In this document: positions 1 through 64,000 of the stretch, piece after piece
Layout: each line of letters begins with the position of its first letter
Position numbering within the stretch: the stretch's first letter is position 1
Assembly (NCBI GenBank): GCA_964411385.1
Contig: CAYPKT010000003.1
Span: 137,302 to 201,301 of the forward strand
Reading direction: 5' to 3'
Length of the DNA: 64,000 bases
Source of the DNA: an uncultured Candidatus Brevefilum sp.
GTDB taxonomy: Bacteria > Chloroflexota > Anaerolineae > Anaerolineales > Anaerolineaceae
The notes under the pieces: generated by a model
Told to the model about the DNA's origin: nothing
The model's input: the letters and a program-made list of their open reading frames with translations, nothing else
The model's database searches: none
Position numbers and translations under genes: made by a program

Positions 1-561
1 ATTCAACGGTCGGTCATGATAGGTTTAGTTGTTTCGATCATTGGCAGCACCGTTGTTGGTATTGGAAACAATTGTAATATTTCGCATGAGGGGATCGTTT
101 GTTTCGCGTTTGGAGCATCAAATCAAGCTCTGTTGGGTAATTTTCTGGCGTTATTTGGTGCGTGGATGGCGGCTGGTTATATGATGATGGGTAGGCAGTT
201 ACGAAAGAAGCAAAACACAATTCCTTATACTGCCCTGGTATATGGAATTGCTGCAACGATTTTATCGTTAATTGTTTTTCTGCGTGCTGAACCTGTATTC
301 ACATATTCACGTCACACATATCTATGGTTATTAGCCCTGGGCATTTTTCCTCAATTACTTGGGCACTCGTCTTTAAATTGGGCGCTTAAGTATTTACCTG
401 CATCTTTTGTTTCTCTCACATTATTAGGAGAACCAATTGGAACTATTGTGTTGGCATTAATTTTTTTAAACGAAAGGCCAACCTTGCTGGAAGGTTTAGG
501 GGCAGGTTTGATATTATTGGGAATTATTATTGCGTCTACACAAAGAAAACCACAGAGTTAA
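1..561 (+). CDS. EamA/DMT-family permease, C-terminal part (5' end lies outside the window)
   Basis: The frame is open from nt 1. The product is almost entirely hydrophobic helices with an EamA-repeat look (SSLNWALKYLPASFVSLTLLGEPIGT). Confidence 0.65.
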   Translation: MQRSVMIGLVVSIIGSTVVGIGNNCNISHEGIVCFAFGASNQALLGNFLALFGAWMAAGYMMMGRQLRKKQNTIPYTALVYGIAATILSLIVFLRAEPVFTYSRHTYLWLLALGIFPQLLGHSSLNWALKYLPASFVSLTLLGEPIGTIVLALIFLNERPTLLEGLGAGLILLGIIIASTQRKPQS

Positions 562-2117
562 TGAGGCAGAACTTGACCTTTTAATTCCTCTAAGATCGAT
601 TGCCGAATTGTTTGTTTTTCAGCTTCGGGAAAACGCCCATATAAATAGTTGGTTTCGCGTAGTCTTGTAAGGATAATTTCATTGAGCGCGTCGGGGCGCA
701 TCCGCCAACCCCAATTGCCAGATACTGTACCGGGGTAATTCATCCTTGCTGATGTTCCAAGGCTTAGAAAATCTTGCATAGGCGCGATCACCCAGGCAGC
801 AGTTGATCTCCATAAAGCCCTGATAAACGACCATGAAATATCGTGCCCGGGGCGAGCAAGATAACGCCTACAAAAATCTTTTTCTCGCTCTGGTGCTGAG
901 TCGTACCAACCTAAACTTGTATTATTATCGTGTGTGCCGGTATAAGCAACACAATTTACGGGGTAATTATGGGGGAGGAAGTCGTCATCTGGATCTGAAG
1001 CAAAAGCAAACTGTAAGATTTTCATTCCTGGCAGGTTGAATGAATCTCGCAATTTTCTTACTGGTTCAGTTATGAGGCCAAGGTCTTCCGCAATAATGGG
1101 TAAATCTCCCAATTTATTTTTAATTGCACTCAAGAATTCATGGCCAGGACCTTTCACCCATTGTCCTTCGATAGCCGTTAGATTACCATAAGGGACCTCC
1201 CAATAAGCTTCAAAACCACGGAAATGATCTAACCTTACGATATCCACCTGGTTTAATACCGCATTTAGTCGATCCAGCCACCAACGGTAATCTTGAGCTT
1301 TATGGGCATCCCATTTATAGAGCGGATTTCCCCACAGCTGACCAGTCGCTGAAAAATAATCTGGAGGAACGCCAGCGACGACCTCAGGCAATCCATTCTC
1401 ATCCAAGTAGAACAAACCTTTGTGTTCCCAAACATCTGCACTATCATAAGCCACAAAGATGGGAATATCTCCAATGATGCGAATGCCTTTCTGATGCGCA
1501 TAATCTCGCAGGGCAGCCCATTGTTTGTGAAAAGTAAATTGCTGGAATATTTGAAAATTAATAGCTTCTTGTGAATCCTTTGTGAATTCGGCAAGTGTAT
1601 TAGGGTCACGTTTCTTAAATGCCTCTGGCCAGTCGCTCCATGGTCCGCCACCTTGTTGATCTTTGATTGCCATAAACAAAGCAAAGGTGCCAAGCCACGA
1701 TTGGTTTGTTAATGTAAATTCTTCGTATTCTTGACGAACCTGTTTATTGGTTACCGTTCGAAAGTGTTTAAATGCCCGCCTCATGAGCCTCGTTTTCCAT
1801 TGGATAACTGGCCCATAATCGACTCTTTCTAACGGGAAATGCGGACGATCGGATAAATCTGATTTGTTCAACAAGCCTTGATCCAGCAATATTGCAGCGC
1901 TAATTAAGTTAGGGTTCCCCGCGAAGGCAGAAAAGCATTGGTATGGAGAATCAGCGTAACCTGTTGGTCCGATTGGTAAAATCTGCCATAATTGTGTACC
2001 TGAACGATGTAGAAAATCAACCCAGTGATAGGCTTCAGGGCCTAAATCGCCGATGCCATCCGGCCCTGGCAAACTGGTCGGATGAAGAAGGATTCCAGAA
2101 GCTCGATTTTGATCCAT
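558..2117 (-). CDS. malQ: 4-alpha-glucanotransferase (amylomaltase, GH77)
   Basis: 519 aa with the classic MalQ N-terminus RASGILLHPTSLPGPDGIGDLG. ATG at 2117. Adjacent to glgA. Confidence 0.93.
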   Translation of the reverse strand: MDQNRASGILLHPTSLPGPDGIGDLGPEAYHWVDFLHRSGTQLWQILPIGPTGYADSPYQCFSAFAGNPNLISAAILLDQGLLNKSDLSDRPHFPLERVDYGPVIQWKTRLMRRAFKHFRTVTNKQVRQEYEEFTLTNQSWLGTFALFMAIKDQQGGGPWSDWPEAFKKRDPNTLAEFTKDSQEAINFQIFQQFTFHKQWAALRDYAHQKGIRIIGDIPIFVAYDSADVWEHKGLFYLDENGLPEVVAGVPPDYFSATGQLWGNPLYKWDAHKAQDYRWWLDRLNAVLNQVDIVRLDHFRGFEAYWEVPYGNLTAIEGQWVKGPGHEFLSAIKNKLGDLPIIAEDLGLITEPVRKLRDSFNLPGMKILQFAFASDPDDDFLPHNYPVNCVAYTGTHDNNTSLGWYDSAPEREKDFCRRYLARPGHDISWSFIRALWRSTAAWVIAPMQDFLSLGTSARMNYPGTVSGNWGWRMRPDALNEIILTRLRETNYLYGRFPEAEKQTIRQSILEELKGQVLPH

Positions 2118-2136
2118 GATTTATCCTTTTTGATGG

Positions 2137-3594
2137 CTATCGATTATCAATAAGCGCCTGGTACAAGCTTATATATTTTTGGGCAGAACCTTCCCAAGAA
2201 AAATCAATCTTCATTCCATTTAATTGAATTTTTCGCCATTCTTCTGATCGTTGATAAAAACGAATCGCGTGCTTTATTGTTGATGCAAACACGGAGGGAT
2301 ATGGTTTTGTAAATAGGAAGCCAGTCCCGCCATTGACAGTACGTGAAACATGGATAATGGTATCCGCCAAACCGCCGGTTGCTCTGGCAATCGGAACACA
2401 GCCATATCTCATTGAGATCATCTGCGAAAGGCCACACGGTTCATACCTGGATGGCATCAAGAACATATCAGCGCCTGCATAGAGTTGATGAGCAAGGTTA
2501 TTGTCAAAATCGATGATGCTTCGTACTCGGTCTGGGAAAGTTGCTTCTAAATCTATGGCTAAATTTTCGACAGCTGGTGTCCCTGTTCCGAGGATTATTG
2601 CCTGCCAGGGTACGTTATGACAGTAAGCCAATCCTTTCAGGGCAATATCGATTCCTTTTTGCGGGTCCATTCTGCTAACTAACGTCAGCAACGGAATATT
2701 TGCACTCACGGGTAAGCTAAATTTCTCTTGAAGGTATTGTTTGTTGAGTTTTCTCTCGGGCAAAGTCGACGATGAATAATTGTGTGAAATCACAGGGTCA
2801 TGTTCAGGGTTCCACGTATCGGTATCCAGGCCATTTATAATCCCAGTGATGTCTGACTCCCTTGTCTTTAAAAAATCTTCTAAACTGCAGCCAAACTCTG
2901 GTGTCAAAATCTCTTTTGCGTAATTAGGGGAAACAGCCACGATTTTATCGGCGTAAAGCAGACCTAAAGGTAAAGGGGTATGTCGAGCCCATTCCGGAAG
3001 AACAGGATTTTTTGTTGGTGGCAAACCATATGCAGACATTGCAGTTTGAGTTCCGTATCCCATAAAAGGCAGGTTATGTAAAGTATGCAGTGTTTTTGTT
3101 TTTGCCAAGTATCCCGAAGGTTTAGGTAATACATGTAAGGCATAAATTGCAAAAGCCGTGTGCCAATCGTTTGCTTGCAAAACATCAACACGCCAATTAA
3201 GAAATTCTGCCAATTTGAGAGAGGCTAAAGAAAAAAATATATATTTTTCCCCATCTTTAGCTGGATCGGGTGAATAAACAGGCGAATTATTAAGGGGCGC
3301 TCCATCAAGAAGATATATTGGAATTTGTGACTGGTTATATCGATAGACCTGGCATAAAATTTCTTCTTCTTTTTTGTTAACAGCAAATTCACCCAAAAAG
3401 GTTGTATCAAAATTCTTTTCTTTGATGGAATGATGAAATGGGAGGACAACGCGAATATCAACTTTATGAGATTGTGATTGATTCTTTGAAACGTTATGGA
3501 TAGCCTCCGGCAGGGCACCTGCCACGTCTCCAAGACCGCCGACCTTAATAAAAGGTTCAGCTTCTGCTGCAATAAAAAGCACGTGTATGGTCAT
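2137..3594 (-). CDS. glgA: Glycogen/starch synthase (GT5)
   Basis: 485 aa. The N-terminal motif FIAAEAEPFIKVGGLGDVAGALP is typical of GlgA. Confidence 0.93.
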   Translation of the reverse strand: MTIHVLFIAAEAEPFIKVGGLGDVAGALPEAIHNVSKNQSQSHKVDIRVVLPFHHSIKEKNFDTTFLGEFAVNKKEEEILCQVYRYNQSQIPIYLLDGAPLNNSPVYSPDPAKDGEKYIFFSLASLKLAEFLNWRVDVLQANDWHTAFAIYALHVLPKPSGYLAKTKTLHTLHNLPFMGYGTQTAMSAYGLPPTKNPVLPEWARHTPLPLGLLYADKIVAVSPNYAKEILTPEFGCSLEDFLKTRESDITGIINGLDTDTWNPEHDPVISHNYSSSTLPERKLNKQYLQEKFSLPVSANIPLLTLVSRMDPQKGIDIALKGLAYCHNVPWQAIILGTGTPAVENLAIDLEATFPDRVRSIIDFDNNLAHQLYAGADMFLMPSRYEPCGLSQMISMRYGCVPIARATGGLADTIIHVSRTVNGGTGFLFTKPYPSVFASTIKHAIRFYQRSEEWRKIQLNGMKIDFSWEGSAQKYISLYQALIDNR

Positions 3595-3613
3595 CGTCGA
3601 AAAGCTCCCTAAA

Positions 3614-5599
3614 TTATTTCCCTAAATAGTTTTGAACAATTTCAATATAATCGTTTGTTTCCACTCGCTCTGGTGAGGCACCGAGGTAGGCGATCAGTTC
3701 AGGAATTAATTTCGATTTTTGTTCTGCGTCATCGCGACTCCAAGTACGGCTTTTAACTTCAAAGAAGTTCCCGATATTTGGATTAACAAAAGAATCGATA
3801 TTGATATAAAAATCTACATCTTTGTACTGAATTTTAAATCTCAGGCGATCTTTTTCGATATCAAGCGATTTGACAGGCTCAAAATATTCATGATAGAACC
3901 GTAAAGAATGCGTGGCAGGTGCATAATAACGACTGCGAGAGAGCATCACATCGTGCTCGAAGGCTTCTTTTGAAGTTAAACCCACCAAAGTTAACCGACC
4001 GCGCACATTGGTCGTTTCACCATTTTGGTTAATAAATTCATCCTCTCGATAACGAAGTAACCCTTCTGTTTCATCCTCAAAGAAAAAATAGGTATCGTAT
4101 TCGTGATAGTGCCGTGTATATTCAATATTGATAGCTTCTTTTTCTAAATTACCAAGGATTAATTTTGGATCGTCAATGCGTATTTTCGATTGGACCTCGA
4201 AACTTTCTTCTTCCATCGCGCCGCCGATAGCAATAAGTTTAGATAAAACAGATTGTTCTCTTTTTATTAAGAATGCGTCGATTTTTTCTGCATAGGCTTG
4301 CGCTTCGCGTTTTATTTGTTGTTCATCAAGTGTCAACAACTGTCTGTCTCTCATCAACCACTTGCCATTGACCATTACATCTTTTATGTCATTTGAATTT
4401 GATGCGTAGACAATTTGAGCGTAGACTCCATCGGGGCTTCGCTTGAAACTGGGTGAATTATGTAATACGTCAAGGTCTATAACAATCAAGTCTGCGCGCT
4501 TACCTGGTACAAGGGATCCAGTGAGGTGATCGAGGTGGATTGCTTTTGCACCCATGTTTGTTGCCATGGAAAGAGCTTGTTTTGCTGGCAGTGTTGTGGG
4601 GTCATTAGATACCGCTTTAGCCACCATGGAAGCCAAGCGCACTTCTTCAATCATATCCAAATCGTTATTGGAAGCAGGACCATCTGTTCCAATGCCGACA
4701 TTGGCGTTTAATTCAAGCATTCGGGTAACATTGGCAAAACCTGAAGCTAATTTTAAGTTTGAAGATGGATTGTGGATAATCCCTGCGCCTGCTTTTTGGA
4801 GTGTGCGTATTTCACCTTCATCAATATGCACGCAATGAGCGGCAATCACTTTTGCATCGAAGATGCCCCGCTTGCGAAGGTAAGGGACAACAGGCATTCC
4901 GGATTCGTTACGGAGATTTTCCACTTCTCCTGCGGTTTCAGCAATATGAATGTGGAGGGGCACATCATATTTTTGTGCCAGCTCTGCACAGGCTTTTAGA
5001 ATTTCATCGGTACAAGTATAGACTGCATGTGGCCCAACCGAAGGGACAATTAATGGGTGTCCCAACCATGTTTTGATAAATTCTTCTGAGGCTGTTAAAG
5101 ACTCTTCAAATGAGGCGGCATCGGGTGACGGGAACTTAAGTACTGTCTGCGAACAGATGGCTCTCATACCTGCCTCTGCTGTTGCAGCAGCAATATCGTT
5201 TTCAAAATAAAACATGTCAACAAAGGTAGTTACCCCGCTCCGAATCGATTCAGCGCAGGCTAATTTTGTTCCCAATCGAACAAAATCTGGCGAGACAAAC
5301 TCACGTTCTACAGGCATCATGTAGCCCATTAACCAAACATCTAACCTGAGATCATCTGCCAAACCGCGTTGCAAAGTCATTGGCACATGTGTATGGGCAT
5401 TGATTAACCCAGGCATGATCACCTTGCCTTCTGCATCGATGGTTTGTTCACTATAATATTTTTGCTCGATCTCCCCCAAACTTCCAACTGCTGTGATGCT
5501 ATCATTATCGATGACTATCGCTCCTGGATCGAAGATATGAAAATCATCATCCATGGTGAGAACAATTGCGTTTTTCAAAATCCAATCTGCTTTTTCCAT
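3614..5599 (-). CDS. Amidohydrolase (MtaD/SsnA-like nucleoside deaminase fold) fused to a C-terminal CYTH-like (triphosphate tunnel) domain
   Basis: Metal-binding motif PGLINAHTHVPMT. The C-terminal ~190 aa starts FEVQSKIRI and ends FYINIDSFVNPNIGNFFEVKS, a CyaB/ThTPase-like pattern. I place the start at the ATG at 5599, which has a TAGGAGAAAA SD upstream. The longer track ORF to 5737 would overlap the cinA-like gene. Confidence 0.8.
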   Translation of the reverse strand: MEKADWILKNAIVLTMDDDFHIFDPGAIVIDNDSITAVGSLGEIEQKYYSEQTIDAEGKVIMPGLINAHTHVPMTLQRGLADDLRLDVWLMGYMMPVEREFVSPDFVRLGTKLACAESIRSGVTTFVDMFYFENDIAAATAEAGMRAICSQTVLKFPSPDAASFEESLTASEEFIKTWLGHPLIVPSVGPHAVYTCTDEILKACAELAQKYDVPLHIHIAETAGEVENLRNESGMPVVPYLRKRGIFDAKVIAAHCVHIDEGEIRTLQKAGAGIIHNPSSNLKLASGFANVTRMLELNANVGIGTDGPASNNDLDMIEEVRLASMVAKAVSNDPTTLPAKQALSMATNMGAKAIHLDHLTGSLVPGKRADLIVIDLDVLHNSPSFKRSPDGVYAQIVYASNSNDIKDVMVNGKWLMRDRQLLTLDEQQIKREAQAYAEKIDAFLIKREQSVLSKLIAIGGAMEEESFEVQSKIRIDDPKLILGNLEKEAINIEYTRHYHEYDTYFFFEDETEGLLRYREDEFINQNGETTNVRGRLTLVGLTSKEAFEHDVMLSRSRYYAPATHSLRFYHEYFEPVKSLDIEKDRLRFKIQYKDVDFYINIDSFVNPNIGNFFEVKSRTWSRDDAEQKSKLIPELIAYLGASPERVETNDYIEIVQNYLGK

Positions 5600-5612
5600 T
5601 TTTTCTCCTAAT

Positions 5613-6779
5613 CTACTGGTTCGATAGTTGCTTAAGGTTCCTGCGCAAAAAGTCAAAGCCAACATTTTTAGCCCAACGCAAATCGTTTTCATCAACACCA
5701 CCGTAATAGCGATCTTGCGTTTTCGTGTGTTGATCATCTTGATAGGCTAAGTTAAGAATAGCGTTGCTGCCCCTGGTAAGAGCCAGACCAAATGCAAAAT
5801 TAGAACTATCTTTAAGTCGTAAATCCGACAAAATATTCATAAAAGACTCAAGGTCTTTAGGTTCTTCTTCTAAAGAATGAAAAACAATATTCACAGATTG
5901 ACAATTATCAAATACAGTTTTGATACTTTTATTTAGCCCATGTTCTACTATGGTCAATTTTTGCCCATCGGATTGTAATTGTTTGCAAATAATTTCTTCT
6001 AACCTTTCCCCGTCACATCCATAAATGTGATTGCCGAGGCGTGTTCTCAATTCTTTAATGACTGGTTTTATTAATTGGTCAGCTTCGGCTTCAGATGGTG
6101 CTTTCGCTGTGATACGAATGTCGACTTGCCCTGGGTGTGCCAATAATCCCACAGATGGGTTTTCTAAAATTTCCAGATCTTCAATTAATTCATCAATCAC
6201 AGATTCGCCAAGTGAGGCTGTATGCAATACAGTTGCTTTTATTGTTTGAGATTGTAATTGAAATTTTTGTTTGAGATAAGGGATAATGGTTTTGTGTAAA
6301 AGGTATTTCATTTCTTGAGGAACACCGGGTAAAGAAATCACTAAGTTGGAACCTTGCTCAACAATGAAACATGGTGCTGTACCAACAGGATTAGGAATGG
6401 GAATCGCTCCTTTTGGAATATAAGCCTGACGCCGATTGTTCTCAGTTGGCAAACGACCGTGCCCCTTAAATCGGTTTAAAATCTGCTCCCAAAGTTCGTC
6501 GAGGTAAACCAATTCTCGATTTGTTGCTTCAGCTACTGCTTCGCGTGTCGGATCGTCAATTGTTGGCCCCAAACCACCTGTGGTAATTATGATGTCTGCT
6601 CTGTTAAACGCTTCTTGAATGGCAGATGCAATTCTTATCGGGTTGTCACCGATTGTTGTTACTCGATAAATATCAATCCCATGATCGCGCATCGTCCTTG
6701 CGATATAGGTTGAATTGGTATCGGTTATCTCTCCTAGTAATAATTCAGTCCCAATAGTAATAATCTCTAATACCGGCAT
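5613..6779 (-). CDS. cinA: CinA-family competence/damage-inducible protein (MoCF-binding domain; C-terminal PncC-like part looks degenerate)
   Basis: N-terminus MPVLEIITIGTELLLGEITDTNSTYIA and TTGGLGPTIDDPT are CinA/MoCF hallmarks. Confidence 0.8.
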   Translation of the reverse strand: MPVLEIITIGTELLLGEITDTNSTYIARTMRDHGIDIYRVTTIGDNPIRIASAIQEAFNRADIIITTGGLGPTIDDPTREAVAEATNRELVYLDELWEQILNRFKGHGRLPTENNRRQAYIPKGAIPIPNPVGTAPCFIVEQGSNLVISLPGVPQEMKYLLHKTIIPYLKQKFQLQSQTIKATVLHTASLGESVIDELIEDLEILENPSVGLLAHPGQVDIRITAKAPSEAEADQLIKPVIKELRTRLGNHIYGCDGERLEEIICKQLQSDGQKLTIVEHGLNKSIKTVFDNCQSVNIVFHSLEEEPKDLESFMNILSDLRLKDSSNFAFGLALTRGSNAILNLAYQDDQHTKTQDRYYGGVDENDLRWAKNVGFDFLRRNLKQLSNQ

Positions 6780-6897
6780 ATTTCCTCGATTACGGTTTTG
6801 GCTTTTAATTTTATCATTAAATTTTTATTCTTCTACCACTACGGATGTGTTAAAATGGTAGGATAATAAACAAAATGTTTTACTAAAGTAAACCTAA

Positions 6898-7257
6898 ATG
6901 ACCTATCAAAAAAAAATTGGGAACCTTGGCGAAAGAATTGCTGCAGATTATTTACTTGAACAGGGCTTTTCTATTTTAGAAAGAAACTTTAATACCCGGT
7001 TTGGAGAAATTGATCTTATTGCAACTAAAGATGAAGAAGTGATTTTTATTGAAGTGAAAACTCGCACTTCTAAAACCTTCGGGTTTCCTGAAGAAAGTGT
7101 AACGTCTGAAAAATTGGGAAAATTGGTTGATACTGCCATGTTGTGGCTCCAGGAACACCCCAATTCATCTGATCACTGGCGAATTGATGTTATTGCAATT
7201 CTTTTAGACCGGCAGCATGCTTTAATCGATTTAGAACATTTTATCAATGTAAACTAA
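6898..7257 (+). CDS. YraN-family (UPF0102) endonuclease-like protein
   Basis: 119 aa. GERIAADYLLEQGFSILERNFNTRFGEIDLIA...IFIEVKTR matches the YraN signature. Confidence 0.8.
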   Translation: MTYQKKIGNLGERIAADYLLEQGFSILERNFNTRFGEIDLIATKDEEVIFIEVKTRTSKTFGFPEESVTSEKLGKLVDTAMLWLQEHPNSSDHWRIDVIAILLDRQHALIDLEHFINVN

Positions 7258-8198
7258 TGGTTGATAAAAATAAACTTCCCCTGGTTATGATAATTGGCCC
7301 AACCGCGGTTGGAAAAACTGCTGTTGCAATCGAACTTGCTAATCGTTTTAATGGCGAAATTATTTCTGCCGATTCACGGCAACTATATCGTCAGATGGAT
7401 ATTGGAACAGCTAAACCAACTTTACTTGAACAAGCTCGAGCGGTTCATCATTTAATAGATGTTGCTGAACCAGATGAGACCTGGAGCTTAGCTCGCTATT
7501 TACGAGAGGCGTACCAAACAATTGATCAAATCCATGCTCAAAAAAAAATCCCTTTTTTAGCTGGCGGTACCGGTCAATATATACGGGCAATTGTTGAGGG
7601 ATGGCAAATACCCGCCCAAAAGGCGGATTTCTCTCTACGAGATGCAATTACCCATTGGGCAGAGGAAATTGGCGCAGAAGCTCTCTATGAACGCCTGGTA
7701 AGGATTGACCCGGTAGCCGCGGAAAAAATTGATTTCCGTAACCTGCGGAGAACCGTCAGAGCCTTTGAGGTCATCTTTAAAACTGGTTATCGATTTTCGG
7801 ATTTGCGTCTACGAAAAGAGTGTCGATACGATCCTATCTTAATTGGGTTGCAACTTCCGCGAGAGTTACTTTATCGCAGGATTGATCAACGCGTAGATAT
7901 GATGATTGAACAAGGATTAGTTGAAGAAGTGAGAGGCCTATTGGAAGCTGGGTTTCCACCTGAACTGCCGACCATGTCTGCGATTGGTTATGCTGAGATC
8001 ATTCGTTATTTACAAGGCGAATTTGGTCTGAATGAGGCTATCACTTTAATAAAACGAAATACACGAGTTTACGTACGTCGGCAGGCCAACTGGTTTAAGC
8101 CAGATGATCAGAAAATAATGTGGTTTGATATATCTGAGGATTCGCTTGACAAAATGGAAGACTGCATAAGAGGCCATTTAAAAAATGTTGGAATATAA
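7257..8198 (+). CDS. miaA: tRNA dimethylallyltransferase
   Basis: P-loop IIGPTAVGKTAVAIELA followed by ISADSRQLYRQMDIGTAKP. TAATG overlap with the upstream gene. Confidence 0.92.
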   Translation: MVDKNKLPLVMIIGPTAVGKTAVAIELANRFNGEIISADSRQLYRQMDIGTAKPTLLEQARAVHHLIDVAEPDETWSLARYLREAYQTIDQIHAQKKIPFLAGGTGQYIRAIVEGWQIPAQKADFSLRDAITHWAEEIGAEALYERLVRIDPVAAEKIDFRNLRRTVRAFEVIFKTGYRFSDLRLRKECRYDPILIGLQLPRELLYRRIDQRVDMMIEQGLVEEVRGLLEAGFPPELPTMSAIGYAEIIRYLQGEFGLNEAITLIKRNTRVYVRRQANWFKPDDQKIMWFDISEDSLDKMEDCIRGHLKNVGI

Positions 8199-9804
8199 AC
8201 CCTGGTTAAAAAATTACGATGAAGGTGTACCAAATGAAATAAAAATCCCTGATATTTCGCTTGTCGATTTATTTAAAACCGCCGTGAAGGAAAGAGGCGC
8301 GTTAACATGCATCATATTTGAGGATAAAACATTTTCTTATCGAATGGTAGATGACCTTTCTGATCGTATTGCGCGCTTTTTAATATCTGCAGGTTTAAAA
8401 GTGGGGGATCGGGTAGGGATTTTGTTACCAAATATTCCTGAGTTTGTTATCAGTTATTACGGAATCTTAAAGGCTGGTGGCGTGGTTATGGCGATCAACC
8501 CCGCATTTAGGCCAATTGAGATAGAAAATCAATCCGTTGAATCTGGCATTAATATATTAATCTTTTTAGACCGTGACTATAACAGGTTGAAGCCTTTAAT
8601 CGATAAAATGCAATTTCGTGTCGTCGTCGTAGAAAGTAAGGCTAATCACAAACTTGAATATTCTGAGGAGCCCATTTTCTGGAACCAGGTTTTAGGGGAC
8701 TTTTCAGAAGAAAAACCAATCCGCGTTGAAGTTCGCCCGGATGATCCTGCTGTATTTCAATTCTCGGGCGGAACAACTGGCACTCCAAAATGTGCAATTG
8801 GACTGCATCGCAATTTGGTCGCAAATACATATCAGTTTGATAGCTGGCTGGCCAACGCAGAGTTGGGTAAAGAGACAGTATTAGTTGCCATACCAATTTA
8901 CCATGTATATGGGATGGTTCTTGGAATGAATTTGGCGGTTAAGATGCAAGCAAGAATGGTTCTAATACCAGATCCAAGAAATTTAGATGAATTACTTTTT
9001 GCAGCGGAAAAACACCAGGCGACGATCTTTCCCGGTGTGCCAAGCTTGTATGCTTCTATCAACCATTACCCGTCGGTTATCTCTGGGAAATATGATCTTT
9101 CTTCAATCAAGGCTTGCATTTCAGGTTCTGCCACCCTCCCAACAAAAGTTAAACAAGATTTTGAGACTTTAACCCATGGTCATTTAGTAGAAGGTTATGG
9201 GTTATCAGAAGCGCCTACTGCAACACACTGTAACCCAATATTAGGTGAGAATCGAGAAGGATCAATCGGTTTGCCTTTACCAAACGTTGACTGTAAGGTT
9301 GTTGATTTAGAAACCGGAATGATTGAAGTTGACCCCGGGGAAATTGGAGAACTTGTGATCAAAGGTCCGCAAGTTATGTTTGGGTATTATAACCAAAAAG
9401 AAGAGACTAAACTTGCGTTGCGCGACGGATGGTTGTTTACTGGTGATGTCGTCAAGATGGATAAGGATGGATATTTTTATATCGTCGATCGCAAAAAAGA
9501 CGTAATCAAAGTCGGTGGTTTTCAGGTTTGGCCAAATGAAATCGAAGCCGTCATTATGGGTTGCCCGCAAGTGAAGGAAGTTGCAGTTGCCGGAATCAGC
9601 GATATAAATGGTACAGAAGTTGTGAAAGCGTGGGTTGTTCTTAATCAGGGTGAAAAACTCACAGCTGAAGAAATCAAGTCTTACTGCAATCAATACCTTG
9701 CACGCTACAAAATTCCAAGATATTACGAATTCAGAGATTCGCTTCCGCGCACATCGGTAGGAAAAGTCTTGCGAAGAGTGTTATCTGAAGAGCATAAATT
9801 TTAA
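8185..9804 (+). CDS. AMP-dependent acyl-CoA synthetase/ligase (long-chain fatty-acid-CoA ligase-like)
   Basis: AMP-binding motif FQFSGGTTGTPKCA, plus GYGLSE and a C-terminal PRTSVGKVLRR. Confidence 0.85.
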   Translation: MLEYKPWLKNYDEGVPNEIKIPDISLVDLFKTAVKERGALTCIIFEDKTFSYRMVDDLSDRIARFLISAGLKVGDRVGILLPNIPEFVISYYGILKAGGVVMAINPAFRPIEIENQSVESGINILIFLDRDYNRLKPLIDKMQFRVVVVESKANHKLEYSEEPIFWNQVLGDFSEEKPIRVEVRPDDPAVFQFSGGTTGTPKCAIGLHRNLVANTYQFDSWLANAELGKETVLVAIPIYHVYGMVLGMNLAVKMQARMVLIPDPRNLDELLFAAEKHQATIFPGVPSLYASINHYPSVISGKYDLSSIKACISGSATLPTKVKQDFETLTHGHLVEGYGLSEAPTATHCNPILGENREGSIGLPLPNVDCKVVDLETGMIEVDPGEIGELVIKGPQVMFGYYNQKEETKLALRDGWLFTGDVVKMDKDGYFYIVDRKKDVIKVGGFQVWPNEIEAVIMGCPQVKEVAVAGISDINGTEVVKAWVVLNQGEKLTAEEIKSYCNQYLARYKIPRYYEFRDSLPRTSVGKVLRRVLSEEHKF

Positions 9805-9826
9805 GAAAGTTTGTGAAATTAAAAAA

Positions 9827-9854
9827 AGAGCTGAGTAAAAAACACCTCAGCTCT
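9827..9854. terminator. Bidirectional intrinsic terminator between the convergent acyl-CoA ligase and ftsH genes
   Basis: 9-bp stem AGAGCTGAG / CTCAGCTCT, flanked by an A-run upstream and T-rich sequence downstream. Confidence 0.6.
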
Positions 9855-9871
9855 TGCCTTTTGGCTTTTGT

Positions 9872-11731
9872 TTATGCAAATTTCTGGGGGATACCGCCTG
9901 TTTTTTCAACAGGAGTTGGGAAAATTTCAAAGAAATCTTTAGCGCTAAGCGTTTCGAACTCTAATAACTTTTCGGCAACTTGGTCTAATTCATGACGGTA
10001 TTGATTGAGGATATCCTTTGCCTTTTGGTAGGAATCCTGAACAATGGCTTGTATGGCTTTATCAATTCTTTCGGCCACGTGCTCTGAATAATCGCGTTGT
10101 TCAGAGATCTCCCGACCCAAAAAGACTAACTCTTCTTTTTTACCATAAACCATAGGTCCCAGCTCATCGCTCATCCCCAGGCGCATCACCATTGTGCGAG
10201 CAAGTTTTGTCACTCGTTCCAGGTCATTCGAGGCGCCAGAAGTAATATCATTAAACACGATTTCTTCTGCTGCTCGTCCGCCTAATAAGCTAATCATGTC
10301 ACTCATAATTTGCCCGCGTGATTTTAATAAGCGATCTTCTTCTGGGAAGGCGATCGTGTAACCACCAGCTTCGCCTCGTGATATGATCGATATCTTTTGA
10401 ACTGTGTCTGCTTCTGGTAAGGCATTGATTACAATAGCATGACCAGCTTCATGGTATGCAATAATTTTCTTCTCATTTTGATTTATTAAGCGGCTCTTTC
10501 TTTCAGGGCCGGCGATAACCCGTTCAATAGCTTCCATAAATTCGGGGTGTTCAATAATGCGTTTATTACGCCTGGCAGCCAAAATTGCAGCTTCGTTGAC
10601 CAGGTTTTCAATATCTGCACCGACGAAACCCGGCGTGGAACGAGCGATATCATTTAAATCAACATCGGGTGAAATGGGTTTGCCCTTAACGTGAACCTGC
10701 AAAATTTCTTCACGTCCTTTGATGTCTGGTCGATCGAGTGTTACACGACGATCAAAGCGCCCTGGTCGCAGCAGCGCAGGGTCAAGGATGTCTGGTCGAT
10801 TTGTGGCAGCAATGATAATTACATTTGTATCAGTATCAAAGCCGTCCATTTCAACCAAGAGTTGGTTAAGCGTTTGTTCACGTTCGTCGTGGCTGCCGCC
10901 CAAGCCAGCCCCCCGATGTCGTCCGACAGCATCGATTTCGTCTACAAACACAAGAGCAGGAGAATGTCGTTTCGCTTGATCGAATAAATCCCTGACACGA
11001 CTGGCACCAACACCGACAAACATCTCAACAAATTCCGAACCAGATATAGAGAAAAAGGGCACGCCGGCTTCGCCCGAGACAGCCTTCGCCATCAAAGTTT
11101 TACCGGTACCTGGCGCCCCAACGAGCAATACGCCTTTAGGAATGCGAGCCCCTAAGGCAATAAATTTTTGTGGTTCACGTAAAAACTCAACGACTTCTTG
11201 AAGTTCTTCTTTTGCCTCATCTACGCCAGCTACATCTTCAAAAGTCACTGTTGGGTGGTCGCCTGTGAACATACGCGCTTTAGACTTTCCAAAAGCCATA
11301 GCAGCTGTATTGCTTCCCTGAGCCTGACGAAAGATAAACCAAAATAACCCGATTAAAATCACAAAAGGCAGAATATAACTTAGGATTGAAAAAATACCCA
11401 ATAACGCACTGGGGAGCTTAATATCAACCGTAATCTGGTTTGGTGATAAGTCTTCAGGTGTTACGCCCAATTCAACAAGTTGAGCAATCAGCGGGGTGTT
11501 AGGGTCTTTCGTGGAAGTCTTTTTGATCTCGTTATTTTTATACACGACTTCGAGGCGATTCTCATTTTCTGATATAGACTTGACTTTGCCATCACGAATA
11601 TCGAGTGCGAGCTGATTAATCGAGATCTGCTCGCTTTGTGCATTTTGTTGATTAACAGTGAAGTAAACCATCGCAATAATTGCTGTAAACAGCAATATAT
11701 AGATGATAAACGACTGATTTCTTGGATTCAC
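9872..11731 (-). CDS. ftsH: ATP-dependent zinc metalloprotease FtsH
   Basis: Walker A GAPGTGKT, an AAA SRH region, and zinc motif HEAGHA. Confidence 0.95.
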
Positions 11732-11826
11732 TGATTCCTCCAGAATAAATTTATATTTTAGTTACTTTAATAACCAAAGTATTATACCAACCCAAGGTGG
11801 TCTTTTCTAGTGATATTGTTGTAAAT

Positions 11827-13002
11827 TTAAAATATCTTATAGTTTTTTAACAAAGGAACTAACTTTTGAAGAAATTTTCTATCAGAGTTTGAAACAAATT
11901 CAAGCCATTGAGCTGGAAATTTGCCTTTTACTTGGTCTCCATGATTGGACAACGAAAAAACGTCTAAACGATCTAATTTTTCTATCATATTTAAGGAAAT
12001 TAGCCTGGATTGAAGAAAACGTTCGATCGGATCTTGTTTTTCATTTAAAGGGTGATCCAGAATTGAATTGTGTGAATTTATTTCGTAATTTGATACTTTA
12101 AACAAAGACTCCCATAAAGGATGGACAAGATGGGTTTCAAGATTTGCAATAGCAGAAACGAGTTGTTGAAATTTTACTTGATCTCTGGGCGAGAAAGATT
12201 TAAATATATTCGAAATATTTCTCTTCCACGTATCGAAGATTCCCGCAGTCGCGCGTAATATGGCAATATGGACTGGTGGATGATTTGCAAGTTTGCTTTT
12301 GTTGTCCATGAAAACCTGCTTTAACCAAGGTTTTAAGTTATCTATCGACCCTTGATCAGCCCATGTATCAGTGTCTTGACCATTATGAATCCAAAAAGTT
12401 TGGAACCCCATGGTGCTCATGGGAATTAAATCATATTTGATACTATCACCAACCATGATTATTAAACCTTCGGGCCAGCCTAAGTGTCCTAAAACTTCTG
12501 CATAATACTCGAGGTGCGGTTTTGTGAAATGAAAATTTTCATAAGTTGTAAAGAATTCGAAGGCTCCTGGATTTAAATTAGCCCACTCGATTCTTTGATG
12601 CGTAGCAGTTTTGGGGAAAAGAGGGTTGGTTGCAACAGCGATTGTCACCCCATGAGACTGTGCCCATTCAACAAGATCTTCTACCCCTGCTCTGGAATTT
12701 GTGATGGGTTTTAATTGTGGAAAATTTGTTTGGTAAAAATAATTTAAAACATCTTTACATGCCTCCTCGGTAGTTCCTAAGTGGCTGTAAAAATTCTCAT
12801 CAAAAATTTCTTTTAAGGTTTTGATTGGATTTAAGTTGGCAAACATTTCTCCAACAGCGAAATTTATTTGATCGCCAATTTCTGTTTTCGTTCCTAAATG
12901 GTTCAGGGCAGAGCCCAAAAGTTCATAATAACCTGGTAGAAATTGATCCATGTTGACAGTTATTAATGTATCGTCAAGGTCAAATAAAATCGTTTTTTGC
13001 AT
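11827..13002 (-). CDS. HAD-superfamily hydrolase with an uncharacterised C-terminal helical extension
   Basis: HAD motif I ILFDLDDTLI at the N-terminus and MVGDS motif IV. The C-terminal ~150 aa is unassigned. Confidence 0.6.
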   Translation of the reverse strand: MQKTILFDLDDTLITVNMDQFLPGYYELLGSALNHLGTKTEIGDQINFAVGEMFANLNPIKTLKEIFDENFYSHLGTTEEACKDVLNYFYQTNFPQLKPITNSRAGVEDLVEWAQSHGVTIAVATNPLFPKTATHQRIEWANLNPGAFEFFTTYENFHFTKPHLEYYAEVLGHLGWPEGLIIMVGDSIKYDLIPMSTMGFQTFWIHNGQDTDTWADQGSIDNLKPWLKQVFMDNKSKLANHPPVHIAILRATAGIFDTWKRNISNIFKSFSPRDQVKFQQLVSAIANLETHLVHPLWESLFKVSNYEINSHNSILDHPLNEKQDPIERFLQSRLISLNMIEKLDRLDVFSLSNHGDQVKGKFPAQWLEFVSNSDRKFLQKLVPLLKNYKIF

Positions 13003-13328
13003 CAGCTATCTTTGAATAAATTCTCTATTGAATGACATTTACCACACCCTGTATAGGGATTTTTAACGACCTGATGTGTTTTTGTGCAATAAGCATCCAC
13101 TTTCACTTTTTTACCAAACCGAAATAACGTTGAAACAACCTCAGCTGTAAGGATCATGTTAGGGCAAGCATTTGCTAAGCGGATACCAGGAACGGGGCAA
13201 GCTTTACATAGCTTGACCTCCCATGGTGGATTGCTTTTTCCAAGTAAGCGACATTCTTCAAACCGCCTCCCCCTAAAATAATCACCATAAAAATAAGGGC
13301 ATTCTTTTCCAGTCGTAGGAACAATCAT
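13002..13328 (-). CDS. Small Cys-rich hypothetical protein (108 aa, 10 Cys)
   Basis: ORF with paired cysteines (CKACPVPG, CGKC). Its stop overlaps the HAD gene start (ATGA). Confidence 0.45.
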   Translation of the reverse strand: MIVPTTGKECPYFYGDYFRGRRFEECRLLGKSNPPWEVKLCKACPVPGIRLANACPNMILTAEVVSTLFRFGKKVKVDAYCTKTHQVVKNPYTGCGKCHSIENLFKDS

Positions 13329-13403
13329 CTTGTTAATTGGTACTGCAGAACCCCTTTAGGTAATATTTAAATAAATCAAAAAGAAGCAAGCTGGTAAAAA
13401 TCT

Positions 13404-13961
13404 TTACACGCGGGTGACGTAATTTCCATTACGTGTGTCCACTCGAATGGTATCTCCCTTATTGATGAAAGAGGGGACCTGAACCTCTAAGCCTGTGTCG
13501 GTGATGACCTTTTTAGTAACTGCAGTGGCGGTATCTCCTCTCGCAGCTGGTTCAGCTTCAACAACTTCTAAATCAACAGATGTAGGCAACTCAACGTCCA
13601 AAGCCTCTGATTCAAAGAACATTAGTTTAACATCCATATTTGGCTTCAAATATTTTGCCTGATCACCTAAAACTTCTCCATCAACTGGGTATTGTTCGTA
13701 GCTTTGATTATCCATAAAATAATAAAAATGGTCATCAGCATATAAAAATTGAGCATTGTGGTAGTCAAGCCGAATATCTTGTACACGGTTACCGGAGTTA
13801 AAAGTCATTTCCAGTGTTGTTCCTTTGCGCAAGTCTCGTGTTTTAATGCGGATTGTTGCAGCGCCCCTGCCTGGCTTATTGTGTGCATAATCTAACACCT
13901 TGTATAGGCTGCCATCGAGTTCGAAGGTTACACCTTTTCGCAATTCATTTACATCTATCAT
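13404..13961 (-). CDS. efp: Translation elongation factor P
   Basis: 185 aa. LRKGVTFELDGSLYKVLDYAHNKPGRGAATIRIKTRDL is canonical EF-P. Confidence 0.95.
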   Translation of the reverse strand: MIDVNELRKGVTFELDGSLYKVLDYAHNKPGRGAATIRIKTRDLRKGTTLEMTFNSGNRVQDIRLDYHNAQFLYADDHFYYFMDNQSYEQYPVDGEVLGDQAKYLKPNMDVKLMFFESEALDVELPTSVDLEVVEAEPAARGDTATAVTKKVITDTGLEVQVPSFINKGDTIRVDTRNGNYVTRV

Positions 13962-14165
13962 GAAATATTTTCCTCTAATCTATCAAATCACCTCAAGGAT
14001 TATAATACAGAGAGTTTGGGTTTTCAAGTTGCAATCATTTTTAATATATAATAATAAGAATTTTTAGAAAATTTGCTAATAAAAATCAGCACTTCCAAAA
14101 CTGTTAATGCCCTAATTTGTTATAATTTATAGAAATATTTTATTTTACTGAAAGCTGAGGAATTT

Positions 14166-15296
14166 ATGGTTACGATTCATAAGGTAGATTTGCAGGACAA
14201 AAAAGGTGTAAATCGATTTGTAAAATTTCCGTTTGATTTGTATGCAGAACATCCACAATGGGTTCCCCCTTTCATATCTGACGTAAAGGCAATGTTAAAC
14301 CCTAAAAAACACCCCTATTATGATCATTCTGATGCGGAATTTTTTATTGCAATGCGTGATGGTGAAATGGTGGGGCGGATTGCAGCACTAGAAAACAAAC
14401 CTTTTAATCGTTATCACGATGCAAAAGATGCTGAGTTTTACCTTTTCGAATGTGTAGATGATCAAGATGTGGCAGACGCCCTTTTTGAAACAGTGTTTGA
14501 TTGGGCAAAAGAACGAGGTTTGAATAAGGTGGTTGGGCCAAAAGGATTTGGTCCTTTGGATGGCTATGGTATTCAAATTGAAGGATTTGAGCACCGCCAA
14601 ATGATGAATATGATGAATTATAACTATCCCTATTATCGCACCTTAGTAGAAAATTTAGGTTTCACCAAGGTCGTTGATTTTGTTTCGAGTTATATGCAGC
14701 CAGTAGATTTTCACTTGCCTGATAAGATTCAAAAAGCAGCTGAAATTGCAAAAAAGCGGGGCAGCTTCCGGGTTTTAAATTTTAATAATAAAAAAGAATT
14801 GATTAGTTGGGCTGGAAGAATAGGGCAAGCATACAATAAAGCCTTTGTAAAGAACTGGGAGTATTATCCGCTAACAGAACGCGAAATCGATTTTGTGGTC
14901 AGCAATGTTATTACGATTGTTGACCCCGATTTATTGAAAATTATTTTACGAGACGACGAGGTAGTGGGCTTTGTTTTCCCTTTCCCGGATATATCTGCAG
15001 CAATGCAAAAGAACCGAGGGAAATTAAATCTGATTGGTATTATTAGATTGCTTAAAGAAATTAAAAAAACAGACTGGATTTCATTTAACGGTGTGGGTAT
15101 CTTGCCAGAATTTCAGGGCTTGGGCGGAAATGCAATTATCTATTCGGAATTGAATAAATCTTTGAAGCAGAAAACCCAATTCGTCCATTCTGAACTTACT
15201 CAGGTTGCAGAGACTGCTGTTCAGATGAGAAAAGATCTGTTGAATTTAGGTGTAAAATTCTATAAAAACCATCGAGTGTATCAAAAAACACTGTAA
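14166..15296 (+). CDS. GNAT-like acyltransferase-fold protein (family-level call only)
   Basis: 376 aa. The C-terminal region GVGILPEFQGLGGNAIIY resembles the acetyl-CoA binding motif of GNATs. Confidence 0.5.
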   Translation: MVTIHKVDLQDKKGVNRFVKFPFDLYAEHPQWVPPFISDVKAMLNPKKHPYYDHSDAEFFIAMRDGEMVGRIAALENKPFNRYHDAKDAEFYLFECVDDQDVADALFETVFDWAKERGLNKVVGPKGFGPLDGYGIQIEGFEHRQMMNMMNYNYPYYRTLVENLGFTKVVDFVSSYMQPVDFHLPDKIQKAAEIAKKRGSFRVLNFNNKKELISWAGRIGQAYNKAFVKNWEYYPLTEREIDFVVSNVITIVDPDLLKIILRDDEVVGFVFPFPDISAAMQKNRGKLNLIGIIRLLKEIKKTDWISFNGVGILPEFQGLGGNAIIYSELNKSLKQKTQFVHSELTQVAETAVQMRKDLLNLGVKFYKNHRVYQKTL

Positions 15297-15587
15297 ATTT
15301 ATTTAACGCAGCTGAATGCTATTCTCAATTTGCTTTCTCGCCTCAGCGATGTTAAAATTCTATCCAAAGATGAGATGATATTATTTCGTATTAATTTTAT
15401 CTGGTTTTACAGAAAAACCTTTATTCATTGGGTAATTTACTTATTGAGTTCGTTAAAGTTGCACATAGTTGGTTACTGAAAATATATAATCAAATCTAAA
15501 TGAGCTCGGTTGTGGCTTTTGAAATCAAACCGCGCCTCAAGAAAGCAGTACAGAAATTTAGTAATTTTAAAAAGAAGGTGAACAATA

Positions 15588-16286
15588 ATGGATGGGTTTG
15601 TTAACACGGTTCAAAAAGCGTTCGCACTTACTGCCTTAACCAGCGAAGATGTCTTTAATATTGTGTTTTCGATGTTGGTTGCGCTAATCATCGGAATCAT
15701 AATTTCGCAAACGTATAGAATAACACATCGTGGGGTAAATTATGAACTAACTTTTATGTCAACATTAGTTATGTTAGCGCCAATCGTTGCCTTGGTGATG
15801 TTATTTATTCAGGGCAACTTGGTTTTATCTCTTGGCTTAGTTGGTTCACTTTCGATAATTCGTTTTCGCACCCCAATTAAAGATACACGCGATATGGTGT
15901 ACCTGTTTTGGAGTATTGCGGTTGGGCTTGGTGCAGGTACCTATAATTGGACGATGGTTGCCCTGGCTTCAGCTATCATTTTAATATTCATATTTATTTT
16001 ATACTTGATTAAATATGGTCGTTCTCAAAACCATGACTATATCCTGGTTGTTTCAGGTACTTCGGGGTTTGATCGTGAATCGATCAGGGCGACGATTGGT
16101 GAATTTGTTAGCGATGTTAAATTACGCTCGCAAACGTTTAATGACGAACTATGGGAAATCGTTTTTGAGCTTCGTGTAGATGAAAAAACAAATTTTGCTT
16201 TGGATAGCCTTTTAAAAGCCTTGCAAGCTGATCAATCCATTAGCAATGTCTCTTTACTTTCACCTCAATTGGCGTTGCCATTATAA
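15588..16286 (+). CDS. DUF4956-like integral membrane protein
   Basis: Four TM helices and the motif LSIIRFRTPIKDTRDMVYLFWSIAVGLGAG. First gene of a three-gene operon. Confidence 0.7.
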   Translation: MDGFVNTVQKAFALTALTSEDVFNIVFSMLVALIIGIIISQTYRITHRGVNYELTFMSTLVMLAPIVALVMLFIQGNLVLSLGLVGSLSIIRFRTPIKDTRDMVYLFWSIAVGLGAGTYNWTMVALASAIILIFIFILYLIKYGRSQNHDYILVVSGTSGFDRESIRATIGEFVSDVKLRSQTFNDELWEIVFELRVDEKTNFALDSLLKALQADQSISNVSLLSPQLALPL

Positions 16287-16299
16287 ATCATGATTACAA

Positions 16300-17043
16300 A
16301 TGATTGAAGAAGATCTTTTATCATCTGCATCTCGTTTTGAGCGCAAATATCGTTGCTCGCCAGCGCAGTATTATGCATTAAAAAATGCTCTTTATCCATA
16401 CCTGCGACATGATTATTACACTCGCGTAAACCCTAAAAAAAGGTACCTGGTTCGGAGTTTATATTTTGATGGCGATCACTTCCCTATATACTTTGAAAAA
16501 TTGGGGGGCAACTCCGATCGATTGAAATATAGAATCCGAACTTATGCTGACAATTATGAAGATTCACCCGACATCCGTGTGGAAATGAAAGTGCGTGATG
16601 GTAATTTAACACGAAAATATGGTTCTTATATTTCTTTAAATAATTGTAATCATTTTCTAAAGGGTAGGCACTGGGAAGATAGAACTGACCCCGTGTTGCA
16701 GGAATTCGAAAGACACGTGCATTTGATGGACCTAAAACCAAAAACTTTGGTCGAATACCATCGTGAAGGCTTTGAAGCGTTAGATGGAAGCGGTACACGT
16801 TTAACTTTTGATCATCGCATCAGGAGTGTACATTCAAACGAACTTTTTCCAAAAAGTATCCTTTGGTATGTCCATTACGAGCAAATGATTGTATTTGAAA
16901 TTAAACATACCAAGTCGCTGCCAGATTGGCTGAACACCATAATCAAAAAGCTTGGGATGAAATTAATATCAAACAGTAAATTTGCTTTTGGTATCAAGTC
17001 GAGTCAGCCCGATTTAATTTATCCAAGTTGGAATATATGCTAA
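16300..17043 (+). CDS. VTC-domain (polyphosphate-polymerase-like, triphosphate tunnel fold) protein
   Basis: RFERKYRCS...LVRSLYFDGDHF...LKYRIRTY pattern of bacterial VTC-domain proteins. 13-nt gap to the upstream gene. Confidence 0.7.
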   Translation: MIEEDLLSSASRFERKYRCSPAQYYALKNALYPYLRHDYYTRVNPKKRYLVRSLYFDGDHFPIYFEKLGGNSDRLKYRIRTYADNYEDSPDIRVEMKVRDGNLTRKYGSYISLNNCNHFLKGRHWEDRTDPVLQEFERHVHLMDLKPKTLVEYHREGFEALDGSGTRLTFDHRIRSVHSNELFPKSILWYVHYEQMIVFEIKHTKSLPDWLNTIIKKLGMKLISNSKFAFGIKSSQPDLIYPSWNIC

Positions 17044-19860
17044 ATGGCGCGAAAACTTCGTAAAGAATTTGTTTTCATTATATTAATACTTGGATTATTC
17101 GGATTAGGGATTCTCTCGACCTCAGTTTTTGCGGATAAAGAAGTTGTTTTTCCAGACGAAAACCTGGAAAGGGCAATCCGCAAGGTTCTAAATTATTCTG
17201 ACAAACCGCTTTACCGTTCCCAACTTTTGGATATCGTTACATTAGATTTGAGTGTAAATGAAATAAAAAATATAGAAGGTCTGCAACATTTCCGAAATTT
17301 ACGCGAGCTTAATTTACGGTACAACAATTTATTGGAGGTAAGCCCGTTAAGGTCACTTTCAAATTTGCGAGTTCTTGATCTTGGATATAACCATATAACT
17401 AACCTTGAAAATGCCAATTTCGAAAGCTTAAAAAATATTAGGTTAGAAACGCTAAACCTTGACCATAATGTAATTTTTGATGGTAACCAAGTTAAAGTTC
17501 GCTTGTCCGATATCCATTTGTTAAGCAATTTTACCGATTTGCATGAATTAAGTTTAATGGACAATCACATTAAGGATCTAAAACCTCTTGCAGCCTTAAA
17601 TAAACTTAGCGTATTAAACCTTAGAGAAAATAAGATAAAAACACTTGAGGGTTTAGAGAAGTTGCAGAACCTTAAAAAGCTTAATTTACGAGAGAACCAA
17701 ATTAAAGACATTACCATAATCGGTAATCTCAGAAACTTAACCAATTTAAATTTGCACTCCAATCAAAATATAAGAGATTTATCTCCAATTGCTGGTCTCA
17801 ATGAACTCGATACCTTGATCTTGAGAAACATATCGATGGGTGACCAGATGGAAGTTCTTGGAGGCTTGACGTCTCTTAAGCGATTGAATCTTCGAAATTG
17901 TTCAGTGAGCGATTTTTCGGTAGTGTTTGATCTAATGAAGGCTGGTGCCTTGCAGGATAATCTTGGTCAAGGCGTCTTTGCGTATTTGAATATCATGGAA
18001 AACCCAATTCCAAATGACCCATACCATTTGCGTGGGTTTAGGCCATACTGGGATAATATCGGGTCGAAATTCCCCCAGGTTCTTAACGATGGGATTTTAT
18101 CTCCGCCAGAATTTTCTGTGCAGAGTGGTTTTTATCAGGAAACGCTCTTATTAAAATTATCAAGCGATGAAGATAGTGCCAACATTTATTACACGCTTGA
18201 TGGCTCAAACCCAACTGTCAATTCCACAAAATATTCGACACCGATTTTAATTAATGCCGGTGAAATTGACCAGAATGGCATGATGAAAGGAACCATTGTT
18301 AGGGCAAGGATAATACAAAACGAAGGCTACGATGCCAGCCCAGTAATTTCACATACTTATTTCGTAAACAGTAATAGCCGGGAGACCTTAACTTTACCTA
18401 TCGTGTCTTTGGTAATTGCACCCGACCATTTATTTGACCCAGAGGTTGGTATCTACGTAAATTTCAGGCAAAGAGGTAAAAAATGGGAGCGATCGATTGA
18501 GATGACCATGTTTGATGAAAACGGAGAGGTGAGCTTTACTCAAAACGCCTTGGTTCGAATCAACGGTTCTGTCACGAGGGCATTACAACAAAAATCTTTG
18601 AGGTTTTACGCGGACAATACATACGAGCCTAATGAATATTTTAATTACGAATTTTTTCCAGGTTATGTGGCAAGGGGAACTGGTGAAACAATGGATGCTT
18701 ATTCAACGATCATCTTTCGAAATTCAGGCAACGATAATTCGTATAGCTTGTTTAAAGACGCAATGATTCAAAGTCTGGTTGCTCATACAGGCTTGGATAT
18801 CCAGGCTTATCGACCGGTTAATGTATTTATCAATGGGGCTTATTGGGGAATACTGAATATTAGGGAGCGGTTGGATGAACATTATTTAAATAATCATTAC
18901 AATCTCGACAACGATGAAATAACGATTTACGATATCGACATACGAAAAGATTTTTTTAGCCAGCCAATTGAAGAAAACGAATACTTACAACTGCTTGAGT
19001 TTGTTAGAAACAACCAGATGAAAGACGATGACAATTATGACAAAGTCCTTTCTTTAATTGATGTTAACAATTATATTGACAACCAGATTGTTTACATTTA
19101 TGCGGCTAATGGTGATTGGATTGAGAACAATGTTCGTTTATGGAAAGCAAATATAAAAGACAATACCAAAAATATGCTACCTGGGCATGATGGGCTTTGG
19201 CGTTGGATGGTTGTGGATATGGATATGGCTTTTTTGAATGCGGATTTTAATTTATTAAGGGCTGCAGCTCGGGACTCCCATGAAACTACATTATTGCATG
19301 GTCTATTACAGAATAATCAATTTCGCGAAAAATTTATAAATAGATTTGCCGATCATTTAAATACGTCGTTTGAACAAAACCGAGTAGTTGACGAGATAAC
19401 GAGGTTTGAAAACAATTTGAAACCCGATATGCCATTCCACATTGAGCGCTGGAAACGGATGAAAAATTCATTTGAACGGTGGCAGGAAAATGTTAATGCA
19501 TTGAAAACATTTGCTGTTCATCGGCCAAATTTTGTTCGGCAACATATTATGGAAGAATTTGATATTGATGGACTGTATCGGTTAACGGTGGGTGTGGACC
19601 CAGTGGAGGGATTTCTACGTGTGAATACAGTTGATATCCTCTCAACGACGCCTGGAATTTTTGATGTTTCGTTATGGTCAGGCATTTATTTTAATGACAT
19701 TCCTATTACGATTGAGGCGATTCCACATGATGGTTTTCAATTTTCGCACTGGGAAGATGTTAATGGAGGAGTGATTAGCAGTGATATTAGGTTGGGATTG
19801 TCGCCCAACTCTGATGTTCACTTGAAAGCAATTTTTAAAAGTGACGTTATACTAAAGTAA
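17044..19860 (+). CDS. Membrane-anchored/secreted LRR protein fused to a CotH-family atypical kinase domain
   Basis: N-terminal hydrophobic anchor and about 12 22-residue LRRs (LxxLxLxxNxIxxL). Also a chitobiase-C-like module (IYYTLDGSNPT) and a CotH-like C-terminal half (FRNSGNDNS...INGAYWGILNIRERLD). The start ATG overlaps the upstream stop (TAAATG). Confidence 0.8.
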   Translation: MARKLRKEFVFIILILGLFGLGILSTSVFADKEVVFPDENLERAIRKVLNYSDKPLYRSQLLDIVTLDLSVNEIKNIEGLQHFRNLRELNLRYNNLLEVSPLRSLSNLRVLDLGYNHITNLENANFESLKNIRLETLNLDHNVIFDGNQVKVRLSDIHLLSNFTDLHELSLMDNHIKDLKPLAALNKLSVLNLRENKIKTLEGLEKLQNLKKLNLRENQIKDITIIGNLRNLTNLNLHSNQNIRDLSPIAGLNELDTLILRNISMGDQMEVLGGLTSLKRLNLRNCSVSDFSVVFDLMKAGALQDNLGQGVFAYLNIMENPIPNDPYHLRGFRPYWDNIGSKFPQVLNDGILSPPEFSVQSGFYQETLLLKLSSDEDSANIYYTLDGSNPTVNSTKYSTPILINAGEIDQNGMMKGTIVRARIIQNEGYDASPVISHTYFVNSNSRETLTLPIVSLVIAPDHLFDPEVGIYVNFRQRGKKWERSIEMTMFDENGEVSFTQNALVRINGSVTRALQQKSLRFYADNTYEPNEYFNYEFFPGYVARGTGETMDAYSTIIFRNSGNDNSYSLFKDAMIQSLVAHTGLDIQAYRPVNVFINGAYWGILNIRERLDEHYLNNHYNLDNDEITIYDIDIRKDFFSQPIEENEYLQLLEFVRNNQMKDDDNYDKVLSLIDVNNYIDNQIVYIYAANGDWIENNVRLWKANIKDNTKNMLPGHDGLWRWMVVDMDMAFLNADFNLLRAAARDSHETTLLHGLLQNNQFREKFINRFADHLNTSFEQNRVVDEITRFENNLKPDMPFHIERWKRMKNSFERWQENVNALKTFAVHRPNFVRQHIMEEFDIDGLYRLTVGVDPVEGFLRVNTVDILSTTPGIFDVSLWSGIYFNDIPITIEAIPHDGFQFSHWEDVNGGVISSDIRLGLSPNSDVHLKAIFKSDVILK

Positions 19861-19943
19861 ATATGGGAAAAGTAAAATAGATAGGTGACTTGTAATTATT
19901 AAGTAATTATCTATCAATGAAATTAAAGGGTTATTAATTTAAC

Positions 19944-20615
19944 ATGGAACAAAAACACTCGAAACAAAATCTGATAATTATTATCTTAGCGGTATTATTG
20001 ATCGTTTTTGTATCGTCGGTTCTAATATTGATGTCATCATTTAATAAAACGCTTAATTCTGCTCTATATCCGGTGCGCGAAGTCAACAAAATGCTCAGTA
20101 CACAAGTGTCACAATTGTTGAATCCTACGCCAACAATCATCCCAGACCCTGTGACGATAATTAGAGAAATACAATCCCTGGCGCGATTAGAGACTGTTCA
20201 ATATTCCGTACAAAAGGTAATCACTGCAGAGGTAAATCAAGGCGTGCTTGGACCTTTGATTGGCGATAAGTTGCTGCTTGTTGCTCATGGTACGGTTATT
20301 GCTGGTGTTGATCTTGCTAATCTTTCAATTGAGAGCCTAATTTTGAAAAATGATACTTTACATGTAAACTTGCCTGAGGCTGAAGTCTTAGTTGCAACAT
20401 TGGATAATGGTAAGTCATATATATATGATCGAACGACGGGGCTTTTTCGAAAAAGTGATCCTAATTTAGAAACCTCGGCTCGCCGAGTAGCTGAAGAAGA
20501 AATTTTGAATGGTGCCATAGAAGACGGGATTTTGGAGCAGGCAATGGCAAACGCAGAAATTTTTATTGAGAGATTGCTTAACACACTTGGCTACAATCGC
20601 GTTGTATTTGATTAA
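19944..20615 (+). CDS. DUF4230-like membrane-anchored protein
   Basis: A single N-terminal TM helix, then a LARLETVQYSVQKVITAE...LLLVAHGTVIAGVDL pattern. Confidence 0.5.
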   Translation: MEQKHSKQNLIIIILAVLLIVFVSSVLILMSSFNKTLNSALYPVREVNKMLSTQVSQLLNPTPTIIPDPVTIIREIQSLARLETVQYSVQKVITAEVNQGVLGPLIGDKLLLVAHGTVIAGVDLANLSIESLILKNDTLHVNLPEAEVLVATLDNGKSYIYDRTTGLFRKSDPNLETSARRVAEEEILNGAIEDGILEQAMANAEIFIERLLNTLGYNRVVFD

Positions 20616-20759
20616 ACCTATCATAAATTTATCTTGATTCCTTATAAATTTTTTATAATTTTTTTTAGTTATTGAAATTAACAAGACTTCAGTCCATCTT
20701 TTTAAACATAATTAGCTAAAAATCACACACTTTTGCTCTTAATAATCGTTAAAACTACC

Positions 20760-20788
20760 TTGACAAGCCATTAATTCTTGTTTATAAT
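20760..20788 (+). promoter_or_regulatory. Consensus sigma-70-type promoter
   Basis: TTGACA at 20760-20765 and TATAAT at 20783-20788, separated by a 17-bp spacer. It lies 68 nt upstream of the HisD-like gene. Confidence 0.65.
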
Positions 20789-20799
20789 CTAAATTGCAG

Positions 20800-20819
20800 C
20801 TCCGGAACCGGTTCCGGAG
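20800..20819. promoter_or_regulatory. Perfect 20-bp palindrome, LacI/GalR-type operator candidate
   Basis: CTCCGGAACCGGTTCCGGAG. The core GGAACCGGTTCC fits the LacI-family consensus TGNAANCGNTTNCA. It starts 12 nt after the -10 box. Confidence 0.6.
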
Positions 20820-20855
20820 GCAGATTAAACTATTTTTGAGATGAGATGGTGAGAT

Positions 20856-22127
20856 ATGAAAATTATTAAAGACGGTGGGCATAGGTTAATTGAGTTTGAC
20901 AAAGAAACCACACAATTGGTTTCCAAAATGCTTGATGAACTTCAAACCGATGGCCTTGACGCGGTTAGAAAGTATAGCCAGAAATTTGATGATTGGAACC
21001 CTGAATCATTTGAACTTTCACAAGACGAAATAGAAGAAGCGATTTCAAAGGTAGATCAACAAATTATAGAAGATACTGATTATTGTCAGGATAACGTCAG
21101 GAGATTTGCTGAAGCTCAAAAAGCTACTTTATCTGACCTTGAAATTGAACTAAACCCTGGAACGATATTAGGCCATAAACACATTCCAATTAAATCAGTC
21201 GGGAGTTACATTCCTGGCGGCAGGTACCCAATGTTTGGATCAGCACAAATGAGCATTATCCCAGCGAAGGTAGCTGGCGTTGAAACAGTTTGTGCATTTA
21301 CCCCACCTGTAAAAGGTGAAGGATATTACCCTGCTACCATTAACGCTATTAAAAAAGCTGGCGCCGACAGAATATTTATTTTGGGTGGTGTACAGGCTTT
21401 AGCATTAATGGCTTTTGGTATGGGTCAATTAGACCCAGTAGACATGATTTGTGGGGCAGGTAATAAATATGTTGTCGAAGCTAAACGACAACTATTTGGC
21501 AGATGTGGAATTGACTTGTTGGCTGGACCGACTGAGATAATGATTATTGCTGATGATACAGCTGATGCAGAATTGGTCGCATGCGATTTGCTCGGGCAAG
21601 CAGAACACGACCCCAATAGCGGCATAGCCCTGATTACACTTAGCGAAGAATTTGCAATAAAAGCTCAAAAAGAACTTGAAAAACAATTGAAGGTTTTGCC
21701 CACCAGGGATGTTGCTCAAATATCATGGGAAAATAATGGGCGCATTTATGTTGCTGAATCTATAGAAGAGGCGATTACTTTAAGTGATGATTATGCTCCT
21801 GAACATCTTGAAGTTCATGTTGCGGATCCTTCTTATTATTTAGAACGGCTGACTAATTATGGGTCGTTATTCTTAGGCGAAGAAACAACTGTGGCTTATG
21901 GTGATAAAAGCATTGGTACCAACCATATCCTTCCAACTGGGCGATCTGCCAGGTATACGGGTGGAGTTTGGGTTGGAAAATTCTTAAAGACTGTTACTTA
22001 TCAAAAAATGACAAAAAGAGCAAGCCGATTAATTGGTGAAGTGACGGAACGCCAATGCTTAATTGAGCGCATGGAAGCCCATGCATTAACCGCTGCAATC
22101 CGTGTGGAACGATATAAAGACGAATAG
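20856..22127 (+). CDS. Histidinol-dehydrogenase-family (HisD-like) NAD-dependent dehydrogenase, probably not histidine biosynthesis
   Basis: Family motifs GQAEHDPNS and YAPEHLEV are present. The gene sits in a sugar operon with no other his genes. Confidence 0.8.
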   Translation: MKIIKDGGHRLIEFDKETTQLVSKMLDELQTDGLDAVRKYSQKFDDWNPESFELSQDEIEEAISKVDQQIIEDTDYCQDNVRRFAEAQKATLSDLEIELNPGTILGHKHIPIKSVGSYIPGGRYPMFGSAQMSIIPAKVAGVETVCAFTPPVKGEGYYPATINAIKKAGADRIFILGGVQALALMAFGMGQLDPVDMICGAGNKYVVEAKRQLFGRCGIDLLAGPTEIMIIADDTADAELVACDLLGQAEHDPNSGIALITLSEEFAIKAQKELEKQLKVLPTRDVAQISWENNGRIYVAESIEEAITLSDDYAPEHLEVHVADPSYYLERLTNYGSLFLGEETTVAYGDKSIGTNHILPTGRSARYTGGVWVGKFLKTVTYQKMTKRASRLIGEVTERQCLIERMEAHALTAAIRVERYKDE

Positions 22128-22141
22128 TAAGAAATTAAAAA

Positions 22142-22894
22142 ATGTTTAGATTAGACAAAAAAACCGCATTAATTACAGGCGCGGCAACAGGTATAGGCGC
22201 CACAATTGCTGTTCAATTGGCAAAACAAGGTGCAGATGTCGTATTGCTGGATAAACCAAAAATTGACCTTTCTGAAACGACTGAAAAAGTTGGGAAATAC
22301 GTAAAACCATTAGGCATGATAGAAATTGATATTCGTGAGGTTTCGCAGATAGAACGCGGAATTGAGTTAATAAAGAAAAATTTTGGCCCGATCGACATTT
22401 TGGTTAATAATGCTGGTATAAATCGGCCAACCCCTGGCTTAGAAGTGACAGAGGCGTTGTGGGATGACCACTTCAACACCAACATAAAAGGCGGTTTCTT
22501 CCTTGCTCAAAAATTAGCACCACAGATGATGGATCATGGATGGGGAAGAATTATTTGGATTTCGAGTCAATCTGGCTTAATTGCAATCCCTGGTCAGCCT
22601 GTTTATTGCTCATCAAAAGGGGCAGTTATTCAATTGGTTAGAACATTAGCTGTTGAGTGGGCTAAGTTTGGAATCACTGTAAATTCTGTTGCACCGACCT
22701 TTGTTGAGACAAACATGACACGAAAACGATTACAGGACCCAGGTTTTCTCAAATTCGTTTTGGGAAAAATACCGACAAACCGAATTGCTACAGTTGAAGA
22801 AGTCGCTTCAGCAGTGGTTTTCTTAGCCAGTGATGAATCTGGCATGATTAATGGACATACACTATCTGTCGATGGGGGCTGGACGGTTTGGTAG
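22142..22894 (+). CDS. Short-chain dehydrogenase/reductase (SDR)
   Basis: TGAATGIG cofactor motif, NNAG, and catalytic YCSSK. Confidence 0.88.
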   Translation: MFRLDKKTALITGAATGIGATIAVQLAKQGADVVLLDKPKIDLSETTEKVGKYVKPLGMIEIDIREVSQIERGIELIKKNFGPIDILVNNAGINRPTPGLEVTEALWDDHFNTNIKGGFFLAQKLAPQMMDHGWGRIIWISSQSGLIAIPGQPVYCSSKGAVIQLVRTLAVEWAKFGITVNSVAPTFVETNMTRKRLQDPGFLKFVLGKIPTNRIATVEEVASAVVFLASDESGMINGHTLSVDGGWTVW

Positions 22895-23044
22895 AAATGT
22901 GTTGCTTCACTGTTTTTTTCAACAACTTAATTTATTCGATTTAAATTGGATTGTTGAAATCAATTTTTGCCAAATAATCATGATTTTGTGCCAACAAAAA
23001 TTACGGATAATAAATACTTTTAGATTAGGAATTAACGAAACGTT

Positions 23045-23941
23045 ATGAAAATGGGTAAATCTGCCAAACGAGAAGCAAAATGGTTTTACATTTTTATCAG
23101 CCCCTGGATCATTGGATTTCTGCTGTTTACCCTATATCCCATGATTGCTTCTTTATATTATTCACTACACACTTACAATATTGTCGATATTCAATATGTT
23201 GGATTAGCAAATTTTCGAGAACTTTTCAACGACCACATTTTTATGAAGTCTTTGGTTGTCACTGGTACTTATGTATTAGTCTCAGTTCCGTTAAGTATTG
23301 TTGCTGCACTTATGGTTGCGATATTGTTAAACCAAAAAATTCCTTTCCTTTCTTTTTGGAGGACCCTATACTATCTTCCATCGATTATTTCAGGTGTCGC
23401 ATCAGCTCTATTATGGCGCTGGATATTTAATGGGAAATTTGGAATTTTGAACACCTTCCTTTTGAGATTTGGCATTATTGGACCGGATTGGTTTAACAGT
23501 GAGAAGTGGGCGATGCCTGCTTATTGGATTATTTCGCTGTGGGGGATAGGTGGGTCTATGGTGATTTACCTGTCTGCGTTGCAAGGTGTACCTACCTCTT
23601 TGTACGAAGCTGCTGAAGTGGATGGCGCAAGCTCCATTAAAAAATTCTTTAATATCACTATCCCAATGATATCACCTGTTATTTTATATACTTTGATTAC
23701 AAATATGATCTCGAGTATTCAGGTGTTTACGATGATCTATGTTATCTCTGGAGGATTGGGAGGGCCCAATTACTCAACAATGGTGTATGTCCTCTATCTG
23801 TTCAAGAATGCTTTCCAATGGACGCGGTTTGGATATTCATCTGCCATTGCTTGGGTGCTATTTATTATTATTGCAGTATTGACTCTATTAATGATTAAAG
23901 TCATGAGCAAAAAAGTTTATTATGAGGATTCGGATAATTAG
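23045..23941 (+). CDS. Carbohydrate ABC transporter permease (MalF/UgpA-like)
   Basis: Six TM helices and the EAA-loop LYEAAEVDGAS. Confidence 0.88.
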   Translation: MKMGKSAKREAKWFYIFISPWIIGFLLFTLYPMIASLYYSLHTYNIVDIQYVGLANFRELFNDHIFMKSLVVTGTYVLVSVPLSIVAALMVAILLNQKIPFLSFWRTLYYLPSIISGVASALLWRWIFNGKFGILNTFLLRFGIIGPDWFNSEKWAMPAYWIISLWGIGGSMVIYLSALQGVPTSLYEAAEVDGASSIKKFFNITIPMISPVILYTLITNMISSIQVFTMIYVISGGLGGPNYSTMVYVLYLFKNAFQWTRFGYSSAIAWVLFIIIAVLTLLMIKVMSKKVYYEDSDN

Positions 23942-23980
23942 GTAATTTAAGTAGAAAGAATTAAATTTGAGGCTACAAGA

Positions 23981-25060
23981 ATGAGACTCATAAAGAGTAG
24001 AAGATTAAAAGAAAAAATTACACGATCTGTTAGCTTGCTGGTTGTCGCAATCGGTGCCTTTGTGATCATGATCCCTGTCGTATGGATGATGGTCACCTCG
24101 GTAAAACAAAAAGATAACACACAGACGATGCCGCCAGAATGGTTGCCAAAAGAATCTGCGAAAATATCTGTTGACGGTAAAAATTATTTTCTTTACGATG
24201 TTGAAATCGATGGTGAAGTGATGCGTTTAGCCGCAATTAAACTTCACCCTGAAGAAAGCGAATTTAGAGACCCAGACGATTTCTCGAAAGTGTTTTTTGC
24301 ACCAGCTAAAAATGCGGTTAAAGTTCGAAATGTCAAATTCCACTGGGAAAATTACCGGATAATATGGAAGGAAAATATTACACCTTTTTCTAAATTTATG
24401 AGGAATACGGTTGTTTATGCTACTGTCGCTGTCTTTGGCGAAGTAATTAGCTGTGCCTTCATTGGATATGGTTTTGCCAGATTGCGTGCTCCAGGGAAGA
24501 ACATTTTATTTTTCCTTGTATTATCGACAATGATGCTCCCATGGGCAGTGACCATGATTCCAAATTATGTACTATTTACAAAACATATTCCTAATTTTAT
24601 TAATAAAATATTTCATATAAAAATTAGTTTATCTGACTCATGGATTCCTCTCATGCTGCCAAAATTTTTTGGCAGCCCATATTTAATCTTCTTGGTTAGA
24701 CAATTTATTATGACAATACCTCGTGATTACGATGAAGCTGCATTTCTGGATGGAGCAGGTTATTTCAAAATTTGGGCACATATTGTCATGCCAATGTCAA
24801 AGCCAGTGTTGATTAGTATAGCTATTCTCTCATTTATGTTCCATTGGAATGATTATATGGGCCCAATGATCTATTTAGATACGAATAGTAAACAACCAAT
24901 GTCAGTTGGGTTAGCAAATTTTCAATTGATGTACGGTGGCACACCTTATAATTTGTTGATGGCTGGAAGCGTGTTGTCAATTATTCCCCTGGTGATCATT
25001 TTCTTCTTCTTGAACCGATATTTCACGCAAGGCATCGTCGTAAGCGGCGTTAAAGGCTAA
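23981..25060 (+). CDS. Carbohydrate ABC transporter permease (MalG/UgpE-like) with an enlarged first external loop
   Basis: EAA-loop YDEAAFLDGAG. There is an insertion of about 90 aa after TM1. Confidence 0.85.
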   Translation: MRLIKSRRLKEKITRSVSLLVVAIGAFVIMIPVVWMMVTSVKQKDNTQTMPPEWLPKESAKISVDGKNYFLYDVEIDGEVMRLAAIKLHPEESEFRDPDDFSKVFFAPAKNAVKVRNVKFHWENYRIIWKENITPFSKFMRNTVVYATVAVFGEVISCAFIGYGFARLRAPGKNILFFLVLSTMMLPWAVTMIPNYVLFTKHIPNFINKIFHIKISLSDSWIPLMLPKFFGSPYLIFLVRQFIMTIPRDYDEAAFLDGAGYFKIWAHIVMPMSKPVLISIAILSFMFHWNDYMGPMIYLDTNSKQPMSVGLANFQLMYGGTPYNLLMAGSVLSIIPLVIIFFFLNRYFTQGIVVSGVKG

Positions 25061-25111
25061 TTAATAAATTAATGTAAAAATTTTGTAAATTGATTCAAAG
25101 AGAGCAATGAT

Positions 25112-26302
25112 ATGAAAAATGATTTATTTGAACACCGAAAAACCAAAATTACGAACCGTTATCAAGAATTAATCAACCAAAAGAATCTAATTGATGACTC
25201 TTTCGATCATGGTATTTTTGAAAGATATCAACACCCCGTTTTAACGCCTAACCACGTCCCCTTAAACTGGCGTTTCGATTTTAATCCAGAAGACAACCCC
25301 TTTTTCTTAGAGAGATTGCGAGTAAATTCGGTTTTCAATAGTGCAGCTACCTTAATTGATGACCGCGTTATCTTAGTTGCACGCATCGAAGGTGTTGATA
25401 GAAAATCCTTTTTTGCGGTTGCTGAATCACAAACGGGTATTGACCAATTTAAATTCTGGGAAAAGCCAATTGTCATTCCTGAAACAGAGGACCCTGATAT
25501 AAACATTTATGATATGCGACTCACGCAACATGAAGATGGTTGGATATATGGTATCTTTGCTTCTGAGAGAAAAGATCCTGTAAAAAGACCTGGGGTTTTA
25601 TTTCAACCTTTTGCGATTGCTGGTATTGTTCGCACAAAAGATTTGGTTCATTGGGAAAGACTTCCTGACTTAAAAACAAAATCTGCCCAACAAAGAAATG
25701 TGGTTCTCCATCCTGAGTATGTTGATGGGAAGTATGCATTTTACACGCGGCCACAAGATGCGTTTATGGACGCTGGTTTAGCTGAAGGAATTGGTTGGGG
25801 GTATTGTGACGACATTAATGCCGCTGTTATTCATGATGAAGAAATAATCATCGATGAACGAGAATTTAATACGATCAAATCAGCCAAAAATGGTGCAGGG
25901 GCACCACCTTTAAAAACAGAAATCGGTTGGCTGCACGTGGGACACGCTGTGAGAAATACAGCGGTAGGTTTACGTTACGTGCTTTACTTGTTTGTGTGTG
26001 ACCTTGATGAACCATGGCGAAAAATTTACCAGCCCGGCGGGTATCTGATGGCTCCACGCGGTTGGGAAAGAGTGGGCGACGTTTCTAATGTATTATTTAC
26101 AAATGGTATAGTGCTAAGAGAAGATGGGACGATTTTATTGTATTATGCATCGTCTGATACCCGCTTGCATGTTGCATCAACAAGTTTAGAGAGATTACTG
26201 GATTATGCTGTCAATACGCCAGAAGACCCATTACGCTCTTCGCTTTGTGTTGAACAGAGGATTTCATTAATTGAAAAGAACAAATCTTATTTTAATGGTT
26301 AA
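25112..26302 (+). CDS. GH130-family beta-mannoside phosphorylase-like protein
   Basis: 396 aa. The N-terminal region and the FNSAATLIDDRVILVARIEG...YYASSDTRLHVA pattern are typical of mannosylglucose/mannooligosaccharide phosphorylases. Confidence 0.78.
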   Translation: MKNDLFEHRKTKITNRYQELINQKNLIDDSFDHGIFERYQHPVLTPNHVPLNWRFDFNPEDNPFFLERLRVNSVFNSAATLIDDRVILVARIEGVDRKSFFAVAESQTGIDQFKFWEKPIVIPETEDPDINIYDMRLTQHEDGWIYGIFASERKDPVKRPGVLFQPFAIAGIVRTKDLVHWERLPDLKTKSAQQRNVVLHPEYVDGKYAFYTRPQDAFMDAGLAEGIGWGYCDDINAAVIHDEEIIIDEREFNTIKSAKNGAGAPPLKTEIGWLHVGHAVRNTAVGLRYVLYLFVCDLDEPWRKIYQPGGYLMAPRGWERVGDVSNVLFTNGIVLREDGTILLYYASSDTRLHVASTSLERLLDYAVNTPEDPLRSSLCVEQRISLIEKNKSYFNG

Positions 26303-26357
26303 TTAATAACAATCTTACCCGCCCTAATAGACAAATATAAACGAGTAAAAAACACCC

Positions 26358-26386
26358 TTGAAAAATAAAACAAACCATTATATAAT
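26358..26386 (+). promoter_or_regulatory. Near-consensus sigma-70-type promoter
   Basis: TTGAAA at 26358-26363 and TATAAT at 26381-26386, with a 17-bp spacer. Confidence 0.55.
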
Positions 26387-26394
26387 TGAAAGCG

Positions 26395-26411
26395 GTACCG
26401 GAACCGGTTAC
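26395..26411. promoter_or_regulatory. Second copy (half-palindromic) of the CCGGAACCGGTT operator core
   Basis: GTACCGGAACCGGTTAC. It shares a 12-nt core with the site at 20800 and starts 9 nt after the -10 box. Confidence 0.5.
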
Positions 26412-26552
26412 ATTAAGAAAACGTTCATATAAAAAAGAGCATAAATGACTTTACATATTATTAAAGGAGGCACTATCGATAATTGTTTTTCCAATAGAAA
26501 TGTTGTTTTGTTAATGTTCGAATTTATTACTCATAAAAAGGAGAGCTAAACG

Positions 26553-29072
26553 ATGAATTACAAAAAAAGAACGCTCATTTGTGTAAGTTTACTTTTAGCG
26601 TTCGCAATTATTTTTACTGTCTTACCTAAAAACTTGGTTAAGGCGCAAACAGAGACGCCATACACAGGCATGAAGTGGATGATTTCACAAATGGATGGCT
26701 CTCATCAACCTTATGGCGTATTTATCCCAAATCCTTCAGACAAGGACACACCCAGACCGGTTCTCTTTATTGGACATGGCGCTGGAGGGCGAACGAGTGT
26801 GCCGGGTGCAACTGCCCAACCTCAAAAATGGATTACGGATAATAATAAAAACTGGATTGTCGTAAGGTTAGATTTCCGTGGACCTCAGGCAAACAATCAG
26901 GGTCAATTTGACCCATTTGATGTCGTTAGAGACCTGGAAGAGGTTCAAGGCTATACCCTCGACCGTGACCGCTTTTATATCCAAGGTGGCTCTTTAGGTG
27001 GAAGTGATGCATATCGACTTGCGTTCCGCTATCCAGATTTTTGGGCTGCTTTTGCTCCGCAAACGGGGTGGACTGACTACCATTCGTTTTGGCCACAATT
27101 TTATGAACATTGGGATAAGGCCGAAGTTTTACGTCGCAGTATGTTTGAAGGCTACCAAACGACCAACTTAAACATTCGAAACAATGCACATAATTTGACT
27201 TACTTTGTTGACCCATCCTTAAAGCCATTGCTTGAAACCCAATCGTCATTGTACCAGGCTGAAAACGGGATGCACGTACCTGGTTTCATTATGTCTTGTT
27301 ACGACGACCCAACAAATCCACGAATGAATCAAGAACAGGTTCGAGATGTTTATGTTGAACATGATTATGACCATGTTTTCAAGCAACTCGCTGGCGGTCA
27401 TGGATGTGCTGTATTAGATTGGGCAGAATTGATGCCCTGGTTCGATTCTCAGGTTCGTGTGACTAACCCCTTAGTTGCAACATACACAACCAATACACTT
27501 CAATATAATTCTGCCTATTGGATTCAGCTCGATAAATTCGTTGTTGAAAAAGAGTGGGCTAAATTAACTGCTTCAATTGATGAGGAAACACAGCAGACAA
27601 TTAATGTTGAAACACAAAATTTAGCGCAATTCACATTGAATCTAAACGATATTTTGATTGATGATTTTAATGCAGAGATCGAAGTGACTATTGATGGTGA
27701 ATTCGTTATCAATGCCTTTCCATCGGACGCTTTAACTTTCGAAGCACAATTCGATGAAAATTTTGCCTTAATTGGTTGGGAAGTTAAAGATGATCAGGTT
27801 CATAACTCTTTACGAGGCCTTGATATCGCCCATGACACCCCCTTGCTTTCTGTTCTCTCTTCGATATCCCGTGAAGAAATCGTTGAAGAAATTGAAAAAG
27901 AAAAAGTCCATGGTATTAGTGGTCCGTTCTCAGATGGCGTCTTTAAGCCGTTTGTTCCAGTTTATGGAACACAAGGCACTGAAGCACAAAATGCCGATAG
28001 CCTGAGAGCAGCACAAGAATTTGCAATGGAATGGAATAACTGGTTGATCTTGCATATTGGTAATTATGGTGGATATGCAGCCTCTGTTCCTGGCGCTAAT
28101 GTATGGGAAGGTATTCCTACATTCCCCTATTACAATGTGAATAAGCCAGCCAACCCACCTGGAGGACTCACAACTGAACAGGTCAATACGTTAATTATTC
28201 GACCGGTTGCAGATGTTGACCTTACCTTTGGTGATGTCTTTGAAAAAAATCTATTCTTATTTGGTGAACCTTCCTCGAATGGCGTAATTGCTTACATTGA
28301 AGCAGATTTGCCGTTTGAATTTGGCGTGGGTTCAATCACTGTAGATGGACGAACCTATGCCGATGGCGCAGGTAATAACCCGAAAGATGCTGAACGTATC
28401 GATTACAGTTTCATTTATCCCAACCCGTTAAATGGCGAAAAATATATTACTGTTAGTCGCTATGGATTATGGATGGACTGGAAAAACCCAGCTACCGCAT
28501 GGATTCAATTTACATCAACAGGCATTGAATTTCAATCCTTCGCTTTCCAATTCCCAGATTACTTTATTGGGTGGCGACTTAATGGATTGCTGATGGGCGG
28601 CATTAATGGGATGTACTTCCAAGATGTTTGGTTTGAATCTGGCTATTTTAATGGGGACTGGGAACTTGATAATATAGCCCCGATCACAACTGCTGAAATT
28701 TCTGGCACTTTAGAAAAAGATTGGTATGTTGGGGACGTTGAAGTTGAGCTTACCGCTAATGATAACCTTAGTGGTTTTGGCGTAGATCGAACCGAATATT
28801 CTCTTGATGGTGGTTTAACCTGGGCTGCTTATTCTGGAGATCCAATCCTGTTTACAGAACCAGGCGTATACTCGTTGCTTTATCGTTCGGTCGATAAAAG
28901 TGGTAAATTCGAATACGGCATGTTTGACCCATGGGAACAATTTGGAAAGACGTTCCAGGATGGCGAGCAGTGGCTCAGCTTCCCATCATGGGGAAATGTT
29001 GAAGATGCAAATGAATTAATATTTACTATTGCATTCAAAAACTACATGCCAATTATAAATTTATCGAAGTAA
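26553..29072 (+). CDS. Large secreted/anchored alpha/beta-hydrolase-like protein with C-terminal beta-rich modules
   Basis: N-terminal signal/anchor, an esterase-like segment VLFIGHGAGG...IQGGSLGGSDA (GxSxG), and a good SD (AAAGGAGAG). Confidence 0.6.
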   Translation: MNYKKRTLICVSLLLAFAIIFTVLPKNLVKAQTETPYTGMKWMISQMDGSHQPYGVFIPNPSDKDTPRPVLFIGHGAGGRTSVPGATAQPQKWITDNNKNWIVVRLDFRGPQANNQGQFDPFDVVRDLEEVQGYTLDRDRFYIQGGSLGGSDAYRLAFRYPDFWAAFAPQTGWTDYHSFWPQFYEHWDKAEVLRRSMFEGYQTTNLNIRNNAHNLTYFVDPSLKPLLETQSSLYQAENGMHVPGFIMSCYDDPTNPRMNQEQVRDVYVEHDYDHVFKQLAGGHGCAVLDWAELMPWFDSQVRVTNPLVATYTTNTLQYNSAYWIQLDKFVVEKEWAKLTASIDEETQQTINVETQNLAQFTLNLNDILIDDFNAEIEVTIDGEFVINAFPSDALTFEAQFDENFALIGWEVKDDQVHNSLRGLDIAHDTPLLSVLSSISREEIVEEIEKEKVHGISGPFSDGVFKPFVPVYGTQGTEAQNADSLRAAQEFAMEWNNWLILHIGNYGGYAASVPGANVWEGIPTFPYYNVNKPANPPGGLTTEQVNTLIIRPVADVDLTFGDVFEKNLFLFGEPSSNGVIAYIEADLPFEFGVGSITVDGRTYADGAGNNPKDAERIDYSFIYPNPLNGEKYITVSRYGLWMDWKNPATAWIQFTSTGIEFQSFAFQFPDYFIGWRLNGLLMGGINGMYFQDVWFESGYFNGDWELDNIAPITTAEISGTLEKDWYVGDVEVELTANDNLSGFGVDRTEYSLDGGLTWAAYSGDPILFTEPGVYSLLYRSVDKSGKFEYGMFDPWEQFGKTFQDGEQWLSFPSWGNVEDANELIFTIAFKNYMPIINLSK

Positions 29073-29208
29073 ATAATATTAAGGAATACCGTTGGACAAA
29101 CAGATTGCTTCTGTTTGTCCAACAAAAGAAAGGATAGGTGAGAGAAAACATCAAAGTATTTACAAAATAAAAAAAGTCAATTTTAGAAAAAACCAAAAAG
29201 GAGTTAAA

Positions 29209-30645
29209 GTGAGTAAAAAAATACTATTAGTTTTATTGGCAGTCTTTTTACTTCTCGGTGCATGTGCGCCTGTGCCAGAACCAGAAGAACCTGCAGTTGA
29301 AGAACCCGCTGTTGAAGAGCCAGCAGTAGAGGAACCAGCTGTAGAAGAACCTGTCGTAGAAGAACCAGCTGTTGAAGAAGAACCAGAAGCCCCACAAGAG
29401 CCTGTTGAAATTACCTGGCTAGTTCGGGCAGATGAAATAGAAAATGCCTGGGAATCAGAAGTCGCAATCCCTCAATTCGAAGCGGATAACCCAAACATTA
29501 CTGTTAAACTGATTTATTTGCCTGGGGCAGATTTTGACACAAAGCTGCAATCCATGATTGCAGGCGGCACTCCCCCAGACGTATTCTCGCATTGGGGAAG
29601 CAGTGGCTTCAGAGATTACTATACAAGAGACCTTCTCGCTGATTTAACGCCTTATATCGAGCGCGACGGATTCGATACCAGCGATTTTGTGCAAGACGTC
29701 CTTGACATTTATACTGTTGATGGACAGGTTCTTGGCCTTCCGATTTTGTCTGGTGGAACCTACATGTTCTATAACAAGGACTTGTTGGATTATTACGGTG
29801 TTGACTACCCACCAACTGACTGGGACGACACAAGCTGGACAGTTGATGCATATATTGAAAAATGCGGTGAGCTAACTCAAAATACCGATGATATCGATAT
29901 GGGTACCTTTGGATGCCATTTAGGCTTTTGGCCATCTGATGGTTTGGCATGGCTGTATGGCGGTGGATATTACCCCGAAGAAGCATTCGAAACTGGTTTT
30001 GCAGATGAAGCTTTGATGACCTCTGATGCTGTTGTAAACGGATGGCAATTGCGACAAGATATGGTTTGGAAATACCATTACATGCCGCAGCCTTCTGAAG
30101 CAGAAGCCTTTGGTGGTACCGGTGGTTTTACGAACTCGAAGATTGGTTTGTACATCACAGGCGCTTGGGGTTGGTGGCAATTTGGCGATCTTGACCAACA
30201 ATTTAATTGGGGTGTCGCTGCTTTACCTTACGGCGCTGCAAATCGGAAAAACCTTGTGTTTACCGATCCATGGATGATTTCTAAGGGCAGCAACCATCCT
30301 GAAGAAGCTTGGAAATTCGTTAAATTCCTTGCATCACCTGAAATTCAACGCGAATGGATGGAATTAACTGGAGCTCCACCTGTACGAACGAGCTTAATTA
30401 ATGATTGGGCTGAATCCTTTACCACTATGTCCTCAGATGAAGTTATGGAAGTCTATTTGGGCAGCTTAAAACATGGAATTGAAAGCCCTAACCACTTGAT
30501 GGTACGCTTTGACCAATTGGATTCAACAATTGGAGCAAAAACAAGTCAGATTACAAATAATGAAAAGTCTGCACTTGAAGTACTCGAAGAAATACAACCA
30601 GAATTAGAAGCTGTTCTACAGCAAATTGCCGAAGAATATAAGTAA
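29209..30645 (+). CDS. ABC transporter extracellular solute-binding lipoprotein (carbohydrate type)
   Basis: I place the start at the GTG at 29209, downstream of the SD AAAGGAG. Lipobox LLLGAC, then a (EEPAV)n linker and an SBP family-1 body. The track's longer ORF from 29092 adds a non-signal-like leader. Confidence 0.85.
   Translation: MSKKILLVLLAVFLLLGACAPVPEPEEPAVEEPAVEEPAVEEPAVEEPVVEEPAVEEEPEAPQEPVEITWLVRADEIENAWESEVAIPQFEADNPNITVKLIYLPGADFDTKLQSMIAGGTPPDVFSHWGSSGFRDYYTRDLLADLTPYIERDGFDTSDFVQDVLDIYTVDGQVLGLPILSGGTYMFYNKDLLDYYGVDYPPTDWDDTSWTVDAYIEKCGELTQNTDDIDMGTFGCHLGFWPSDGLAWLYGGGYYPEEAFETGFADEALMTSDAVVNGWQLRQDMVWKYHYMPQPSEAEAFGGTGGFTNSKIGLYITGAWGWWQFGDLDQQFNWGVAALPYGAANRKNLVFTDPWMISKGSNHPEEAWKFVKFLASPEIQREWMELTGAPPVRTSLINDWAESFTTMSSDEVMEVYLGSLKHGIESPNHLMVRFDQLDSTIGAKTSQITNNEKSALEVLEEIQPELEAVLQQIAEEYK
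29284..29373 (+). repeat. Six in-frame tandem 15-bp units encoding EEPAV
   Basis: GAAGAACCNGCNGTN repeated six times with wobble-position variation. It encodes the linker between the lipid anchor and the SBP domain. Confidence 0.9.
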
Positions 30646-30666
30646 GTAAACCTTCTTCATGTTTAC

Positions 30667-30705
30667 GCGATCATCCAGTTGGCTTCATTGCTGCTGGATG
30701 ATCGC
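30667..30705 (+). terminator. Intrinsic terminator after the SBP gene
   Basis: 12-bp perfect stem GCGATCATCCAG / CTGGATGATCGC, followed by AATTT. Confidence 0.7.
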
Positions 30706-31071
30706 AATTTGAATTATTTATTATTTATAAAGAGATCATTTTAGAACCTATTTACAGTAAAACATTTTACGCATTCAGCTTGTTGGAATTAGAACTTTAA
30801 CAACCTAGAATTATGGCTAACTTACCTAATTGGGAGAATATCAATAATACATTTTCTGCCAATTATGCAAATTACTTAAGATTAAATTATTGCAATCCTT
30901 ATATTATATTAAAACTTTTAGGATGAAAATTACATTATAATAATCAATGTGTTTCTTGAAGTAGATGATAAGTAACTTAATTTATTTAAGAATATTTGCT
31001 ATCGTTATTACTTTGTTAGGTTCTAATTCTCGAAGCATCAATAAAGCTAATATTTATGAAGGGAAGGTTAT

Positions 31072-32067
31072 ATGAGATTAACTATTTCAGATATTGCTCG
31101 AAAAGCAGGGGTATCGAAGACGACAGTTTCGCGAGTGCTCAATAATCGACCGGATGTAGATAGTGATACGAGAAACAAAATATTGTCGATTATAAACGAT
31201 TTGGATTATTTACCGTCTTCAGCTGCGAAAAGCTTATCTACTGGAAAACGTAATCTGATAGGCCTGATTGTTCCATCGCTCTCGACTTTCTTTAGTTTAG
31301 AGATTATTCGAGGCGTTGCTGAAGGAATTGCTGATACTCAATATGAGCTGGTTCTATATACGACCAGCTTATCAGAATACAACCAAAAAATTTACTTACG
31401 AGCTATTCGGAATGATCTGGTCGACGGGATCATTATTGTCCTCCCAAGAGACCAAAAAGAAAATTACCTCCGCTCAAAACACGAAATTCCTATTGTTGCT
31501 GTTGATTATCCTGGCGTAAGTATTTTAAATCCGGCAATTACTGCTACAAATCAACAAGGCTCGTATGAAGCAACGAAGTACTTATTAGGACTTGGGCACA
31601 AAAAAATTGGCTTTATTACGGGATTAATGGATTTAGACTGTAGTAAACAAAGGCTCCTTGGCTTTGAAACGGCAATGGAAGAAGCTAACTTGCCCATCGA
31701 TTATAACTTCTTAACAAACGGTGATTTTACAAGGGCTAGTGGCGAACGAATAGCAGCTGATTGGCTTAAACGAGAAGAAAAACCAACTGCAATTTTTGCA
31801 TCTAATGACGAAATGGCTATTGGCGTGATGAATGTGGCGGAAAGTTTAAATATCTCTATTCCAGTAGACCTTTCGATTATTGGTTTTGATGATATTCAAG
31901 AGGCAAAATTAATAAGGCCGCCATTAACAACAGTACGACAACCCTTATTTAACATGGGTTTCCATGCAGCTGCTGGAATTACTAAGCTAATTGATGGCCA
32001 AGAATTTGAATCCCTCCAATTGGAGACAGAATTGATCGTTCGAAACACTTGTTCAATTCTTTCATGA
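31072..32067 (+). CDS. LacI-family transcriptional regulator
   Basis: N-terminal HTH ISDIARKAGVSKTTVSRVLNN, followed by a periplasmic-binding-protein-like sugar sensor domain. Confidence 0.92.
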   Translation: MRLTISDIARKAGVSKTTVSRVLNNRPDVDSDTRNKILSIINDLDYLPSSAAKSLSTGKRNLIGLIVPSLSTFFSLEIIRGVAEGIADTQYELVLYTTSLSEYNQKIYLRAIRNDLVDGIIIVLPRDQKENYLRSKHEIPIVAVDYPGVSILNPAITATNQQGSYEATKYLLGLGHKKIGFITGLMDLDCSKQRLLGFETAMEEANLPIDYNFLTNGDFTRASGERIAADWLKREEKPTAIFASNDEMAIGVMNVAESLNISIPVDLSIIGFDDIQEAKLIRPPLTTVRQPLFNMGFHAAAGITKLIDGQEFESLQLETELIVRNTCSILS

Positions 32068-32162
32068 TAACAACTAAATTCTAGGATGGTATTTATTAAA
32101 TCTGCAAGATAAACAAGGTTCATTTATTTACCATATGAATTGTGAAGAAACAGTATTAATAA

Positions 32163-34307
32163 ATGTTAAACAATAATAAAAAACATAATTACCAAGATCC
32201 GAGTCGTTCAATTAAAGATCGTTTGAATGATTTGCTTTCACTTCTCACCATAAATGAGAAAATTGATCAACTGTCCAACTCAACCCCCGAAATCGAACGT
32301 TTAGGGATCCCTGCTTATAATTATTGGAACGAATCTTTGCATGGAATCGCACGTAATGGAAAGGCAACAGTATTTCCACAGGCAATTGGGTTGGCAGCTT
32401 CGTGGGCCCCCGAACTCATTTACCGCGTTGCAAATGCCATTAGTGATGAGGCTCGTGCGAAATATAATGAAAGTTTAAAAAGAAATAATAAAACACTTAT
32501 TTATCAAGGCTTAACATATTGGTCTCCAAACATAAATATATTTCGAGATCCTCGATGGGGTAGAGGCCAGGAGACCTATGGTGAAGACCCCTATTTAACC
32601 GGAGAATTGGCCACTGCTTATGTAAAAGGTATGCAAGGTGATCACCCAAGGTATTTAAAAACAGCTGCTTGTTCAAAACATTTCGCTGTGCATTCAGGAC
32701 CAGAGGGAATTAGGCATAACCAAAATGTAGAAATTTCTCAACAAGAAATTTACCGCACCTATTTACCAGCTTTTAAAAAATTAGTTACGAAGGCTAAAGT
32801 AGAAATCGTTATGGGCGCATATAATGCACTCAATGGTACGCCCTGTTGTACAAACACTTTTCTGCTTAAAGATTTGCTACAAGATCAATGGGGATTTGAT
32901 GGCCATGTTGTGTCGGATTGCGACGCATTTAATGATTTACCTAACTACTATAACCACGAGCTTGATCATGTAGAGACGACAGCATTAGCCATTAAAAGCG
33001 GATGTGACTTGGTCTGCGGTTGTGCTAAAGAATCTATGAGGGAAGCTATCGAAAGAGGTTTATTAACCGAAGAAGATGTCGATCTTGCATTAGAGAAAAT
33101 ACTTCGAACACGATTCAGGTTGGGAATGTTTGATGACCCGGAAAATAACCCATATAATGAAATACCAAAATCAGTTATTGACTGCGAAAGTCATAGAAGT
33201 TTGGCCTACGAGGCGGCGAGTAAAAGTATTGTATTGTTGAAAAATGATAATAATCTTCTCCCATTAGATGTAGAGAAGATTGAAAATTTATTGATTGTAG
33301 GCCCAACCGCCACAAGTATGGAAATATTACTTGGAAATTATTTTGGGGTTAGCTCAAAAATGGTTACTGTATTGGAAGGATTAATCAGTAAGTTGCCAGA
33401 GGGAGTTCGAGTTCAGTATAGAAAGGGGATTTCCCTAAACCATCACAACACCCTTACCCTGGATTGGGCAATAAACGAAGCCAAAGTATCTGATGTTACG
33501 ATTGTTTGTTTGGGATTAACGCCGCAATTCGAAAGTGAAGAAGGAGACGCTTTTCTTTCAAATAATTTTGGTGATAAAGAAACAATTGATTTGCCACCGA
33601 ATCAGTTAGATTATCTTAGAAAGTTATCAAAAACTGGGACGAAGGTTGTCCTATGCCTTTCAGGAGGCAGCGCAATTAATATTGCTCAGTTACGCGAATA
33701 TGCCGATGCTATATTATTTATTTGGTATCCAGGTGAAGAGGGTGGTAACGCGGTGGCGGACATCCTTATAGGAAATGAAGTTCCTTCGGGTAAACTGCCG
33801 GTTACTTTTATAGAGAGCGTTGATAAGCTCCCTGAATTTGAAGATTACACTATGGAAGGAAGAACTTATCGTTTTTCAACTGATAATATTGATTACCCCT
33901 TTGGATTTGGGTTAAGTTATTCAAGTTTTGAATATTCAAACCTAAAGTTGTCTACGACAAAAATTAATTCGTGCATGGCGTTATCAGGTTCGTTTATGCT
34001 AACAAACACGGGTGGCTTTGACGCTGAAGAAGTTGTTCAAATCTACCTTGAATACCCAAAGAGTGCTTATGGGATTAAATATCAATTGGTTGATTTTAAA
34101 AGAGTTGTAATAAGAACAGCAGAAACTATGCTGGTCGAATTTCACATTGACCCAGAAAAGTTACTTGTGTGCAACCCTGAGGGCGACTATGTTTTACACC
34201 CTGGTGAATATAAATTGATTGTTGGTGGATGCGCCCCTGGAGACGCAGGAATTGAAAAAGGCGCAGCAAAACCAATAGTAGAAAACTTTGTTATCTACGA
34301 AAAATAA
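32163..34307 (+). CDS. GH3 beta-glucosidase/beta-xylosidase
   Basis: 714 aa with GH3 motifs (FRDPRWGRGQETYGEDP, VVSDC). It lies directly upstream of xylA/xylB, which favours a xylosidase role. Confidence 0.88.
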   Translation: MLNNNKKHNYQDPSRSIKDRLNDLLSLLTINEKIDQLSNSTPEIERLGIPAYNYWNESLHGIARNGKATVFPQAIGLAASWAPELIYRVANAISDEARAKYNESLKRNNKTLIYQGLTYWSPNINIFRDPRWGRGQETYGEDPYLTGELATAYVKGMQGDHPRYLKTAACSKHFAVHSGPEGIRHNQNVEISQQEIYRTYLPAFKKLVTKAKVEIVMGAYNALNGTPCCTNTFLLKDLLQDQWGFDGHVVSDCDAFNDLPNYYNHELDHVETTALAIKSGCDLVCGCAKESMREAIERGLLTEEDVDLALEKILRTRFRLGMFDDPENNPYNEIPKSVIDCESHRSLAYEAASKSIVLLKNDNNLLPLDVEKIENLLIVGPTATSMEILLGNYFGVSSKMVTVLEGLISKLPEGVRVQYRKGISLNHHNTLTLDWAINEAKVSDVTIVCLGLTPQFESEEGDAFLSNNFGDKETIDLPPNQLDYLRKLSKTGTKVVLCLSGGSAINIAQLREYADAILFIWYPGEEGGNAVADILIGNEVPSGKLPVTFIESVDKLPEFEDYTMEGRTYRFSTDNIDYPFGFGLSYSSFEYSNLKLSTTKINSCMALSGSFMLTNTGGFDAEEVVQIYLEYPKSAYGIKYQLVDFKRVVIRTAETMLVEFHIDPEKLLVCNPEGDYVLHPGEYKLIVGGCAPGDAGIEKGAAKPIVENFVIYEK

Positions 34308-34342
34308 GATTAAATTGAATTTTTAAAAAACAGGAGATTACC

Positions 34343-35512
34343 ATGTCAGAAAAATATATACCAAAGCCAGAGCATAAATTCAGTTTTGGACTTTGGACAG
34401 TCGGTTCACTTGGAAGAGATCCTTTTGGAGATGCGGTTAGAAAGCCGCTCTCACCTGCTGATTTGGTTTATTTGTTAAGTGAAGTGGGCACTTATGGCGT
34501 AAACTTTCATGATAACGATTTGATTCCAATTGATGCGAGCCTTGAAGATGAAAGAAGGATTAAAAAGGATTTTCGTAAAGCACTAAATGATACTGGGATT
34601 GTTGTGCCTATGGCAACAACGAACTTGTTTTATGACCCAATCTTTAAAGATGGCGCTTTTACAAGTAGCGACGCCCAGGTGCGCGCCTTTGCTTTAAGAA
34701 AAACCATGCGCGCTATGGACTTAGGTGTTGAGTTTGGCGCTAAGGTTTTCGTATTCTGGGGTGGGCGTGAAGGTACTGAAACGGATTCCAGTAAAAATCC
34801 TGTTGATTCAATTAAATTAATGCGCGATGCAATAAATTTTCTTAGCGAATATTCCCGAGACCAAAAGTATGATTTAAAATTCGCATTAGAAGCTAAACCA
34901 AATGAGCCGCGCGGCGATATTTACAACTCAACCACTGGCCATATGTTGGCTTTTATTGAGACACTTGATTACCCCGAAATGGTAGGAGTGAATCCTGAGA
35001 TGGCCCATGAGCACATGGCAGGGTTAAACTTTTTACACGGGGTCGCTCAGGCTTGGGATGCAGGCAAATTATTTCATATTGATCTTAACGATCAATACCC
35101 TGGTCGTTATGATCAAGATTTGCGGTTTGGTTCAAGGGACCTCAAAGCTGCTTTTTACCTTGTAAAATTCTTAGAGGATGTTGGGTATTCTGGCTCGCGA
35201 CATTTTGACGCTCATGCCTACCGAACTGAAGATTATGATGGTGTTAAAGATTTTGCCCGAGGTTGCATGAGAACTTATTTAATCCTGAAAGAAAAAGCTG
35301 AAAAATTCAACCAGGACGAGGAAATTCAATCTTTACTATCTGAGATTCGTTATGAAGATGAAAAATTATCATCGCTAATGGATCGTTATTCAACCAATAA
35401 TGCAAGCCAGTTAAAAGATTATGTATTTGACAGGGCACAAATCTCTGCTCGAGGCTTGCAATATGAAAAACTTGATCAACTAACGATTGACCTTTTATTA
35501 GGTGTTCGTTAG
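34343..35512 (+). CDS. xylA: Xylose isomerase (short class I type)
   Basis: 389 aa. Motifs [15 protein letters not shown] and [10 protein letters not shown] match class I xylose isomerase. Confidence 0.93.
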
Positions 35513-35712
35513 TTGAATAAATGATGTCGTGCTGGCTAATCATTACGATTAAGGCAGCAGGTAGCAATTTTATAATTACATTTAATTATATTATGCGTTG
35601 ATAGATTGAATAATTTGTGATAATAGGTTACCTCATCTTACCTTATCCTTAAATGAGGGATTTACGCGGTGTATTAGAATGCAGAAGGCAGGCCTCGGGT
35701 TAGGAGCAAACA

Positions 35713-37209
35713 ATGTATTTTTTAGGCATTGATATATCAACTACAGCAACTAAAGCGTTGCTAATCGATGGAGATGGCAAGCTAATTGGTGTAGGGTCAA
35801 CTGAATATCAATTTGAAACACCTAAGCCTTTATGGAGCGAACAAGATCCAAACCTTTGGTGGGAAGGTACAAAAATAGCTGTTCGTGCAGCTTTAGAAAA
35901 TGCTAAGATAAACGCTGATGAAATCGTTTCAATCGGATTAACAGGGCAGATGCATGGTTTGGTTTTGGTAGATGAAAATAATCAAATCCTTCGAAAAGCA
36001 ATTTTATGGAACGATCAACGCACCCAAAAGCAATGCGAACAAATTCATGATTTACTTGGACGCGAGAACTTTATAAAAATCAGCGGTAACGTAGCACTAT
36101 CGGGTTTTACTGCTCCTAAAATCCTATGGGTTAAAGAAAATGAACCTGAAATATATAAACAAATTGGTCATATTTTGCTTCCTAAAGATTTTGTGCGCTT
36201 AAAATTAACCGGAAAATATGCAATGGACATGGCCGATGCTTCGGGTACCGTCTTAATGGATATTAGCCATAGAAAATGGTCGCCAGAGATACTCGAAGGG
36301 TTAGAGATTGCAAAATGCTGGTTGCCAGAACTTTACGAAGGAACCCAAGTAACTGGGGTAATCACAGAACAAGCTGCAATTGAGACTGGTCTACAGCCAG
36401 GGACCCCAGTTGTGGGGGGAGGAGGAGATCAGGCAGCACAAGCAGTTGGTGTCGGGGCAGTCAAAAGTGGGATAGCTGCACTCACTCTTGGTACGAGTGG
36501 TGTGGTTTTTACAAGTACAGATCAACCGTCTATTGAGGCTAATGGTAGGCTCCATGCATTTTGCCATGCTGTACCAGGCAAGTGGCACCTCATGGGTGTG
36601 ATGCTCTCCGCTGCAGGGAGTCTTCGCTGGTATCGCGATAGGTTTGCCCCTGGTACCGACTATGATAACTTATTAAAAGGTACTGGCGATATAGAAGCTG
36701 GTTCAGAAGGTTTGCTGTTTCTTCCTTATCTCACAGGTGAGCGCACTCCACATCCCGATCCTTTAGCCCGAGGCGCATTTATTGGCATGACTGTTAGACA
36801 CGAACAAAAACATTTTTTGCGGGCAATTTTAGAAGGGGTGGCCTTTGGGTTTAAAGATATTTTTGGTTTGATCAGTTCATCGGGAGTTGACAACATTAAC
36901 CAGGTTAGAATTTCTGGTGGTGGTGCGAGGTCACATATATGGCAGCAAATTTTAGCAGATGTTTTGAATAAAGAGCTTGTGACGGTCAATACGGTAGAAG
37001 GTGCTGCTTATGGGGCAGCTATTCTTGCTGGGGTGGCGGTAGCACATTGGCCTGATGTAGAAAACGCCAGCGAGAAGCTTATTAAAATTAGCAGCGTTGT
37101 TGAACCCCAGAAAAAAACTGTAAAAGTCTACGAAGAACAATTCAAGATCTATAAAAGTCTGTACCCGTTGTTAAAATCTACATTTCATGGTTTGTCTTTT
37201 AATGTTTAA
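35713..37209 (+). CDS. xylB: Xylulokinase (FGGY family)
   Basis: MYFLGIDISTTATKALL, GQMHGLV and ISGGGARS motifs. Adjacent to xylA. Confidence 0.9.
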   Translation: MYFLGIDISTTATKALLIDGDGKLIGVGSTEYQFETPKPLWSEQDPNLWWEGTKIAVRAALENAKINADEIVSIGLTGQMHGLVLVDENNQILRKAILWNDQRTQKQCEQIHDLLGRENFIKISGNVALSGFTAPKILWVKENEPEIYKQIGHILLPKDFVRLKLTGKYAMDMADASGTVLMDISHRKWSPEILEGLEIAKCWLPELYEGTQVTGVITEQAAIETGLQPGTPVVGGGGDQAAQAVGVGAVKSGIAALTLGTSGVVFTSTDQPSIEANGRLHAFCHAVPGKWHLMGVMLSAAGSLRWYRDRFAPGTDYDNLLKGTGDIEAGSEGLLFLPYLTGERTPHPDPLARGAFIGMTVRHEQKHFLRAILEGVAFGFKDIFGLISSSGVDNINQVRISGGGARSHIWQQILADVLNKELVTVNTVEGAAYGAAILAGVAVAHWPDVENASEKLIKISSVVEPQKKTVKVYEEQFKIYKSLYPLLKSTFHGLSFNV

Positions 37210-37348
37210 AGTTTCTAGAAATTTAATTTAATAAAGAGTTATATTGTTATTTGTTAATCAATAATGATATAATGTTTCAATCAGTAAAATAAAAAAACGG
37301 ATTGTAAAAAATACTTCTACGGATTTAATTTTCCCCAAAGGAGACACC

Positions 37349-38395
37349 ATGAATACAAATGAAATATCCGAATATAAACCTGCAGTGACACGCTATCAAA
37401 CAATGGAATATAGACGGTGTGGGCGCAGTGGGTTGAAACTGCCTTTAATTTCATTAGGGCTATGGCAAAATTTTGGTAATTTATCATCCTATGAAAATTC
37501 AAGAGAGATGCTTAAAACAGCCTTTGATTTAGGAATTACTCACTTTGATTTAGCTAACAACTATGGTCCACCGCCAGGGGCAGCTGAAGAAAATTTCGGC
37601 AGAATCTTAAAACAAGATTTAGTAAAATATCGCGATGAATTAATTATTTCTACAAAAGCTGGTTATGATATGTGGCCAGGACCATATGGAGAATGGGGAT
37701 CGCGAAAATATTTAATTTCGAGTTTAGATCAAAGCCTTAAAAGGATGGGTTTGGAATATGTTGATATTTTTTATTCTCATCGCTACGACCCTGAAACCCC
37801 ATTAGAAGAAACGATGCAAGCGCTTGATCAAATTGTGCGGCAGGGAAAAGCTCTTTATGTAGGAATTTCGTCATACGGTCCTAAGGCTACTTTAAAAGCT
37901 GTAGAAATACTTGGTTCTTTAGGAACGCCATGTTTAATTCATCAATCCTCTTATTCACTGATCAACCGTTGGGTTGAGGATGAATTGCTCGATGTCCTGG
38001 ATAATAATGGCGTTGGTTTAATAGCCTTTTCTCCTTTGGCGCAAGGAATGCTTTCAGATAAGTATTTGAACGGCGTTCCAGAAGGTTCTCGGGTTTTATT
38101 AGAAGGGTCGCTAAGGAAACAGTTCCTCAATGAAGATAACCTTTCGAATATTAGGGCTTTAAATGAAATTGCAAAAGAACGAAAACAGAGCTTAGCACAA
38201 ATGGCACTCGCCTGGGTACTTAGAGACCGCCGTGTTGTGAGTGCCCTCGTCGGTGCGAGAAATAAAGAACAAATTGTAGAAAACGTTAAAGCGATAAATA
38301 ATTTATTATTCACAGAGGAAGAGTTAGCACAAATTGATCAACATGCCAAAGAAGGAAATATTAACCTTTGGGCTAAATCTAGCCAAGACAGTTGA
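37349..38395 (+). CDS. Aldo/keto reductase (YghZ/Gpr-like)
   Basis: MEYRRCGRSGLKLPLISLGLWQNFG and HFDLANNYGPPPG motifs. Confidence 0.88.
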   Translation: MNTNEISEYKPAVTRYQTMEYRRCGRSGLKLPLISLGLWQNFGNLSSYENSREMLKTAFDLGITHFDLANNYGPPPGAAEENFGRILKQDLVKYRDELIISTKAGYDMWPGPYGEWGSRKYLISSLDQSLKRMGLEYVDIFYSHRYDPETPLEETMQALDQIVRQGKALYVGISSYGPKATLKAVEILGSLGTPCLIHQSSYSLINRWVEDELLDVLDNNGVGLIAFSPLAQGMLSDKYLNGVPEGSRVLLEGSLRKQFLNEDNLSNIRALNEIAKERKQSLAQMALAWVLRDRRVVSALVGARNKEQIVENVKAINNLLFTEEELAQIDQHAKEGNINLWAKSSQDS

Positions 38396-38442
38396 TTAAG
38401 TTTGGGTTATTTTCAATTTGCCAGAAAGAATAATTTTCTTCG

Positions 38443-39408
38443 TTAAGAATTAGTGTTTTGTCTTGCAATAAAATGATCGATTTCGTGGCGATATGGGAGA
38501 TCTGCGCCTTCACGGGCGCAATTGAGTGCGGCAACGAGGGAAGCGAAATGGAGGCAATTGCGTAACGCCTCTGTGGTGATCTCTGCAAGCGCTAAAGACG
38601 ATGTTAAAAACTTGTTTTCGTATAGGTAAGTAAGAGCACCAGAGAAAAATGAATCCCCAGCCCCAATCGTATCTACCGTCTCGACATTTACTGCTTTTAC
38701 AAAAACGTTAGCTCCATTGGAATGAAAAGCGATTGCACCATCAATACCTTGGGTGAGGATTACTAATTTGATGCCCATAGAAAACCACTTTGGTAGGATC
38801 TGTTGAATTTCTGCAGAGGGATAAAGTAATTTAAAATCGACATGGCTCATCCGTAAAATATCAACACAAGTAAGCCAGCCTTCGAAACGTTTTCGGTAGG
38901 CATCCCAATTATTAATAACAATAGGGCGTACATTGGGGTCAAGCGTGATAATGCGCTTACCTTTTTCCCGGCGCATTAATGATTCAAATGTGGATGCGCC
39001 TGGTTCTAAGACCAAAGAAATCGACCCGAAATGAAGCGCCTTGACGTTATCTGGAAAGTGAGTAGGGAGGTCTTTAATGTTTAAACTTCGATCCACAGCA
39101 CCTTCTGCATAAAAAGCGTATTGTGGTTCTGCATGTTTTTCCTGAGGGTTAAGGCTAACAAAAGCAAGGGTCGTCGGCCCGGCGATGCGTGGACAAAAAC
39201 GCAAGTCAACATTACTTTTAAGCAAGTGGTTTTCTAAAAGATCTCCAAAAAGATCGGTAGATAATCGTGATAGAAAACCAACAGGTATCTGCATACGACC
39301 AAGCCCAACGGCAATATTGAAGATAGACCCGCCCGGGTAGGGTTGATAGGCTTTATTGTCTTTTGTTGGAATAAAATCAATGAGTGATTCTCCACAGCAA
39401 ATAATCAT
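38443..39408 (-). CDS. PfkB-family carbohydrate kinase (fructokinase-like)
   Basis: N-terminal MIICCGESLIDF and C-terminal DTIGAGDSF motifs. SD AAAGGAG upstream. Confidence 0.85.
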   Translation of the reverse strand: MIICCGESLIDFIPTKDNKAYQPYPGGSIFNIAVGLGRMQIPVGFLSRLSTDLFGDLLENHLLKSNVDLRFCPRIAGPTTLAFVSLNPQEKHAEPQYAFYAEGAVDRSLNIKDLPTHFPDNVKALHFGSISLVLEPGASTFESLMRREKGKRIITLDPNVRPIVINNWDAYRKRFEGWLTCVDILRMSHVDFKLLYPSAEIQQILPKWFSMGIKLVILTQGIDGAIAFHSNGANVFVKAVNVETVDTIGAGDSFFSGALTYLYENKFLTSSLALAEITTEALRNCLHFASLVAALNCAREGADLPYRHEIDHFIARQNTNS

Positions 39409-39609
39409 AACAACTCCTTTGTCCTTGGTTTAATTTTATCATTGAAAATTTAACTTTAAAGAAACAAAACAAATCATAGTTGTAACCACCTTTTGAAAAT
39501 TGTGAAGAAATAAATTAATTAAGTGCTAAATGGTTGTTGAGAAAACCTATGAAATTTTTGGGTATTTGATCAACCGATAGATCAAATACCATTTTATAAC
39601 AACACAAAA

Positions 39610-39638
39610 CCCTCCAGAAGAGTTAACCATCTGGAGGG
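39610..39638 (-). terminator. Intrinsic terminator downstream of the LMW-PTP gene
   Basis: 9-bp GC-rich stem CCCTCCAGA / TCTGGAGGG. On the minus strand it is followed by TTTTGTGTT. Confidence 0.6.
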
Positions 39639-39696
39639 TTTAAAGATTTAATGAGTTTCTTTATCTTATGATAAAATTATTAATCTTATTTTTCTT

Positions 39697-40176
39697 TTAA
39701 AGATCATAAGTTGTCTTGATAAGGGTAAGAATTGAATAGAAGCCTTGGTTAATTATGTCGACAATTTCTTTGGCAACCATTTCTACAGTTACGTTGTCTC
39801 CTGCAAAAGGGTCGAGAATATCGAAAGAAGAGAAGCCCGCAGCTTCAGACAAGAGAAATACCCGGTTACGAACATCAGGGAATTCAAGTGAAATTGCTTC
39901 CTTATGGTTACTAGTCATGACGAGAATAAGATTAGCGTTATTCAATAAGTCGTAATTAACCATCCTTGATTTATGGGCATCTAAATTTAATCCAATAGAA
40001 CGGGCGCATTCGAGGGCTGATGGCATAACCGGGAGCCCATTTTCGGCCCAAGTTCCCGCACTTGAAATAAGAATTTCATCACGATAATGACGATTGACAA
40101 GTTCACAGGCAAAATATCCCGCTGCAAGGGGCGAGCGAAAACGATTTGCAGTACAAATGAATAAAATAGAAAACAT
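39697..40176 (-). CDS. Low-molecular-weight protein-tyrosine phosphatase
   Basis: P-loop ILFICTANRFRSP (CX5R-S) at the N-terminus and a downstream Asp in the DP loop. Confidence 0.85.
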   Translation of the reverse strand: MFSILFICTANRFRSPLAAGYFACELVNRHYRDEILISSAGTWAENGLPVMPSALECARSIGLNLDAHKSRMVNYDLLNNANLILVMTSNHKEAISLEFPDVRNRVFLLSEAAGFSSFDILDPFAGDNVTVEMVAKEIVDIINQGFYSILTLIKTTYDL

Positions 40177-40236
40177 CTGAAAACAATTAAAAATAATCCT
40201 CGATATGCGTATAAGAGCCTTATTGTTTATTAAACT

Positions 40237-41157
40237 TCACTGAAGCTTAGGATGATCGCGAGGGACAACAATCCAATCGCCGGGATATAAAACAAAATCT
40301 TCAGAAACATTATTGTAATGAGCAAGTTGTTCAAGAGATACTTCTAATTTTTCCGCTAAATAAGATATCTTTATATTTTCATCAACGACTTCATAAGGTT
40401 CAAAGACAGGCAAATCGGAAACATCTGTAAATTCTAAAGGAATAACAATTACCCAGTCGGCCCAAAGAATATCTAATAAATCGTAATTGATTGCTTTAAT
40501 TGCATCCACGGTAGTACCGTATTTTTCGGCAAAGTGAAGCAAGGTCTCTCCCTCCATTACGCGATGAATGATAAACTGGATTTCTCCGCCTATTGGCACG
40601 CCAAGCGAAAGCGATGGCCTTTGTGCTGTGGGTGTAGGGGGTATTTGTGTATTTGTGGGTTCGGGTGTAAAAGGTGTGATGACTGCTTGCGTGAATTTAT
40701 TACCTGGTTCTATAAGTGCTTTGTTTTCCTCTTGGGTAATTGTTTTTTCTAAATTGATTATTTGCCCAAGTGAATCTGATGGTGGCATGGTTTTACCGCT
40801 GGAAAAAAGCCATTTTTTACCTAACATGAGACTGGTGATTGCAATGATCATTATGAAGATTGCTGCAATTAAATTAAATATTGTCTTTTTTGGGAAAAGC
40901 CCGGCAGGGTTTTGAAAACGTATTTCCTTCGGCATTTTTTGCCTCGATTCCGTTTTGAAAACAGGGCATTCAACGTAATTCGGGCAAAGGCAATATGACT
41001 TTTGATGATCTAAAGACGGTGTGGTAATCGGGGTCACATGATGGCAACAGTTTCCACTTGAAGGATAAGATATTCTTGTTAAAGGATCATGCTTTAATCC
41101 AAGATGCGGGCATGGATCCAGAGTAACTTTTTGATTTTGCGTACTGATGGTTTCCAT
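40237..41157 (-). CDS. Membrane protein with a Cys-rich cytoplasmic N-terminus, one TM helix and two C-terminal LysM domains
   Basis: CPHLGLKHDP...NCCHH...CLCPNYVECPVF at the N-terminus, TM helix IFNLIAAIFIMIIAITSLML, and LysM-like repeats (GETLLHFAEKYGTTVDAIKAINY; LAEKLEVSLEQLAHYN). Confidence 0.75.
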   Translation of the reverse strand: METISTQNQKVTLDPCPHLGLKHDPLTRISYPSSGNCCHHVTPITTPSLDHQKSYCLCPNYVECPVFKTESRQKMPKEIRFQNPAGLFPKKTIFNLIAAIFIMIIAITSLMLGKKWLFSSGKTMPPSDSLGQIINLEKTITQEENKALIEPGNKFTQAVITPFTPEPTNTQIPPTPTAQRPSLSLGVPIGGEIQFIIHRVMEGETLLHFAEKYGTTVDAIKAINYDLLDILWADWVIVIPLEFTDVSDLPVFEPYEVVDENIKISYLAEKLEVSLEQLAHYNNVSEDFVLYPGDWIVVPRDHPKLQ

Positions 41158-41266
41158 TGATAAGTTTATTACGTAATTTACTCCGCGTTTAAATGTACCT
41201 TAAAATTAATGTACTTTGTGAATATAAACAATTCAATTACCTATTATTGATTTTATTTGTTCCATA

Positions 41267-43093
41267 CTATTCAAGATCGACATGTTGATCATCGAGATAA
41301 TAGCTATTCCCATACTTTTTTGGAGAATAATAATCATAACCACCATAATAAAAACCACGATTTTGTGGGATTCTGTTCATTACAACCCCAATTACATTGG
41401 CATGAATTCGCCTTAATTCTTCTAGGGGTGTTTTTACCGCTACAGCACGCGTTTTTCCTGGCCGAATGATATAGACCAACCCATCAATTTTTGTTGATAA
41501 AATTTGAGCATCTGTGACGATTGTTGGTGGGGTGTCGATAATGATGAAGTCAAACGAAGATTCAAGCTCACTCAAAATTCTGGTCATCCGATCGCTTGCC
41601 AATAGTTCTGCTGGGTTAGGAGGTAAGGACCCTGAAGTTATCACGGAGAGATCTGGCACCTTTTCTGATACTTGAATGGCAGAACTTAATTCAATTGGGA
41701 GCCGCATAAGGTCAGATAAGCCAATACGATTGGCAATCATCAACTGGTTGTGAATATTGGGTCTTCGCAAATCTGCATCTAACAAAAGGACACGGTTATT
41801 GCTTTGAGCTAAAACCACTGCCAGGTTGGTTGCTATCGTTGTTTTTCCTTCCTGGGGACCAGAACTGGTAACCAAAATTGTCTTTAACGGGCGGTCAACA
41901 CTAAAGAATTCTAAAGAAGTTCTTAAAGATCTGAAAGCTTCGGATACCGGTGAACGAGGTTGATTGATAACGTAAACAGGTGAATGCCCATTATTTTTTT
42001 GTGCTGATTTGCTTTTTATATCTGAGATAAAGCCGATGACTGGCAACTCAAGTTGTTCTTTAACTTCATCTGGTGTTTTGAGTGTGTCGTCAAAATATTC
42101 CACAAGGAATGCGATTCCGCCAGCCGAGAGAGCACCTACCGCGGCAAACAACAAGCCAGTCTGCATTGGTTTTGGTGAAATCGGGTTTTTTGGCACCCGG
42201 GCTGGCTCCACCTGGACAACCTTTGGGATACTTTGGACGCGCGCAAGATTTAGAGCTTCTAAACTGCTGATGCTTGTCAAATAAATTTGTTGGTAGATAT
42301 CTAATGTGCGTTGAATTTGTGCTACTTTACGGGTTGTTGTGTCGCCACGTTGGATGGGCTCTCCCATAACGGTGAGCTCGGTATTCAATTGCTGATAAAG
42401 AGATAGGATTGGCCTAATTTGGTTTAGCTCTGCTTCTAATGCCAGTCTTTGACGAGTTTGTTCATCCTCTGGTAAAAATTGGTTAATTTGAGTGATTGCA
42501 AATTCAAGAGATGTGACCTGGCTTTGCAATTGATTGATTTGTGTTTCAACCTGGGTTAGTTGTTCAGTGACCTGCGTTGTAGTAATTGTGTCAATTTCCT
42601 GTTGTAAGACATCAATTTGCGTTAAAGCATGGTCTGCCCGCTCCTGTAAATTTTGTTCGGTAGTGGTAAAACGAACGGATTGGAGGTCTTCATTTTGTTC
42701 AATTAAAATTTCCACCAGCTCATTAGCAATGAGCGCAGCTTTTTGCGGATCAGGATGCGTTACCGTTAATCGAACGAATTGTGTATCTCCAATTTGTGCG
42801 GCATTTGCTTGTCCTGAGTAAACTGCGAATCCTAATTGATCAGAGACTTGATCAAGCAAAGCTTCGGTAGATAGAAGCTCGGTGTATGTTGCAACCAGTT
42901 GTTGGTGATCGATGAAAGCATAATAATCAAAGCCGGTTGAGGCTGCACGTAATATTACAAAACGTGTGCTGGCTTGATATAACGGCGTTTCCTGGCTGTC
43001 TAAGTAATACCCAATACCACCTGCAACGAGAGTCGCTAAAATGATTAACCAAAGCCAACGTTTAAATATTTGAAAGATACTTTTTATGTCCAT
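41267..43093 (-). CDS. Polysaccharide co-polymerase / BY-kinase (Wzz domain plus tyrosine autokinase)
   Basis: Wzz-like N-terminus with a TM helix and a coiled periplasmic region. Walker A SSGPQEGKT, DADLRRP, Walker B IIIDTPP, and a C-terminal Tyr cluster FYYGGYDYYSPKKYGNSYY. I place the start at the ATG at 43093 (GGAGA SD upstream). Confidence 0.88.
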   Translation of the reverse strand: MDIKSIFQIFKRWLWLIILATLVAGGIGYYLDSQETPLYQASTRFVILRAASTGFDYYAFIDHQQLVATYTELLSTEALLDQVSDQLGFAVYSGQANAAQIGDTQFVRLTVTHPDPQKAALIANELVEILIEQNEDLQSVRFTTTEQNLQERADHALTQIDVLQQEIDTITTTQVTEQLTQVETQINQLQSQVTSLEFAITQINQFLPEDEQTRQRLALEAELNQIRPILSLYQQLNTELTVMGEPIQRGDTTTRKVAQIQRTLDIYQQIYLTSISSLEALNLARVQSIPKVVQVEPARVPKNPISPKPMQTGLLFAAVGALSAGGIAFLVEYFDDTLKTPDEVKEQLELPVIGFISDIKSKSAQKNNGHSPVYVINQPRSPVSEAFRSLRTSLEFFSVDRPLKTILVTSSGPQEGKTTIATNLAVVLAQSNNRVLLLDADLRRPNIHNQLMIANRIGLSDLMRLPIELSSAIQVSEKVPDLSVITSGSLPPNPAELLASDRMTRILSELESSFDFIIIDTPPTIVTDAQILSTKIDGLVYIIRPGKTRAVAVKTPLEELRRIHANVIGVVMNRIPQNRGFYYGGYDYYSPKKYGNSYYLDDQHVDLE

Positions 43094-43340
43094 ATAATTG
43101 TCTCCGAAGTGATGTTCAAATAGTGAACAAGCGGATGCTGACCGCAGGCAGGCGCACAATTGTTATTATTACGCGATAAAAATGGGTTAACTTTGGCGTT
43201 AATAGCCATTTGTGATTTTGATTAATAATTGACCCTATTTCCTAAAACAAGTAGATTTCAACTGAAAATTAAGAATACCATAAGTTGAATGTGATGGTAT
43301 AAAACATCCAACACAGCTCAAAACAGAAGGCCGCCTGTAA

Positions 43341-44594
43341 TTATTGACCTTCCATCCAGCGCAGGAGTTGCTGGTTGTCATCCTCCCTGTGGGCACTTTC
43401 AATCGCCCCTTTATGTTTTGCCAAAATCTGCCAGGTTGAACGCGCATAATTTTTAAATAAAAACTGTAAGCGAAGAAGGTAATTATAAATCAACGCTGGT
43501 GAATCGGGCTGCACATTGTAAAGACGTGCCATGATGTGCCTTGGAAGAAAAATCCTTTTCATTACGATACTAACTTTATCCCGCCATCGTGTGGCAGAAG
43601 CTAATCTCGCCAAGTCGGGGGTGACCATTACAGCCTCTTCAATAGGCTCCTGAAAGATCTGTGCCTTCGCCTGGATAATGACCTGCGGGTCACCAGGGCG
43701 CTCTAAGAGGCGTTCTAAGGCGTTTTGAGGCAGATGTGTGCCAAACAGGTCGTATAACAGGGTTAATGTCAGGTGTAGAACGCGATTTACTCGCCAATCA
43801 TGGGCTCGAGAAACAAGCATATCCCAATCGACCTGGTTGCCAATCCTTTCAAGGACAACATGGATATCGTAGAGTGCACCTAAACCAGCCCGCAAACGGT
43901 GTTGATAAGTGAAATGAATAGCCAGGTGTAGAACTAAATCCTCGTATGATAGGCTCAATGCCTCAATACTACCAATTTTTGAAGACAGGGCACGCTCCCA
44001 CAGCCCTTGCGGATCTACCTTGAAGCCCCAATCTGCCTCTACAATGGACCAGTGAATTTCAACATAAGGACCCCCAGGTTTGATAAAGGGGGGTATATGT
44101 TTGATATCGTTATTTTCGTCCTTTGTACTGAAATAAGCAGTTTGCTGGTACCCGAGTGCTTCCATGAGCTTGAGCGCCCTCGAAAGATGACTGCGGGGAA
44201 CGAGTAAATCGATATCGTTGAGAACTCGATCGCCGATGTTCGGATAAATGTTGTCCAAAAGATAAATCCCTTTGAGCCCAATCACTGGGACATTGGCGCC
44301 AACCAGATGGCTGATAATCCCTTCAGCATGATGCAGCAAGAGCATGTTGCGGGCTGTATTGCTGAGGTGGATGTTATGGAGACGATTGCTGATATCGGTT
44401 GGAATTGAAAAGGTGTCTGGGGGGGAGCACAGGCGCGAATAAAGCGCCATTGACAAGTTTTGCTTGGCAGCAATACCCAAGAAGGTGTCCCACTCTTCTT
44501 CTGAGAAATTTTGAATGCGGGCCAGGGCTCGTGCTGGAAAGGGACTTGCGTTGAGAACCTGGCAGAGCAGGTTAAGATGGTCTTGGGTGGTCAT
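43341..44594 (-). CDS. PF14907-like uncharacterised nucleotidyltransferase
   Basis: 417 aa. The pattern LKGIYL...GDRVLNDIDLLVP...LGY...IKHIPPF...VEIHW is typical of the NTP_transf_5 family. Confidence 0.65.
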   Translation of the reverse strand: MTTQDHLNLLCQVLNASPFPARALARIQNFSEEEWDTFLGIAAKQNLSMALYSRLCSPPDTFSIPTDISNRLHNIHLSNTARNMLLLHHAEGIISHLVGANVPVIGLKGIYLLDNIYPNIGDRVLNDIDLLVPRSHLSRALKLMEALGYQQTAYFSTKDENNDIKHIPPFIKPGGPYVEIHWSIVEADWGFKVDPQGLWERALSSKIGSIEALSLSYEDLVLHLAIHFTYQHRLRAGLGALYDIHVVLERIGNQVDWDMLVSRAHDWRVNRVLHLTLTLLYDLFGTHLPQNALERLLERPGDPQVIIQAKAQIFQEPIEEAVMVTPDLARLASATRWRDKVSIVMKRIFLPRHIMARLYNVQPDSPALIYNYLLRLQFLFKNYARSTWQILAKHKGAIESAHREDDNQQLLRWMEGQ

Positions 44595-44722
44595 AAAAAT
44601 TTTATACTAATATAAGATATTTAATATATCTTGGTGCTTCATATCAATTAATGATAAATTTTTCAAAATCACCGAGAATATTGGTGTGATAATCTGCAAT
44701 TGGATTTCAAATTAATAGTTTT

Positions 44723-47700
44723 CTATTTATTTGGACCACTGATAAAAAGCGGGAGAAAAATCCCAAATCCAGTAATTGTTGCATTTTCTTTGGGAATTAT
44801 TTCGATCGTTACCTTCGCCAGGTTAGAATCAAGGGACCCATCATTTGCAATGAAAGTAAATGAATCAGTGCCGATATAATTTCCAGTCGGTGTATAAACC
44901 CGTTCGGGCGAGCCTTGTTCGCCTGATAATAACCCGTATATTGGCTCATCGACAATTGTAAATGTAAATTCTGTATCGTCTGGATTGTTAAATAAATTGT
45001 TAGAACTTCTCAACAGCATATTACTGCTATCAGCCGTAAGAGTAATATTTATCGGTACTTCCATTCGAGTAGAAAGATCTTGGTCATGTGCGATGGGACG
45101 ATTTTTGGAAATGACTTCAAGGGTAACCGTAGCGATGTTTGAAGTTTTTGTACCATCAGAGATACTATAGGTAAAGCTATCTACCCCATAAAAACCATCA
45201 TTTGGCGTATAGTTGAATGAGCCATCTGATGAGAGATCAAGTGTGCCGTATTGAACATTGGCTGCCAAAGACGTGGTTAATGCAGCCTTGTTTGGGTTAG
45301 TATCGTTGTTTAACACGCCTGTTTCGACAGGAACAATTAATTCGGTATCTTCTAAAATTGAATAATGATCGTTTACGGCGGTTAAACTTAGAGCTATTCG
45401 CATAGCCGGATCACCAAATAGGAGGTAAGTATCAATTTGGTCAAGGTCTCGACCTGAATTCCACAGGGTAAGCAAACTATTTTGAATGGCAGTCCCTAAT
45501 TTGGGGCTGCCATGCACGAACACAGATTCCAAAAAGCCATAATTTAGCCGCTCATGACCGCGATTGGTACCCCAGCCAGTGGGTGACCAGCTGGCTGCTG
45601 CGCCTTTGCCCGGTGTACGGGTGATGACTTCAGCCAGAGAATCTCTGGTCGTTAACTGGTGTGGCCAGATATAATAGCCATCTTGGCAGGTAAATGAAAG
45701 CAAAATCGATAGTTTTTCATTGTCTGGTGCCAGCGAATTGATGTGATCGGTTTTAAAAAACACTGGGTTTTTTCCCCAGCCTCCATAATAACCGTGACCG
45801 AAATAGTTAACAAAAAGCGAACCCTGGTTAAAGCCATCTTTAATAGTTGCTGTGGCTTGGTCAAGATCTGAATGGTTTTTTTTCCAATACATCTTTTCCA
45901 AGGAATAGGGCTGTGCAGGATACAGCTGGTTTAAAATAGCGTTTAACATCGCTGCATAATTGCTGCTAGGGCTCGAATCATAATCGGTCACTGCTAAAAG
46001 GTGATGTTGCCAATCGCCAAGGGGTGGGTTCGTTTCATAGGCAATAATTTTAGCAATAAAAGCTGCAGCTTCCTCCGGGGTATTGACCGCTAAACGCCCT
46101 AAAAGCATATTCGGGAGTGTGCTTTCGGTAGAAAGGCTGACGTAACGGTTGTCTGCGGCTGTTTCGCCGATGTTAGGGTCTACATTGGCTAAAAAGGGCA
46201 GGATAAAGCTTGGTTTCCCCCAATTTAAATAGTTTTTTGGGTCATAATGACCGTCCCCCACCAGCAAAACATAGGATGGGGCAGGTTCAGCCCAGGATTC
46301 CAGGGTGTAAGCCAAAAAGTTTTGCAAAGCCAAAACATCAGTGATGCCATAACCAAATTCATCATAAATGTCTTGGATATCAACCAAAACCGTATCAAGC
46401 CCCGAACCCTGACGGTACTGACGCAAAACCTCTGCCTGCTCCAAGAAATCTGCATGAGATATGATGAGGTAATCCGCCCGGTTTGAGATCGCGCTTAAAT
46501 TAGAAGGCTTATCCAAAGTGATGCCCTCTATGCTACGAAACGTCGCAGGGGTGCCAGACCAATAATGTACTGTCCCTATGATTTCGTCTTCGAAAGATAC
46601 GGTAAAGGCTGGGCCAACTTCTTGAATATCGAAATTTTGAATCTGGACAGGTTGGTGTGGGTTACTAATATCATAAATCTCTGCATCACCGCTGGTAAAA
46701 CCTTCTAATTTATATTGCCAGGTTCCAGCTTGATGAAAATTGAAGGCGAGCTCATCGCCCACAATCTCAAAAGAGCGGTCATAATTAAACTCGACCCAAT
46801 CAATATAAAAGGTATCAATTGTAATGCCGTTGTCAGCGTGTTCTTGGATCGTAAGTGTATTTTCGCCGGCAACCAGAACCCCCTGGGGGATATCAACCTC
46901 TGCCAGGTGAAAGTTAACTCCATCCCAGCGGATGTTATCCTCGATCTGGACTCCATTAATAAAAAGGACGGCGTGGTGATCGGGGTTAACACTGATATCC
47001 TGTGTAATCCCCATTAATAGGACCCGGAGGTGGACGATTTCACTTTGGCGATTTTGTAAGGTAAAAGATAAATCCCAATTCCTATCTGGACTTACCCATT
47101 CGCTAAAAAAATGTTCATACTCTCCTGGCGCCCCAGAAGAAACATAATAAGTGTTTTTTTCTATATGATAGGTATTAACAAAAGAGGAAGGAACCGGCGA
47201 GGAGCCTTCCAAAGTACCGTCTCGGGCGCCAATCCGTAAACCAGATGTTTTCCCATAAGTGAGCCAATAGATATTATCTTTTGTATATTTGTTGTCGATG
47301 CTTTGACCGTAAAATAAGATTGATTTGTCGGGGTTGACGATAATAGCAACCTCTTCGCCCAGGTGAAATAGCTGTAAAGTGTCTGGGTTAAGGCTGTCAA
47401 TCGGCACTCCAGCATCAACCAATTGGCCTGCGGTGAGATGGTAAAAACCATCCTCTTGGATTGAGATTTTCCAAGCAGGATCTGGGAGTGACCAATGTAA
47501 AGAACGTTGTTCGGCGATGCCTCTTTCGAGGGATGAATTCAGTCCCCGCCAGGATTTAGCCACGTCATAATTTAACAAGCTGCTTTGAAAAATGCTTTCA
47601 TATATAGATGAATCGGGTTCGTAAGACCGCTGCAATTGGGATGAAGCGCCGGAGAAGCTGACTTCGACGTAAATATCTTCATAAATGGTGAGTTCATTCA

Positions 47701-48280
47701 AGTTGGGGGCCCATTGAAAGGGGTAGACCCCGATACTGACCAAGCGTTGTTTGCGCAGGGTGCCGTCGTTGACCACCTCGGCAAACTGGCCGGGGTAGGG
47801 GACGTCTGCACGGTAAACAGATGGGTCTTGTTCGTAGATGGTTGTAATCTCCTTCGGAATGGGTAACCCGTCGTTGAGCTCCGGATCTTCCCAGGTTACC
47901 ACCTCACGGCTTTGGGGGAGGATGGGTGCATCTAACTTGATGGTATGGGCTTTTCCGGGGCTAACATGGAGGTCAATGGACGCACCGAACGGGGCGCCGA
48001 TCGCCTGGGTAAAGAAGGGCAGCTGGGGTGCACCTGGATCGCCTGAAGTCGGCCACCCCGGTAACAAAATTTGCGTATAATCCCCTGAGTTTGTCGATAA
48101 CAATTCTTGGATCACCCGGTCGGCAGGAACGTTGAGTGTAAAACTTAACCCATAGCTATCGCTTGAATGCAGTGTGATCTCACCCTCATCAACCACGGCG
48201 CTAACAGCACTGCCGGGCGATGGTGTTATAAGGGTGATCAAAATACCTGTAGTGAGGAGAATGTTGATTATTTTTTTCAT
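44723..48280 (-). CDS. Secreted gingipain-like (peptidase C25 family) protein with two C-terminal cadherin/Ig-like modules and a short hydrophobic tail
   Basis: Signal peptide and a propeptide-like N-terminus. Catalytic-type motifs FVNYFGHGYYGGWG (His) and LLSFTCQDGYY (Cys). Two repeats of the type VLNNDTN...YTPNDGFYGVDSFTYSISDG. The tail is ITGFGIFLPLFISGPNK. Confidence 0.72.
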   Translation of the reverse strand: MKKIINILLTTGILITLITPSPGSAVSAVVDEGEITLHSSDSYGLSFTLNVPADRVIQELLSTNSGDYTQILLPGWPTSGDPGAPQLPFFTQAIGAPFGASIDLHVSPGKAHTIKLDAPILPQSREVVTWEDPELNDGLPIPKEITTIYEQDPSVYRADVPYPGQFAEVVNDGTLRKQRLVSIGVYPFQWAPNLNELTIYEDIYVEVSFSGASSQLQRSYEPDSSIYESIFQSSLLNYDVAKSWRGLNSSLERGIAEQRSLHWSLPDPAWKISIQEDGFYHLTAGQLVDAGVPIDSLNPDTLQLFHLGEEVAIIVNPDKSILFYGQSIDNKYTKDNIYWLTYGKTSGLRIGARDGTLEGSSPVPSSFVNTYHIEKNTYYVSSGAPGEYEHFFSEWVSPDRNWDLSFTLQNRQSEIVHLRVLLMGITQDISVNPDHHAVLFINGVQIEDNIRWDGVNFHLAEVDIPQGVLVAGENTLTIQEHADNGITIDTFYIDWVEFNYDRSFEIVGDELAFNFHQAGTWQYKLEGFTSGDAEIYDISNPHQPVQIQNFDIQEVGPAFTVSFEDEIIGTVHYWSGTPATFRSIEGITLDKPSNLSAISNRADYLIISHADFLEQAEVLRQYRQGSGLDTVLVDIQDIYDEFGYGITDVLALQNFLAYTLESWAEPAPSYVLLVGDGHYDPKNYLNWGKPSFILPFLANVDPNIGETAADNRYVSLSTESTLPNMLLGRLAVNTPEEAAAFIAKIIAYETNPPLGDWQHHLLAVTDYDSSPSSNYAAMLNAILNQLYPAQPYSLEKMYWKKNHSDLDQATATIKDGFNQGSLFVNYFGHGYYGGWGKNPVFFKTDHINSLAPDNEKLSILLSFTCQDGYYIWPHQLTTRDSLAEVITRTPGKGAAASWSPTGWGTNRGHERLNYGFLESVFVHGSPKLGTAIQNSLLTLWNSGRDLDQIDTYLLFGDPAMRIALSLTAVNDHYSILEDTELIVPVETGVLNNDTNPNKAALTTSLAANVQYGTLDLSSDGSFNYTPNDGFYGVDSFTYSISDGTKTSNIATVTLEVISKNRPIAHDQDLSTRMEVPINITLTADSSNMLLRSSNNLFNNPDDTEFTFTIVDEPIYGLLSGEQGSPERVYTPTGNYIGTDSFTFIANDGSLDSNLAKVTIEIIPKENATITGFGIFLPLFISGPNK

Positions 48281-48320
48281 TTAATTGACTATCCTGGTTT
48301 ATTATTTTTTACCCTAAAAC

Positions 48321-49187
48321 CTAAGCATTTTCAATGGTTTCTACCAGGTTAGACCCCTGCTGATAGGCGAGCGTGAAGAATGGTACATGGGTTGTCAAGC
48401 CTTCTAAATTTTCTAAAATATGATTGATTAATTCTGAGCGATAATAAGGAATGAAGGCTGTTTGTAAAATTTTTAAAACCCCATTGGCTGCGGTAAGCGC
48501 GGATAAGGTTTGCGGAGAGGACCTGTCGAGGAAGAACAATTTTTTCAAGGGTACACCTAAAGGGGAGCAGCGATCTGCCCGCACATGCCAGGGCGTGCCG
48601 TAGATCCAAAACTGTCCATCCTGGTAACGGAGGATAACCTGGTCCTCACCTAAAACGGTGATCCCCGGTTTGTCGGCTAAATCATCGGCGATGGTTGATT
48701 TCCCTGCACCGGATGGACCAAAAAAGACATAGCCTGAGCCAGCAAGGGCGACACCTGAGGCGTGCAAGATGAGGTCACCGTAATTTGCCAGGTAATTTGA
48801 AAACAAAACTATGTCTAAATATTGCAGCGGGTAAAAATCAAGCTCTCCTGGAGTATTTTGATCAATAAATACCTCTCCACATTGAAAGTTAGGGTCGATC
48901 ACCACCCAGCGTTTTGGCAAAATTTCAGACAGGAAAAACACATAATTCCCAGCGGGCTCTTTCCATAGTTCCCAAAGTGGGTTTTTAACAATCAGGTGAT
49001 TAGCCAATGGGCTTTTGAACACATGCTCAGATAATAATAGCCTTATAGGCATTGGACGATCAGCTAATAACCCCACTGGTAAATCTTCAGAAAGAAGAAA
49101 ACCCTGGTAAGATGACGGAAGCCAGGTGGGTTGTGTTGAACTCCTGGCTTCCAGAATGAGTTGTGAACCTCCGATAGATAAAATCAC
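48321..49187 (-). CDS. HPr-kinase-related (HprK C-terminal-domain-like) P-loop kinase
   Basis: LILHASGVALAGSGYVFFGPSGAGKSTIADDL matches the HprK-like Walker A region. The start is a GTG at 49187 and is uncertain. Confidence 0.65.
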   Translation of the reverse strand: MILSIGGSQLILEARSSTQPTWLPSSYQGFLLSEDLPVGLLADRPMPIRLLLSEHVFKSPLANHLIVKNPLWELWKEPAGNYVFFLSEILPKRWVVIDPNFQCGEVFIDQNTPGELDFYPLQYLDIVLFSNYLANYGDLILHASGVALAGSGYVFFGPSGAGKSTIADDLADKPGITVLGEDQVILRYQDGQFWIYGTPWHVRADRCSPLGVPLKKLFFLDRSSPQTLSALTAANGVLKILQTAFIPYYRSELINHILENLEGLTTHVPFFTLAYQQGSNLVETIENA

Positions 49188-49281
49188 AAAGAAATTTTCG
49201 TTGATTACAAAAACGAAATTTATTGGTTAATTCGTGTAAAAATATTAACCTATTAATAACGAAGGTAAGGATCATCCCCGG

Positions 49282-49467
49282 TTACGGGTGTGCACCTTCA
49301 GGACAGCCAACATGTTGATCATAACAAGCAATAGTCCATCCAGATGAGCCGGGAATTTCTTCTGCGGGGTATAAATTTGGGCTGGTATGGCAAACACCTA
49401 AGATAGCGCTTTTATAGGCAAGCTCTACTTTTTTAACGGTTGGCGCTGTGTATGGCTTTTTATTCAT
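49282..49467 (-). CDS. Candidate RiPP precursor peptide (61 aa, 3 Cys)
   Basis: MNKKPYTAPTVKKVELAYKSAILGVCHTSPNLYPAEEIPGSSGWTIACYDQHVGCPEGAHP. SD AGGAGA lies 9 nt upstream of the ATG at 49467. This start overlaps the stop of the radical SAM gene by 8 nt. Confidence 0.6.
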   Translation of the reverse strand: MNKKPYTAPTVKKVELAYKSAILGVCHTSPNLYPAEEIPGSSGWTIACYDQHVGCPEGAHP

Positions 49468-50572
49468 GGCTATGGATCTCCTTTGAAACATTCATTATGT
49501 TAATAATATCATATTCTGTATTTTTTGCCAATTGGCAAACATAATCGACAATGCTTTCATTATCGCCGTAAACCAATTGCGAGAACCCTGGGCATTGAGC
49601 ACATAACCCCGAAGCGGTGCAGGTTAAACAGGATGAAGGTTGTGTGCGTAATCTTTTAGGTTCAAGCCCCAGTTTTTTCCAGGCAGCGTCAAAGCCTGTG
49701 GTTAATACATCGTAAGACGTTTGACGTGCCATCATGCATAAATTAATGCGTCCGGCACTGTCAATATGAAATGATCGAAACCCAGCACCGCAATGGTAGA
49801 TGCGCTCATCTCTTAAGGTCAGCCCATTTGTATTTTCAAAGGTTTGAATCCAACCCTCCATACGCTTTGGGTCACGATGATTAAGTTTCAGCATGTCATC
49901 GATAGAAAGGCGGTAATTAAAATTGTCGTTGTTCCCATCGAGCCGGGGCCAGATGGTGCCATCATAATGTAATTCAACCCCGTAACTATCAGCGAGAGCG
50001 ACCATGTTTTGTAAGTCATGCTTATTTAGGCTGATCACCACCGATTTAAGGACGAATTTAATCCCACTGCTGGCGATTAAATCCAACCCAGCGGTAAAAC
50101 GTCTAAAAGAACCTGGAATGCGGGTGACAGCTTCATAAGTTTCTTCTGTTCCACCATACATGGTGACCTCAATTTGGGAAGGTGGGGCATCTAACAGCAT
50201 GTCTATGATCTTTGGCGTCATCATGGTGGCGTTCGTGAACAAGGTGATGATCAAGCCTTTTTTGCGGGCATACTGGTAAATTTCAGAAAAATCGGGGCGC
50301 AGCAGAGGTTCACCGCCGGTTATCAACAGGAACAGGGTGCCGGCTGCAGCAATTTGGTCGAAAATCGATTTAACTTGCGGGGTTGTCATTTCAGCCGCAA
50401 TCGCTTCAAGGCTGCCAGGCGGCTGGTTGATATAACAATGGACGCAGTTTAAATTGCAGCGGCTGGTGAGGTCAATACTGCCGCTGAGCGGGAATCGAGC
50501 ATCACCGATCGGCTTGTAAAATTGCTCCCACCAGGTAGCATTGTCAATTTCAGGGATGTTTAAACAATCCAT
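49460..50572 (-). CDS. Radical SAM enzyme with a C-terminal SPASM-like auxiliary cluster domain
   Basis: CNLNCVHCY (CxxxCxxC), GGEPLL, and a Cys-rich C-terminus (CGAGF...LCMM...CLTCTASGLCAQCPG). The start is either the ATG at 50572 or the GTG at 50617; the latter would overlap the PqqD gene by 38 nt. Confidence 0.85.
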   Translation of the reverse strand: MDCLNIPEIDNATWWEQFYKPIGDARFPLSGSIDLTSRCNLNCVHCYINQPPGSLEAIAAEMTTPQVKSIFDQIAAAGTLFLLITGGEPLLRPDFSEIYQYARKKGLIITLFTNATMMTPKIIDMLLDAPPSQIEVTMYGGTEETYEAVTRIPGSFRRFTAGLDLIASSGIKFVLKSVVISLNKHDLQNMVALADSYGVELHYDGTIWPRLDGNNDNFNYRLSIDDMLKLNHRDPKRMEGWIQTFENTNGLTLRDERIYHCGAGFRSFHIDSAGRINLCMMARQTSYDVLTTGFDAAWKKLGLEPKRLRTQPSSCLTCTASGLCAQCPGFSQLVYGDNESIVDYVCQLAKNTEYDIINIMNVSKEIHSHE

Positions 50573-50579
50573 AAGGTAT

Positions 50580-50870
50580 TTAAATCGCCTCCAAAGCTCC
50601 GATTTCAACCATATCACCGATGAAAGGCTCTAAATCGGAATGGGCATCATCTAAAGATACCAAAAACTCATCCAGAATCGAGCTGACTAATTCATCAAGA
50701 GTTTTTGGGTTTTCAAGCTGTTCCCACACGAAGGCGCCGATTTCGTTTAAAGAAAAGATATGATCCATCTCAGCTACGTCCTTGTGGACGGGCACGAGGA
50801 TGGTTTCTTCTGCGATTTTTCGATAAATGAAATCGGGATTTCTACGATAATGTATTATCGTTTCGGACAT
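50580..50870 (-). CDS. PqqD-family protein (RiPP recognition element-like)
   Basis: 96 aa. RRNPDFIYRKIAEETILVP...IFSLNEIGAFVWEQLENPKTLDELVSSILDEF matches the PqqD pattern. SD GGAGG lies 5 nt upstream. Confidence 0.8.
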   Translation of the reverse strand: MSETIIHYRRNPDFIYRKIAEETILVPVHKDVAEMDHIFSLNEIGAFVWEQLENPKTLDELVSSILDEFLVSLDDAHSDLEPFIGDMVEIGALEAI

Positions 50871-50879
50871 ATTGACCTC

Positions 50880-51428
50880 CTAAGATAAGTATTTACAAAA
50901 ACCTGGTACACATTTTAAAGGACGGTTGGTTAACCTAAGGTGATTATAACGGTTGAGTTGATGTCTGAGGCTGAAAACCATCCACAGAGAAAGCAACCGC
51001 ATGGATGAACGACTCATGCTGAAGTGTTCGCCAGTGCGCTCAAAAGACGCTAAGCGTCCATAAATAGCCTCAAGTGAAATCCATCCGTCAGCTTGAATAG
51101 AATTGTCAGCTTGCAGGAGAAACCTATGGCCAGATTCGTGTTGGCGTATTCGAATCACCCGATGAAGGACCATGCGGCCATGTTTATCAGCGAAGAAAAC
51201 CACATCACCAACCCGGATTGGGCCACCTGCAAGTGGAGTAATTAACAACATATCTCCCTGCCTAATGATCGGGACCATACTGTCCCCCGTGGCAAGCAGC
51301 CTGACAGCTTTACCGGAACGCAAACCCTCCTGGCATAAGTATGTGAAAACGTCAGGCGAGGGGGAGAACTTCTCTAGTAGAAATGGTTGGTTTGGGTTAC
51401 CTGGTCGAGTAGAAGGCATAACAATCAC
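50880..51428 (-). CDS. S26B (Sec11/SipW-type, Ser-His) signal-peptidase-like protein lacking an N-terminal TM helix
   Basis: ATGDSMVPIIRQGDMLLI, VGDVVFF, MVLHRVI and LLQADNS parallel the SGSMEP / GD / THRI / GDNN boxes of SipW-type enzymes. The start is either the GTG at 51428 or the ATG at 51419. Confidence 0.65.
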   Translation of the reverse strand: MIVMPSTRPGNPNQPFLLEKFSPSPDVFTYLCQEGLRSGKAVRLLATGDSMVPIIRQGDMLLITPLAGGPIRVGDVVFFADKHGRMVLHRVIRIRQHESGHRFLLQADNSIQADGWISLEAIYGRLASFERTGEHFSMSRSSMRLLSLWMVFSLRHQLNRYNHLRLTNRPLKCVPGFCKYLS

Positions 51429-51463
51429 AATACCGTGGAGAATTAATCACTTGAATAGGAAGT

Positions 51464-51496
51464 CTGCTGCGACGATTATAATTTTCATCGCAGCAG
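51464..51496 (-). other. Conserved stem-loop 15 nt after the secreted-protein stop codon (copy A)
   Basis: CTGCTGCGA / TCGCAGCAG, a 9-bp stem with a 15-nt loop. There is no U-tract on either strand. Confidence 0.55.
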
Positions 51497-51511
51497 GTGG
51501 TATCCTGTGAT

Positions 51512-52720
51512 CTAAGGTCGAGCTGCGGAGACCGGGCCAAACAATTCAGGCGTGTAGCTGGTATCGGAGGGAACGTCCTCGATCCAGTAGAAATAGGTCA
51601 GGCCGAGCTCAGCTGTGGTATCGAGGTAAGCGTAGTTGGCGCCGAAGGGGTTACCAGGGTTCGAATCGCCGACAATGATTTTACCGTTGATTTTTTCCTT
51701 AACACCGAACTCCATCTCAGAGCGATAAACGTTGAAGCCCAGGTGGTTGACTTCGGTAGCGGTGACCCAATTAAGTTGAATCCCGCCAGAGACGCCTTCA
51801 GCCTGGAGGTCGAGCATAATCACCGGGGTGATATCTTCGTTAGTGATGGCAGCGTATACACAATAGCAGTTATTTGTTTGCTCGGCAGTATACACCAGGT
51901 TATTTGAAAAGTCGGTCCCAATTGGAACGGTTGAGGGGCATTGCCCTGACGCAGGCTTATCGATAAAACCCAACAGGGAGACGGTGTATTCCCGTTCGAC
52001 TGGGTCGCCAGGCGTAGTGATGTTATCTACACATGTAAAATATTGTGTGTCACCTGGTTTGGTAATATTGACCCTGTCTGCACAGCCATTGCGGTTGGGA
52101 CCAGTATCTCCAGATACGTTTGGATAAGCTGAGCCACCCGGCCAATTGGGAGAGCTTGGGCCATATCTGCAAGGACTTTGGTTGTTCGTCGTCTCATCCA
52201 GGTTAAAGGTATAGACGAAATCCATCGTAGTTGGAGCATCCACCACATATGGTAGGTCACAAGCTAAACCGCTGATTGTAGCGGTGAGATCTACATACTC
52301 AAATGGATTATTGGGTGTAGAAATCGGGTTGTTAAAATGACAAAACGTGCCCACGTTAAAGGGAGTATTCAACGCGGGAGCATCGCCGATCCCTGTGCGT
52401 CCGAGGAAACCAAAACCACTTTTATTGCCAAAGGTATCTGATGAACCATAGCGTACCTGGTTCCAGTCAAAAGTTACGCGATTTTGAGTGTAAAGGTGAT
52501 TATTAGATCCGGAGGTAGAAGTAGTTTTGTAAGTCGGGTTGTCGTAATCATTTGAAGTAGCAGCTGGCCCGGTTGCCCACGTATTTCCGGTGGCTCCTCC
52601 GCCGCTATCAATTAACCCCCACACGCCATCCACACTGTTCATCGTAAAGGCTTGGACGACGCCTGTCAAGGTCAACGCTGCCATTAGCAGGCCAAAAATT
52701 AAAAGTATTTTCTTTTTCAT
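51512..52720 (-). CDS. Secreted Cys-rich protein, FCHFNN (THxN / choice-of-anchor-K-like) N-domain plus FN3-like C-domain, paralog A
   Basis: Signal peptide MKKKILLIFGLLMAALTLTGVVQA|FT. Motifs NQVRYGS...GFGFLG...GDAPALNTPFNVGTFCHFNNPI, and C-terminal LNWVTATEVNHLGFNVYR...YFYWIEDV. The ATG at 52720 has a 6-nt spacer from GGAG; an alternative ATG is at 52726. Confidence 0.75.
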   Translation of the reverse strand: MKKKILLIFGLLMAALTLTGVVQAFTMNSVDGVWGLIDSGGGATGNTWATGPAATSNDYDNPTYKTTSTSGSNNHLYTQNRVTFDWNQVRYGSSDTFGNKSGFGFLGRTGIGDAPALNTPFNVGTFCHFNNPISTPNNPFEYVDLTATISGLACDLPYVVDAPTTMDFVYTFNLDETTNNQSPCRYGPSSPNWPGGSAYPNVSGDTGPNRNGCADRVNITKPGDTQYFTCVDNITTPGDPVEREYTVSLLGFIDKPASGQCPSTVPIGTDFSNNLVYTAEQTNNCYCVYAAITNEDITPVIMLDLQAEGVSGGIQLNWVTATEVNHLGFNVYRSEMEFGVKEKINGKIIVGDSNPGNPFGANYAYLDTTAELGLTYFYWIEDVPSDTSYTPELFGPVSAARP

Positions 52721-53005
52721 CACCATCTCCTTAATTTAATTATCATAAATTGATAAATATTTCCCTTGTTTTAATAATTTACCCATCTTAAAAATTTGCT
52801 CTTTTGAGCTGAACTTATTAAAGTATAACGAAATAAAAAATAATTGTCAATATTTATTTTCTATTTTAAACGGTTTTCCTAATTTAAAAACAAATATCAT
52901 TAAATTACATTAAGAAAGTTTTGAAATAAATTTAAATACATGAATAACACAAATTGATTGCGACCCCTACAGCGGTGGTTTTGCGGTGCTCCTTAAGATA
53001 TCCTG

Positions 53006-53800
53006 TTACCTGATGGGTAATATGACGCAAGGATCGGGCTTTCCCGTTTCAGCTTGTGCACCGCAAAACCCAAAGTATTCATCACGGCTACCGCCAAATT
53101 GATTAGTGTTGATAAACTCCCACATAAAGGTGCCGCTGGTGTATGGTGTGGTCCAATTGCCTTGAGCACTTAATTCATCATAATAAGTTGTCGTAAATTC
53201 GTATTGGACACCACCTATTTTTCCGACCCCGATCAATTGAGAGGCGTTATTTGTAATTTTAACTTCACCTATCTTGAAAGTTCCATCAGGATCCTGAAAC
53301 CACACTGCCCAATCCCCGATCCAGAGTGTTTGTGGCGTGGCAGTTGGTTTAGGTGGGGGTGTGGAGGTTGGCTTCAACCCCGCAGGCTTGCTTTGGGTAG
53401 GGTCAGGTAAACTTGGCTGGGTGGAGGTGGGCACGCTGGTGGATGTTCTGCCAGGGTTGCCAGGCAGAGTTGTTGAACCAGCCTGGGGGGGCAAACCGGT
53501 CAGGTTGGGCGTAAAATTTACGTCTGGATGGGCACTCGTCGGGTTGAAACCGGAGCTTGAGTGATCAGCCCCAGGCGAACTTGCGTCCTCAGTTGGGCGG
53601 ACGGGTGCAAAAGGATCTAGCCCTACAAAGAACGAGGTCGGGGTTGGGCTGGGTTGCACCTCAGAATGGGTGGCGACTGCCCAGTCACCAGTGAAACCCT
53701 GGTTTGTTATCGATTTATTTTCAGCGCGGACATACCAAACGGTGGAGGCGATCAACGTTATGGTTAAGATGCTCAATAAGGTTATTGAATTTCGTCTCAT
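53006..53800 (-). CDS. Membrane-anchored protein with a Pro/Thr/Ser-rich linker and a conserved C-terminal globular domain, paralog A
   Basis: N-terminal TM helix ITLLSILTITLIASTVWYV, a low-complexity PT-rich segment, and C-terminus WIGDWAVWFQDPDGTF...FGFCGAQAETGKPDPCVILP. Paralog of 55832-56626. Confidence 0.7.
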   Translation of the reverse strand: MRRNSITLLSILTITLIASTVWYVRAENKSITNQGFTGDWAVATHSEVQPSPTPTSFFVGLDPFAPVRPTEDASSPGADHSSSGFNPTSAHPDVNFTPNLTGLPPQAGSTTLPGNPGRTSTSVPTSTQPSLPDPTQSKPAGLKPTSTPPPKPTATPQTLWIGDWAVWFQDPDGTFKIGEVKITNNASQLIGVGKIGGVQYEFTTTYYDELSAQGNWTTPYTSGTFMWEFINTNQFGGSRDEYFGFCGAQAETGKPDPCVILPIR

Positions 53801-53830
53801 AATAATTTAATTATAAGCGCTTTAGCTAAA

Positions 53831-53972
53831 AGAGAATAGTGAGTGGTGAATAGGAATTAGGGAATAGGAAGTAGGGATTAGGAAGGAGGAAGTAGGAAAT
53901 AGAGAATAGGAAATAGGAATTGGGAATTAGGGATTAGAGATTAGGAAGGAGGAAGTAGGGATTAGGGATTAG
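53831..53972. repeat. Heptanucleotide tandem array GRAWTAG, about 19 units (array A)
   Basis: Read by eye: tgaatag gaattag ggaatag gaagtag ggattag gaaggag gaagtag gaaatag ... ggattag ggattag. Confidence 0.9.
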
Positions 53973-54046
53973 ATCAGACTGTCATCTTTAGGTCGATTTT
54001 CATCAAAGGGGTAGTACCAGATGATGTAGGCGATCAACCCGAGCAG
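53969..54046 (-). pseudogene. 3'-terminal relic of a VanZ-like gene (duplication junction)
   Basis: 78 nt nearly identical to 56830-56907, the last ~25 codons plus stop of the intact VanZ-like gene. Similarity stops abruptly after GAGCAG. Confidence 0.8.
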
Positions 54047-54061
54047 ATCGCTTAACTCGCG

Positions 54062-54148
54062 TTACCAAAGCTCAAAAACTTCAGGCGAAGGTGCGGGTTT
54101 CATTGCAATAAGGGGCTGAGATGGGTTACTTGGTTGGTTAGAAGGCAT
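54062..54148 (-). pseudogene. 5'-terminal relic of the S26B-like peptidase gene (duplication junction)
   Basis: Encodes MPSNQPSNPSQPLIAMKPAPSPEVFELW*, versus MPSTRPGNPNQPFLLEKFSPSPDVFTYL of the intact gene. The upstream leader is also homologous to 51420-51511. Confidence 0.75.
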
Positions 54149-54193
54149 GATGGTCACGATGCTATGGTGAAATAATCCCATGTTGAGGGCAAC

Positions 54194-54226
54194 CTGCTGC
54201 GATAATCATTACGATCATCGCAGCAG
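54194..54226 (-). other. Conserved stem-loop after the secreted-protein stop codon (copy B)
   Basis: CTGCTGCGAT / ATCGCAGCAG, a 10-bp stem. The loop sequence differs from copy A. Confidence 0.55.
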
Positions 54227-54241
54227 TTGGTATCCTGTGAT

Positions 54242-55540
54242 CTAAGGTCGAGCTACGGAGACCGGGCCAAACAACTCAGGCGTGTAGCTGGTGTCGGAGG
54301 GAACGTCCTCCACCCAGTAGAAATAGGTTACGCCGGGTTCAGCTGTGGTATCGAGGTAAGCATAGTTGGCACCGAAGGGGTTACCGGGGTTTGAATCGCC
54401 AACAACGATTTTATTGTTGATTTTTTCCTTGACACCGAACTCCATCTCAGAGCGGTAAACGTTGAAGCCCAGATGGTTGACTTCGGTGGCGGTGACCCAG
54501 GTAAGTTGAATACCCGTTGAGACGCCCTCAGCAGCGAAGTCGAGCATAACCACCGGGGTGATATCTTCTTTAGTGATAGCAGCGTATGCACAATAGCAGT
54601 TATTGGTTTGTTCGGCGGTATAAACCAAGTTGTTTGAAAAGTCGGTTCCAATTGGAACGGCTGCAGGGCATTCCCCTGACGCAGGCTTATTGATAAAGCC
54701 CATCAGGGAGACGGTGTATTCGCGTGTAATTATATTAAGAGGATCGGCGTTATCCACACATGTAAAATATTGTGTGTCACCCGGTTTGGTAATATTGACC
54801 CTATCTGCACAGCCATTGTAATTTAATTGACCAGGGGCAGGCTGAGGGTTATTATAAGCTTCCTGCCCCGACGTGCAATAACTGCCACCATTAGCAGGCC
54901 AATTCGTGGATGAAGGCCCAAATGGACAGGCATGATAAACAGTGACAAGACTAGTTCTACATTTACAATCTCCTGTGCCCCATTCCCACGGCCAACATAA
55001 ACCTTGATTATTCGACGTCTCGGTCAGATTAAAACGATAATCGAAAGTCATTTCAGCTTGTGATGGGTCTGCCAAGATAAAAGGGTGTTCGCATTCGATA
55101 CCGGTGATTTTAACCTTAAGGTCAACCCAGTCCAAAGGGGCATTAGCACTAATTTCATTGTTGAAATGACAAAACTGGCCCACGTTGAAAGGGATATTCA
55201 ACGCAGGGGCATCGCCGATGTTTTGGTGCCCAAGGAAACCAAAGCCGCTTTTTGAGCCAAAGGTTGATGTTGAACCATAGCGTACCTGGTTCCAGTCATA
55301 TAGGACTTGGTTTTGGGTGGTAATTCGAGCAGCAACACTGTCTGTGGAATGTTGTGGAACATTAAAATCACCTCCAGAGAGAGGCCCACTTGCCCAAATT
55401 TGCCCAGTAGCGCCAGAATCTGTTCCGTTGATTTTATCCCATACACCGTCCACGTTGGCCATAGTAAAAGCCTGGACGACGCCGGTTATGGTTAAGGCGA
55501 GAAAAAATAAACCGAGAATTATAAATACCTTATTCTTCAT
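54242..55540 (-). CDS. Secreted Cys-rich FCHFNN protein, paralog B (carries an extra Cys-rich insertion)
   Basis: Signal peptide MKNKVFIILGLFFLALTITGVVQA|FT and motif FNVGQFCHFNNEI. There is a ~30-aa insertion LCWPWEWGTGDCKCRTSLVTVYHAC. The C-terminal half is close to 90 percent identical to paralog A. An alternative ATG is at 55546. Confidence 0.75.
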   Translation of the reverse strand: MKNKVFIILGLFFLALTITGVVQAFTMANVDGVWDKINGTDSGATGQIWASGPLSGGDFNVPQHSTDSVAARITTQNQVLYDWNQVRYGSTSTFGSKSGFGFLGHQNIGDAPALNIPFNVGQFCHFNNEISANAPLDWVDLKVKITGIECEHPFILADPSQAEMTFDYRFNLTETSNNQGLCWPWEWGTGDCKCRTSLVTVYHACPFGPSSTNWPANGGSYCTSGQEAYNNPQPAPGQLNYNGCADRVNITKPGDTQYFTCVDNADPLNIITREYTVSLMGFINKPASGECPAAVPIGTDFSNNLVYTAEQTNNCYCAYAAITKEDITPVVMLDFAAEGVSTGIQLTWVTATEVNHLGFNVYRSEMEFGVKEKINNKIVVGDSNPGNPFGANYAYLDTTAEPGVTYFYWVEDVPSDTSYTPELFGPVSVARP

Positions 55541-55831
55541 TTCCATCTCCTTAAATTAATCGTTTAAATTGTTCAATAAATATAATTGTTAAATAAGCTC
55601 CCTTTTATTTTGATTTACTAAACTAACCAGCTATTTATTGAGTATAAATGAGAATAATTCTTATGTCAAACATTTTTTGGGCGCAAATCAAAGAAAAATA
55701 TCTGCATTGTTTATCAAGAATATTTCAGGTTAATGCTATAGCGTAAGGGACAAATATCAACTGATGAAAAAAACAAACTATGTATCACTAGGTTAATGGT
55801 TGAACCCTTTGCGAAATTTCTACATATCGTG

Positions 55832-56626
55832 TTATCTTAGCGGTAATATGACGCAAGGGTCAGGCTTTCCAGATTTTTCTCTTGTGCCGCAAAACCCAAA
55901 GTATTCATCGTGGCTTCCGCCAAATTGGTTGGCGTTGATGAACTTCCAACGGAAATAGCCACTGGTAGCGGGTGTAGTCCAATAACCTTCGGCTTTCTCT
56001 TCGTCAAACCCTAAAATATCTAATTCGTATTGAACGCCGCCAATTTTACCAATGCCAATTAATTGAAGTGCATTAAATGTGATCTTTATCTTACCAGCTA
56101 TGAAAGTCTCATCAGGATGTTGGAACCAAACGGTCCACTCTCCTACCCAGGGAGCTTGAGCTATTTTAGTTTGAGTAGGTAGTGGGGTAAGCGTGGAGTA
56201 AGTGCCTGTAGGTTTGTTTTGGGTAGGACCCGGTAAGACCGGCTGGGTGGAGGTGGGCACGCTGGCAGGTGTTTTGCCTGGGTTGCCGGGCTGAGCAGTT
56301 GTGCCAAGTTGGTGGGGCAGGTCAGTCAGGTTGGGCGTAAAATTTACGTCTGGCTGGTCACCTAGCGAGTCAGGAGCGGGGTTTGAAAGATTGTCGCTGG
56401 ACGAACCTGAATCTTGTGTTGGGCGGACGGGTGCAAAGGGGTCTAACCCTGCAAAGAACGAAGTCGGGGTTGGGCTGGGTTCCGCCTGTGAATGGATGGT
56501 GACAGCCCAGTCAACTGTGAAACCCTGTTCGCCCCGTGATTTGTTTTCTGCGTACCCAAACCAAAAAGTGGAGATAATCATTACCGTGGTTAGGATAGTT
56601 AAAAGGATAATGGAGTTGCGTTTCAT
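55832..56626 (-). CDS. Membrane-anchored PT-linker protein, paralog B
   Basis: 264 aa with the same architecture and length as 53006-53800. C-terminus WVGEWTVWFQHPDETF...FGFCGTREKSGKPDPCVILP. Confidence 0.7.
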   Translation of the reverse strand: MKRNSIILLTILTTVMIISTFWFGYAENKSRGEQGFTVDWAVTIHSQAEPSPTPTSFFAGLDPFAPVRPTQDSGSSSDNLSNPAPDSLGDQPDVNFTPNLTDLPHQLGTTAQPGNPGKTPASVPTSTQPVLPGPTQNKPTGTYSTLTPLPTQTKIAQAPWVGEWTVWFQHPDETFIAGKIKITFNALQLIGIGKIGGVQYELDILGFDEEKAEGYWTTPATSGYFRWKFINANQFGGSHDEYFGFCGTREKSGKPDPCVILPLR

Positions 56627-56656
56627 AATAATATAATTACCGATGTTTTAGTGACA

Positions 56657-56833
56657 AGAGAATAGTGAGTGGTGAATGAGAAGTAGGAAATAGGAAGTAG
56701 GAAGTAGGAAATAGGGATTAGGGAATAGGAAATAGGGACTAGGAATTAGGAAGTAGGAAATGGGGATTAGGAAATAGGGATTAGGAAATAGGAAATAGGG
56801 ATTAGGAAGGAGGAAGTAGGAATTAGGGATTAG
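56657..56833. repeat. Heptanucleotide tandem array GRAWTAG, about 24-25 units (array B)
   Basis: gaagtag gaaatag gaagtag gaagtag gaaatag ggattag ggaatag ... gaattag ggattag. The last unit contains the VanZ stop codon. Confidence 0.9.
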
Positions 56834-57264
56834 ATCAGACTGTCATCTTTATGTCGATTTTCATCAAAGGGGTGGTACCAGATGATGTAGGTGATCAACC
56901 CGAGCAGGGCACCCCAGCCCGCCATCAATATGTCGCGGGTGTTGAACCCCCGATCGGGGATCAGGTTCTGGTAAAGCCCATTAACCAAGGCGAAAAGGAC
57001 TGCAAGAACAAAGGCTGCCAGCAGACTCATGGCATTGGATGGTTTGGTCCAGATGGTGGCACGCGCTATGAAAAAGGTAAAACCCATGTAAAGGATCACC
57101 TGGGTAAACATCAGGATAAACTGATCTAATTGGATGTTTAGAAAGCGGATGTTTTCCGCGGTTTCTTTCAGCCCAAACAGGGGGTTAGGATTGCTGGACG
57201 CCAGGAAGATCAACAGCGCCCAGATGATAAGGGGATGCCAGCGTTTACGTAAAAAATGGTTCAT
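56830..57264 (-). CDS. VanZ-like membrane protein
   Basis: 144 aa, 4 TM helices, and C-terminal DRGFNTRDILMAGWGALLG, which is typical of the VanZ-like family. Confidence 0.7.
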   Translation of the reverse strand: MNHFLRKRWHPLIIWALLIFLASSNPNPLFGLKETAENIRFLNIQLDQFILMFTQVILYMGFTFFIARATIWTKPSNAMSLLAAFVLAVLFALVNGLYQNLIPDRGFNTRDILMAGWGALLGLITYIIWYHPFDENRHKDDSLI

Positions 57265-57335
57265 GGTATTAGGGGATTGGGAATTAGGAAATATGAATTA
57301 GGAAATAGGGATTAGGAATTAGGTAATTGGAAAAA
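57265..57335. repeat. Heptanucleotide array of the same family, about 9-10 units (array C)
   Basis: ggtatta ggggatt gggaatt aggaaat atgaatt aggaaat agggatt aggaatt aggtaat. It abuts the VanZ start codon. Confidence 0.8.
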
Positions 57336-57391
57336 TTATGGTTTTGTTGATTAATTTTGATAAAGAAAGTAGTTAAGGTTGCGTTCATAAG

Positions 57392-58519
57392 TTAATTGAA
57401 GATCTCTGCAATAGCTTCGACAACGCAGGTGACCTGGTCTTCAGTCATGGTTGGGTAGAGCGGTAGGGTCACCTGGCGGCGGGCGACGGATTCGGTCAAG
57501 GGCAAGGGAGGGTTATGCCCATAAATTTTGAAACTGGTCACAGGGGGGTAATGCCAGCTAACTTGAATCCCTTTTTCTTTCATGGCGTCCATAAAGTGAC
57601 GCTTATCCGCATCACTGGGCAATAAGACCGGCATGATGTGGTAACTGCTTTGGCCACGTTGCTGTCCAAAGGGCACATTGATTTGGGGCGTTAAGCTGGC
57701 AAATTTCTCGCGATACAGTGCGGTTAGCTGTGCGCGGCGGCGATTGCCTGCCGCCACTTTTTTTAGCTGAACCCGCCCTAAGGCAGAGCGCAATTCGTCA
57801 ATACGGTAGTTGTAACCCAGGTCGACCACGTCGTAGGTGCTGGCGTGCCCTTGGTGGCGGTCCCAGGTGAGGGTGGTCATCCCGTGAGAGCGCAGGATGC
57901 GAATTTTTTCTGCCAATTCATCATCATCGGTAACCAACATGCCGCCTTCCGCGGTGGTCATGTTTTTGTTGGCAAAGAAAGAATAACAGCCAAGCTTTCC
58001 CCAGGAACCTAAGGCACGACCTTCCAATGAGGCGCCAACGGCGTGGGCAGCATCTTCAATCACTGCCAGGTTGTGCTGTTCTGCAATTTCAAGGATGGCT
58101 GGCATGTCACAGGGGTAACCGGCATAGTGCATCACCATGATGGCTTTGGTTTTATTAGTAATGGCTGCCTTAATGGATAGGGGCGAGATATTGAGCCAAT
58201 CCTCGCTTTCGATATCGACAAACACGGGTGTTGCATCGGTATAGCGGATGGTATTGGCACTGGCGACGAAGGTCAGCGCTGGTAGAATGACTTCATCCCC
58301 GACGCCTAATCCAGCGGCTAAGCAAGCTAAATGTAGCGCCGCGGTAGCATTTGTGACAGCAAAGGCATGTTTACAGCCAGCAAAGGTGGCAAATTCAGCT
58401 TCAAACGCCTGGGTGACAGCGCCCATCGAGAGCCAGCCAGAACGAATAACTTCAACGATGGCGGCTTCCTCTTCAGCGTTGAGGTTAAGGTCAGAAAGAG
58501 GGACTTTCCAATTGATCAT
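57392..58519 (-). CDS. DegT/DnrJ/EryC1/StrS-family PLP-dependent sugar aminotransferase
   Basis: 375 aa. Family pattern AVTNATAALHLA...DAAHAVGA...FSFFANKNMTTAEGG. Confidence 0.88.
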   Translation of the reverse strand: MINWKVPLSDLNLNAEEEAAIVEVIRSGWLSMGAVTQAFEAEFATFAGCKHAFAVTNATAALHLACLAAGLGVGDEVILPALTFVASANTIRYTDATPVFVDIESEDWLNISPLSIKAAITNKTKAIMVMHYAGYPCDMPAILEIAEQHNLAVIEDAAHAVGASLEGRALGSWGKLGCYSFFANKNMTTAEGGMLVTDDDELAEKIRILRSHGMTTLTWDRHQGHASTYDVVDLGYNYRIDELRSALGRVQLKKVAAGNRRRAQLTALYREKFASLTPQINVPFGQQRGQSSYHIMPVLLPSDADKRHFMDAMKEKGIQVSWHYPPVTSFKIYGHNPPLPLTESVARRQVTLPLYPTMTEDQVTCVVEAIAEIFN

Positions 58520-58531
58520 TAATGAAATCCT

Positions 58532-59245
58532 TTATGCTTTTGGTAAAAATTGTTCTCGCATTCTTTCGAAATCAAGGTTAGCCTGCGCGTAATCATCCGG
58601 GTTGCCCAAATCCATCCAATAGCCATTGAATGGGTAGCCAACCACGCGTTCTTTGGCTGAAAGCAACTTATGAACGAGGTCTGGAAAATCAAGATAATCG
58701 TCTTTTGGGACGTAGTCCAACACGCGAGGCTCAAAAATGTACATGCCCATGCTCACTTTATAATTCAGGGTGGGTTTTTCTACATAATCCGTGATCGAAA
58801 AATCGTTTTCTGCTTGCTTGATAATGCCCAAGTCAACTTTAAATTCTCGTTCATGCATCGCAATGGTACAAATCGCACCCTGTTGGTGGTGGAAAGTAAC
58901 CAGGTCAGTGATATCCAGTAAGGTTAGCACGTCACCGTTGCACACAAGAAAGGTTTCATCAAGATCAGGTATCAAAGCCAGAGGGCCTGCGGTCCCTAAG
59001 GGTTTAGACTCGAAAGAATAGGTGATATCGAGAGCATATTTTTGTCCGTCTTGAAAGAAAGCCTGCATTAAACCAGCGAGGTGACCTACTGTCAAAACAA
59101 CTTGCTTAATGCCGGCGCGTTTAAGCTGTCTTAGGAGGATTTCGAGAATCGCTTTATCTCCTACAGGCATCATTGGTTTGGGGATGACATAAGTGTAAGG
59201 GGCCAAGCGAGTGCCGCGTCCACCGGCAAGAATAATTGCTTTCAT
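58532..59245 (-). CDS. Sugar-phosphate nucleotidyltransferase
   Basis: N-terminal MKAIILAGGRGTRLAPYTYVIPKPMMPV signature. Confidence 0.85.
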   Translation of the reverse strand: MKAIILAGGRGTRLAPYTYVIPKPMMPVGDKAILEILLRQLKRAGIKQVVLTVGHLAGLMQAFFQDGQKYALDITYSFESKPLGTAGPLALIPDLDETFLVCNGDVLTLLDITDLVTFHHQQGAICTIAMHEREFKVDLGIIKQAENDFSITDYVEKPTLNYKVSMGMYIFEPRVLDYVPKDDYLDFPDLVHKLLSAKERVVGYPFNGYWMDLGNPDDYAQANLDFERMREQFLPKA

Positions 59246-59315
59246 AGGATTTAGCTTTCTAATTGTTTAATAGATTCGTAAACATAAAAATGAATAAGCC
59301 CTAACCCAGAAAAAA

Positions 59316-60308
59316 CTACATTGCGTACTTTCCAATGTGGTACCGATCAAGATGTTGGCGAACCCAGGCGATGGTCTGCTCTAAGCCGGTGCGGAGATCA
59401 ACTTCTGGCTGCCAGTTTAACAAAGTGCGTGCTTTACGGTTATCAGAAAGAAGGCGCATTACCTCGGAATGCTCTGGGCGCAAACGCTTGGGATCAACGC
59501 GTACCTCAACAGACCTGCCGATTAATTCAATCACCAATGCCGCTAATTCAGCGATACTGACCTCTGCGCCGTACCCCAGGTTGATCGTTTCCCCATTGAT
59601 ACCAGGGGTTGCCGCTGCCTTGATGAACCCGTCAACGGTGTCGCTAAGATAGGTGAAATCTCGCTTGGCGTCTAAATTGCCGAGATGAATTTCATCCTGC
59701 GTGAGCGCCTGGGTAATGATAGCAGGGATGACCGCCCGTGCAGATTGACCTGGCCCGTAGGTATTGAAGGGTCGCACGGTTACCGCTTGCAACTCATAGG
59801 AACGGACGTAACTTTCAACGAGCTTATCTGCGCCGATTTTGCTGGCTGAATAGGGAGATTGCCCCTGGAGGGGGTGATTCTCATCGATAGGGACACGAAG
59901 GGCGGTGCCGTACACTTCGCTGGTTGAGGTGTGCACCAGCGCACAGTTGTGTGCCCGGCAAGCTTGCAGAACATTTAGCGTGCCAATCAGGTTGCTTTCT
60001 ACAACTTCAACAGGGTGAAGGTATGAATAGGGAATTGAAATCAACGCTCCCAGGTGAAAAATTAAATCAGTTTTGGTTGCCGCCTGTGAGATTGCATCAT
60101 CATCACGCAAATCGCCGGCGATGATTTCGACCCTATTAAGAGTCTCTTCTGGCAATGATCGCAGCAAGCCAATATCGTCGCGGGAATTATAACGCACAAA
60201 GGCTCTCACATTTGCGCCAATGGCAGTTAATCTTTCGACAAGACTGGTTCCAATAAATCCGCCGGCACCGGTGACAAGGATATTTTTGTGTTGCAGGCTA
60301 TGAGACAT
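59316..60308 (-). CDS. NAD-dependent NDP-sugar epimerase/dehydratase (extended SDR)
   Basis: ILVTGAGGFIG Rossmann motif and catalytic YSASK. Confidence 0.85.
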   Translation of the reverse strand: MSHSLQHKNILVTGAGGFIGTSLVERLTAIGANVRAFVRYNSRDDIGLLRSLPEETLNRVEIIAGDLRDDDAISQAATKTDLIFHLGALISIPYSYLHPVEVVESNLIGTLNVLQACRAHNCALVHTSTSEVYGTALRVPIDENHPLQGQSPYSASKIGADKLVESYVRSYELQAVTVRPFNTYGPGQSARAVIPAIITQALTQDEIHLGNLDAKRDFTYLSDTVDGFIKAAATPGINGETINLGYGAEVSIAELAALVIELIGRSVEVRVDPKRLRPEHSEVMRLLSDNRKARTLLNWQPEVDLRTGLEQTIAWVRQHLDRYHIGKYAM

Positions 60309-61830
60309 TGCTTTGATTATCTTCTAGGTTCTCCAAAGATTGTTTAAATACTTTAAATAAATCGGGAATGATGATGGTTTGAGCTGCGGTAGATTGACAA
60401 ATTGTTAACAGGTTTTCCTGGCATTCGGTTGTGCAATTGGATATGGCAAATAAGATCAGACCAATATCATATTTCTCGACTAACCATGAAATATCATCAG
60501 TTGTCCCTATGACCCTGAAGCCCATAAGTTCTCGGTTTTGCTTGCGCAGATCGTCATCGACAATCCCAATGACTGTAAAAACGTCGGGGTAAGCACTGCG
60601 ATTTAACATCCATACTGCCAGCTCACCTAATTCACCGGCACCGACTACTAAAATGCGCTCTCCATAAGAAGCTTTACTGCCGCGCAATAAGATCCATCGA
60701 TTCGCCAGCCCGGTGATGATCCGTTCTCTAAAACGAACAGCGATCAAAGCGATTAAGATCATCAACCCCATTATCCAAAACAGGGCGAAATCGATCATAG
60801 GCTCAGCCAACCAAAAACGATTGATCGCCCACAAGGCAATCATAGCAACAAACACCGAAAAAGCAATATCAATTACATATGTGGGCCCAACTTTCCTCCA
60901 ATCAAGACGATGTAATCCTAAAGCTGAATTAATGATACCGATAAATAACGAAGCTAAGAAACCCCCAATTAGAAAAGTGGGAATGCCCAAGTGAAGAGGC
61001 GTATTAACACGCCAAATTAATCCCGCTAAACCAATGGTGATATAAACGACGATTAAATCGACGACAAACCAGGTAAAAATCCGGTGGGCGACGGTATAAA
61101 ACGTCCCCGCATAAAGATATTGCTCGCGAATATGAGCTTCATTTATTTTTGGGAGGAATGTAATCAGGGTTAAGAATAAAACATCAAGGTCACTAATGAA
61201 CGATTGATTGTCAATATATAGTTGGTCAAGCCTAAGCTTGTCGGGCAAAATACTGCGTACATAGTCATCGATGTAAGACCTGCCGGATAGCAGCTCCTCT
61301 TCGTTGCGATAAATAACCGAAGCGGGGCTGGTCATACCTGGGCGAATGGATAGAATTTTATCTCTTATCTCAGCTGGCCACTCTTCGACGAATTGAGGAT
61401 CTTCGGGTCGTGGGCCAACTAAACTCATATCCCCTTTTAGGACATTCCACAGTTGGGGAATCTCATTGAGTTTTGTGGCTCGAAGCCACTTCCCAATTGG
61501 TGTTACACGAGTATCGTTTTTAGTCGTTAATGGGGGGCCTTGTTGCGTTCCACTATTCTCGAACATCGTACGGAATTTTAACATGGCAAAGTATTTGCCA
61601 TGTTTACCAACTCGCGTGGCTTTATAGAAAATTGGCCCATGTGAGTCGCGTTTGATAGCGAAAGATACGATGGCAAACAACGGTGAAAGCAAAATCAAAC
61701 CAAAGAATGACAGGACGATGTCGAAGCCTCGTTTTAGAAAACGAGAAAAAGGTTTTTTTGTTAAAGATAATTTATTAGCAAAGGATTCTTTGAATAATTG
61801 AGTTTCTTCAGTATTAATCGTGTTTGTCAT
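60298..61830 (-). CDS. Polyprenyl-phosphate sugar phosphotransferase with reversed domain order (transferase domain first, then TM bundle plus Rossmann-like domain)
   Basis: N-terminal KRGFDIVLSFFGLILLSPLF...MLKFRTM...LNEIPQLWNVLKGDMSLVGPRPE. This is followed by about 5 TM helices and RILVVGAGELGELAVWML...VIGIVDDD. Confidence 0.8.
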   Translation of the reverse strand: MTNTINTEETQLFKESFANKLSLTKKPFSRFLKRGFDIVLSFFGLILLSPLFAIVSFAIKRDSHGPIFYKATRVGKHGKYFAMLKFRTMFENSGTQQGPPLTTKNDTRVTPIGKWLRATKLNEIPQLWNVLKGDMSLVGPRPEDPQFVEEWPAEIRDKILSIRPGMTSPASVIYRNEEELLSGRSYIDDYVRSILPDKLRLDQLYIDNQSFISDLDVLFLTLITFLPKINEAHIREQYLYAGTFYTVAHRIFTWFVVDLIVVYITIGLAGLIWRVNTPLHLGIPTFLIGGFLASLFIGIINSALGLHRLDWRKVGPTYVIDIAFSVFVAMIALWAINRFWLAEPMIDFALFWIMGLMILIALIAVRFRERIITGLANRWILLRGSKASYGERILVVGAGELGELAVWMLNRSAYPDVFTVIGIVDDDLRKQNRELMGFRVIGTTDDISWLVEKYDIGLILFAISNCTTECQENLLTICQSTAAQTIIIPDLFKVFKQSLENLEDNQSNVS

Positions 61831-62028
61831 ATACCTTAATTTGCCCCTGTCAATGGCTTGTTAAAGACCAAACTTATTAATTTAATGGAAGTGATTATAA
61901 CACAAATCAAATTTAAATTTGCTAAGTTGAGAAAATCGATGCTCAAGGGTAATCAATTATGAAGGATATTATTCTGGAAAGCATGTTGATTGTGAATTTT
62001 ACTTCACTCATTGAGATATCGCTCTAAG

Positions 62029-62466
62029 TTAATCGATAGCGAATTTCCTTTTCGTTAAATATTTTGTAATTAAAATTCCAAAAATGGCAGAAAGTGTGTC
62101 GAGCAAAATATCGGATAATGAGGCATGACGCCCAGGCACGAAAGATTGTAGGAGCTCATCCATGCAAGCAAAAATAAATATGATCACTAACGCCTTTGTA
62201 AAGGGATGTTGCGTTAACCCTAGCAATATGCGATAGATGATGCTGCCAAGCAAACCATAAACCAAAAAGTGAAAAGCTTTATACCAGTCAAACAGGGTAA
62301 GAAATGAAAGAAAACCCGTATAGTAGAGCCAATTTTGAATGGGTCTAGCAAATTGTTTGTAGGCGTTGTTAACAATATCTCCGCTGGTAGCGGACATGAA
62401 TAAAACTAGCGCCATTAATAAAATTGCCGAAAGATATTTAATATATGGTTTTGATGTGTTTGACAT
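62029..62466 (-). CDS. VanZ-like membrane protein
   Basis: 145 aa, 4 TM helices, motif ELLQSFVPGRHASLSDILLDTLSAIFG. Confidence 0.65.
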   Translation of the reverse strand: MSNTSKPYIKYLSAILLMALVLFMSATSGDIVNNAYKQFARPIQNWLYYTGFLSFLTLFDWYKAFHFLVYGLLGSIIYRILLGLTQHPFTKALVIIFIFACMDELLQSFVPGRHASLSDILLDTLSAIFGILITKYLTKRKFAID

Positions 62467-62500
62467 GGAAATGTTTTCGTCGCCAGGTTTTTAGGGTTAA

Positions 62501-63208
62501 TCACCTATTCGATTTTGTGATTAATACCAGATAATGAGTGTTAAAAATTTTCAGGAATTCTAAAAACGAGGCAAAGGGCCAGGAAATAGGGACGATTTTT
62601 CGAGCAATGGGTGGCGCCAATGTTATTTTTTTAAAATTAAAGTGACAGCCCGGAAACAATTGCCTGATTTCTTTAGGTTTAATACCCGCTGTTTGAGGGT
62701 TGGTGGGGTTCCACCAAAAATCGTACCAGATGATCAAGCCGGTGGGCTTTAGAATTCGCAACATATCAGCTGCCATCTTGTGTTTAACCAAAGGGTCGAG
62801 AACTGAAGTAAACGCGGTGTATTGTAATAAGAGATCGAAACAATCGCCAGGGAAGGGCAAGCACTGACCGTCTGCATTGGTGAATGATGAGCCGATAAGG
62901 CGGGCGTGGGCTTCGCGTAGGCGATTATGAAGTAGGTCGATGCCAAATAAATTGTCGGGTTTAGCGCCATAACGCAGAAAATCACAAAGGACGCCGCCGC
63001 TGCCACAGCCAATTTCGAGGGTTTTTAGCCGATCGAGATGGGTGATTCCTATTGCTGAAAGGAGTTTGATGAGCTGGCGTTCTCGCTGCTGAATGGCGAA
63101 TAGGTTAGCGCGATTGAAATGCGAGTAAAGATGAGATCCATGCAGGCGATTCTCGCGGGTTTTGTATTCATCACGTAAGCGTATGATGTCTTTGTTTGAA
63201 TTGTTCAT
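62501..63208 (-). CDS. Class I SAM-dependent methyltransferase
   Basis: Motif I LEIGCGSGG and the downstream FDLLLQY motif. Confidence 0.8.
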   Translation of the reverse strand: MNNSNKDIIRLRDEYKTRENRLHGSHLYSHFNRANLFAIQQRERQLIKLLSAIGITHLDRLKTLEIGCGSGGVLCDFLRYGAKPDNLFGIDLLHNRLREAHARLIGSSFTNADGQCLPFPGDCFDLLLQYTAFTSVLDPLVKHKMAADMLRILKPTGLIIWYDFWWNPTNPQTAGIKPKEIRQLFPGCHFNFKKITLAPPIARKIVPISWPFASFLEFLKIFNTHYLVLITKSNR

Positions 63209-63310
63209 TTAAATTCTAAAAGCAATTTCAGTATTTGTTTATAAAAAAATAAAAATAGTCCAAAATTAAGTTGAAAGGAGTTATCAAAATAAAACCATTC
63301 TAAATGATGC

Positions 63311-64000
63311 TTAGAGAAGTTCTTCCTTTTTTAAATATTTCAAAAAATCGGAAAAGATGTTTATTCGATTATAATTTTGGATAACATAGTTGTAGCCGTT
63401 TATTCCCATCTCTTCGCATATTAATGGATTATTGTAAAGCTCAAAAATCGAATCGTTTATCAAGTCAGGTCTGTCTGCTGGAACCCAAAGGCCAGCGTTG
63501 GCCTCTTTTACAATTGTGGAAGCCTCACCCTTTGGAGCGATTAAAAGTATTGGGAGCTTCATTGCCATTATTTCAAATAATTTTGATGGCAAAGCTTGAG
63601 CCATCAAGGGGATGTCTGCCAAAGGGACTAAGCCCACATCCCAGTGACACATTTCTAATAGAATCCTGTCGTGGGGCAAGTGACCTTTGTAAACAATATT
63701 ATTTATTGAATGCTGGTTACATTTTGTTAACAATTCTTCTTTTAAGGGTCCATCTCCATAAATCAGGAATTTGATATTTTCAATATACTCAATTTGAGAA
63801 AATGGGAGAATCAACGAAGATAAATTTTGACCATATCCAATTACACCAGCATATCCTATTGTGAATTGGTTCCGATGTGTTTTTGCTTCAGAATGTGCCA
63901 TATTATTAGATATAGTAATTTCTTCAGGGTTGATTCCATTCGTTAATAGATACACTTTTTTTTGGGGGAACCTGCTTTTTATGCTTTCGTAAATTCCCAA
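63311..64000 (-). CDS. Glycosyltransferase (GT4/GT1-like), C-terminal part; the gene continues beyond the window
   Basis: C-terminal GT-B half with LIYGDGPLKEEL...LPSKLFEIMAMKLPIL. The frame is open to nt 64000. Confidence 0.75.
   Translation of the reverse strand: MGIYESIKSRFPQKKVYLLTNGINPEEITISNNMAHSEAKTHRNQFTIGYAGVIGYGQNLSSLILPFSQIEYIENIKFLIYGDGPLKEELLTKCNQHSINNIVYKGHLPHDRILLEMCHWDVGLVPLADIPLMAQALPSKLFEIMAMKLPILLIAPKGEASTIVKEANAGLWVPADRPDLINDSIFELYNNPLICEEMGINGYNYVIQNYNRINIFSDFLKYLKKEELL

Follow-up and report, generated by a model that had tools for sequence, protein, structure and literature searches.

The closest described counterpart of the locus studied here is the pathway for linear polyphosphorylated peptides (LPP) of Bacillota (Popov et al. 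2026; PMC13381572). In this pathway, LppK polyphosphorylates Ser3 of the core, an internal residue, the activity of LppS requires an RRE, and the leader carries a YxxPxV motif (PMC13381572). For LppN, labelled NTP_transf_5 in the supplement, no activity towards the LPP peptide was detected in the heterologous system (PMC13381572). HprK-like and PF14907 enzymes also tailor lasso peptides, in agreement with the same paper on paeninodin-type clusters, and the first-pass annotation had looked to lasso clusters or HPr-rel-A neighborhoods for the nearest system. It had correctly noted that a lasso synthetase is missing: lasso cyclase and B2 protease are absent among the genes scanned at 41–64 kb, where an rSAM/SPASM enzyme is found instead. 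The LPP pathway proved to be nearer than either system, and the SipW-like peptidase has to be counted as part of the cassette.

The window, by which we mean the whole analyzed stretch of 64,000 nucleotides, originates from an Anaerolineaceae MAG that shares its genus with Brevefilum-labelled MAGs from anaerobic digesters. The minus strand encodes all locus genes. Along the direction of transcription, the gene of the HprK-fold P-loop protein is followed by those of the C25 peptidase and the PF14907 nucleotidyltransferase (Table 1), and direct reading of the sequence reproduced these open reading frames and both gaps exactly as first described. Genes for a SipW-type peptidase devoid of a TM segment, a PqqD RRE, an rSAM/SPASM enzyme and a three-Cys precursor are located 5′ of the kinase gene. 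As this gene string is kept in more than 50 loci at 36–55% amino-acid identity, the arrangement is not a product of chance.

Table 1 Features of the peptide cassette and its surroundings (positions within the window).
Feature	Position	Strand	Details
Exopolysaccharide control genes, 3′ of cassette	39697–43159	−	
Low-molecular-weight phosphotyrosine phosphatase (putative)	39697–40176	−	C-X5-R motif; exopolysaccharide control group
306-aa protein	within 39697–43159	−	exopolysaccharide control group
Wzc-like tyrosine autokinase	41267–43159	−	exopolysaccharide control group
PF14907 (NTP_transf_5) nucleotidyltransferase	43341–44594	−	417 aa; Pfam
C25–PF14907 spacer	44595–44722	−	128 nt, AT-rich; read directly
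Secreted PorU-like C25 cysteine peptidase	44723–48280	−	1185 aa; Pfam and NCBIfam
Kinase–C25 gap	48281–48320		40 nt
HprK/PEPCK-fold P-loop protein	48321–49187	−	288 aa; Pfam ScmC family PF27840 (precomputed)
Precursor	49282–49467	−	61 aa, MNKKPYTAPTVKKVELAYKSAILGVCHTSPNLYPAEEIPGSSGWTIACYDQHVGCPEGAHP; YxxPxV leader motif; Cys26, Cys48, Cys55
Radical SAM/SPASM maturase	49460–50617	−	385 aa; Pfam Radical_SAM E 4e-22
PqqD-family RiPP recognition element	50580–50870	−	96 aa; Pfam PqqD E 3.7e-14
SipW/archaeal-type signal-peptidase-like S24/S26 protein	50880–51428	−	182 aa; no N-terminal membrane anchor
Surface module, tandem duplicate	51512–56626	−	secreted choice-of-anchor-K and membrane-anchored proteins
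Secreted choice-of-anchor-K proteins	51512–52726, 54242–55546	−	C-terminal beta-rich domain of ~100 aa
Membrane-anchored proteins	53006–53800, 55832–56626	−	264 aa each

The GC content of the cassette region exceeds that of the rest of the window. Among the 27 Anaerolineae loci with good coverage, 17 carry the surface module 5′ of the cassette; it is missing from all other-phylum loci. The exopolysaccharide control neighbors were seen again in at least 12 related loci; the phosphatase among them was assigned by its C-X5-R motif and the LMWPc label of the position-matched gene in L086. Sugar-nucleotide and priming-transferase genes follow at 57–62 kb. A consensus scan revealed no promoter-like site within the C25–PF14907 spacer and a single weak terminator-like site at the 3′ end of the C25 gene (44765–44750). 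Metatranscriptome contigs cover the precursor (49285–49471 and 49266–49431, at 100% identity) and otherwise only PqqD/peptidase and one secreted-protein gene; no contig reaches into either gap or into the genes of the kinase, C25 or PF14907. A single transcription unit comprising these three genes is plausible.

The C25 protein matched Peptidase_C25 (E 5.9e-73), with further matches to Propeptide_C25, a CBM-like domain and Big_9/cadherin-like domains. Its N-terminus (MKKIINILLTTGILITLITPSPGSAVSA) reads as a Sec-type signal, followed by a C25 propeptide-like region, the CBM-like domain, the catalytic domain, a pair of Big_9/cadherin-like domains and, as C-terminal tail, a short hydrophobic stretch (GIFLPLFISGPNK). 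Across 19 orthologues, neither the catalytic His (NYFGH829G) nor the catalytic Cys (FTC865QDG) varies. The AF2 model aligned end-to-end with PorU, the T9SS sortase, which anchors proteins in other bacteria (best PDB match: latent PorU 6za2, E 1.4e-32 over 1099 columns), whereas the match to gingipains was weaker (1e-14).

The C25 gene is located directly 3′ of the kinase gene in 44 of 45 informative Anaerolineae loci, which are phylogenetically related and hence do not represent 44 independent events. The two genes share the same strand with a median of ~100 nt between matched segments, and their adjacency persists down to 36–42% identity. Within the genus, full-length C25 was present in all seven genomes with the kinase and in none of the 18 without it, so synteny and phyletic profile both uphold the link that the first-pass annotation drew between kinase and protease. 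The accompanying claim that the kinase and PF14907 genes bracket the protease is true of this genome but fails in relatives, where the PF14907 gene lies upstream in some, downstream in others or ~15 kb off. The conserved feature is thus the kinase-to-C25 adjacency; the PF14907 gene, with one orthologue in each of the seven kinase-carrying genomes, is co-inherited (all three genes share the same 7 of 25 genomes) but mobile within the locus.

We consider it unlikely, yet worth weighing, that the C25 protein is a mere neighbor, i.e., a surface protease of an exopolysaccharide/surface-protein island that hitch-hikes in a mobile, fast-evolving locus and has neither substrate nor pathway in common with the peptide cassette. 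The higher GC content and the patchy distribution would suit an island inherited in one block, some genomes of the same order (G031, G032, G039) have paralogues of ~30% identity but no kinase match, and C25 is missing from the majority of cassettes sampled outside Anaerolineae. This reading does not account well for the strict same-strand adjacency, which is kept in loci where the peptidase and PF14907 genes shift place while C25 stays. One unrelated contig, of 70% GC, also has the kinase–C25 order, with a precursor of the other, -GS-ending type and a C25 of only 25–29% identity. Our conclusion is that C25 and the cassette are functional partners, with C25 acting outside the cell. Because most sampled non-Anaerolineae cassettes do without it, it is an accessory to the core chemistry rather than a member of it. 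One possible role is processing of the peptide product; alternatively, by analogy to PorU, it may cleave surface proteins and attach them to an acceptor provided by the cassette and the polysaccharide locus. Weighing against a partnership, as it speaks for the neighbor reading, is that the protease is secreted and the peptide machinery cytoplasmic, with no exporter found: no ORF of at least 100 aa in the 64-kb window contains the ABC signature motif LSGG[QE], and only two Anaerolineae-type loci have an ABC gene nearby.

The precursor gene is preceded by AAGGAG and shares its first 8 nt, ATG included, with the end of the rSAM gene. From Tyr to Cys, the precursor aligns with 56 homologues in a register without gaps, in which Y0, P3, V8, L10, L17 and C20 are (nearly) invariant and position 18 is Gly, Ala, Ser or Thr in 48 of 49. 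The peptide ends in ...EGAHP and, as pointed out earlier, has no C-terminal Ser. This is no obstacle to phosphorylation, since all 49 Anaerolineae homologues have Ser or Thr at the position of Ser29 (register position 23), three residues past the invariant Cys26; precursor relatives from other phyla have a C-terminal Ser in seven of eight cases. The maturase displays the CX3CX2C motif (CNLNCVHC) and a C-terminal Cys-rich, SPASM-type C..G....C ... CLTCTASGLCAQC, both read from the sequence, and its alignments to PapB, mycofactocin maturase and other rSAM/SPASM models extend into the SPASM region, all below cut-off. Together with PqqD, it is encoded 5′ of the kinase in 44 of 44 Anaerolineae loci. 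The PqqD protein gave weak PDB matches to TbiB1, LppB (9x8z) and PbaB1 (9x90), placing it no nearer to LppB than to lasso B1 proteins. For the 182-aa peptidase, TIGR02228 scored 47.8 bits (cut-off 51.85), and BLASTP against references taken entirely from the LPP supplement (PMC13381572) gave E 1e-18 for non-Bacillota 'SSN cluster 3' peptidases, 1e-13 for LppS-type and 1e-8 for SipW. The columns of its Ser50, His88 and Asp107 are identical in 10 of 10 aligned proteins, LppS-type included. We predict it to be an LppS-like, cytoplasmic leader peptidase.

The kinase carries the Walker A sequence GPSGAGKST, and residues invariant across its family include H142, GxxGxGKST (157–165), E181-D182, R187 and W200-H201. 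Profile matches were weak (HprK_rel_B, ScmC, HprK_rel_A), reaching at most 29 bits against curated HprK-related models with cut-offs of 125–200. The best 50 PDB fold matches listed for its AF2 model (pLDDT 89.7) consist solely of PEP carboxykinases and HPr kinase/phosphorylases. By analogy to LppK, it is a predicted peptide Ser kinase. The 417-aa protein was assigned to PF14907 (E 4e-53, 181 bits; cut-off 31.2).

It is improbable that the targets of these two enzymes are a surface protein, the polysaccharide or the lipid-linked precursor of the latter, with rSAM, PqqD and precursor forming a separate, simpler sacti/ranthipeptide-type module interleaved by chance. Such targets would fit a locus rich in sugar-nucleotide and polysaccharide genes, the 15 kb that can separate PF14907 and kinase genes, and the lack of a detectable LppN effect on the LPP peptide (PMC13381572). 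Published LppK nevertheless phosphorylates a peptide (PMC13381572), the kinase gene is directly 3′ of the precursor in every locus seen, even in those without polysaccharide genes, and rSAM::ScmC-like fusions exist, one of 656 aa in a neighboring cassette of a same-genus MAG. The precursors, moreover, retain their Ser/Thr (Anaerolineae type) or C-terminal Ser (other type). That the 288-aa protein is the organism's real HPr(Ser) kinase/phosphorylase regulating carbon metabolism, as its HprK/PEPCK fold and a genome with one HPr but no canonical HprK could suggest, is contradicted, in line with the first-pass annotation, by the absence of any PF07475 (Hpr_kinase_C) match in the genome, this gene included, by the location of the single HPr gene on another contig, by TIGR00679 matching only 4 of 30 family members (best E 8e-4), and by the occurrence of the gene in 7 of 25 genus genomes, always within the peptide cassette, and can be dismissed.

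Our preferred reading, to which we assign a probability of roughly 0.7, is that the three genes form the downstream half of one co-directional string encoding an rSAM-containing LPP relative, with C25 as its functional partner. The PqqD protein would bind the YxxPxV leader of the precursor, and the rSAM/SPASM enzyme would cross-link Cys48 and Cys55, perhaps also Cys26. The HprK-fold protein would then phosphorylate a Ser, with Ser29 as the top candidate owing to its conservation as Ser/Thr in all 49 homologues. The anchor-less SipW-type peptidase would remove the leader, presented to it by the RRE; cleavage C-terminal to Cys26 would comply with the small-x-small rule and put Ser29 at core position 3, in parallel to LppA. 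The phosphate would be decorated by PF14907, the added group probably being a sugar or nucleotide from the surrounding polysaccharide locus. Phosphorylation and thioether formation, like the site of cleavage and the PF14907 reaction, are proposed by analogy. In Anaerolineae, where an MsbA-type exporter is nearly always missing, the secreted, catalytically intact PorU-like C25 is instead fixed directly after the kinase gene.

Besides several bacterial phyla, Methanosarcina also harbors the cassette. Loci from other phyla run PF14907, PqqD, rSAM, precursor, kinase, S24 and ABC exporter, with S24 at times fused to GNAT. An MsbA-type exporter is part of several other-phylum and Methanosarcina cassettes but is nearly always absent in Anaerolineae, and Methanosarcina baikalica has every gene of the LPP set and, in addition, an rSAM gene. 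The window's cassette and the LPP pathway have in common a SpI-like leader peptidase, an RRE, an HprK-like Ser kinase and NTP_transf_5, the PF14907 enzyme and LppN belonging to one Pfam family, and both occur in capsule loci. What distinguishes the cassette is its additional radical-SAM enzyme. By its gene content, this so far unstudied set is a radical-SAM version of LPP.

Re-reading of the window upheld the gene calls and coordinates that the first-pass annotation had given for the kinase-like, C25 and PF14907 genes, as well as both gaps between them. Together with the genes upstream they form a minus-strand cassette (see the table). We class the locus with the kind of pathway, here in a radical-SAM variant, that produces linear polyphosphorylated peptides (LPPs; LppA/K/B/S/D/N of Bacillota), with an architecture akin to that of the SynChlorMet (SCM) cassette. 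It falls outside SCM proper, lasso clusters, genuine HPr kinases (HprK) and PorU proper.

Features of the cassette and its surroundings (window positions)
Feature	Position	Strand	Remarks
SipW/archaeal-type signal-peptidase-like gene	50880-51428	-	directly upstream group
PqqD gene	50580-50870	-	10 nt downstream of the SipW-like peptidase gene
Radical SAM (rSAM)/SPASM gene	49460-50617	-	directly upstream group
Precursor gene, 61 codons	49282-49467	-	AAGGAG upstream; ATG overlaps the rSAM stop region by 8 nt
P-loop (kinase-like) protein, 288 aa	48321-49187	-	fold and weak profile matches
Gap between kinase and C25 genes, 40 nt	48281-48320		
C25 peptidase, 1185 aa	44723-48280	-	Peptidase_C25 E 5.9e-73; further domains C25 propeptide-like, CBM-like, Big_9/cadherin-like
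Gap between C25 and PF14907 genes, 128 nt	44595-44722		AT-rich
PF14907 protein, 417 aa	43341-44594	-	PF14907 E 4e-53
Upstream surface genes			secreted choice-of-anchor-K protein in two tandem copies, each accompanied by a membrane-anchored protein of 264 aa
Downstream genes			Wzc-type tyrosine kinase and a gene read as low-molecular-weight phosphatase
Sugar-nucleotide and priming-transferase genes	57-62 kb		

The source assembly (2.4 Mb, 98% complete) carries the window on contig 3. Nearly all relatives of the cassette come from Anaerolineaceae MAGs of anaerobic digesters or bioreactors, and a genome of the same genus bears the label Brevefilum sp. The cassette and its surface genes (window 42000-60000) form a block with a GC content of 0.43-0.49, versus 0.36-0.40 at 14-40 kb; only 7 of the 25 genus genomes carry the block, with ~40% identity among carriers. 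Given its raised GC, patchy spread and this level of mutual identity, the block is consistent with a surface island that is exchanged horizontally or diversifies quickly.

Across 65 species-representative loci, rSAM and PqqD genes lie upstream of the kinase gene in 44/44 loci of the Anaerolineae type and in 8/9 from other phyla, and a C25 gene lies directly downstream of it in 44/45 and 0/8, respectively. PF14907 is found within 10 kb, on either side or strand, in 16 of the 27 well-covered Anaerolineae loci and 2 of the 4 well-covered loci from other phyla. Seven same-genus loci keep the order secreted protein, peptidase, PqqD, rSAM, precursor, kinase and C25 at ~40-45% amino acid identity. 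Kinase, full-length C25 orthologue and PF14907 orthologue occur in the same 7/25 genus genomes; the C25 orthologue is found in none of the remaining 18, while PF14907 is additionally present in two fragmentary genus assemblies and lies ~15 kb from the kinase gene in two genus genomes.

Loci from other phyla (Desulfomonilales, KSB1, Nitrospirota, Desulfobacterales and others) are arranged as PF14907, PqqD, rSAM, precursor, kinase and an S24 peptidase (sometimes GNAT-fused), with an ABC exporter in some. The archaeon Methanosarcina baikalica (locus L090, 8243-15358) encodes the full set: PqqD, rSAM, a precursor ending ...IINS, a ScmC-like protein, S24, an ABC_membrane/ABC_tran pump and NTP_transf_5; one database source names its kinase 'HPr kinase/phosphorylase', probably wrongly. 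In the same-genus MAG Brevefilum sp. KA23, a second cassette adjoins the first (L015, 14611-19999) and comprises a 656-aa fusion of rSAM/SPASM and ScmC/HprK-like domains, a second rSAM, a methyltransferase, PqqD, a second SipW-like peptidase and a third rSAM. This fusion of both in one protein argues that the rSAM enzyme and the ScmC-like protein act in one pathway.

Several observations on individual loci stand apart. Open frames of 664 aa with the same kinase-like match occur at G022:C21 and G022:C86, two contigs of one comparison genome. In one same-genus genome (L018; G019:C8, ~11700-16200), C25 matches fall into two pieces and PF14907 matches into three, as if the accessory genes were frameshifted or decaying beside an intact kinase. 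In an unrelated bacterium (L079, 8799-10967), the S24 gene of the cassette faces a convergent gene for a C13 (legumain-family) peptidase that is fused to a periplasmic-binding domain; C13, like C25, belongs to clan CD in MEROPS, and this proximity may be a coincidence. Metagenome contigs scanned with a profile of distant kinases returned eight loci, mostly with weak matches.

The alignment of 57 precursors is gap-free between the leader Tyr and the first Cys. The (nearly) invariant positions are Y0, P3, V8, L10, L17 and C20, corresponding to Tyr6, Pro9, Val14, Leu16, Leu23 and Cys26 of the window peptide. In the Anaerolineae type, position 23 (window Ser29) is Ser in 45/49 and Thr in 4/49, position 18 is Gly, Ala, Ser or Thr in 48/49, and most sequences carry two more Cys in their variable C-terminal part. 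The other type has acidic residues at positions 13-14 and Lys at position 21, and 7/8 end in Ser (six in -GS). The first-pass annotation had pointed out that the precursor lacks a C-terminal Ser. This was borne out and proved to be the clade norm, with Ser or Thr at the internal Ser29 position in 49/49; the window peptide is thus typical of a clade that keeps an internal Ser. Leader position 13 is Lys in 42/49 Anaerolineae precursors and Glu or Asp in 7/8 others. As a candidate gingipain-type cleavage site tied to C25, this Lys was rejected: the pattern tracks the clade rather than C25, because several C25-linked loci (L048, L051, L061 and L069) are without it and a C25-linked locus of 70% GC is of the Glu type.

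The kinase scored 29, 27 and 20 bits against the models for HprK-related kinase B, ScmC and HprK-related kinase A (cut-offs 200, 125 and 200). All three models were likewise weak for 30 family members scored against the curated models; ScmC matched 20 of the 30, all weakly, and the genuine HprK model TIGR00679 touched four (best E 8e-4). The precomputed Pfam family of the kinase is PF27840 (ScmC). At 50% identity its family comprises 8732 clusters at E ≤1e-3, 2180 at E ≤1e-10 and 56 at E ≤1e-30. Structural comparison was more specific: among the 50 best PDB matches listed for its AF2 model (pLDDT 89.7), there were only PEP carboxykinases and HPr kinase/phosphorylases. PDB sequence searches with the kinase profile or its C-terminal half gave generic P-loop matches only, with HprK/P at E ~0.5. 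Invariant across the family are His142, the Walker A motif, Glu181-Asp182, Arg187 and Trp200-His201, a pattern that is presumably similar to the catalytic His, P-loop and Asp known from HprK/P.

Despite this fold, the kinase is not the HPr kinase of the organism, a possibility that the first-pass annotation had named as fatal to its reading, since Hpr_kinase_C (PF07475) has no match anywhere in the genome, TIGR00679 is barely touched by the family and the sole HPr gene (PTS-HPr E 1.2e-29; C23:21238-21480) lies on another contig than the cassette.

LPPs were first described in 2026 (Popov et al., Nat Commun; PMC13381572), as a family that is restricted to Bacillota, encoded in capsule loci and of unknown biological role. 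Their kinase LppK puts several phosphates on Ser3 of the core, the peptidase LppS cleaves the leader only if it is presented by the RRE, and the leader begins YxxPxV (PMC13381572). According to the supplement, LppN is NTP_transf_5 and LppS is TIGR02228; it also lists 'SSN cluster 3', a small group of such peptidases that was left unanalysed and stems from Chloroflexi, Acidobacteria, delta-proteobacteria and candidate phyla, and the main text makes no mention of radical SAM, SPASM, C25 or Chloroflexota (PMC13381572). The window peptidase scores 47.8 bits against TIGR02228, just below the cut-off of 51.85. It is nearest to 'SSN cluster 3' (31-33% identity, E 1e-18), followed by LppS-type (E 1e-13) and SipW (E 1e-8) peptidases. 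Its Ser50, His88 and Asp107 occupy columns that are identical in 10/10 aligned proteins and shared with the LppS type, and no hydrophobic N-terminus or anchor was found in this protein. The window RRE matches LppB (PDB 9x8z) no better than lasso B1 proteins.

By analogy with LPPs and phosphorylated lasso peptides, maturation could follow a five-step order. The RRE would bind the leader, the rSAM enzyme would cross-link cysteines, the kinase would phosphorylate Ser29, the peptidase would remove the leader, possibly after Cys26, and the PF14907 enzyme would decorate the phosphate. A cut after Cys26 is proposed on account of the nearly always small residue at -3 and the resulting Ser3 geometry; in a competing view, the invariant Cys26 is itself a cross-link site.

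With 246.7 bits against PF01364 (cut-off 23) and a His829/Cys865 dyad that is invariant in 19 orthologues, the C25 protein belongs to peptidase family C25. Its best curated sequence model is the type IX secretion system (T9SS) sortase PorU (NF033707), at 249 bits and therefore below the cut-off of 420. The best PDB match of its AF2 model (mean pLDDT 74) is latent PorU (6za2; Foldseek E 1.4e-32, 1099 aligned columns), and the gingipains RgpB and Kgp reach only 1e-14 over the catalytic and pro-domains. TM-scores to PorU reach only 0.36-0.39, a low range that is usual with a multi-domain model; the result is an end-to-end alignment, not a rigid superposition. The window enzyme shares with PorU the catalytic domain with its His/Cys dyad, a similar length, full-length alignment and an N-terminal signal peptide. 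It differs in having Big_9/cadherin-like domains and a short hydrophobic tail in place of the T9SS C-terminal domain, in adjoining a peptide-modification cassette and in its host phylum, Chloroflexota, for which we know of no T9SS. The T9SS cargo-domain profile TIGR04183 had no match in the genome, and a control search likewise matched in no reference genome.

A metagenome contig of 70% GC, with a precursor ending in -GS, also has a C25 gene (25-29% identical) following the kinase gene. The kinase-C25 pairing hence reaches beyond one lineage, as this contig repeats it with the other precursor type; C25 is absent from the other sampled cassettes outside Anaerolineae. An ABC pump is almost never found near C25-type loci, and no ORF of at least 100 aa in the 64-kb window contains an ABC signature motif. 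We put the probability that C25 is a real functional partner of the cassette in Anaerolineae at roughly 0.6-0.7. It would either process the peptide outside the cell or, like PorU, carry out a transfer reaction in which the neighbouring surface proteins take part, and we give neither preference. The near-obligate pairing is a testable hint at the purpose of the peptide, pointing to cell-surface or matrix construction rather than antibiosis, and the locus opens a route to studying the function of PorU-type enzymes outside type IX secretion. Since filament-forming Anaerolineae of this sort abound in anaerobic digesters, a matrix role would be of practical interest.

A more specific proposal, which we regard as improbable, is that the peptide is not an antibiotic-type product but the acceptor of a sortase-like system in bacteria without type IX secretion. 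Here, the rSAM enzyme would cross-link the peptide, and the kinase and PF14907 enzyme would join it via phospho-serine to an exopolysaccharide sugar. The SipW-like peptidase would take off the leader and expose a free N-terminal amine, and the PorU-like C25 would cut neighbouring secreted proteins in their C-terminal sorting region and join them to this amine. PorU provides a parallel, as it attaches its cargo to a sugar of A-LPS that bears an amino acid. If true, surface proteins would be covalently tied to the slime layer via a ribosomal peptide linker. The ~100-aa C-terminal domain of the secreted proteins was considered as a C25-specific sorting signal and is not supported at this sensitivity, because the domain type is also present, more weakly, in most genus genomes without C25.

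A separate observation concerns the extreme C-terminus of the C25 protein (window 44723-44765), which carries the motif [IVLFGM][FY]LP[LIV][IVLF] plus 1-7 residues. This LP motif ends 16/18 C25 orthologues and six other ORFs of at least 150 aa in the genome (C4:71292-76865, C11:64052-65767, C11:71904-72503, C21:271-774, C26:14325-15068 and C2:60405-61706). Their N-termini, where read, mostly show a hydrophobic, signal-like segment, and C11:64052-65767 has, just before the motif, a C-terminal beta-rich domain as in the secreted proteins (51512-52726). The motif lies within the last 14 residues of seven ORFs versus 0.21 expected (maximum 2 in 200 random draws); these seven are among 16 occurrences in all ORFs of at least 150 aa. 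It looks like an undescribed C-terminal sorting signal.

Contigs from anaerobic-digester metatranscriptomes (Logan) cover 49285-49471 and 49266-49431 at 100% identity, approximately the precursor gene, together with parts of the PqqD and peptidase genes and one secreted-protein gene. Contigs coincide almost exactly with the 186-nt precursor gene in two runs of one study, and a third run, from a different study, shows this in part. Such coincidence would fit a precursor RNA that exceeds the rest of the string in abundance or stability. The kinase, C25 and PF14907 genes and both gaps have no metatranscriptome contig, although for contigs missing cover means little. Consensus scans found no convincing terminator in the 40-nt or 128-nt gap, and spacing and synteny suggest co-transcription of the string. 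The stretch between the precursor and kinase genes (49180-49290) folds no better than shuffles (z = -0.5), and the idea of an attenuator or terminator hairpin there was rejected.

Among known systems, sacti- and ranthipeptide loci share the rSAM/SPASM maturase, the RRE and a short three-Cys precursor whose gene overlaps the maturase gene at its end; the window adds a kinase, a nucleotidyltransferase and a leader peptidase of the signal-peptidase type. Curated rSAM maturase models all remained below cut-off for the window enzyme. The resemblance is one of architecture, with putative thioethers.

Phospho(glyco)lasso peptides (paeninodin PadeK; pseudomycoidin PsmK/PsmN) have in common with the window tailoring by an HprK-like Ser kinase and a PF14907-type transferase, and a PqqD RRE recognising a YxxP leader. 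The window differs in its rSAM chemistry, in lacking a C-terminal Ser in the precursor and in having no lasso cyclase or B2 protease: in agreement with the first-pass annotation, which had reported no lasso B/C genes, neither an Asn-synthetase-like cyclase nor a transglutaminase-like B2 protease was found among the ORFs scanned at 41-64 kb.

The SCM cassette (ScmC/D/E/F), whose function is to our knowledge uncharacterised, likewise groups an HprK-like ScmC-family protein, a PqqD-like protein and rSAM/SPASM around a small peptide. However, all four SCM models were missed by far (ScmC 27.1 bits vs 125, ScmD 30.6 vs 100, ScmE 60.2 vs 400, ScmF 79.1 vs 400), and the window has one rSAM instead of two, with an SpI-like peptidase, PF14907 and C25 in addition.

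The LPP pathway shares most: an anchor-less SipW/archaeal-type peptidase adjoining a discrete PqqD RRE, an HprK-like kinase and NTP_transf_5 (PF14907), as well as a leader starting (K/E)KxYxxPxV, a capsule or exopolysaccharide locus and a patchy distribution. Kinase and PF14907 protein are likened to LppK and LppN by fold and family, and the peptidase falls with the unanalysed 'SSN cluster 3'. Of the LPP leader consensus YxxPxVLxHQxIxFETxxS, only YxxPxV is shared; LxHQxIxFETxxS is absent and the window type continues KKVxLxxKNAILGxC[HN][ST]S. The MsbA-like pump of LPPs (TIGR02203) is missing in the Anaerolineae form, which has the PorU-like C25 instead, whereas an ABC pump is present in other-phylum relatives and in Methanosarcina. 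LPPs have no cyclising enzyme, whereas rSAM/SPASM lies directly upstream of the precursor gene in 44/44 loci. Owing to this enzyme and the Cys-containing core, both differences from LPPs, the window product is probably not linear. Among the papers open to full-text searching, none contained HprK together with SPASM, and none contained Peptidase_C25. While LPPs are stated to be Bacillota-restricted, the cassette type of the window occurs in Chloroflexota, Desulfobacterota, Nitrospirota, KSB1, Actinomycetota (Thermoleophilia) and Methanosarcina; the LPP enzyme set is here joined to radical-SAM chemistry, in a variant found in several bacterial phyla and a methanogen.

Follow-up and report, generated by a model that had tools for sequence, protein, structure and literature searches.

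The cassette at positions 48321-51428 lies on the minus strand of a 64,000-nucleotide stretch of DNA from an uncultured Candidatus Brevefilum sp., called here the window, and is composed of five closely packed genes. They encode a soluble serine peptidase of the Sec11/SipW type (S26B-like; 50880..51428) proposed to be the leader peptidase, a PqqD-family peptide-binding protein, or RiPP recognition element (50580..50870), a radical SAM (rSAM) enzyme of 370 amino acids with a full SPASM domain (49460..50572), a putative 61-residue precursor peptide (MNKKPYTAPTVKKVELAYKSAILGVCHTSPNLYPAEEIPGSSGWTIACYDQHVGCPEGAHP; 49282..49467) and a ScmC-like P-loop phosphotransferase of the HprK/PEPCK fold, proposed to be a peptide kinase (48321..49187). 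All five ORFs and every junction described in the first-pass annotation are present in the sequence: the PqqD gene begins 9 nt past the peptidase stop, the rSAM stop codon TAA (49462-49460) overlaps the ATG of the small ORF at 49467 (cATGAATAA) and the kinase-like gene follows after a gap of 94 nt. Regarding the two rSAM starts that had been put forward, the homologues and the NCBI call of 370 amino acids support the ATG at 50572, whereas the GTG at 50617 only yields the longest ORF.

Synteny within the window's clade indicates that this unit had been delimited too narrowly and that three further minus-strand genes belong to it. The first encodes a secreted C25 (gingipain/PorU-like) peptidase of 1185 amino acids with Ig/cadherin-like domains (44723..48280; PF01364, E 5.9e-73, with Propeptide_C25 also matched) and the second a PF14907 (NTP_transf_5) protein (43341..44594; E 4e-53 against its own profile), a proposed decorating enzyme for the phosphorylated peptide. 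The third, at 51512..52726, encodes a secreted choice-of-anchor-K surface protein (NF038131, 37.5 bits for a cut-off of 30) and in the window's clade is always directly upstream of the cassette. The proteins encoded at this upstream position differ in their N-terminal domains and have in common a conserved C-terminal domain of about 100 residues, which is also found inside giant C25 proteins of other phyla. The C25 gene immediately follows the kinase-like gene in loci L001, L003-L006, L008, L097 and L098 and is separated from it by one gene or about 1 kb in L007 and L099; in L024-L028, L032, L034 and L039, a giant C25 protein is encoded directly upstream of PqqD. The window C25 peptidase resembles PorU, the type IX sortase, in its catalytic and propeptide domains, in having PorU models as its best NCBIfam matches and in its linkage to surface proteins with a common C-terminal domain. 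Membership of the PorU family was nevertheless rejected, because NF033707 gave only 249 bits for a cut-off of 420; moreover, type IX secretion genes were otherwise not seen and, in other phyla, the domain lies inside the C25 protein and not at the C-terminus of a cargo.

Exopolysaccharide (EPS) genes, assigned by Pfam, surround this unit on the same strand. The upstream set (56830..63208) encodes VanZ, a DegT aminotransferase, an NTP_transferase, an epimerase/dehydratase, a Bac_transf priming transferase and a methyltransferase, and the downstream block (39697..43159) a Wzz/BY-kinase (41267-43159), a LysM protein (40237-41157) and an LMW phosphotyrosine phosphatase (39697-40176). This location had been considered unusual, but it recurs across the family: Anaerolineae and Omnitrophota loci have EPS genes on the flanks of the cassette, and one Aminicenantes locus has sugar-modification genes there. 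The upstream set is largely repeated upstream of the cassette in L097, where VanZ is placed differently, between the methyltransferase and Bac_transf, and in L004, whose upstream block has no DegT or VanZ that could be seen. The Wzz/BY-kinase, LysM and phosphatase genes flank the L098 cassette too and, in a distant phylum, Poly_export, Wzz and Wzy flank that of L015. Among 129 neighbouring genes, the commonest families include BY-kinase-type AAA_31 (6), Poly_export (4) and Wzy_C (3), together with TPR (6) and ABC_tran (5). EPS hallmark genes mark a sizeable minority of the neighbourhoods, not all of them, and in many loci EPS genes could not be recognised within 10 kb.

Gene co-occurrence was counted in 80 genomes at distances of up to 5 kb from the homologous rSAM gene. 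The PqqD gene was found in 70 of these genomes, the kinase-like gene in 66 and the peptidase gene in 59; a precursor-like small ORF was present in 56, representing about ten phyla; at these frequencies, the arrangement is not a product of chance. The PF14907 gene was present in 18/80 genomes and C25 in 14/80 loci, and the peptidase is missing from some loci of the window's clade (L001, L007). Fusions of the kinase (ScmC) with the rSAM enzyme (20 loci) and of the peptidase (S26) with PF14907 (4 loci, L012, L014, L015 and L021, the L015 fusion being confirmed) tie these enzymes to one pathway.

The assignments of the individual proteins proposed in the first-pass annotation were largely upheld. 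The 96-residue PqqD protein scores above the cut-off of PF05402 (E 3.7e-14, 53.2 bits for 23.4), and its best NCBIfam matches, ScmD and the lasso PqqD chaperone, are weak and below cut-off. The peptidase matches PF00717 (29.4 bits for a cut-off of 23.3) and aligns to human SEC11A (7p2p, E 8.8e-9) with GDSMVP, LHRV and ADNS..D in register, so that the Ser-His-Asp residues and the motifs around them are in place. Among 62 cassette-linked homologues, Ser50 is conserved in 60/61, His89 in 62/62, Arg90 in 61/61 and Asp108 in 59/60, and none has an N-terminal membrane segment. In lacking this anchor the window peptidase departs from Sec11/SipW (S26B) enzymes, and it falls slightly under the cut-off of TIGR02228 (47.8 for 51.85), which a fused homologue exceeds (62 for 51.85). 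Because it is cassette-linked and sometimes fused to PF14907, its predicted site of action is the cytoplasm and its predicted substrate a peptide, not secreted preproteins. The kinase-like protein has a precomputed Pfam match to PF27840 (ScmC), and TIGR04355, TIGR04249 and TIGR04352 match it weakly, far below cut-off. Foldseek searches with its AlphaFold model (pLDDT 88.6) retrieved PEPCK (E 1.5e-7) and the C-terminal domain of HprK/P (1kkl and 1jb1, about 1e-5, target TM 0.53-0.55). Its invariant residues H142, G157, G162-K163-S164-T165 and E181-D182 form the HprK-type motif H...GxxGxGKS/T...ED, in agreement with the HprK-like assignment.

The rSAM enzyme matches PF04055 (E 4e-22) and contains CNLNCVHC, and TIGR04085 (SPASM) matches its C-terminal 131 residues with 27.7 bits for a cut-off of 27. 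The cysteine spacing of this tail is that of SPASM domains (CX12GX4C...CX2CX5CX2C...C), and ten cysteines, three of the rSAM and seven of the SPASM type, are invariant in 16 homologues. That the enzyme might fall inside a characterised family was not borne out, as the cut-off of no curated NCBIfam family was reached and the best match, AhbD, gave 110 bits for 500; the corresponding values were 102/265 for MftC, 71/381 for PqqE, 52/340 for PapB, 63/850 for AlbA and 88/625 for StsB. The best solved relatives, BlsE, PqqE and SkfB, align to the N-terminal core only. Judged by these comparisons, its similarity to known thioether synthases is only remote.

The 61-residue ORF is, from its conservation, a real conserved gene, and is annotated as such in both the NCBI and Logan assemblies. 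AAGGAG stands 10 nt upstream of its ATG at 49467, indicating that the gene has a ribosome-binding site together with translational coupling to the rSAM gene. A promoter-like site, recognised by consensus match only, lies within the 3'-terminal part of the rSAM gene, some 35 nt before this ATG (49503..49531, minus strand; TTGGCA-17-TATTAT with a TG extension, 10/12 consensus matches). In related loci the rSAM gene is followed by homologous small ORFs, so the doubt that the ORF might be absent from syntenic loci is removed. A precursor profile searched against 88 sequences (87 loci and the window) matched small ORFs in 62. In almost all single-rSAM loci the match is immediately downstream of the rSAM gene; in multi-rSAM loci it lies elsewhere in the cassette, sometimes on the other strand. 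Fifteen further short precursor-like peptides were found among 1.84 billion representative proteins.

The precursor leader shows the pattern K-x-x-Y-x-x-P…L…L-x-x-C in fixed register. With the leader Tyr numbered 0 (Tyr6 of the window peptide), K-3, Y0, P3, L10, L17 and C20 are invariant in the 28 precursors of the window's clade, the register being fixed in every one (28/28), and S23 is retained in 27/28; these correspond to Lys3, Tyr6, Pro9, Leu16, Leu23, Cys26 and Ser29 of the window. Three cysteines are present in all 28, and two of the three could form an ordinary disulfide. The tail, hypervariable in both sequence and length, carries Cys-X4-8-Cys. The 32 residues around Cys1 are strongly conserved, which is unusual in a disposable leader. 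Outside Anaerolineae, 56/60 precursors end in Ser (two sets, 28/30 each), whereas only 2/28 do so in the window's clade, which by this comparison has largely lost the C-terminal Ser and has a near-invariant internal Ser instead. With the leader of multi-rSAM relatives, the paeninodin lasso family was matched weakly and below threshold (E 0.048).

The first-pass annotation did not recognise this combination as a named RiPP class. This holds insofar as no component reaches the NCBIfam cut-off of a named curated family and full-text literature searches found no paper on the combination; it has to be qualified by PF27840 and by a distant relationship to SynChlorMet (SCM), which is the closest named system. 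SCM, defined in silico only by TIGR04248 (ScmD), TIGR04249 (ScmC), TIGR04250 (ScmE) and TIGR04251 (ScmF), likewise combines a PqqD-family protein, rSAM/SPASM enzymes and a ScmC-type P-loop protein, and ScmC and ScmD are the most specific, albeit weak, NCBIfam matches of the window proteins. By contrast, the four SCM models score far below cut-off in the window (27/125, 31/100, 60/400 and 79/400), the window cassette has one rSAM enzyme where SCM has two, and its conserved partners are the Sec11-like peptidase, PF14907 and C25. The multi-rSAM relatives miss the SCM cut-offs as well.

By analogy, the closest characterised logic is lasso peptide tailoring by a recognition protein, a kinase and a nucleotidyltransferase. 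Lasso recognition proteins bind YxxPxL in the leader, and the leader of the window family has Y-x-x-P-x-(V/I/L). The lasso systems use a PqqD-type B1 protein, HprK-fold kinases (PadeK, ThcoK, PsmK, BsfK), to which the ScmC-like protein of the window is likened by its fold, and PF14907-type PsmN and BsfN. The HPr-kinase-family lasso kinases require the recognition protein and phosphorylate the C-terminal Ser of the precursor, the residue in which most family precursors end; PsmN and BsfN, the counterparts of the PF14907 protein, accompany HprK-like kinases, and PsmN puts a hexose on the phosphoserine (PMC9266682, PMC10368454). The window cassette differs in having neither B2 protease nor C cyclase, in using an rSAM/SPASM enzyme as core modifier and a Sec11-type serine peptidase on the leader, and in the rarity of the C-terminal Ser in its clade. 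The reported lack of lasso B/C, YcaO, LanM and peptidase-ABC exporter genes agrees with Pfam scans across most of the window, which covered all but about a dozen of its large ORFs (about 130 aa or more).

Profile matches and the conservation of the small ORF across phyla support the precursor, recognition element and rSAM/SPASM logic proposed at first, and we consider it likely that the cassette directs a RiPP-type peptide maturation and represents a large uncharacterised family distantly related to SynChlorMet. We infer the crosslink type, the phosphorylation and the cleavage site as follows. The PqqD protein would bind the leader through K-x-x-Y-x-x-P-x-V/I, by analogy with the lasso YxxPxL, and the rSAM/SPASM enzyme would crosslink the core at the three cysteines. 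Thioethers would be the likeliest product, although SPASM enzymes also form C-C and C-O links or oxidise Cys. The ScmC-like kinase may phosphorylate a hydroxyl of the precursor bound to the recognition protein; by analogy, most members of the family would be modified on the C-terminal Ser. Since the window's clade has largely lost this Ser, its acceptor is a guess, and the best candidate is the near-invariant Ser29, three residues past Cys1. The PF14907 protein may then extend the phosphate, and the soluble Sec11-like peptidase would cut off the leader. Sacti- and ranthipeptide systems (AlbA, SkfB, CteB, PapB, StsB) likewise rely on a recognition element and an rSAM/SPASM maturase to process a precursor that contains Cys, and SkfB is among the best solved relatives of the window enzyme. 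The latter, however, scores far below every family cut-off, its recognition element is a separate protein and the cassette adds the kinase, PF14907 and the S26-type peptidase.

The same logic could yield an ordinary secreted antimicrobial or signalling product of the sacti/ranthipeptide type, the EPS position being meaningless. The hypervariable Cys tail, as in diversifying bioactive RiPPs, ABC_tran and ABC2_membrane neighbours in some loci and the many loci devoid of recognisable EPS genes within 10 kb would fit such a product. We find it unlikely, as the whole EPS and cassette block keeps most of its synteny in L097, L004 and L098, EPS genes also surround the cassette in the distant phylum of L015, the C25 surface protein is tightly linked to the cassette in at least five phyla, and no exporter or immunity gene was found in the cassette or at 38-64 kb of the window.

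Somewhat less probable still is that the peptide is retained as a crosslinked small subunit, a cofactor carrier or a covalent linker for a protein or polysaccharide, for example C25; models would be QhpC, which QhpD matures, or a glycan primer of the phosphoglycosyl-peptide type. The K-3 to P28 block including Cys1 is conserved beyond what is usual for a throw-away leader and the SPASM region is weakly similar to QhpD (TIGR03906, E 4.8e-5), but every QhpD-type score is far below cut-off. The C25 and surface-protein genes are tightly linked to the cassette, and in other phyla they are fused into one giant protein beside PqqD; against this, C25 is near the rSAM gene in few loci (14/80, as above) and any complex is conjecture. 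The lack of an exporter gene and the PF14907 relatives that put sugar on phosphoserine (PMC9266682) are compatible with retention, whereas the dedicated leader peptidase suggests that a free peptide is released.

It is very improbable that the cassette makes a peptide-derived small-molecule cofactor of which few residues survive processing. A small peptide, PqqD, an rSAM/SPASM enzyme and a peptidase do form the core of the PQQ (PqqA-F) and mycofactocin (MftA-F) pathways, MftC and PqqE are among the better matches of the window enzyme (MftC being second-best in NCBIfam and covering residues 47-342, nearly the whole enzyme), and the conserved C-terminal Ser of most clades recalls C-terminal chemistry. 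Both scores nevertheless fall well short of their cut-offs, and Pfam scans of the window revealed no PqqB/C or MftD/E/F homologues. Cofactor precursors keep their reacting residues conserved, whereas the precursors of the window's clade have a hypervariable tail and no conservation at the C-terminal residue. Finally, modification of a neighbouring protein in place of the small ORF, as anSMEs do with sulfatases, is barely credible: SPASM enzymes include such protein-modifying anSMEs and the surface-protein gene always adjoins the cassette in the window's clade, but the 25 best NCBIfam matches do not include anSME, both the position and the sequence of the small ORF are conserved in about ten phyla, mostly at loci devoid of surface-protein and C25 genes, and the PqqD-type recognition protein implies a leader-bearing peptide.

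Taken together, these results favour RiPP-type maturation of the 61-residue precursor by a cassette that is found again in many uncultured phyla. Since EPS genes, the secreted C25 peptidase and surface proteins surround the cassette, its product probably acts at the cell surface, and would probably be a modified peptide of a new, surface-linked type.

The cassette is real: the five ORFs claimed by the first-pass annotation were all found on the minus strand at their reported positions in the window, and the reading given there is supported after three corrections. The peptidase gene (50880-51428), the PqqD gene (50580-50870), the rSAM gene, the small ORF proposed as the precursor gene (49282-49467) and the kinase-like gene (48321-49187) follow one another with intergenic gaps of 9, 7, -8 and 94 nt. 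The longest rSAM ORF spans 49460-50617, homologues and the NCBI gene call placing its start at the ATG at 50572, which yields a protein of 370 aa; the other four ORFs stand as originally placed. The ATG of the small ORF overlaps the rSAM stop codon (cATGAATAA), with AAGGAG 10 nt upstream of it. The unit itself extends past the bounds 48321-51428 initially assigned to it. At 49503-49531 (minus strand), within the 3'-terminal part of the rSAM gene and some 35 nt before the precursor ATG, is a promoter-like sequence with an extended -10 element, from which the precursor might have its own transcript. Terminator-like sites were not enriched (15 found vs 15.1 expected) and none follows the precursor gene; an Rfam search of the 38-64 kb region gave no match.

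The 96-aa protein proposed to carry a PqqD/RRE pattern is indeed a PqqD-like recognition element, matching PF05402 with 53.2 bits (cut-off 23.4). The rSAM enzyme matches PF04055 with 79.5 bits and contains the CX3CX2C motif. Its SPASM-type tail, also proposed earlier, is recognised by TIGR04085 just over the cut-off (27.7 vs 27), Pfam PF13186 alone remaining under it (15.9 vs 21.5); the three rSAM and seven SPASM cysteines are all invariant among 16 homologues. The enzyme scored below the cut-off of every curated family, including AhbD (110 against 500) and MftC (102 against 265), and fell into no known thioether-synthase family (PapB, 51.9 against 340; AlbA, 63.1 against 850; StsB, 88 against 625). 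Assignments to the anSME type and to the cofactor type were both ruled out on the NCBIfam scores. Solved rSAM relatives align with it over the N-terminal core only. Homologues are numerous (2520 at E <= 1e-10) and range over Chloroflexota, Nitrospirota, Desulfobacterota, Omnitrophota, Aminicenantes, Verrucomicrobiota, Planctomycetota, Actinomycetota and methanogenic archaea; querying metagenomes with this one rSAM protein gave only five loci.

In related loci, an ORF of 49-64 aa with the same N-terminal motif directly follows the rSAM gene. A genome scan yielded 80 further loci, from Anaerolineae, Nitrospirota, Desulfobacterota, Omnitrophota, Aminicenantes, Verrucomicrobiota, Planctomycetota, Actinomycetota, Methanocella and others. 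The small-ORF profile matches 62 of 88 sequences (87 loci and the window), and 56 of the 80 genome loci have a match no more than 5 kb from the rSAM gene. This conserved adjacent ORF, together with the profile matches, bears out the proposed logic of precursor, RRE and rSAM/SPASM enzyme. A word-index protein search with the peptide retrieved only three near-identical peptides; 15 further short peptides of the window type came out of an exhaustive search covering 1.84 billion representative proteins, from which two long matches (P0245 and P0246) were discarded as repetitive junk. Among the 28 precursors of the window's clade, numbered from the leader Tyr as 0 (Tyr6 in the window), K-3, Y0, P3, L10, L17 and C20 are invariant in a fixed register, S23 is kept in 27 (the other having Thr) and P28 in 26. 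The tail is hypervariable in the same 28 precursors, with a Cys-X4-8-Cys arrangement always present. From the sequences, the three conserved cysteines (Cys26, Cys48 and Cys55 in the window peptide) are compatible with a thioether but do not prove it. The leader of the family follows the pattern Y/W-x-x-P-x-(V/I/L). Precursor genes are present as two to four paralogues in several related cassettes, at L018 (5742-6074), L030 (four ORFs) and L055, L062 and L066 (two each).

Gene neighbourhoods point to a single pathway: counted up to 5 kb from the rSAM gene, the 80 loci contain PqqD (70), the kinase-like gene (66), the peptidase (59), PF14907 (18) and C25 (14) genes. The kinase-like protein is fused to an rSAM enzyme in 20 loci, and the peptidase to PF14907 in four. 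Two architectures were distinguished, a single-rSAM type represented by the window and a multi-rSAM type with two or three rSAM enzymes, which occurs for instance in the cultivable Desulfosediminicola flagellatus and Methanocella sp. MCL-LM. Precursors of the multi-rSAM type mostly have four cysteines and all share one leader; 28 of 30 of those outside Anaerolineae end in Ser. The closest named system is SynChlorMet (SCM), a cassette defined in silico. It has two rSAM/SPASM enzymes, against one in single-rSAM loci such as the window, and the window proteins score below its cut-offs (ScmC, 27.1 against 125; ScmD, 30.6 against 100; ScmE, 60.2 against 400; ScmF, 79.1 against 400). That the multi-rSAM relatives are true SCM cassettes was ruled out as well, the SCM cut-offs being missed there too. 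Since neither architecture reaches these cut-offs, the family is a distant relative of SCM and not a member. The first-pass annotation had regarded the gene combination as unnamed: this holds in that no SCM cut-off is reached, but a named, if distant, relative exists. Literature searches on SynChlorMet, ScmC, the HprK-related kinase and PF14907 with radical SAM returned no relevant paper. Comparative evidence supports this biosynthetic logic well; what is inferred is the chemistry, meaning the type of crosslink, the phospho-acceptor and the site of cleavage, together with the role in the cell.

The peptidase was described at first as a Ser-His enzyme without an N-terminal anchor, and no N-terminal hydrophobic segment was found in it. 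Its GDSMVP, LHRV and ADNS..D boxes align with the catalytic Ser, His and Asp of human SEC11A. It thus shares its catalytic boxes with the Sec11/SipW signal peptidases I (S26B) but differs from them by the missing membrane anchor, and it does not reach the TIGR02228 cut-off (47.8 vs 51.85). Among 62 cassette-linked homologues, the catalytic residues are kept (Ser 60/61, His 62/62, Asp 59/60) and an N-terminal membrane segment is present in none. Eleven of the 62 have a 19-residue stretch with hydropathy above 1.6, mostly C-terminal to the catalytic domain; the maximum in the window peptidase is 1.44.

The kinase-like protein had been called HprK-like. This description is correct for the fold: searching with the AlphaFold model (pLDDT 88.6), Foldseek retrieved PEPCK (1.5e-7) and the HprK/P catalytic domains 1kkl and 1jb1 (about 1e-5). 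It does not extend to profile membership, as PF07475 was undetected and TIGR04355 (29.2 against 200) and TIGR04352 (20.3 against 200) stayed below their cut-offs. Sequence comparison with solved structures gave only marginal P-loop matches, the fold being found by the structure search. A precomputed match to PF27840.1 (ScmC) exists for P0121, a protein 100% identical to the kinase-like protein of the window, and for most homologues. The alignment shows an invariant LH[AG]..G.SG.GKS[T]...ED, and H142, K163, E181 and D182 (His, Walker A Lys and acidic pair) are invariant in the homologues; they are the counterpart of the His, Lys, Asp and Asp residues reported for lasso kinases (PMC9266682). In lasso systems, kinases of the HPr-kinase family transfer a phosphate onto the C-terminal Ser of precursors, BsfK at least requiring the recognition protein; PsmN puts a hexose on the phosphoserine, and the lasso leader carries YxxPxL (PMC9266682, PMC10368454). 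One multi-rSAM leader matched the paeninodin lasso family below threshold (E 0.048). Outside Anaerolineae, a C-terminal Ser is found in 28 of 30 single-rSAM and 28 of 30 multi-rSAM precursors. Because of this residue in 56 of 60 precursors and of the lasso precedents, the kinase-like protein probably phosphorylates a peptide Ser. In the window's clade the C-terminal Ser is largely lost (0/13 in one tally, 2/28 in the clade alignment), and the catalytic residues of the kinase are retained. The near-invariant Ser three residues after the first Cys (Ser29 in the window) is a candidate acceptor.

A lasso cluster would further comprise a B2 protease and a C cyclase, neither of which was found among the scanned ORFs of the window. 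Pfam scans were run on large ORFs (about 130 aa or more) over most of the window, all but about a dozen being covered. Among these scanned ORFs there was no B2 transglutaminase-like protease or C asparagine-synthetase-like cyclase family, nor any lasso, YcaO, LanM or peptidase-ABC exporter gene, in agreement with the initial reading.

Upstream of the cassette, the window encodes a methyltransferase, Bac_transf, an epimerase, NTP_transferase, DegT and VanZ, then two copies of a pair formed by a 264-aa secreted protein and a choice-of-anchor-K protein. After the cassette come the C25 peptidase, PF14907, Wzz/BY-kinase, a LysM protein and an LMW phosphatase. Largely the same upstream gene set is present in the related loci L097, where VanZ lies elsewhere, and L004, which has no DegT or VanZ; L098 has a Wzz and phosphatase pair, and on an Omnitrophota chromosome the cassette lies between Poly_export and Wzz-Wzy. 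Frequent families among 129 neighbours at 29 single-rSAM loci included AAA_31 (6), TPR (6), ABC_tran (5), Poly_export (4) and Wzy_C (3). From this synteny and these counts, the EPS setting, which had been called unusual, is typical of the family and recurrent, but not universal. At L001 (813-2667), a second PqqD and PF14907 gene pair lies beside DegT upstream of the cassette; as this separate pair has no rSAM gene of its own, it suggests that the two genes can form a self-standing pair in EPS loci.

A gene for a secreted protein lies immediately upstream of the cassette in those Anaerolineae-type loci that were examined (L001, 6244-7563; L003, 2100-3722; L004, 5271-7199; L097, 6347-8065; L098, 6480-8189; L099, 2265-8186). 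The N-termini of these proteins differ (choice-of-anchor K, LTD, SpaA_4 or SdrD_B); a C-terminal domain roughly 100 aa long, ..W.T..E..NLGFN[ILV]YR...TY[FY]YWLEDV...GP.SA, is common to them and occurs in the window at 51515-51829 and 54245-54559 (minus strand). Its AlphaFold model, built on a two-sequence alignment, was unusable (pLDDT 37.7). The profile of this domain matches the C-terminus of the C25 protein at L008 and the interior of giant C25 proteins adjoining PqqD in other phyla; on these matches, surface protein and C25 are one polypeptide in other phyla and are split around the cassette in the window. The window C25 protein stayed below the cut-off of the model for PorU, the type IX secretion sortase (NF033707, 249.3 bits against 420). 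C25 peptidases of the clade (window, L001, L003, L097 and L098) carry a short hydrophobic motif at the C-terminus, [IVF][FY]LP[LTI][ILF]x[RK], which may be a C-terminal sorting tag; in the window (44723-44770, minus strand), IFLPLF is followed by ISGPNK and the end reads ...GFGIFLPLFISGPNK.

The two pairs of secreted-protein genes are tandem copies of a unit about 2.7-2.8 kb long (51464-53972 and 54194-56798), with 74-96% nucleotide identity between them and 63% identity between the 264-aa paralogues. Near-identical promoter-like sites (TTGACA-17-TATACT, 11/12) occur at 52850-52822 and 55669-55641. The 264-aa protein matched no family in profile searches; a homologue was found in L001. Purine-rich heptamer arrays, (TAGGRAW)n, lie in intergenic DNA immediately upstream of the two 264-aa genes and of VanZ, all three on the minus strand, at 53851-53972 (17 copies), 56680-56827 (21) and 57276-57333 (about 8; TRF reports 3.9 copies of a 14-nt period). 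They had no match in the 99 related loci and could be regulatory or slippage-prone. A 938-aa protein with leucine-rich repeats and chitobiase-type and CotH kinase domains (17044-19860, plus strand) is unrelated to the cassette.

One specific reading, which we regard as rather unlikely, is that the product is a dedicated cell-surface component and not an antibiotic: a crosslinked, phosphorylated and possibly phosphoglycosylated peptide acting as primer, linker or cofactor to attach polysaccharide or surface proteins with the PorU-like C25 peptidase. If so, it would represent a peptide-based surface-assembly system of Chloroflexota and several candidate phyla, and the soluble Sec11-type enzyme would be a new kind of RiPP leader peptidase. 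More generally, the family may be a new RiPP class: it is large, no member has been studied, and neither a curated model nor a paper was found for it. A soluble enzyme of the Sec11 type acting as leader peptidase would likewise be new. To our knowledge, a recognition protein, an HprK-like kinase and PF14907 had been seen together only in lasso peptides; the joining of this triad to a radical SAM core suggests that it moves between RiPP classes and leads to clear mass-spectrometry predictions. These results are relevant to researchers on RiPPs and on the cell envelope. The recurrent EPS embedding and the tight link with the secreted C25 peptidase further suggest a role of the cassette in building or regulating the cell surface, in lineages that are for the most part uncultured and are common in sediments and anaerobic digesters.

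Follow-up and report, generated by a model that had tools for sequence, protein, structure and literature searches.

We suggest that the 61-codon frame described here is a precursor gene of a new RiPP family, its product being matured by the PqqD protein and the radical SAM/SPASM enzyme encoded beside it, and we put the probability of this reading at about 0.8. The window, that is, the whole stretch of DNA that was analysed, spans 64 kb, and the frame on its minus strand is translated as MNKKPYTAPTVKKVELAYKSAILGVCHTSPNLYPAEEIPGSSGWTIACYDQHVGCPEGAHP. The initial annotation had proposed the peptide as the precursor for the adjacent PqqD/radical SAM pair, and this proposal is now strongly supported, since both the leader and the three cysteines are conserved beside the radical SAM gene. 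The generic features of radical SAM/SPASM RiPP systems with an RRE are found together at the locus: an adjacent, co-oriented ORF, a conserved leader followed by a variable core, a PqqD-like RRE and the SPASM cysteines. If this reading is right, the gene opens a very large RiPP-like family for which there is no family model.

Table 1. Features of the peptide gene, its cassette and the adjoining genes, in coordinates of the window.
Feature	Position	Strand	Remarks
NTP_transf_5 nucleotidyltransferase-fold protein	43341..44594	(-)	Pfam E=4e-53
Secreted C25 (gingipain/PorU-like) cysteine peptidase	44723..48280	(-)	1185 aa; Ig/cadherin-like domains
ScmC-like P-loop protein	48321..49187	(-)	288 aa; predicted HPr kinase/phosphorylase-like core; PF27840
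AT-rich 7-bp inverted repeat TTTCGTT/AACGAAA	49196..49218	(-)	Present; not supported as functional
Candidate precursor peptide gene	49282..49467	(-)	61 aa + stop; basis: leader conservation, homologue family
Conserved block of the peptide, residues 1-35	49363-49467	(-)	Y6-x-x-P9 leader motif and Cys26
Variable part of the peptide, residues 36-61		(-)	Contains Cys48 and Cys55
Radical SAM/SPASM maturase (candidate)	49460..50572	(-)	370 aa; start ATG 50572, not GTG 50617
Shine-Dalgarno AGGAGA	49482-49477	(-)	Inside the radical SAM gene 3' end; 9-nt spacer to ATG 49467-49465
Promoter-like TTGGCA-17-TATTAT with TG	49503..49531	(-)	Radical SAM gene 3' end, 36 nt upstream of the peptide ATG; consensus match only
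PqqD-family protein	50580..50870	(-)	96 aa; presumed leader-binding RRE; Pfam PqqD E=3.7e-14
S26 serine peptidase, soluble ER/archaeal-type (SipW/Sec11-like)	50880..51428	(-)	Candidate leader peptidase
Secreted choice-of-anchor-K domain protein	51512..52726	(-)	NF038131 37.5 bits, cut-off 30

The significance of the frame comes from comparative data, namely its leader codons and its homologues beside radical SAM genes, and not from its length. Frames of similar length often arise by chance: 18 kb contain 98 ORFs of 40 aa or more, so that a length of 61 aa is by itself no better than chance. This abundance is what speaks for a chance ORF, or for an untranslated or regulatory frame in the spacer between the radical SAM and ScmC-like genes. 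The comparative data have effectively refuted this explanation already, and we give it almost no weight. Three close variants do not differ in residues 1-35, whose codons show 11 synonymous and no non-synonymous changes (dS ~0.75); in the same comparison the radical SAM gene has a dN/dS of ~0.11. The cores of these variants diverge (17/26 and 9/26 residues shared), all of their indels are multiples of 3, and Trp44, which the initial annotation had counted with His, Tyr and Asp residues among the possible cross-link partners, is kept solely in the closest four variants. A profile search returns at least 3,600 homologous protein clusters; every named one is labelled hypothetical, and no Pfam or NCBIfam model matches any of them. 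The family was also collected as 37 representatives. Conservation of the frame in related loci, on which the initial annotation had made its reading depend, is borne out by homologous ORFs beside the radical SAM gene in dozens of genomes. The competing 62-aa ORF at 49087-49275 is rejected, as L001 keeps neither the ATG nor the frame. As judged from these comparisons, the 61-codon frame is a real coding gene.

Re-reading of the sequence confirms the ORF, the Shine-Dalgarno site and the 8-nt overlap of the peptide start with the radical SAM stop codon (TAA, 49462-49460), all as first described. The choice of the start also holds. A 69-aa frame from ATG 49491 is present, but MNKK is the start in every homologue and also the one set by gene callers, and the ATG at 49491 is ATA in L001. 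Across 74 related loci the homologous small ORF starts at most 30 nt from the radical SAM stop in 62 and overlaps it in 28, most commonly by 8 nt (15 loci), and a Shine-Dalgarno-like site precedes it in 72. The position of the precursor 3' of the enzyme gene, with a possible 1:1 coupling of the two, is unusual for a substrate and speaks against the model.

An apparent co-variation of radical SAM gene and core was set aside: L002 seemed to combine the radical SAM gene of the window with another core, but it is a three-way mosaic of 100% identity on a contig of coverage 0.4 and may be an assembly chimera. Strain-level mosaicism as a whole rests partly on short, low-coverage metagenome contigs that are possibly chimeric. 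A metagenome scan gave no further strain variants with an identical leader and returned only 8 distant loci.

The family is recognized by a YxxP motif, a fixed spacing of 20 residues from this Tyr to Cys1 (146 of 146 peptides) and two more cysteines. Exactly three cysteines are present in 143 of the 146 members, and the leader is free of Cys in 144. Alignment A4 shows no variation at P9, L23, C26 and C55, and at Y6, V14, L16 and C48 conservation is 90% or more; both family alignments, A4 and A7, again have a conserved leader ahead of a variable core. Two predictions made from the sequence of the window fare well: the K-K-x-Y-x-x-P-x-V leader is conserved next to radical SAM homologues together with the Cys spacing, and the conservation of Cys26, Cys48 and Cys55 supports their reading as the functional residues. 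The placement of Cys26 in the C-terminal part of the peptide has to be corrected, because it belongs to the conserved block. Around Cys1, the position two residues before it is G, A or S in ~95% of peptides and the position four residues before it is V or I in 142 of 143. The residue directly before Cys1 varies (V, N, T, F or A). A lipoprotein or Sec signal reading of 'ILGVC' is rejected, as K12, K13, E15 and K19 break the h-region and the residue before Cys1 is not kept.

The family is common both in Anaerolineae of digesters, activated sludge and sediments and in Desulfobacterota. Its motif is found once in the six frames of the window; two tandem precursor copies stand in L052, and several MAGs have two cassettes each. 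No NCBIfam or Pfam family is common to the 57 or 86 members scanned, which gave stray single-member matches at E ~0.005 or weaker. The literature search found nothing on this peptide family, the nearest report being one that counts RRE and ranthipeptide clusters of Anaerolineae generically with antiSMASH, and gave no match for SynChlorMet, ScmC, the PEEAVL motif, radical SAM with PqqD and HPr kinase, or SPASM with HPr kinase.

Three invariant cysteines, with a His after Cys1 in 27 of 39 Anaerolineae-type members, would also suit a small protein that binds metal through Cys and His and is left unmodified, or an accessory subunit of the radical SAM enzyme. We consider this highly improbable: Cys1 is followed by His in one subfamily but by Lys in the other, the AF2 prediction of the peptide gives no fold and no secondary structure (pTM 0.18), and a conserved leader with a variable core and a PqqD partner is the signature of a RiPP. 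The lack of a predicted fold is as expected of a substrate.

The candidate maturase has the invariant cysteines C39, C43 and C46 (CX3CX2C) and, in the SPASM region, C261, C279, C315, C318, C324, C327 and C346. Its AF2 model (pLDDT 82.7) finds the peptide-modifying SPASM enzymes SkfB, PqqE, SuiB, CteB and anSME as the best PDB folds, and SkfB is the closest solved structure both by sequence (E=3e-20) and by fold; the fold search gives no discrimination between reaction types. Every score falls far short of its curated cut-off: PapB 51.9/340, StsB 88/625, AlbA 63/850, MftC 102 vs 265 and PqqE 71 vs 381, and a related enzyme from L074 reaches 51 against the QhpD cut-off of 453. With every characterised maturase cut-off so far away, the reaction type is a guess, and for the same reason new cross-link chemistry is plausible. 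The PqqD protein, found in 60 of 73 loci, comes nearest to the NCBIfam models for ScmD and for the lasso PqqD chaperones, neither of which reaches its cut-off. We suggest that the neighbouring radical SAM enzyme most likely cross-links the three-cysteine peptide and that thioether cross-links are its likeliest product.

The presence of MftC and PqqE among the best radical SAM matches, together with a PqqD chaperone, brings to mind a redox-cofactor precursor or a small cross-linked enzyme subunit of the PQQ, mycofactocin or QhpC type; QhpC is a small subunit with three thioethers, made by a SPASM enzyme. This is very unlikely here. The core varies with indels among near-identical strains, whereas in a cofactor precursor both the reactive residues and what surrounds them stay constant; the core has no E..Y or GVY, which rejects a PQQ or mycofactocin precursor in particular, along with the enzyme scores given above. 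No dehydrogenase partner is conserved in the neighbourhoods of the loci, all scores are far under the family cut-offs, and the double cassettes and tandem precursors also speak against it.

Among known systems, the sactipeptides and ranthipeptides and their relatives (SkfA/SkfB, CteA/CteB, PapA/PapB, QhpC/QhpD) share with the window a short Cys precursor beside a radical SAM/SPASM maturase with an RRE, and a leader of the K-K-x-Y-x-x-P type is common to both. The window differs in its RRE, which is a separate PqqD protein, in having only three cysteines with a fixed Tyr-to-Cys1 ruler, in its extra genes for an HprK-like protein and for the soluble S26 and the C25 peptidases, and in an enzyme that falls outside the characterised thioether-forming families (all below cut-off). 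The three invariant cysteines are consistent with a thioether link without proving it. The SCIFF peptides are rejected as relatives, as their six-Cys C-terminal motif is absent from the three-Cys peptide and no NCBIfam family is common to the 57 or 86 members scanned.

The SynChlorMet (SCM) cassette combines, like the window, a PqqD-like protein, a ScmC-type P-loop protein and radical SAM/SPASM enzymes, and the P-loop protein of the window has PF27840, named 'ScmC', as its precomputed Pfam assignment. It has two radical SAM enzymes against one in the window, whose cassette adds S26 and usually C25, and the window proteins are below the cut-offs (ScmC 27/125, ScmD 31/100, ScmE 60/400, ScmF 79/400). 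By these scores and gene contents, the window cassette is a sibling system of SynChlorMet and not a member of it.

The phosphorylated lasso clusters with genes K, for an HprK-like kinase, and N, for a nucleotidyltransferase (paeninodin, pseudomycoidin, bsf), share a leader whose Y-x-x-P-x-[LV] keeps a constant distance to the core, a discrete PqqD RRE and proteins of the HprK-like and nucleotidyltransferase-fold kinds. In lasso precursors YxxPxL stands at -17 to -12, and HprK-like kinases phosphorylate them ahead of leader removal, with stimulation by the RRE (PMC10368454). In our family Y6-x-x-P9-x-V11 is nearly invariant, and one member matches lasso_leader_L3 weakly (E=0.29). The larger subfamily ends in Gly-Ser, which resembles the phosphorylated C-terminal Ser of lasso peptides (PMC10368454). 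As a difference, Thr(-2) is absent, and an unsystematic look at the cores noticed no ring-forming Asp/Glu pattern. Neither a lasso cyclase (Asn-synthetase-like) nor a B2 transglutaminase-type protease is among the window cassette genes; the radical SAM/SPASM enzyme and the S26 peptidase stand in their place. The window peptide is also without the C-terminal Ser that is phosphorylated in most lasso examples, an observation that runs against the model.

The core cassette, kept across Chloroflexota, Desulfobacterota and others, consists of five genes, for PqqD, the radical SAM/SPASM enzyme, the peptide, the HPr-kinase-like (ScmC-like) P-loop protein and the soluble ER-type S26 peptidase. The initial annotation had labelled the gene downstream of the peptide a kinase, which agrees with a predicted HprK/P-like P-loop protein: its profile matches the HprK/P structures 2qmh, 1jb1 and 1ko7 (E ~1e-4), and H142, GxSGxGK(S)T and D182 are invariant in alignment A5. 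It is found in 63 of 73 loci and is fused to the radical SAM enzyme in L060, in a cassette variant with two radical SAM enzymes. The S26 peptidase, for which gene callers place the start at 51419 (179 aa), matches TIGR02228 (E=1.4e-12) and Pfam S24, keeps its Ser, His and Asp residues within the invariant GxSMxP, HR and D, and shows no visible N-terminal hydrophobic, membrane-anchor-like stretch in the aligned sequences. It belongs to the cassette in distant phyla too. The NTP_transf_5 gene is frequent and variable in position (22 of 73 loci, 26 loci by clustering, also L076 and L091).

The surroundings of the cassette suggest another role for the modified peptide, which would not be a free secreted product but would serve the PorU-like C25 peptidase as its dedicated substrate or partner in surface or EPS assembly. 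For example, the peptide might be clipped by C25 and joined by transpeptidation to a polysaccharide or a protein of the surface; it might also act as a regulator of the protease. C25 is a recurrent partner: its genes come directly after the cassette in 46 of 73 loci, and likewise in 3 of the 5 distant loci sampled from other lineages; with the PorU sortase model the window protein reaches 249 bits, though the cut-off is 420. The choice-of-anchor-K gene is the first of the conserved Anaerolineae-type operon (44 of 73 loci), and the window cassette sits within an EPS locus with Wzb, Wzc, a priming transferase and sugar-nucleotide genes, Wzc or Wza genes being also near L076 and ~10 other loci. 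The exporter is likewise not conserved near the cassette, with ABC-type proteins in only 5 loci, which would suit this role and is at the same time a point against a matured RiPP product. We regard the C25-bound role as unlikely nevertheless, because L074 and L091 have the five-gene core without C25, strain-level variation of the core is what one would sooner expect of signalling or antagonistic peptides, and the argument is guilt by association only, with no acceptor or sorting motif identified.

For the RiPP precursor we propose the following pathway. In the first step, the peptide would be translated from its own strong Shine-Dalgarno site, at the start that overlaps the radical SAM stop, and its leader K-K-x-Y6-x-x-P9-x-V11-x-x-V14-x-L16 would bind the PqqD RRE, similarly to the YxxPxL leaders of lasso peptides. 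The observed 20-residue spacing may then act as a Tyr ruler, which sets Cys26 in the active site of the radical SAM enzyme.

In the second step, the SPASM enzyme, presumably with three clusters, would introduce radical cross-links via the three cysteines, for which thioether rings of the sactionine or ranthionine type are likeliest. The HprK-like ScmC protein may add an ATP-dependent modification, probably Ser/Thr phosphorylation, with the leader still on.

In the third step, the soluble ER-type S26 peptidase would remove the leader by a cut between the [G/A/S] and x positions of A-[IV]-L-[G/A/S]-x-Cys, a site that fits the -3/-1 rule as judged from residue frequencies only. The 37-residue core expected after leader removal is VCHTSPNLYPAEEIPGSSGWTIACYDQHVGCPEGAHP. 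The secreted C25 peptidase might carry out a second processing step or cell-surface attachment.

We know of no RiPP leader protease of the soluble ER-type S26 class, so that such a role, if true, would make a new class of RiPP proteases. The HprK-like protein, sometimes fused to the radical SAM enzyme, would carry RRE-guided phosphorylation beyond lasso peptides, and the fixed Tyr-to-Cys1 spacing is a testable 'molecular ruler' of RRE-guided catalysis. The C25 and EPS association hints at a role at the cell surface, in the filament or in the biofilm of organisms that structure wastewater granules. One step further would be a new kind of system, in which a three-Cys, radical SAM-cross-linked peptide, possibly phosphorylated or nucleotidylated, is released by the cytoplasmic ER-type S26 peptidase and used by the secreted PorU-like C25 peptidase or transpeptidase in surface or EPS assembly; instead of a diffusible antibiotic, the peptide may then be, for example, an anchor or tag that is covalently fixed to the surface and differs between strains. 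This extended picture is quite unlikely to hold in full. If true, it would link RiPP chemistry to protein and polysaccharide sorting in Chloroflexota and Desulfobacterota.

As to transcription, Rfam gives no RNA family anywhere in the 64-kb window, and conservation of the promoter-like site upstream of the peptide is uninformative because the site lies inside coding sequence. A weak hairpin downstream of the peptide had been proposed as a partial terminator that would make the precursor message more abundant than that of the following genes. The 7-bp repeat is indeed present and stops 9 nt short of the GTG start of the next gene. Its action as a terminator or attenuator is not supported: no terminator-like site is found at 49188-49281, the folding is no better than that of shuffles (z-scores -0.09 and +0.18) and neither L001 nor L003 has kept the hairpin. 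Strong hairpins occur at the equivalent place in one related clade only, L005-L010.

We suggest, with a probability of about 0.8, that the 61-aa three-cysteine peptide of the window is the precursor of a RiPP, matured by the radical SAM (rSAM) enzyme and PqqD encoded next to it. The re-read sequence has its ORF where the initial annotation placed it: AGGAGA at 49482-49477 lies 9 nt from the ATG at 49467, and the ORF overlaps the upstream rSAM stop TAA (49462-49460) by 8 nt. The longer 69-aa reading from the ATG at 49491, already disfavoured there, is present and is rejected here, as L001, a close relative, has ATA in its place, and all homologues and gene calls start with MNKK. As 18 kb contain 98 ORFs of 40 aa or more, the length of the peptide ORF is by itself unremarkable; its status as a gene rests on comparison between sequences.

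A word-indexed search yields P0001 (identical, 61 aa), P0002 (59 aa) and P0003 (62 aa) as close variants; all three lie between an rSAM gene and an ScmC-like gene. They do not differ from one another over residues 1-35; beyond residue 35, 17/26 and 9/26 positions match the window peptide, and indels of 6 nt and 3 nt occur. The leader codons of the window and of L001 or L003, another related locus, differ by 11 synonymous and 0 non-synonymous changes (dS ~0.75), and the rSAM gene has dS of 0.50-0.65 and dN/dS of ~0.11 in the same comparison. The unchanged leader, together with the diverging C-terminal part, indicates that the peptide frame is under strong purifying selection, stronger than that on rSAM, while its C-terminal part diversifies. 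Within the 64-kb window, all six frames together contain the family motif once. AF2, run on an 86-sequence alignment, predicts neither a fold (pTM 0.18) nor secondary structure, a result more in keeping with a substrate peptide than with a small folded protein.

More than 2,300 rSAM homologues are found at E<=1e-20, and 69 loci were fetched from species-representative genomes. They are mostly MAGs of Anaerolineae that come from digesters, sludge and anaerobic membrane bioreactors; others are from Syntrophorhabdus, Desulfobacterota and Armatimonadota. The homologue search proposed earlier finds a 46-65-aa ORF with the same leader directly 3' of the rSAM gene in nearly every fetched locus. Its start is <=30 nt from the rSAM stop in 62 of 74 loci, overlapping it in 28 (commonest offset -8 nt), and a GGAG-type site precedes it in 72/74. 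An exhaustive profile search gives 37 representatives of the peptide family; a profile built from 57 members gives 3,600 clusters at 90% identity, where every named one is a "hypothetical protein" and Pfam domains are absent throughout. NCBIfam release 20 and Pfam-A hold no model common to the 57 or 86 members scanned; stray matches involve single members at E ~0.005 or weaker.

The family splits into an Anaerolineae type, M-x-KK-x-Y-x-AP-x-V-x-KV-x-L-x-x-K-N-A-[IV]-L-x-x-C-H-[ST]-S-P...C-x4-8-C, and a larger type, ...KKPY-x-KPE[VI]K-x-V-x-LRPEEAVLG-x-CK...GP...C-x4-7-C-x-x-x-G-S. Exactly three Cys are present in 143 of 146 peptides, and the leader is free of Cys in 144. Exactly 20 residues lead from the Tyr of YxxP to Cys1 in 146/146. 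C1-C2 spacing is 12-22 residues (22, the maximum, in the window peptide) and C2-C3 spacing 5-11, or 5-9 except in one peptide (7 in the window peptide).

Multiple copies of the system are frequent. The Armatimonadota MAG locus L052 has two tandem precursor genes (4936-5355), locus L025 a second, different precursor (2346-2528), and several MAGs two cassettes each (L049/L065, L022/L043, L013/L060, L040/L050). Locus L005 (CAYVRM010000063.1), labelled Syntrophorhabdus, carries an Anaerolineae-type cassette and peptide close to those of Anaerolineaceae MAGs L006-L010, which suggests horizontal transfer or mis-binning.

Features of the window in and around the cassette
Feature	Position	Strand	Remark
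EPS or cell-surface locus	39697-64000	-	long, co-directional; encloses the cassette
Gene pair duplicated in tandem	51512-56626	-	
One copy of the pair	55832-56626 + 54242-55546	-	Pro/Thr-rich + anchor-K
Other copy of the pair	53006-53800 + 51512-52726	-	Pro/Thr-rich + anchor-K
Choice-of-anchor-K secreted protein	51512-52726	-	first in minus-strand order
S24/S26 peptidase	50880-51428	-	second
PqqD	50580-50870	-	third
rSAM/SPASM enzyme	49460-50572	-	fourth
Promoter-like TTGGCA-17-TATTAT, extended TG	49503-49531	-	consensus match only; inside rSAM 3' end
Window peptide	49282-49467	-	fifth, between rSAM and ScmC-like genes
AT-rich repeat	49196-49218		
ScmC-like protein	48321-49187	-	sixth
C25 peptidase, 1185 aa	44723-48280	-	seventh
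NTP_transf_5 protein	43341-44594	-	eighth

Of 73 loci searched by tblastn with the cassette proteins, 63 have ScmC, 60 PqqD, 46 C25, 44 the anchor-K protein, 43 S24 and 22 NTP_transf_5, and the gene order is mostly shared. The distant subfamily was sampled at five loci. PqqD, rSAM, peptide, ScmC and a small SipW-like peptidase are present in four of them; L093 has the first four, a separate small peptidase gene being absent from its listing. C25 peptidases of 1,379-2,001 aa come next in 3/5, and EPS or NTP_transf_5 genes are near the cassette in 2/5. From this composition the conserved core is five genes, often joined by C25 as the sixth. No conserved exporter emerges when the neighbouring ORFs are clustered all against all; ABC-type proteins are found in 5 loci only.

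The rSAM enzyme has CX3CX2C and seven more invariant Cys in the SPASM region, and its AF2 model has pLDDT of 82.7. Its closest solved relatives are the peptide-modifying SPASM enzymes SkfB, PqqE, SuiB, CteB and anSME. It scores far under the curated threshold of every characterised family, so its reaction is not readable from homology. Invariant in ScmC are a His, GxSGxGK[ST] and an Asp further downstream. Its profile matches HPr kinase/phosphorylase structures over 55 residues (E ~1e-4), and ABC ATPases only over the 23-residue P-loop. L060, a Brevefilum MAG locus, encodes a fusion of an ScmC domain with an rSAM/SPASM enzyme, which lends Rosetta-stone support to a joint function of the two. 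The variant cassette there (3890-7461) starts with an ABC transporter and a small ORF (…TPDENVLLHCK…C…C..C…GS), followed by the 655-aa fusion protein and a second rSAM/SPASM enzyme; this layout is closer to that of the two-rSAM SynChlorMet cassette.

The S24/S26 peptidase has invariant GxSMxP, HR and D, the Ser/His/Asp signature of ER/archaeal-type signal peptidases (Sec11/SipW). A hydrophobic N-terminal stretch is not visible in any of 21 aligned sequences, therefore we infer a cytoplasmic enzyme. Its persistence in the cassette even without the secreted anchor-K protein makes us prefer the role of leader peptidase over that of signal peptidase for the neighbouring secreted protein. The residue at Cys1-2 is G, A or S in ~95% of peptides and that at Cys1-4 is V or I in 142/143. 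A predicted leader-peptidase cut one residue before Cys1, after Gly24 in the window peptide, would thus fit the -3/-1 rule.

We propose the following order of events. The leader would bind PqqD, by analogy with lasso precursors, which have YxxPxL at -17 to -12 and for which an HprK-like kinase that acts on the linear precursor is likewise stimulated by the RRE (PMC10368454). The invariant 20-residue ruler would then present Cys26 to the rSAM enzyme. As the three Cys are the sole universally conserved core residues, Cys-based cross-links are the most likely product; thioether rings have roughly even odds, and other Cys chemistry is possible. ScmC probably phosphorylates a Ser or Thr of the precursor. 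The larger subfamily ends with Gly-Ser (last residue Ser or Thr in 90/104), matching phosphorylated lasso peptides with their mostly C-terminal Ser sites. The window peptide ends with Pro, and its best candidate site would be Ser29 (Cys1+3), invariant in its subfamily (39/39).

The cassette seems to work like an RRE-dependent rSAM RiPP pathway. The nearest known systems are those of sactipeptides and ranthipeptides, the uncharacterised SynChlorMet cassette and K/N-gene lasso clusters, the last resembling it in the logic of leader, RRE and kinase. It belongs to none of these kinds: its scores fall short of the curated cut-offs of known families, and no protein of the sampled distant-subfamily loci reaches those of SynChlorMet. 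SynChlorMet has two rSAM enzymes, whereas the window cassette has one; it lacks the cyclase and B2 protease of lasso clusters, and its peptide has three Cys, unlike six-Cys precursors. Full-text literature searches turn up neither the peptide motif nor the cassette, and a survey of Anaerolineae MAGs only counts "RRE-containing" and ranthipeptide clusters (PMC11748557). This is a large uncurated RiPP-like family with unusual accessories, namely the HprK-like protein, soluble S26 peptidase and C25 peptidase. It is testable and may yield new chemistry; the paradigm itself is familiar.

The AT-rich repeat downstream of the peptide, read initially as a weak terminator, is present, but this role is not supported. 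A terminator scan of the spacer finds nothing, its folding is no better than that of shuffles (z=-0.09 and +0.18), and the repeat is not kept in L001 or L003; it stops 9 nt short of the GTG of the ScmC gene. Strong hairpins occur within 100 nt after the precursor stop in the clade L005-L010 (z -2.3 to -5.5; family median -0.5), with peptides of …GFCHSSPNLFPK… type; such stable RNA structures are absent from the window locus. The promoter-like site, 36 nt 5' of the peptide start, could give the precursor its own transcript.

The window and L003 are 98-99% identical from 51600 to 50400, 79-87% over 50250-49200 (C-terminal two-thirds of rSAM, peptide and spacer) and 93-99% again across most of the ScmC gene. 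Identity falls to 63-85% at 47550-46800 inside the C25 gene, otherwise 96-97% identical. The pattern suggests that close relatives exchange allelic cassettes. The whole 1,007-bp contig L002 is, against window 50194-49238, a three-way mosaic of 100%-identity blocks (window-like, L003-like, L001-like); with a coverage of 0.4, it may reflect either recombination or chimeric assembly, and the exact breakpoints therefore carry little weight here.

The window cassette sits within an EPS-type locus with LMW-PTP, a Wzc-like tyrosine kinase, DegT, sugar nucleotidyltransferase, dehydratase and priming transferase (Bac_transf), as well as a LysM protein, two VanZ proteins and a methyltransferase. GC is 41-49% at 42-62 kb of the window versus 36-42% at 14-42 kb. 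The tandem duplication comprises a 264-aa Pro/Thr-rich secreted protein and a choice-of-anchor-K protein. Both anchor-K proteins share a C-terminal domain of ~100 aa (…GIQL[NT]WVTATEVNHLGFNVYRSE…GPVS[AV]ARP), to which Pfam and NCBIfam models give no match; it is a possible sorting domain for the C25 peptidase nearby. This C25/PorU-like peptidase carries a signal peptide, and its C-terminal tail (…TGFGIFLPLFISGPNK) is short and hydrophobic.
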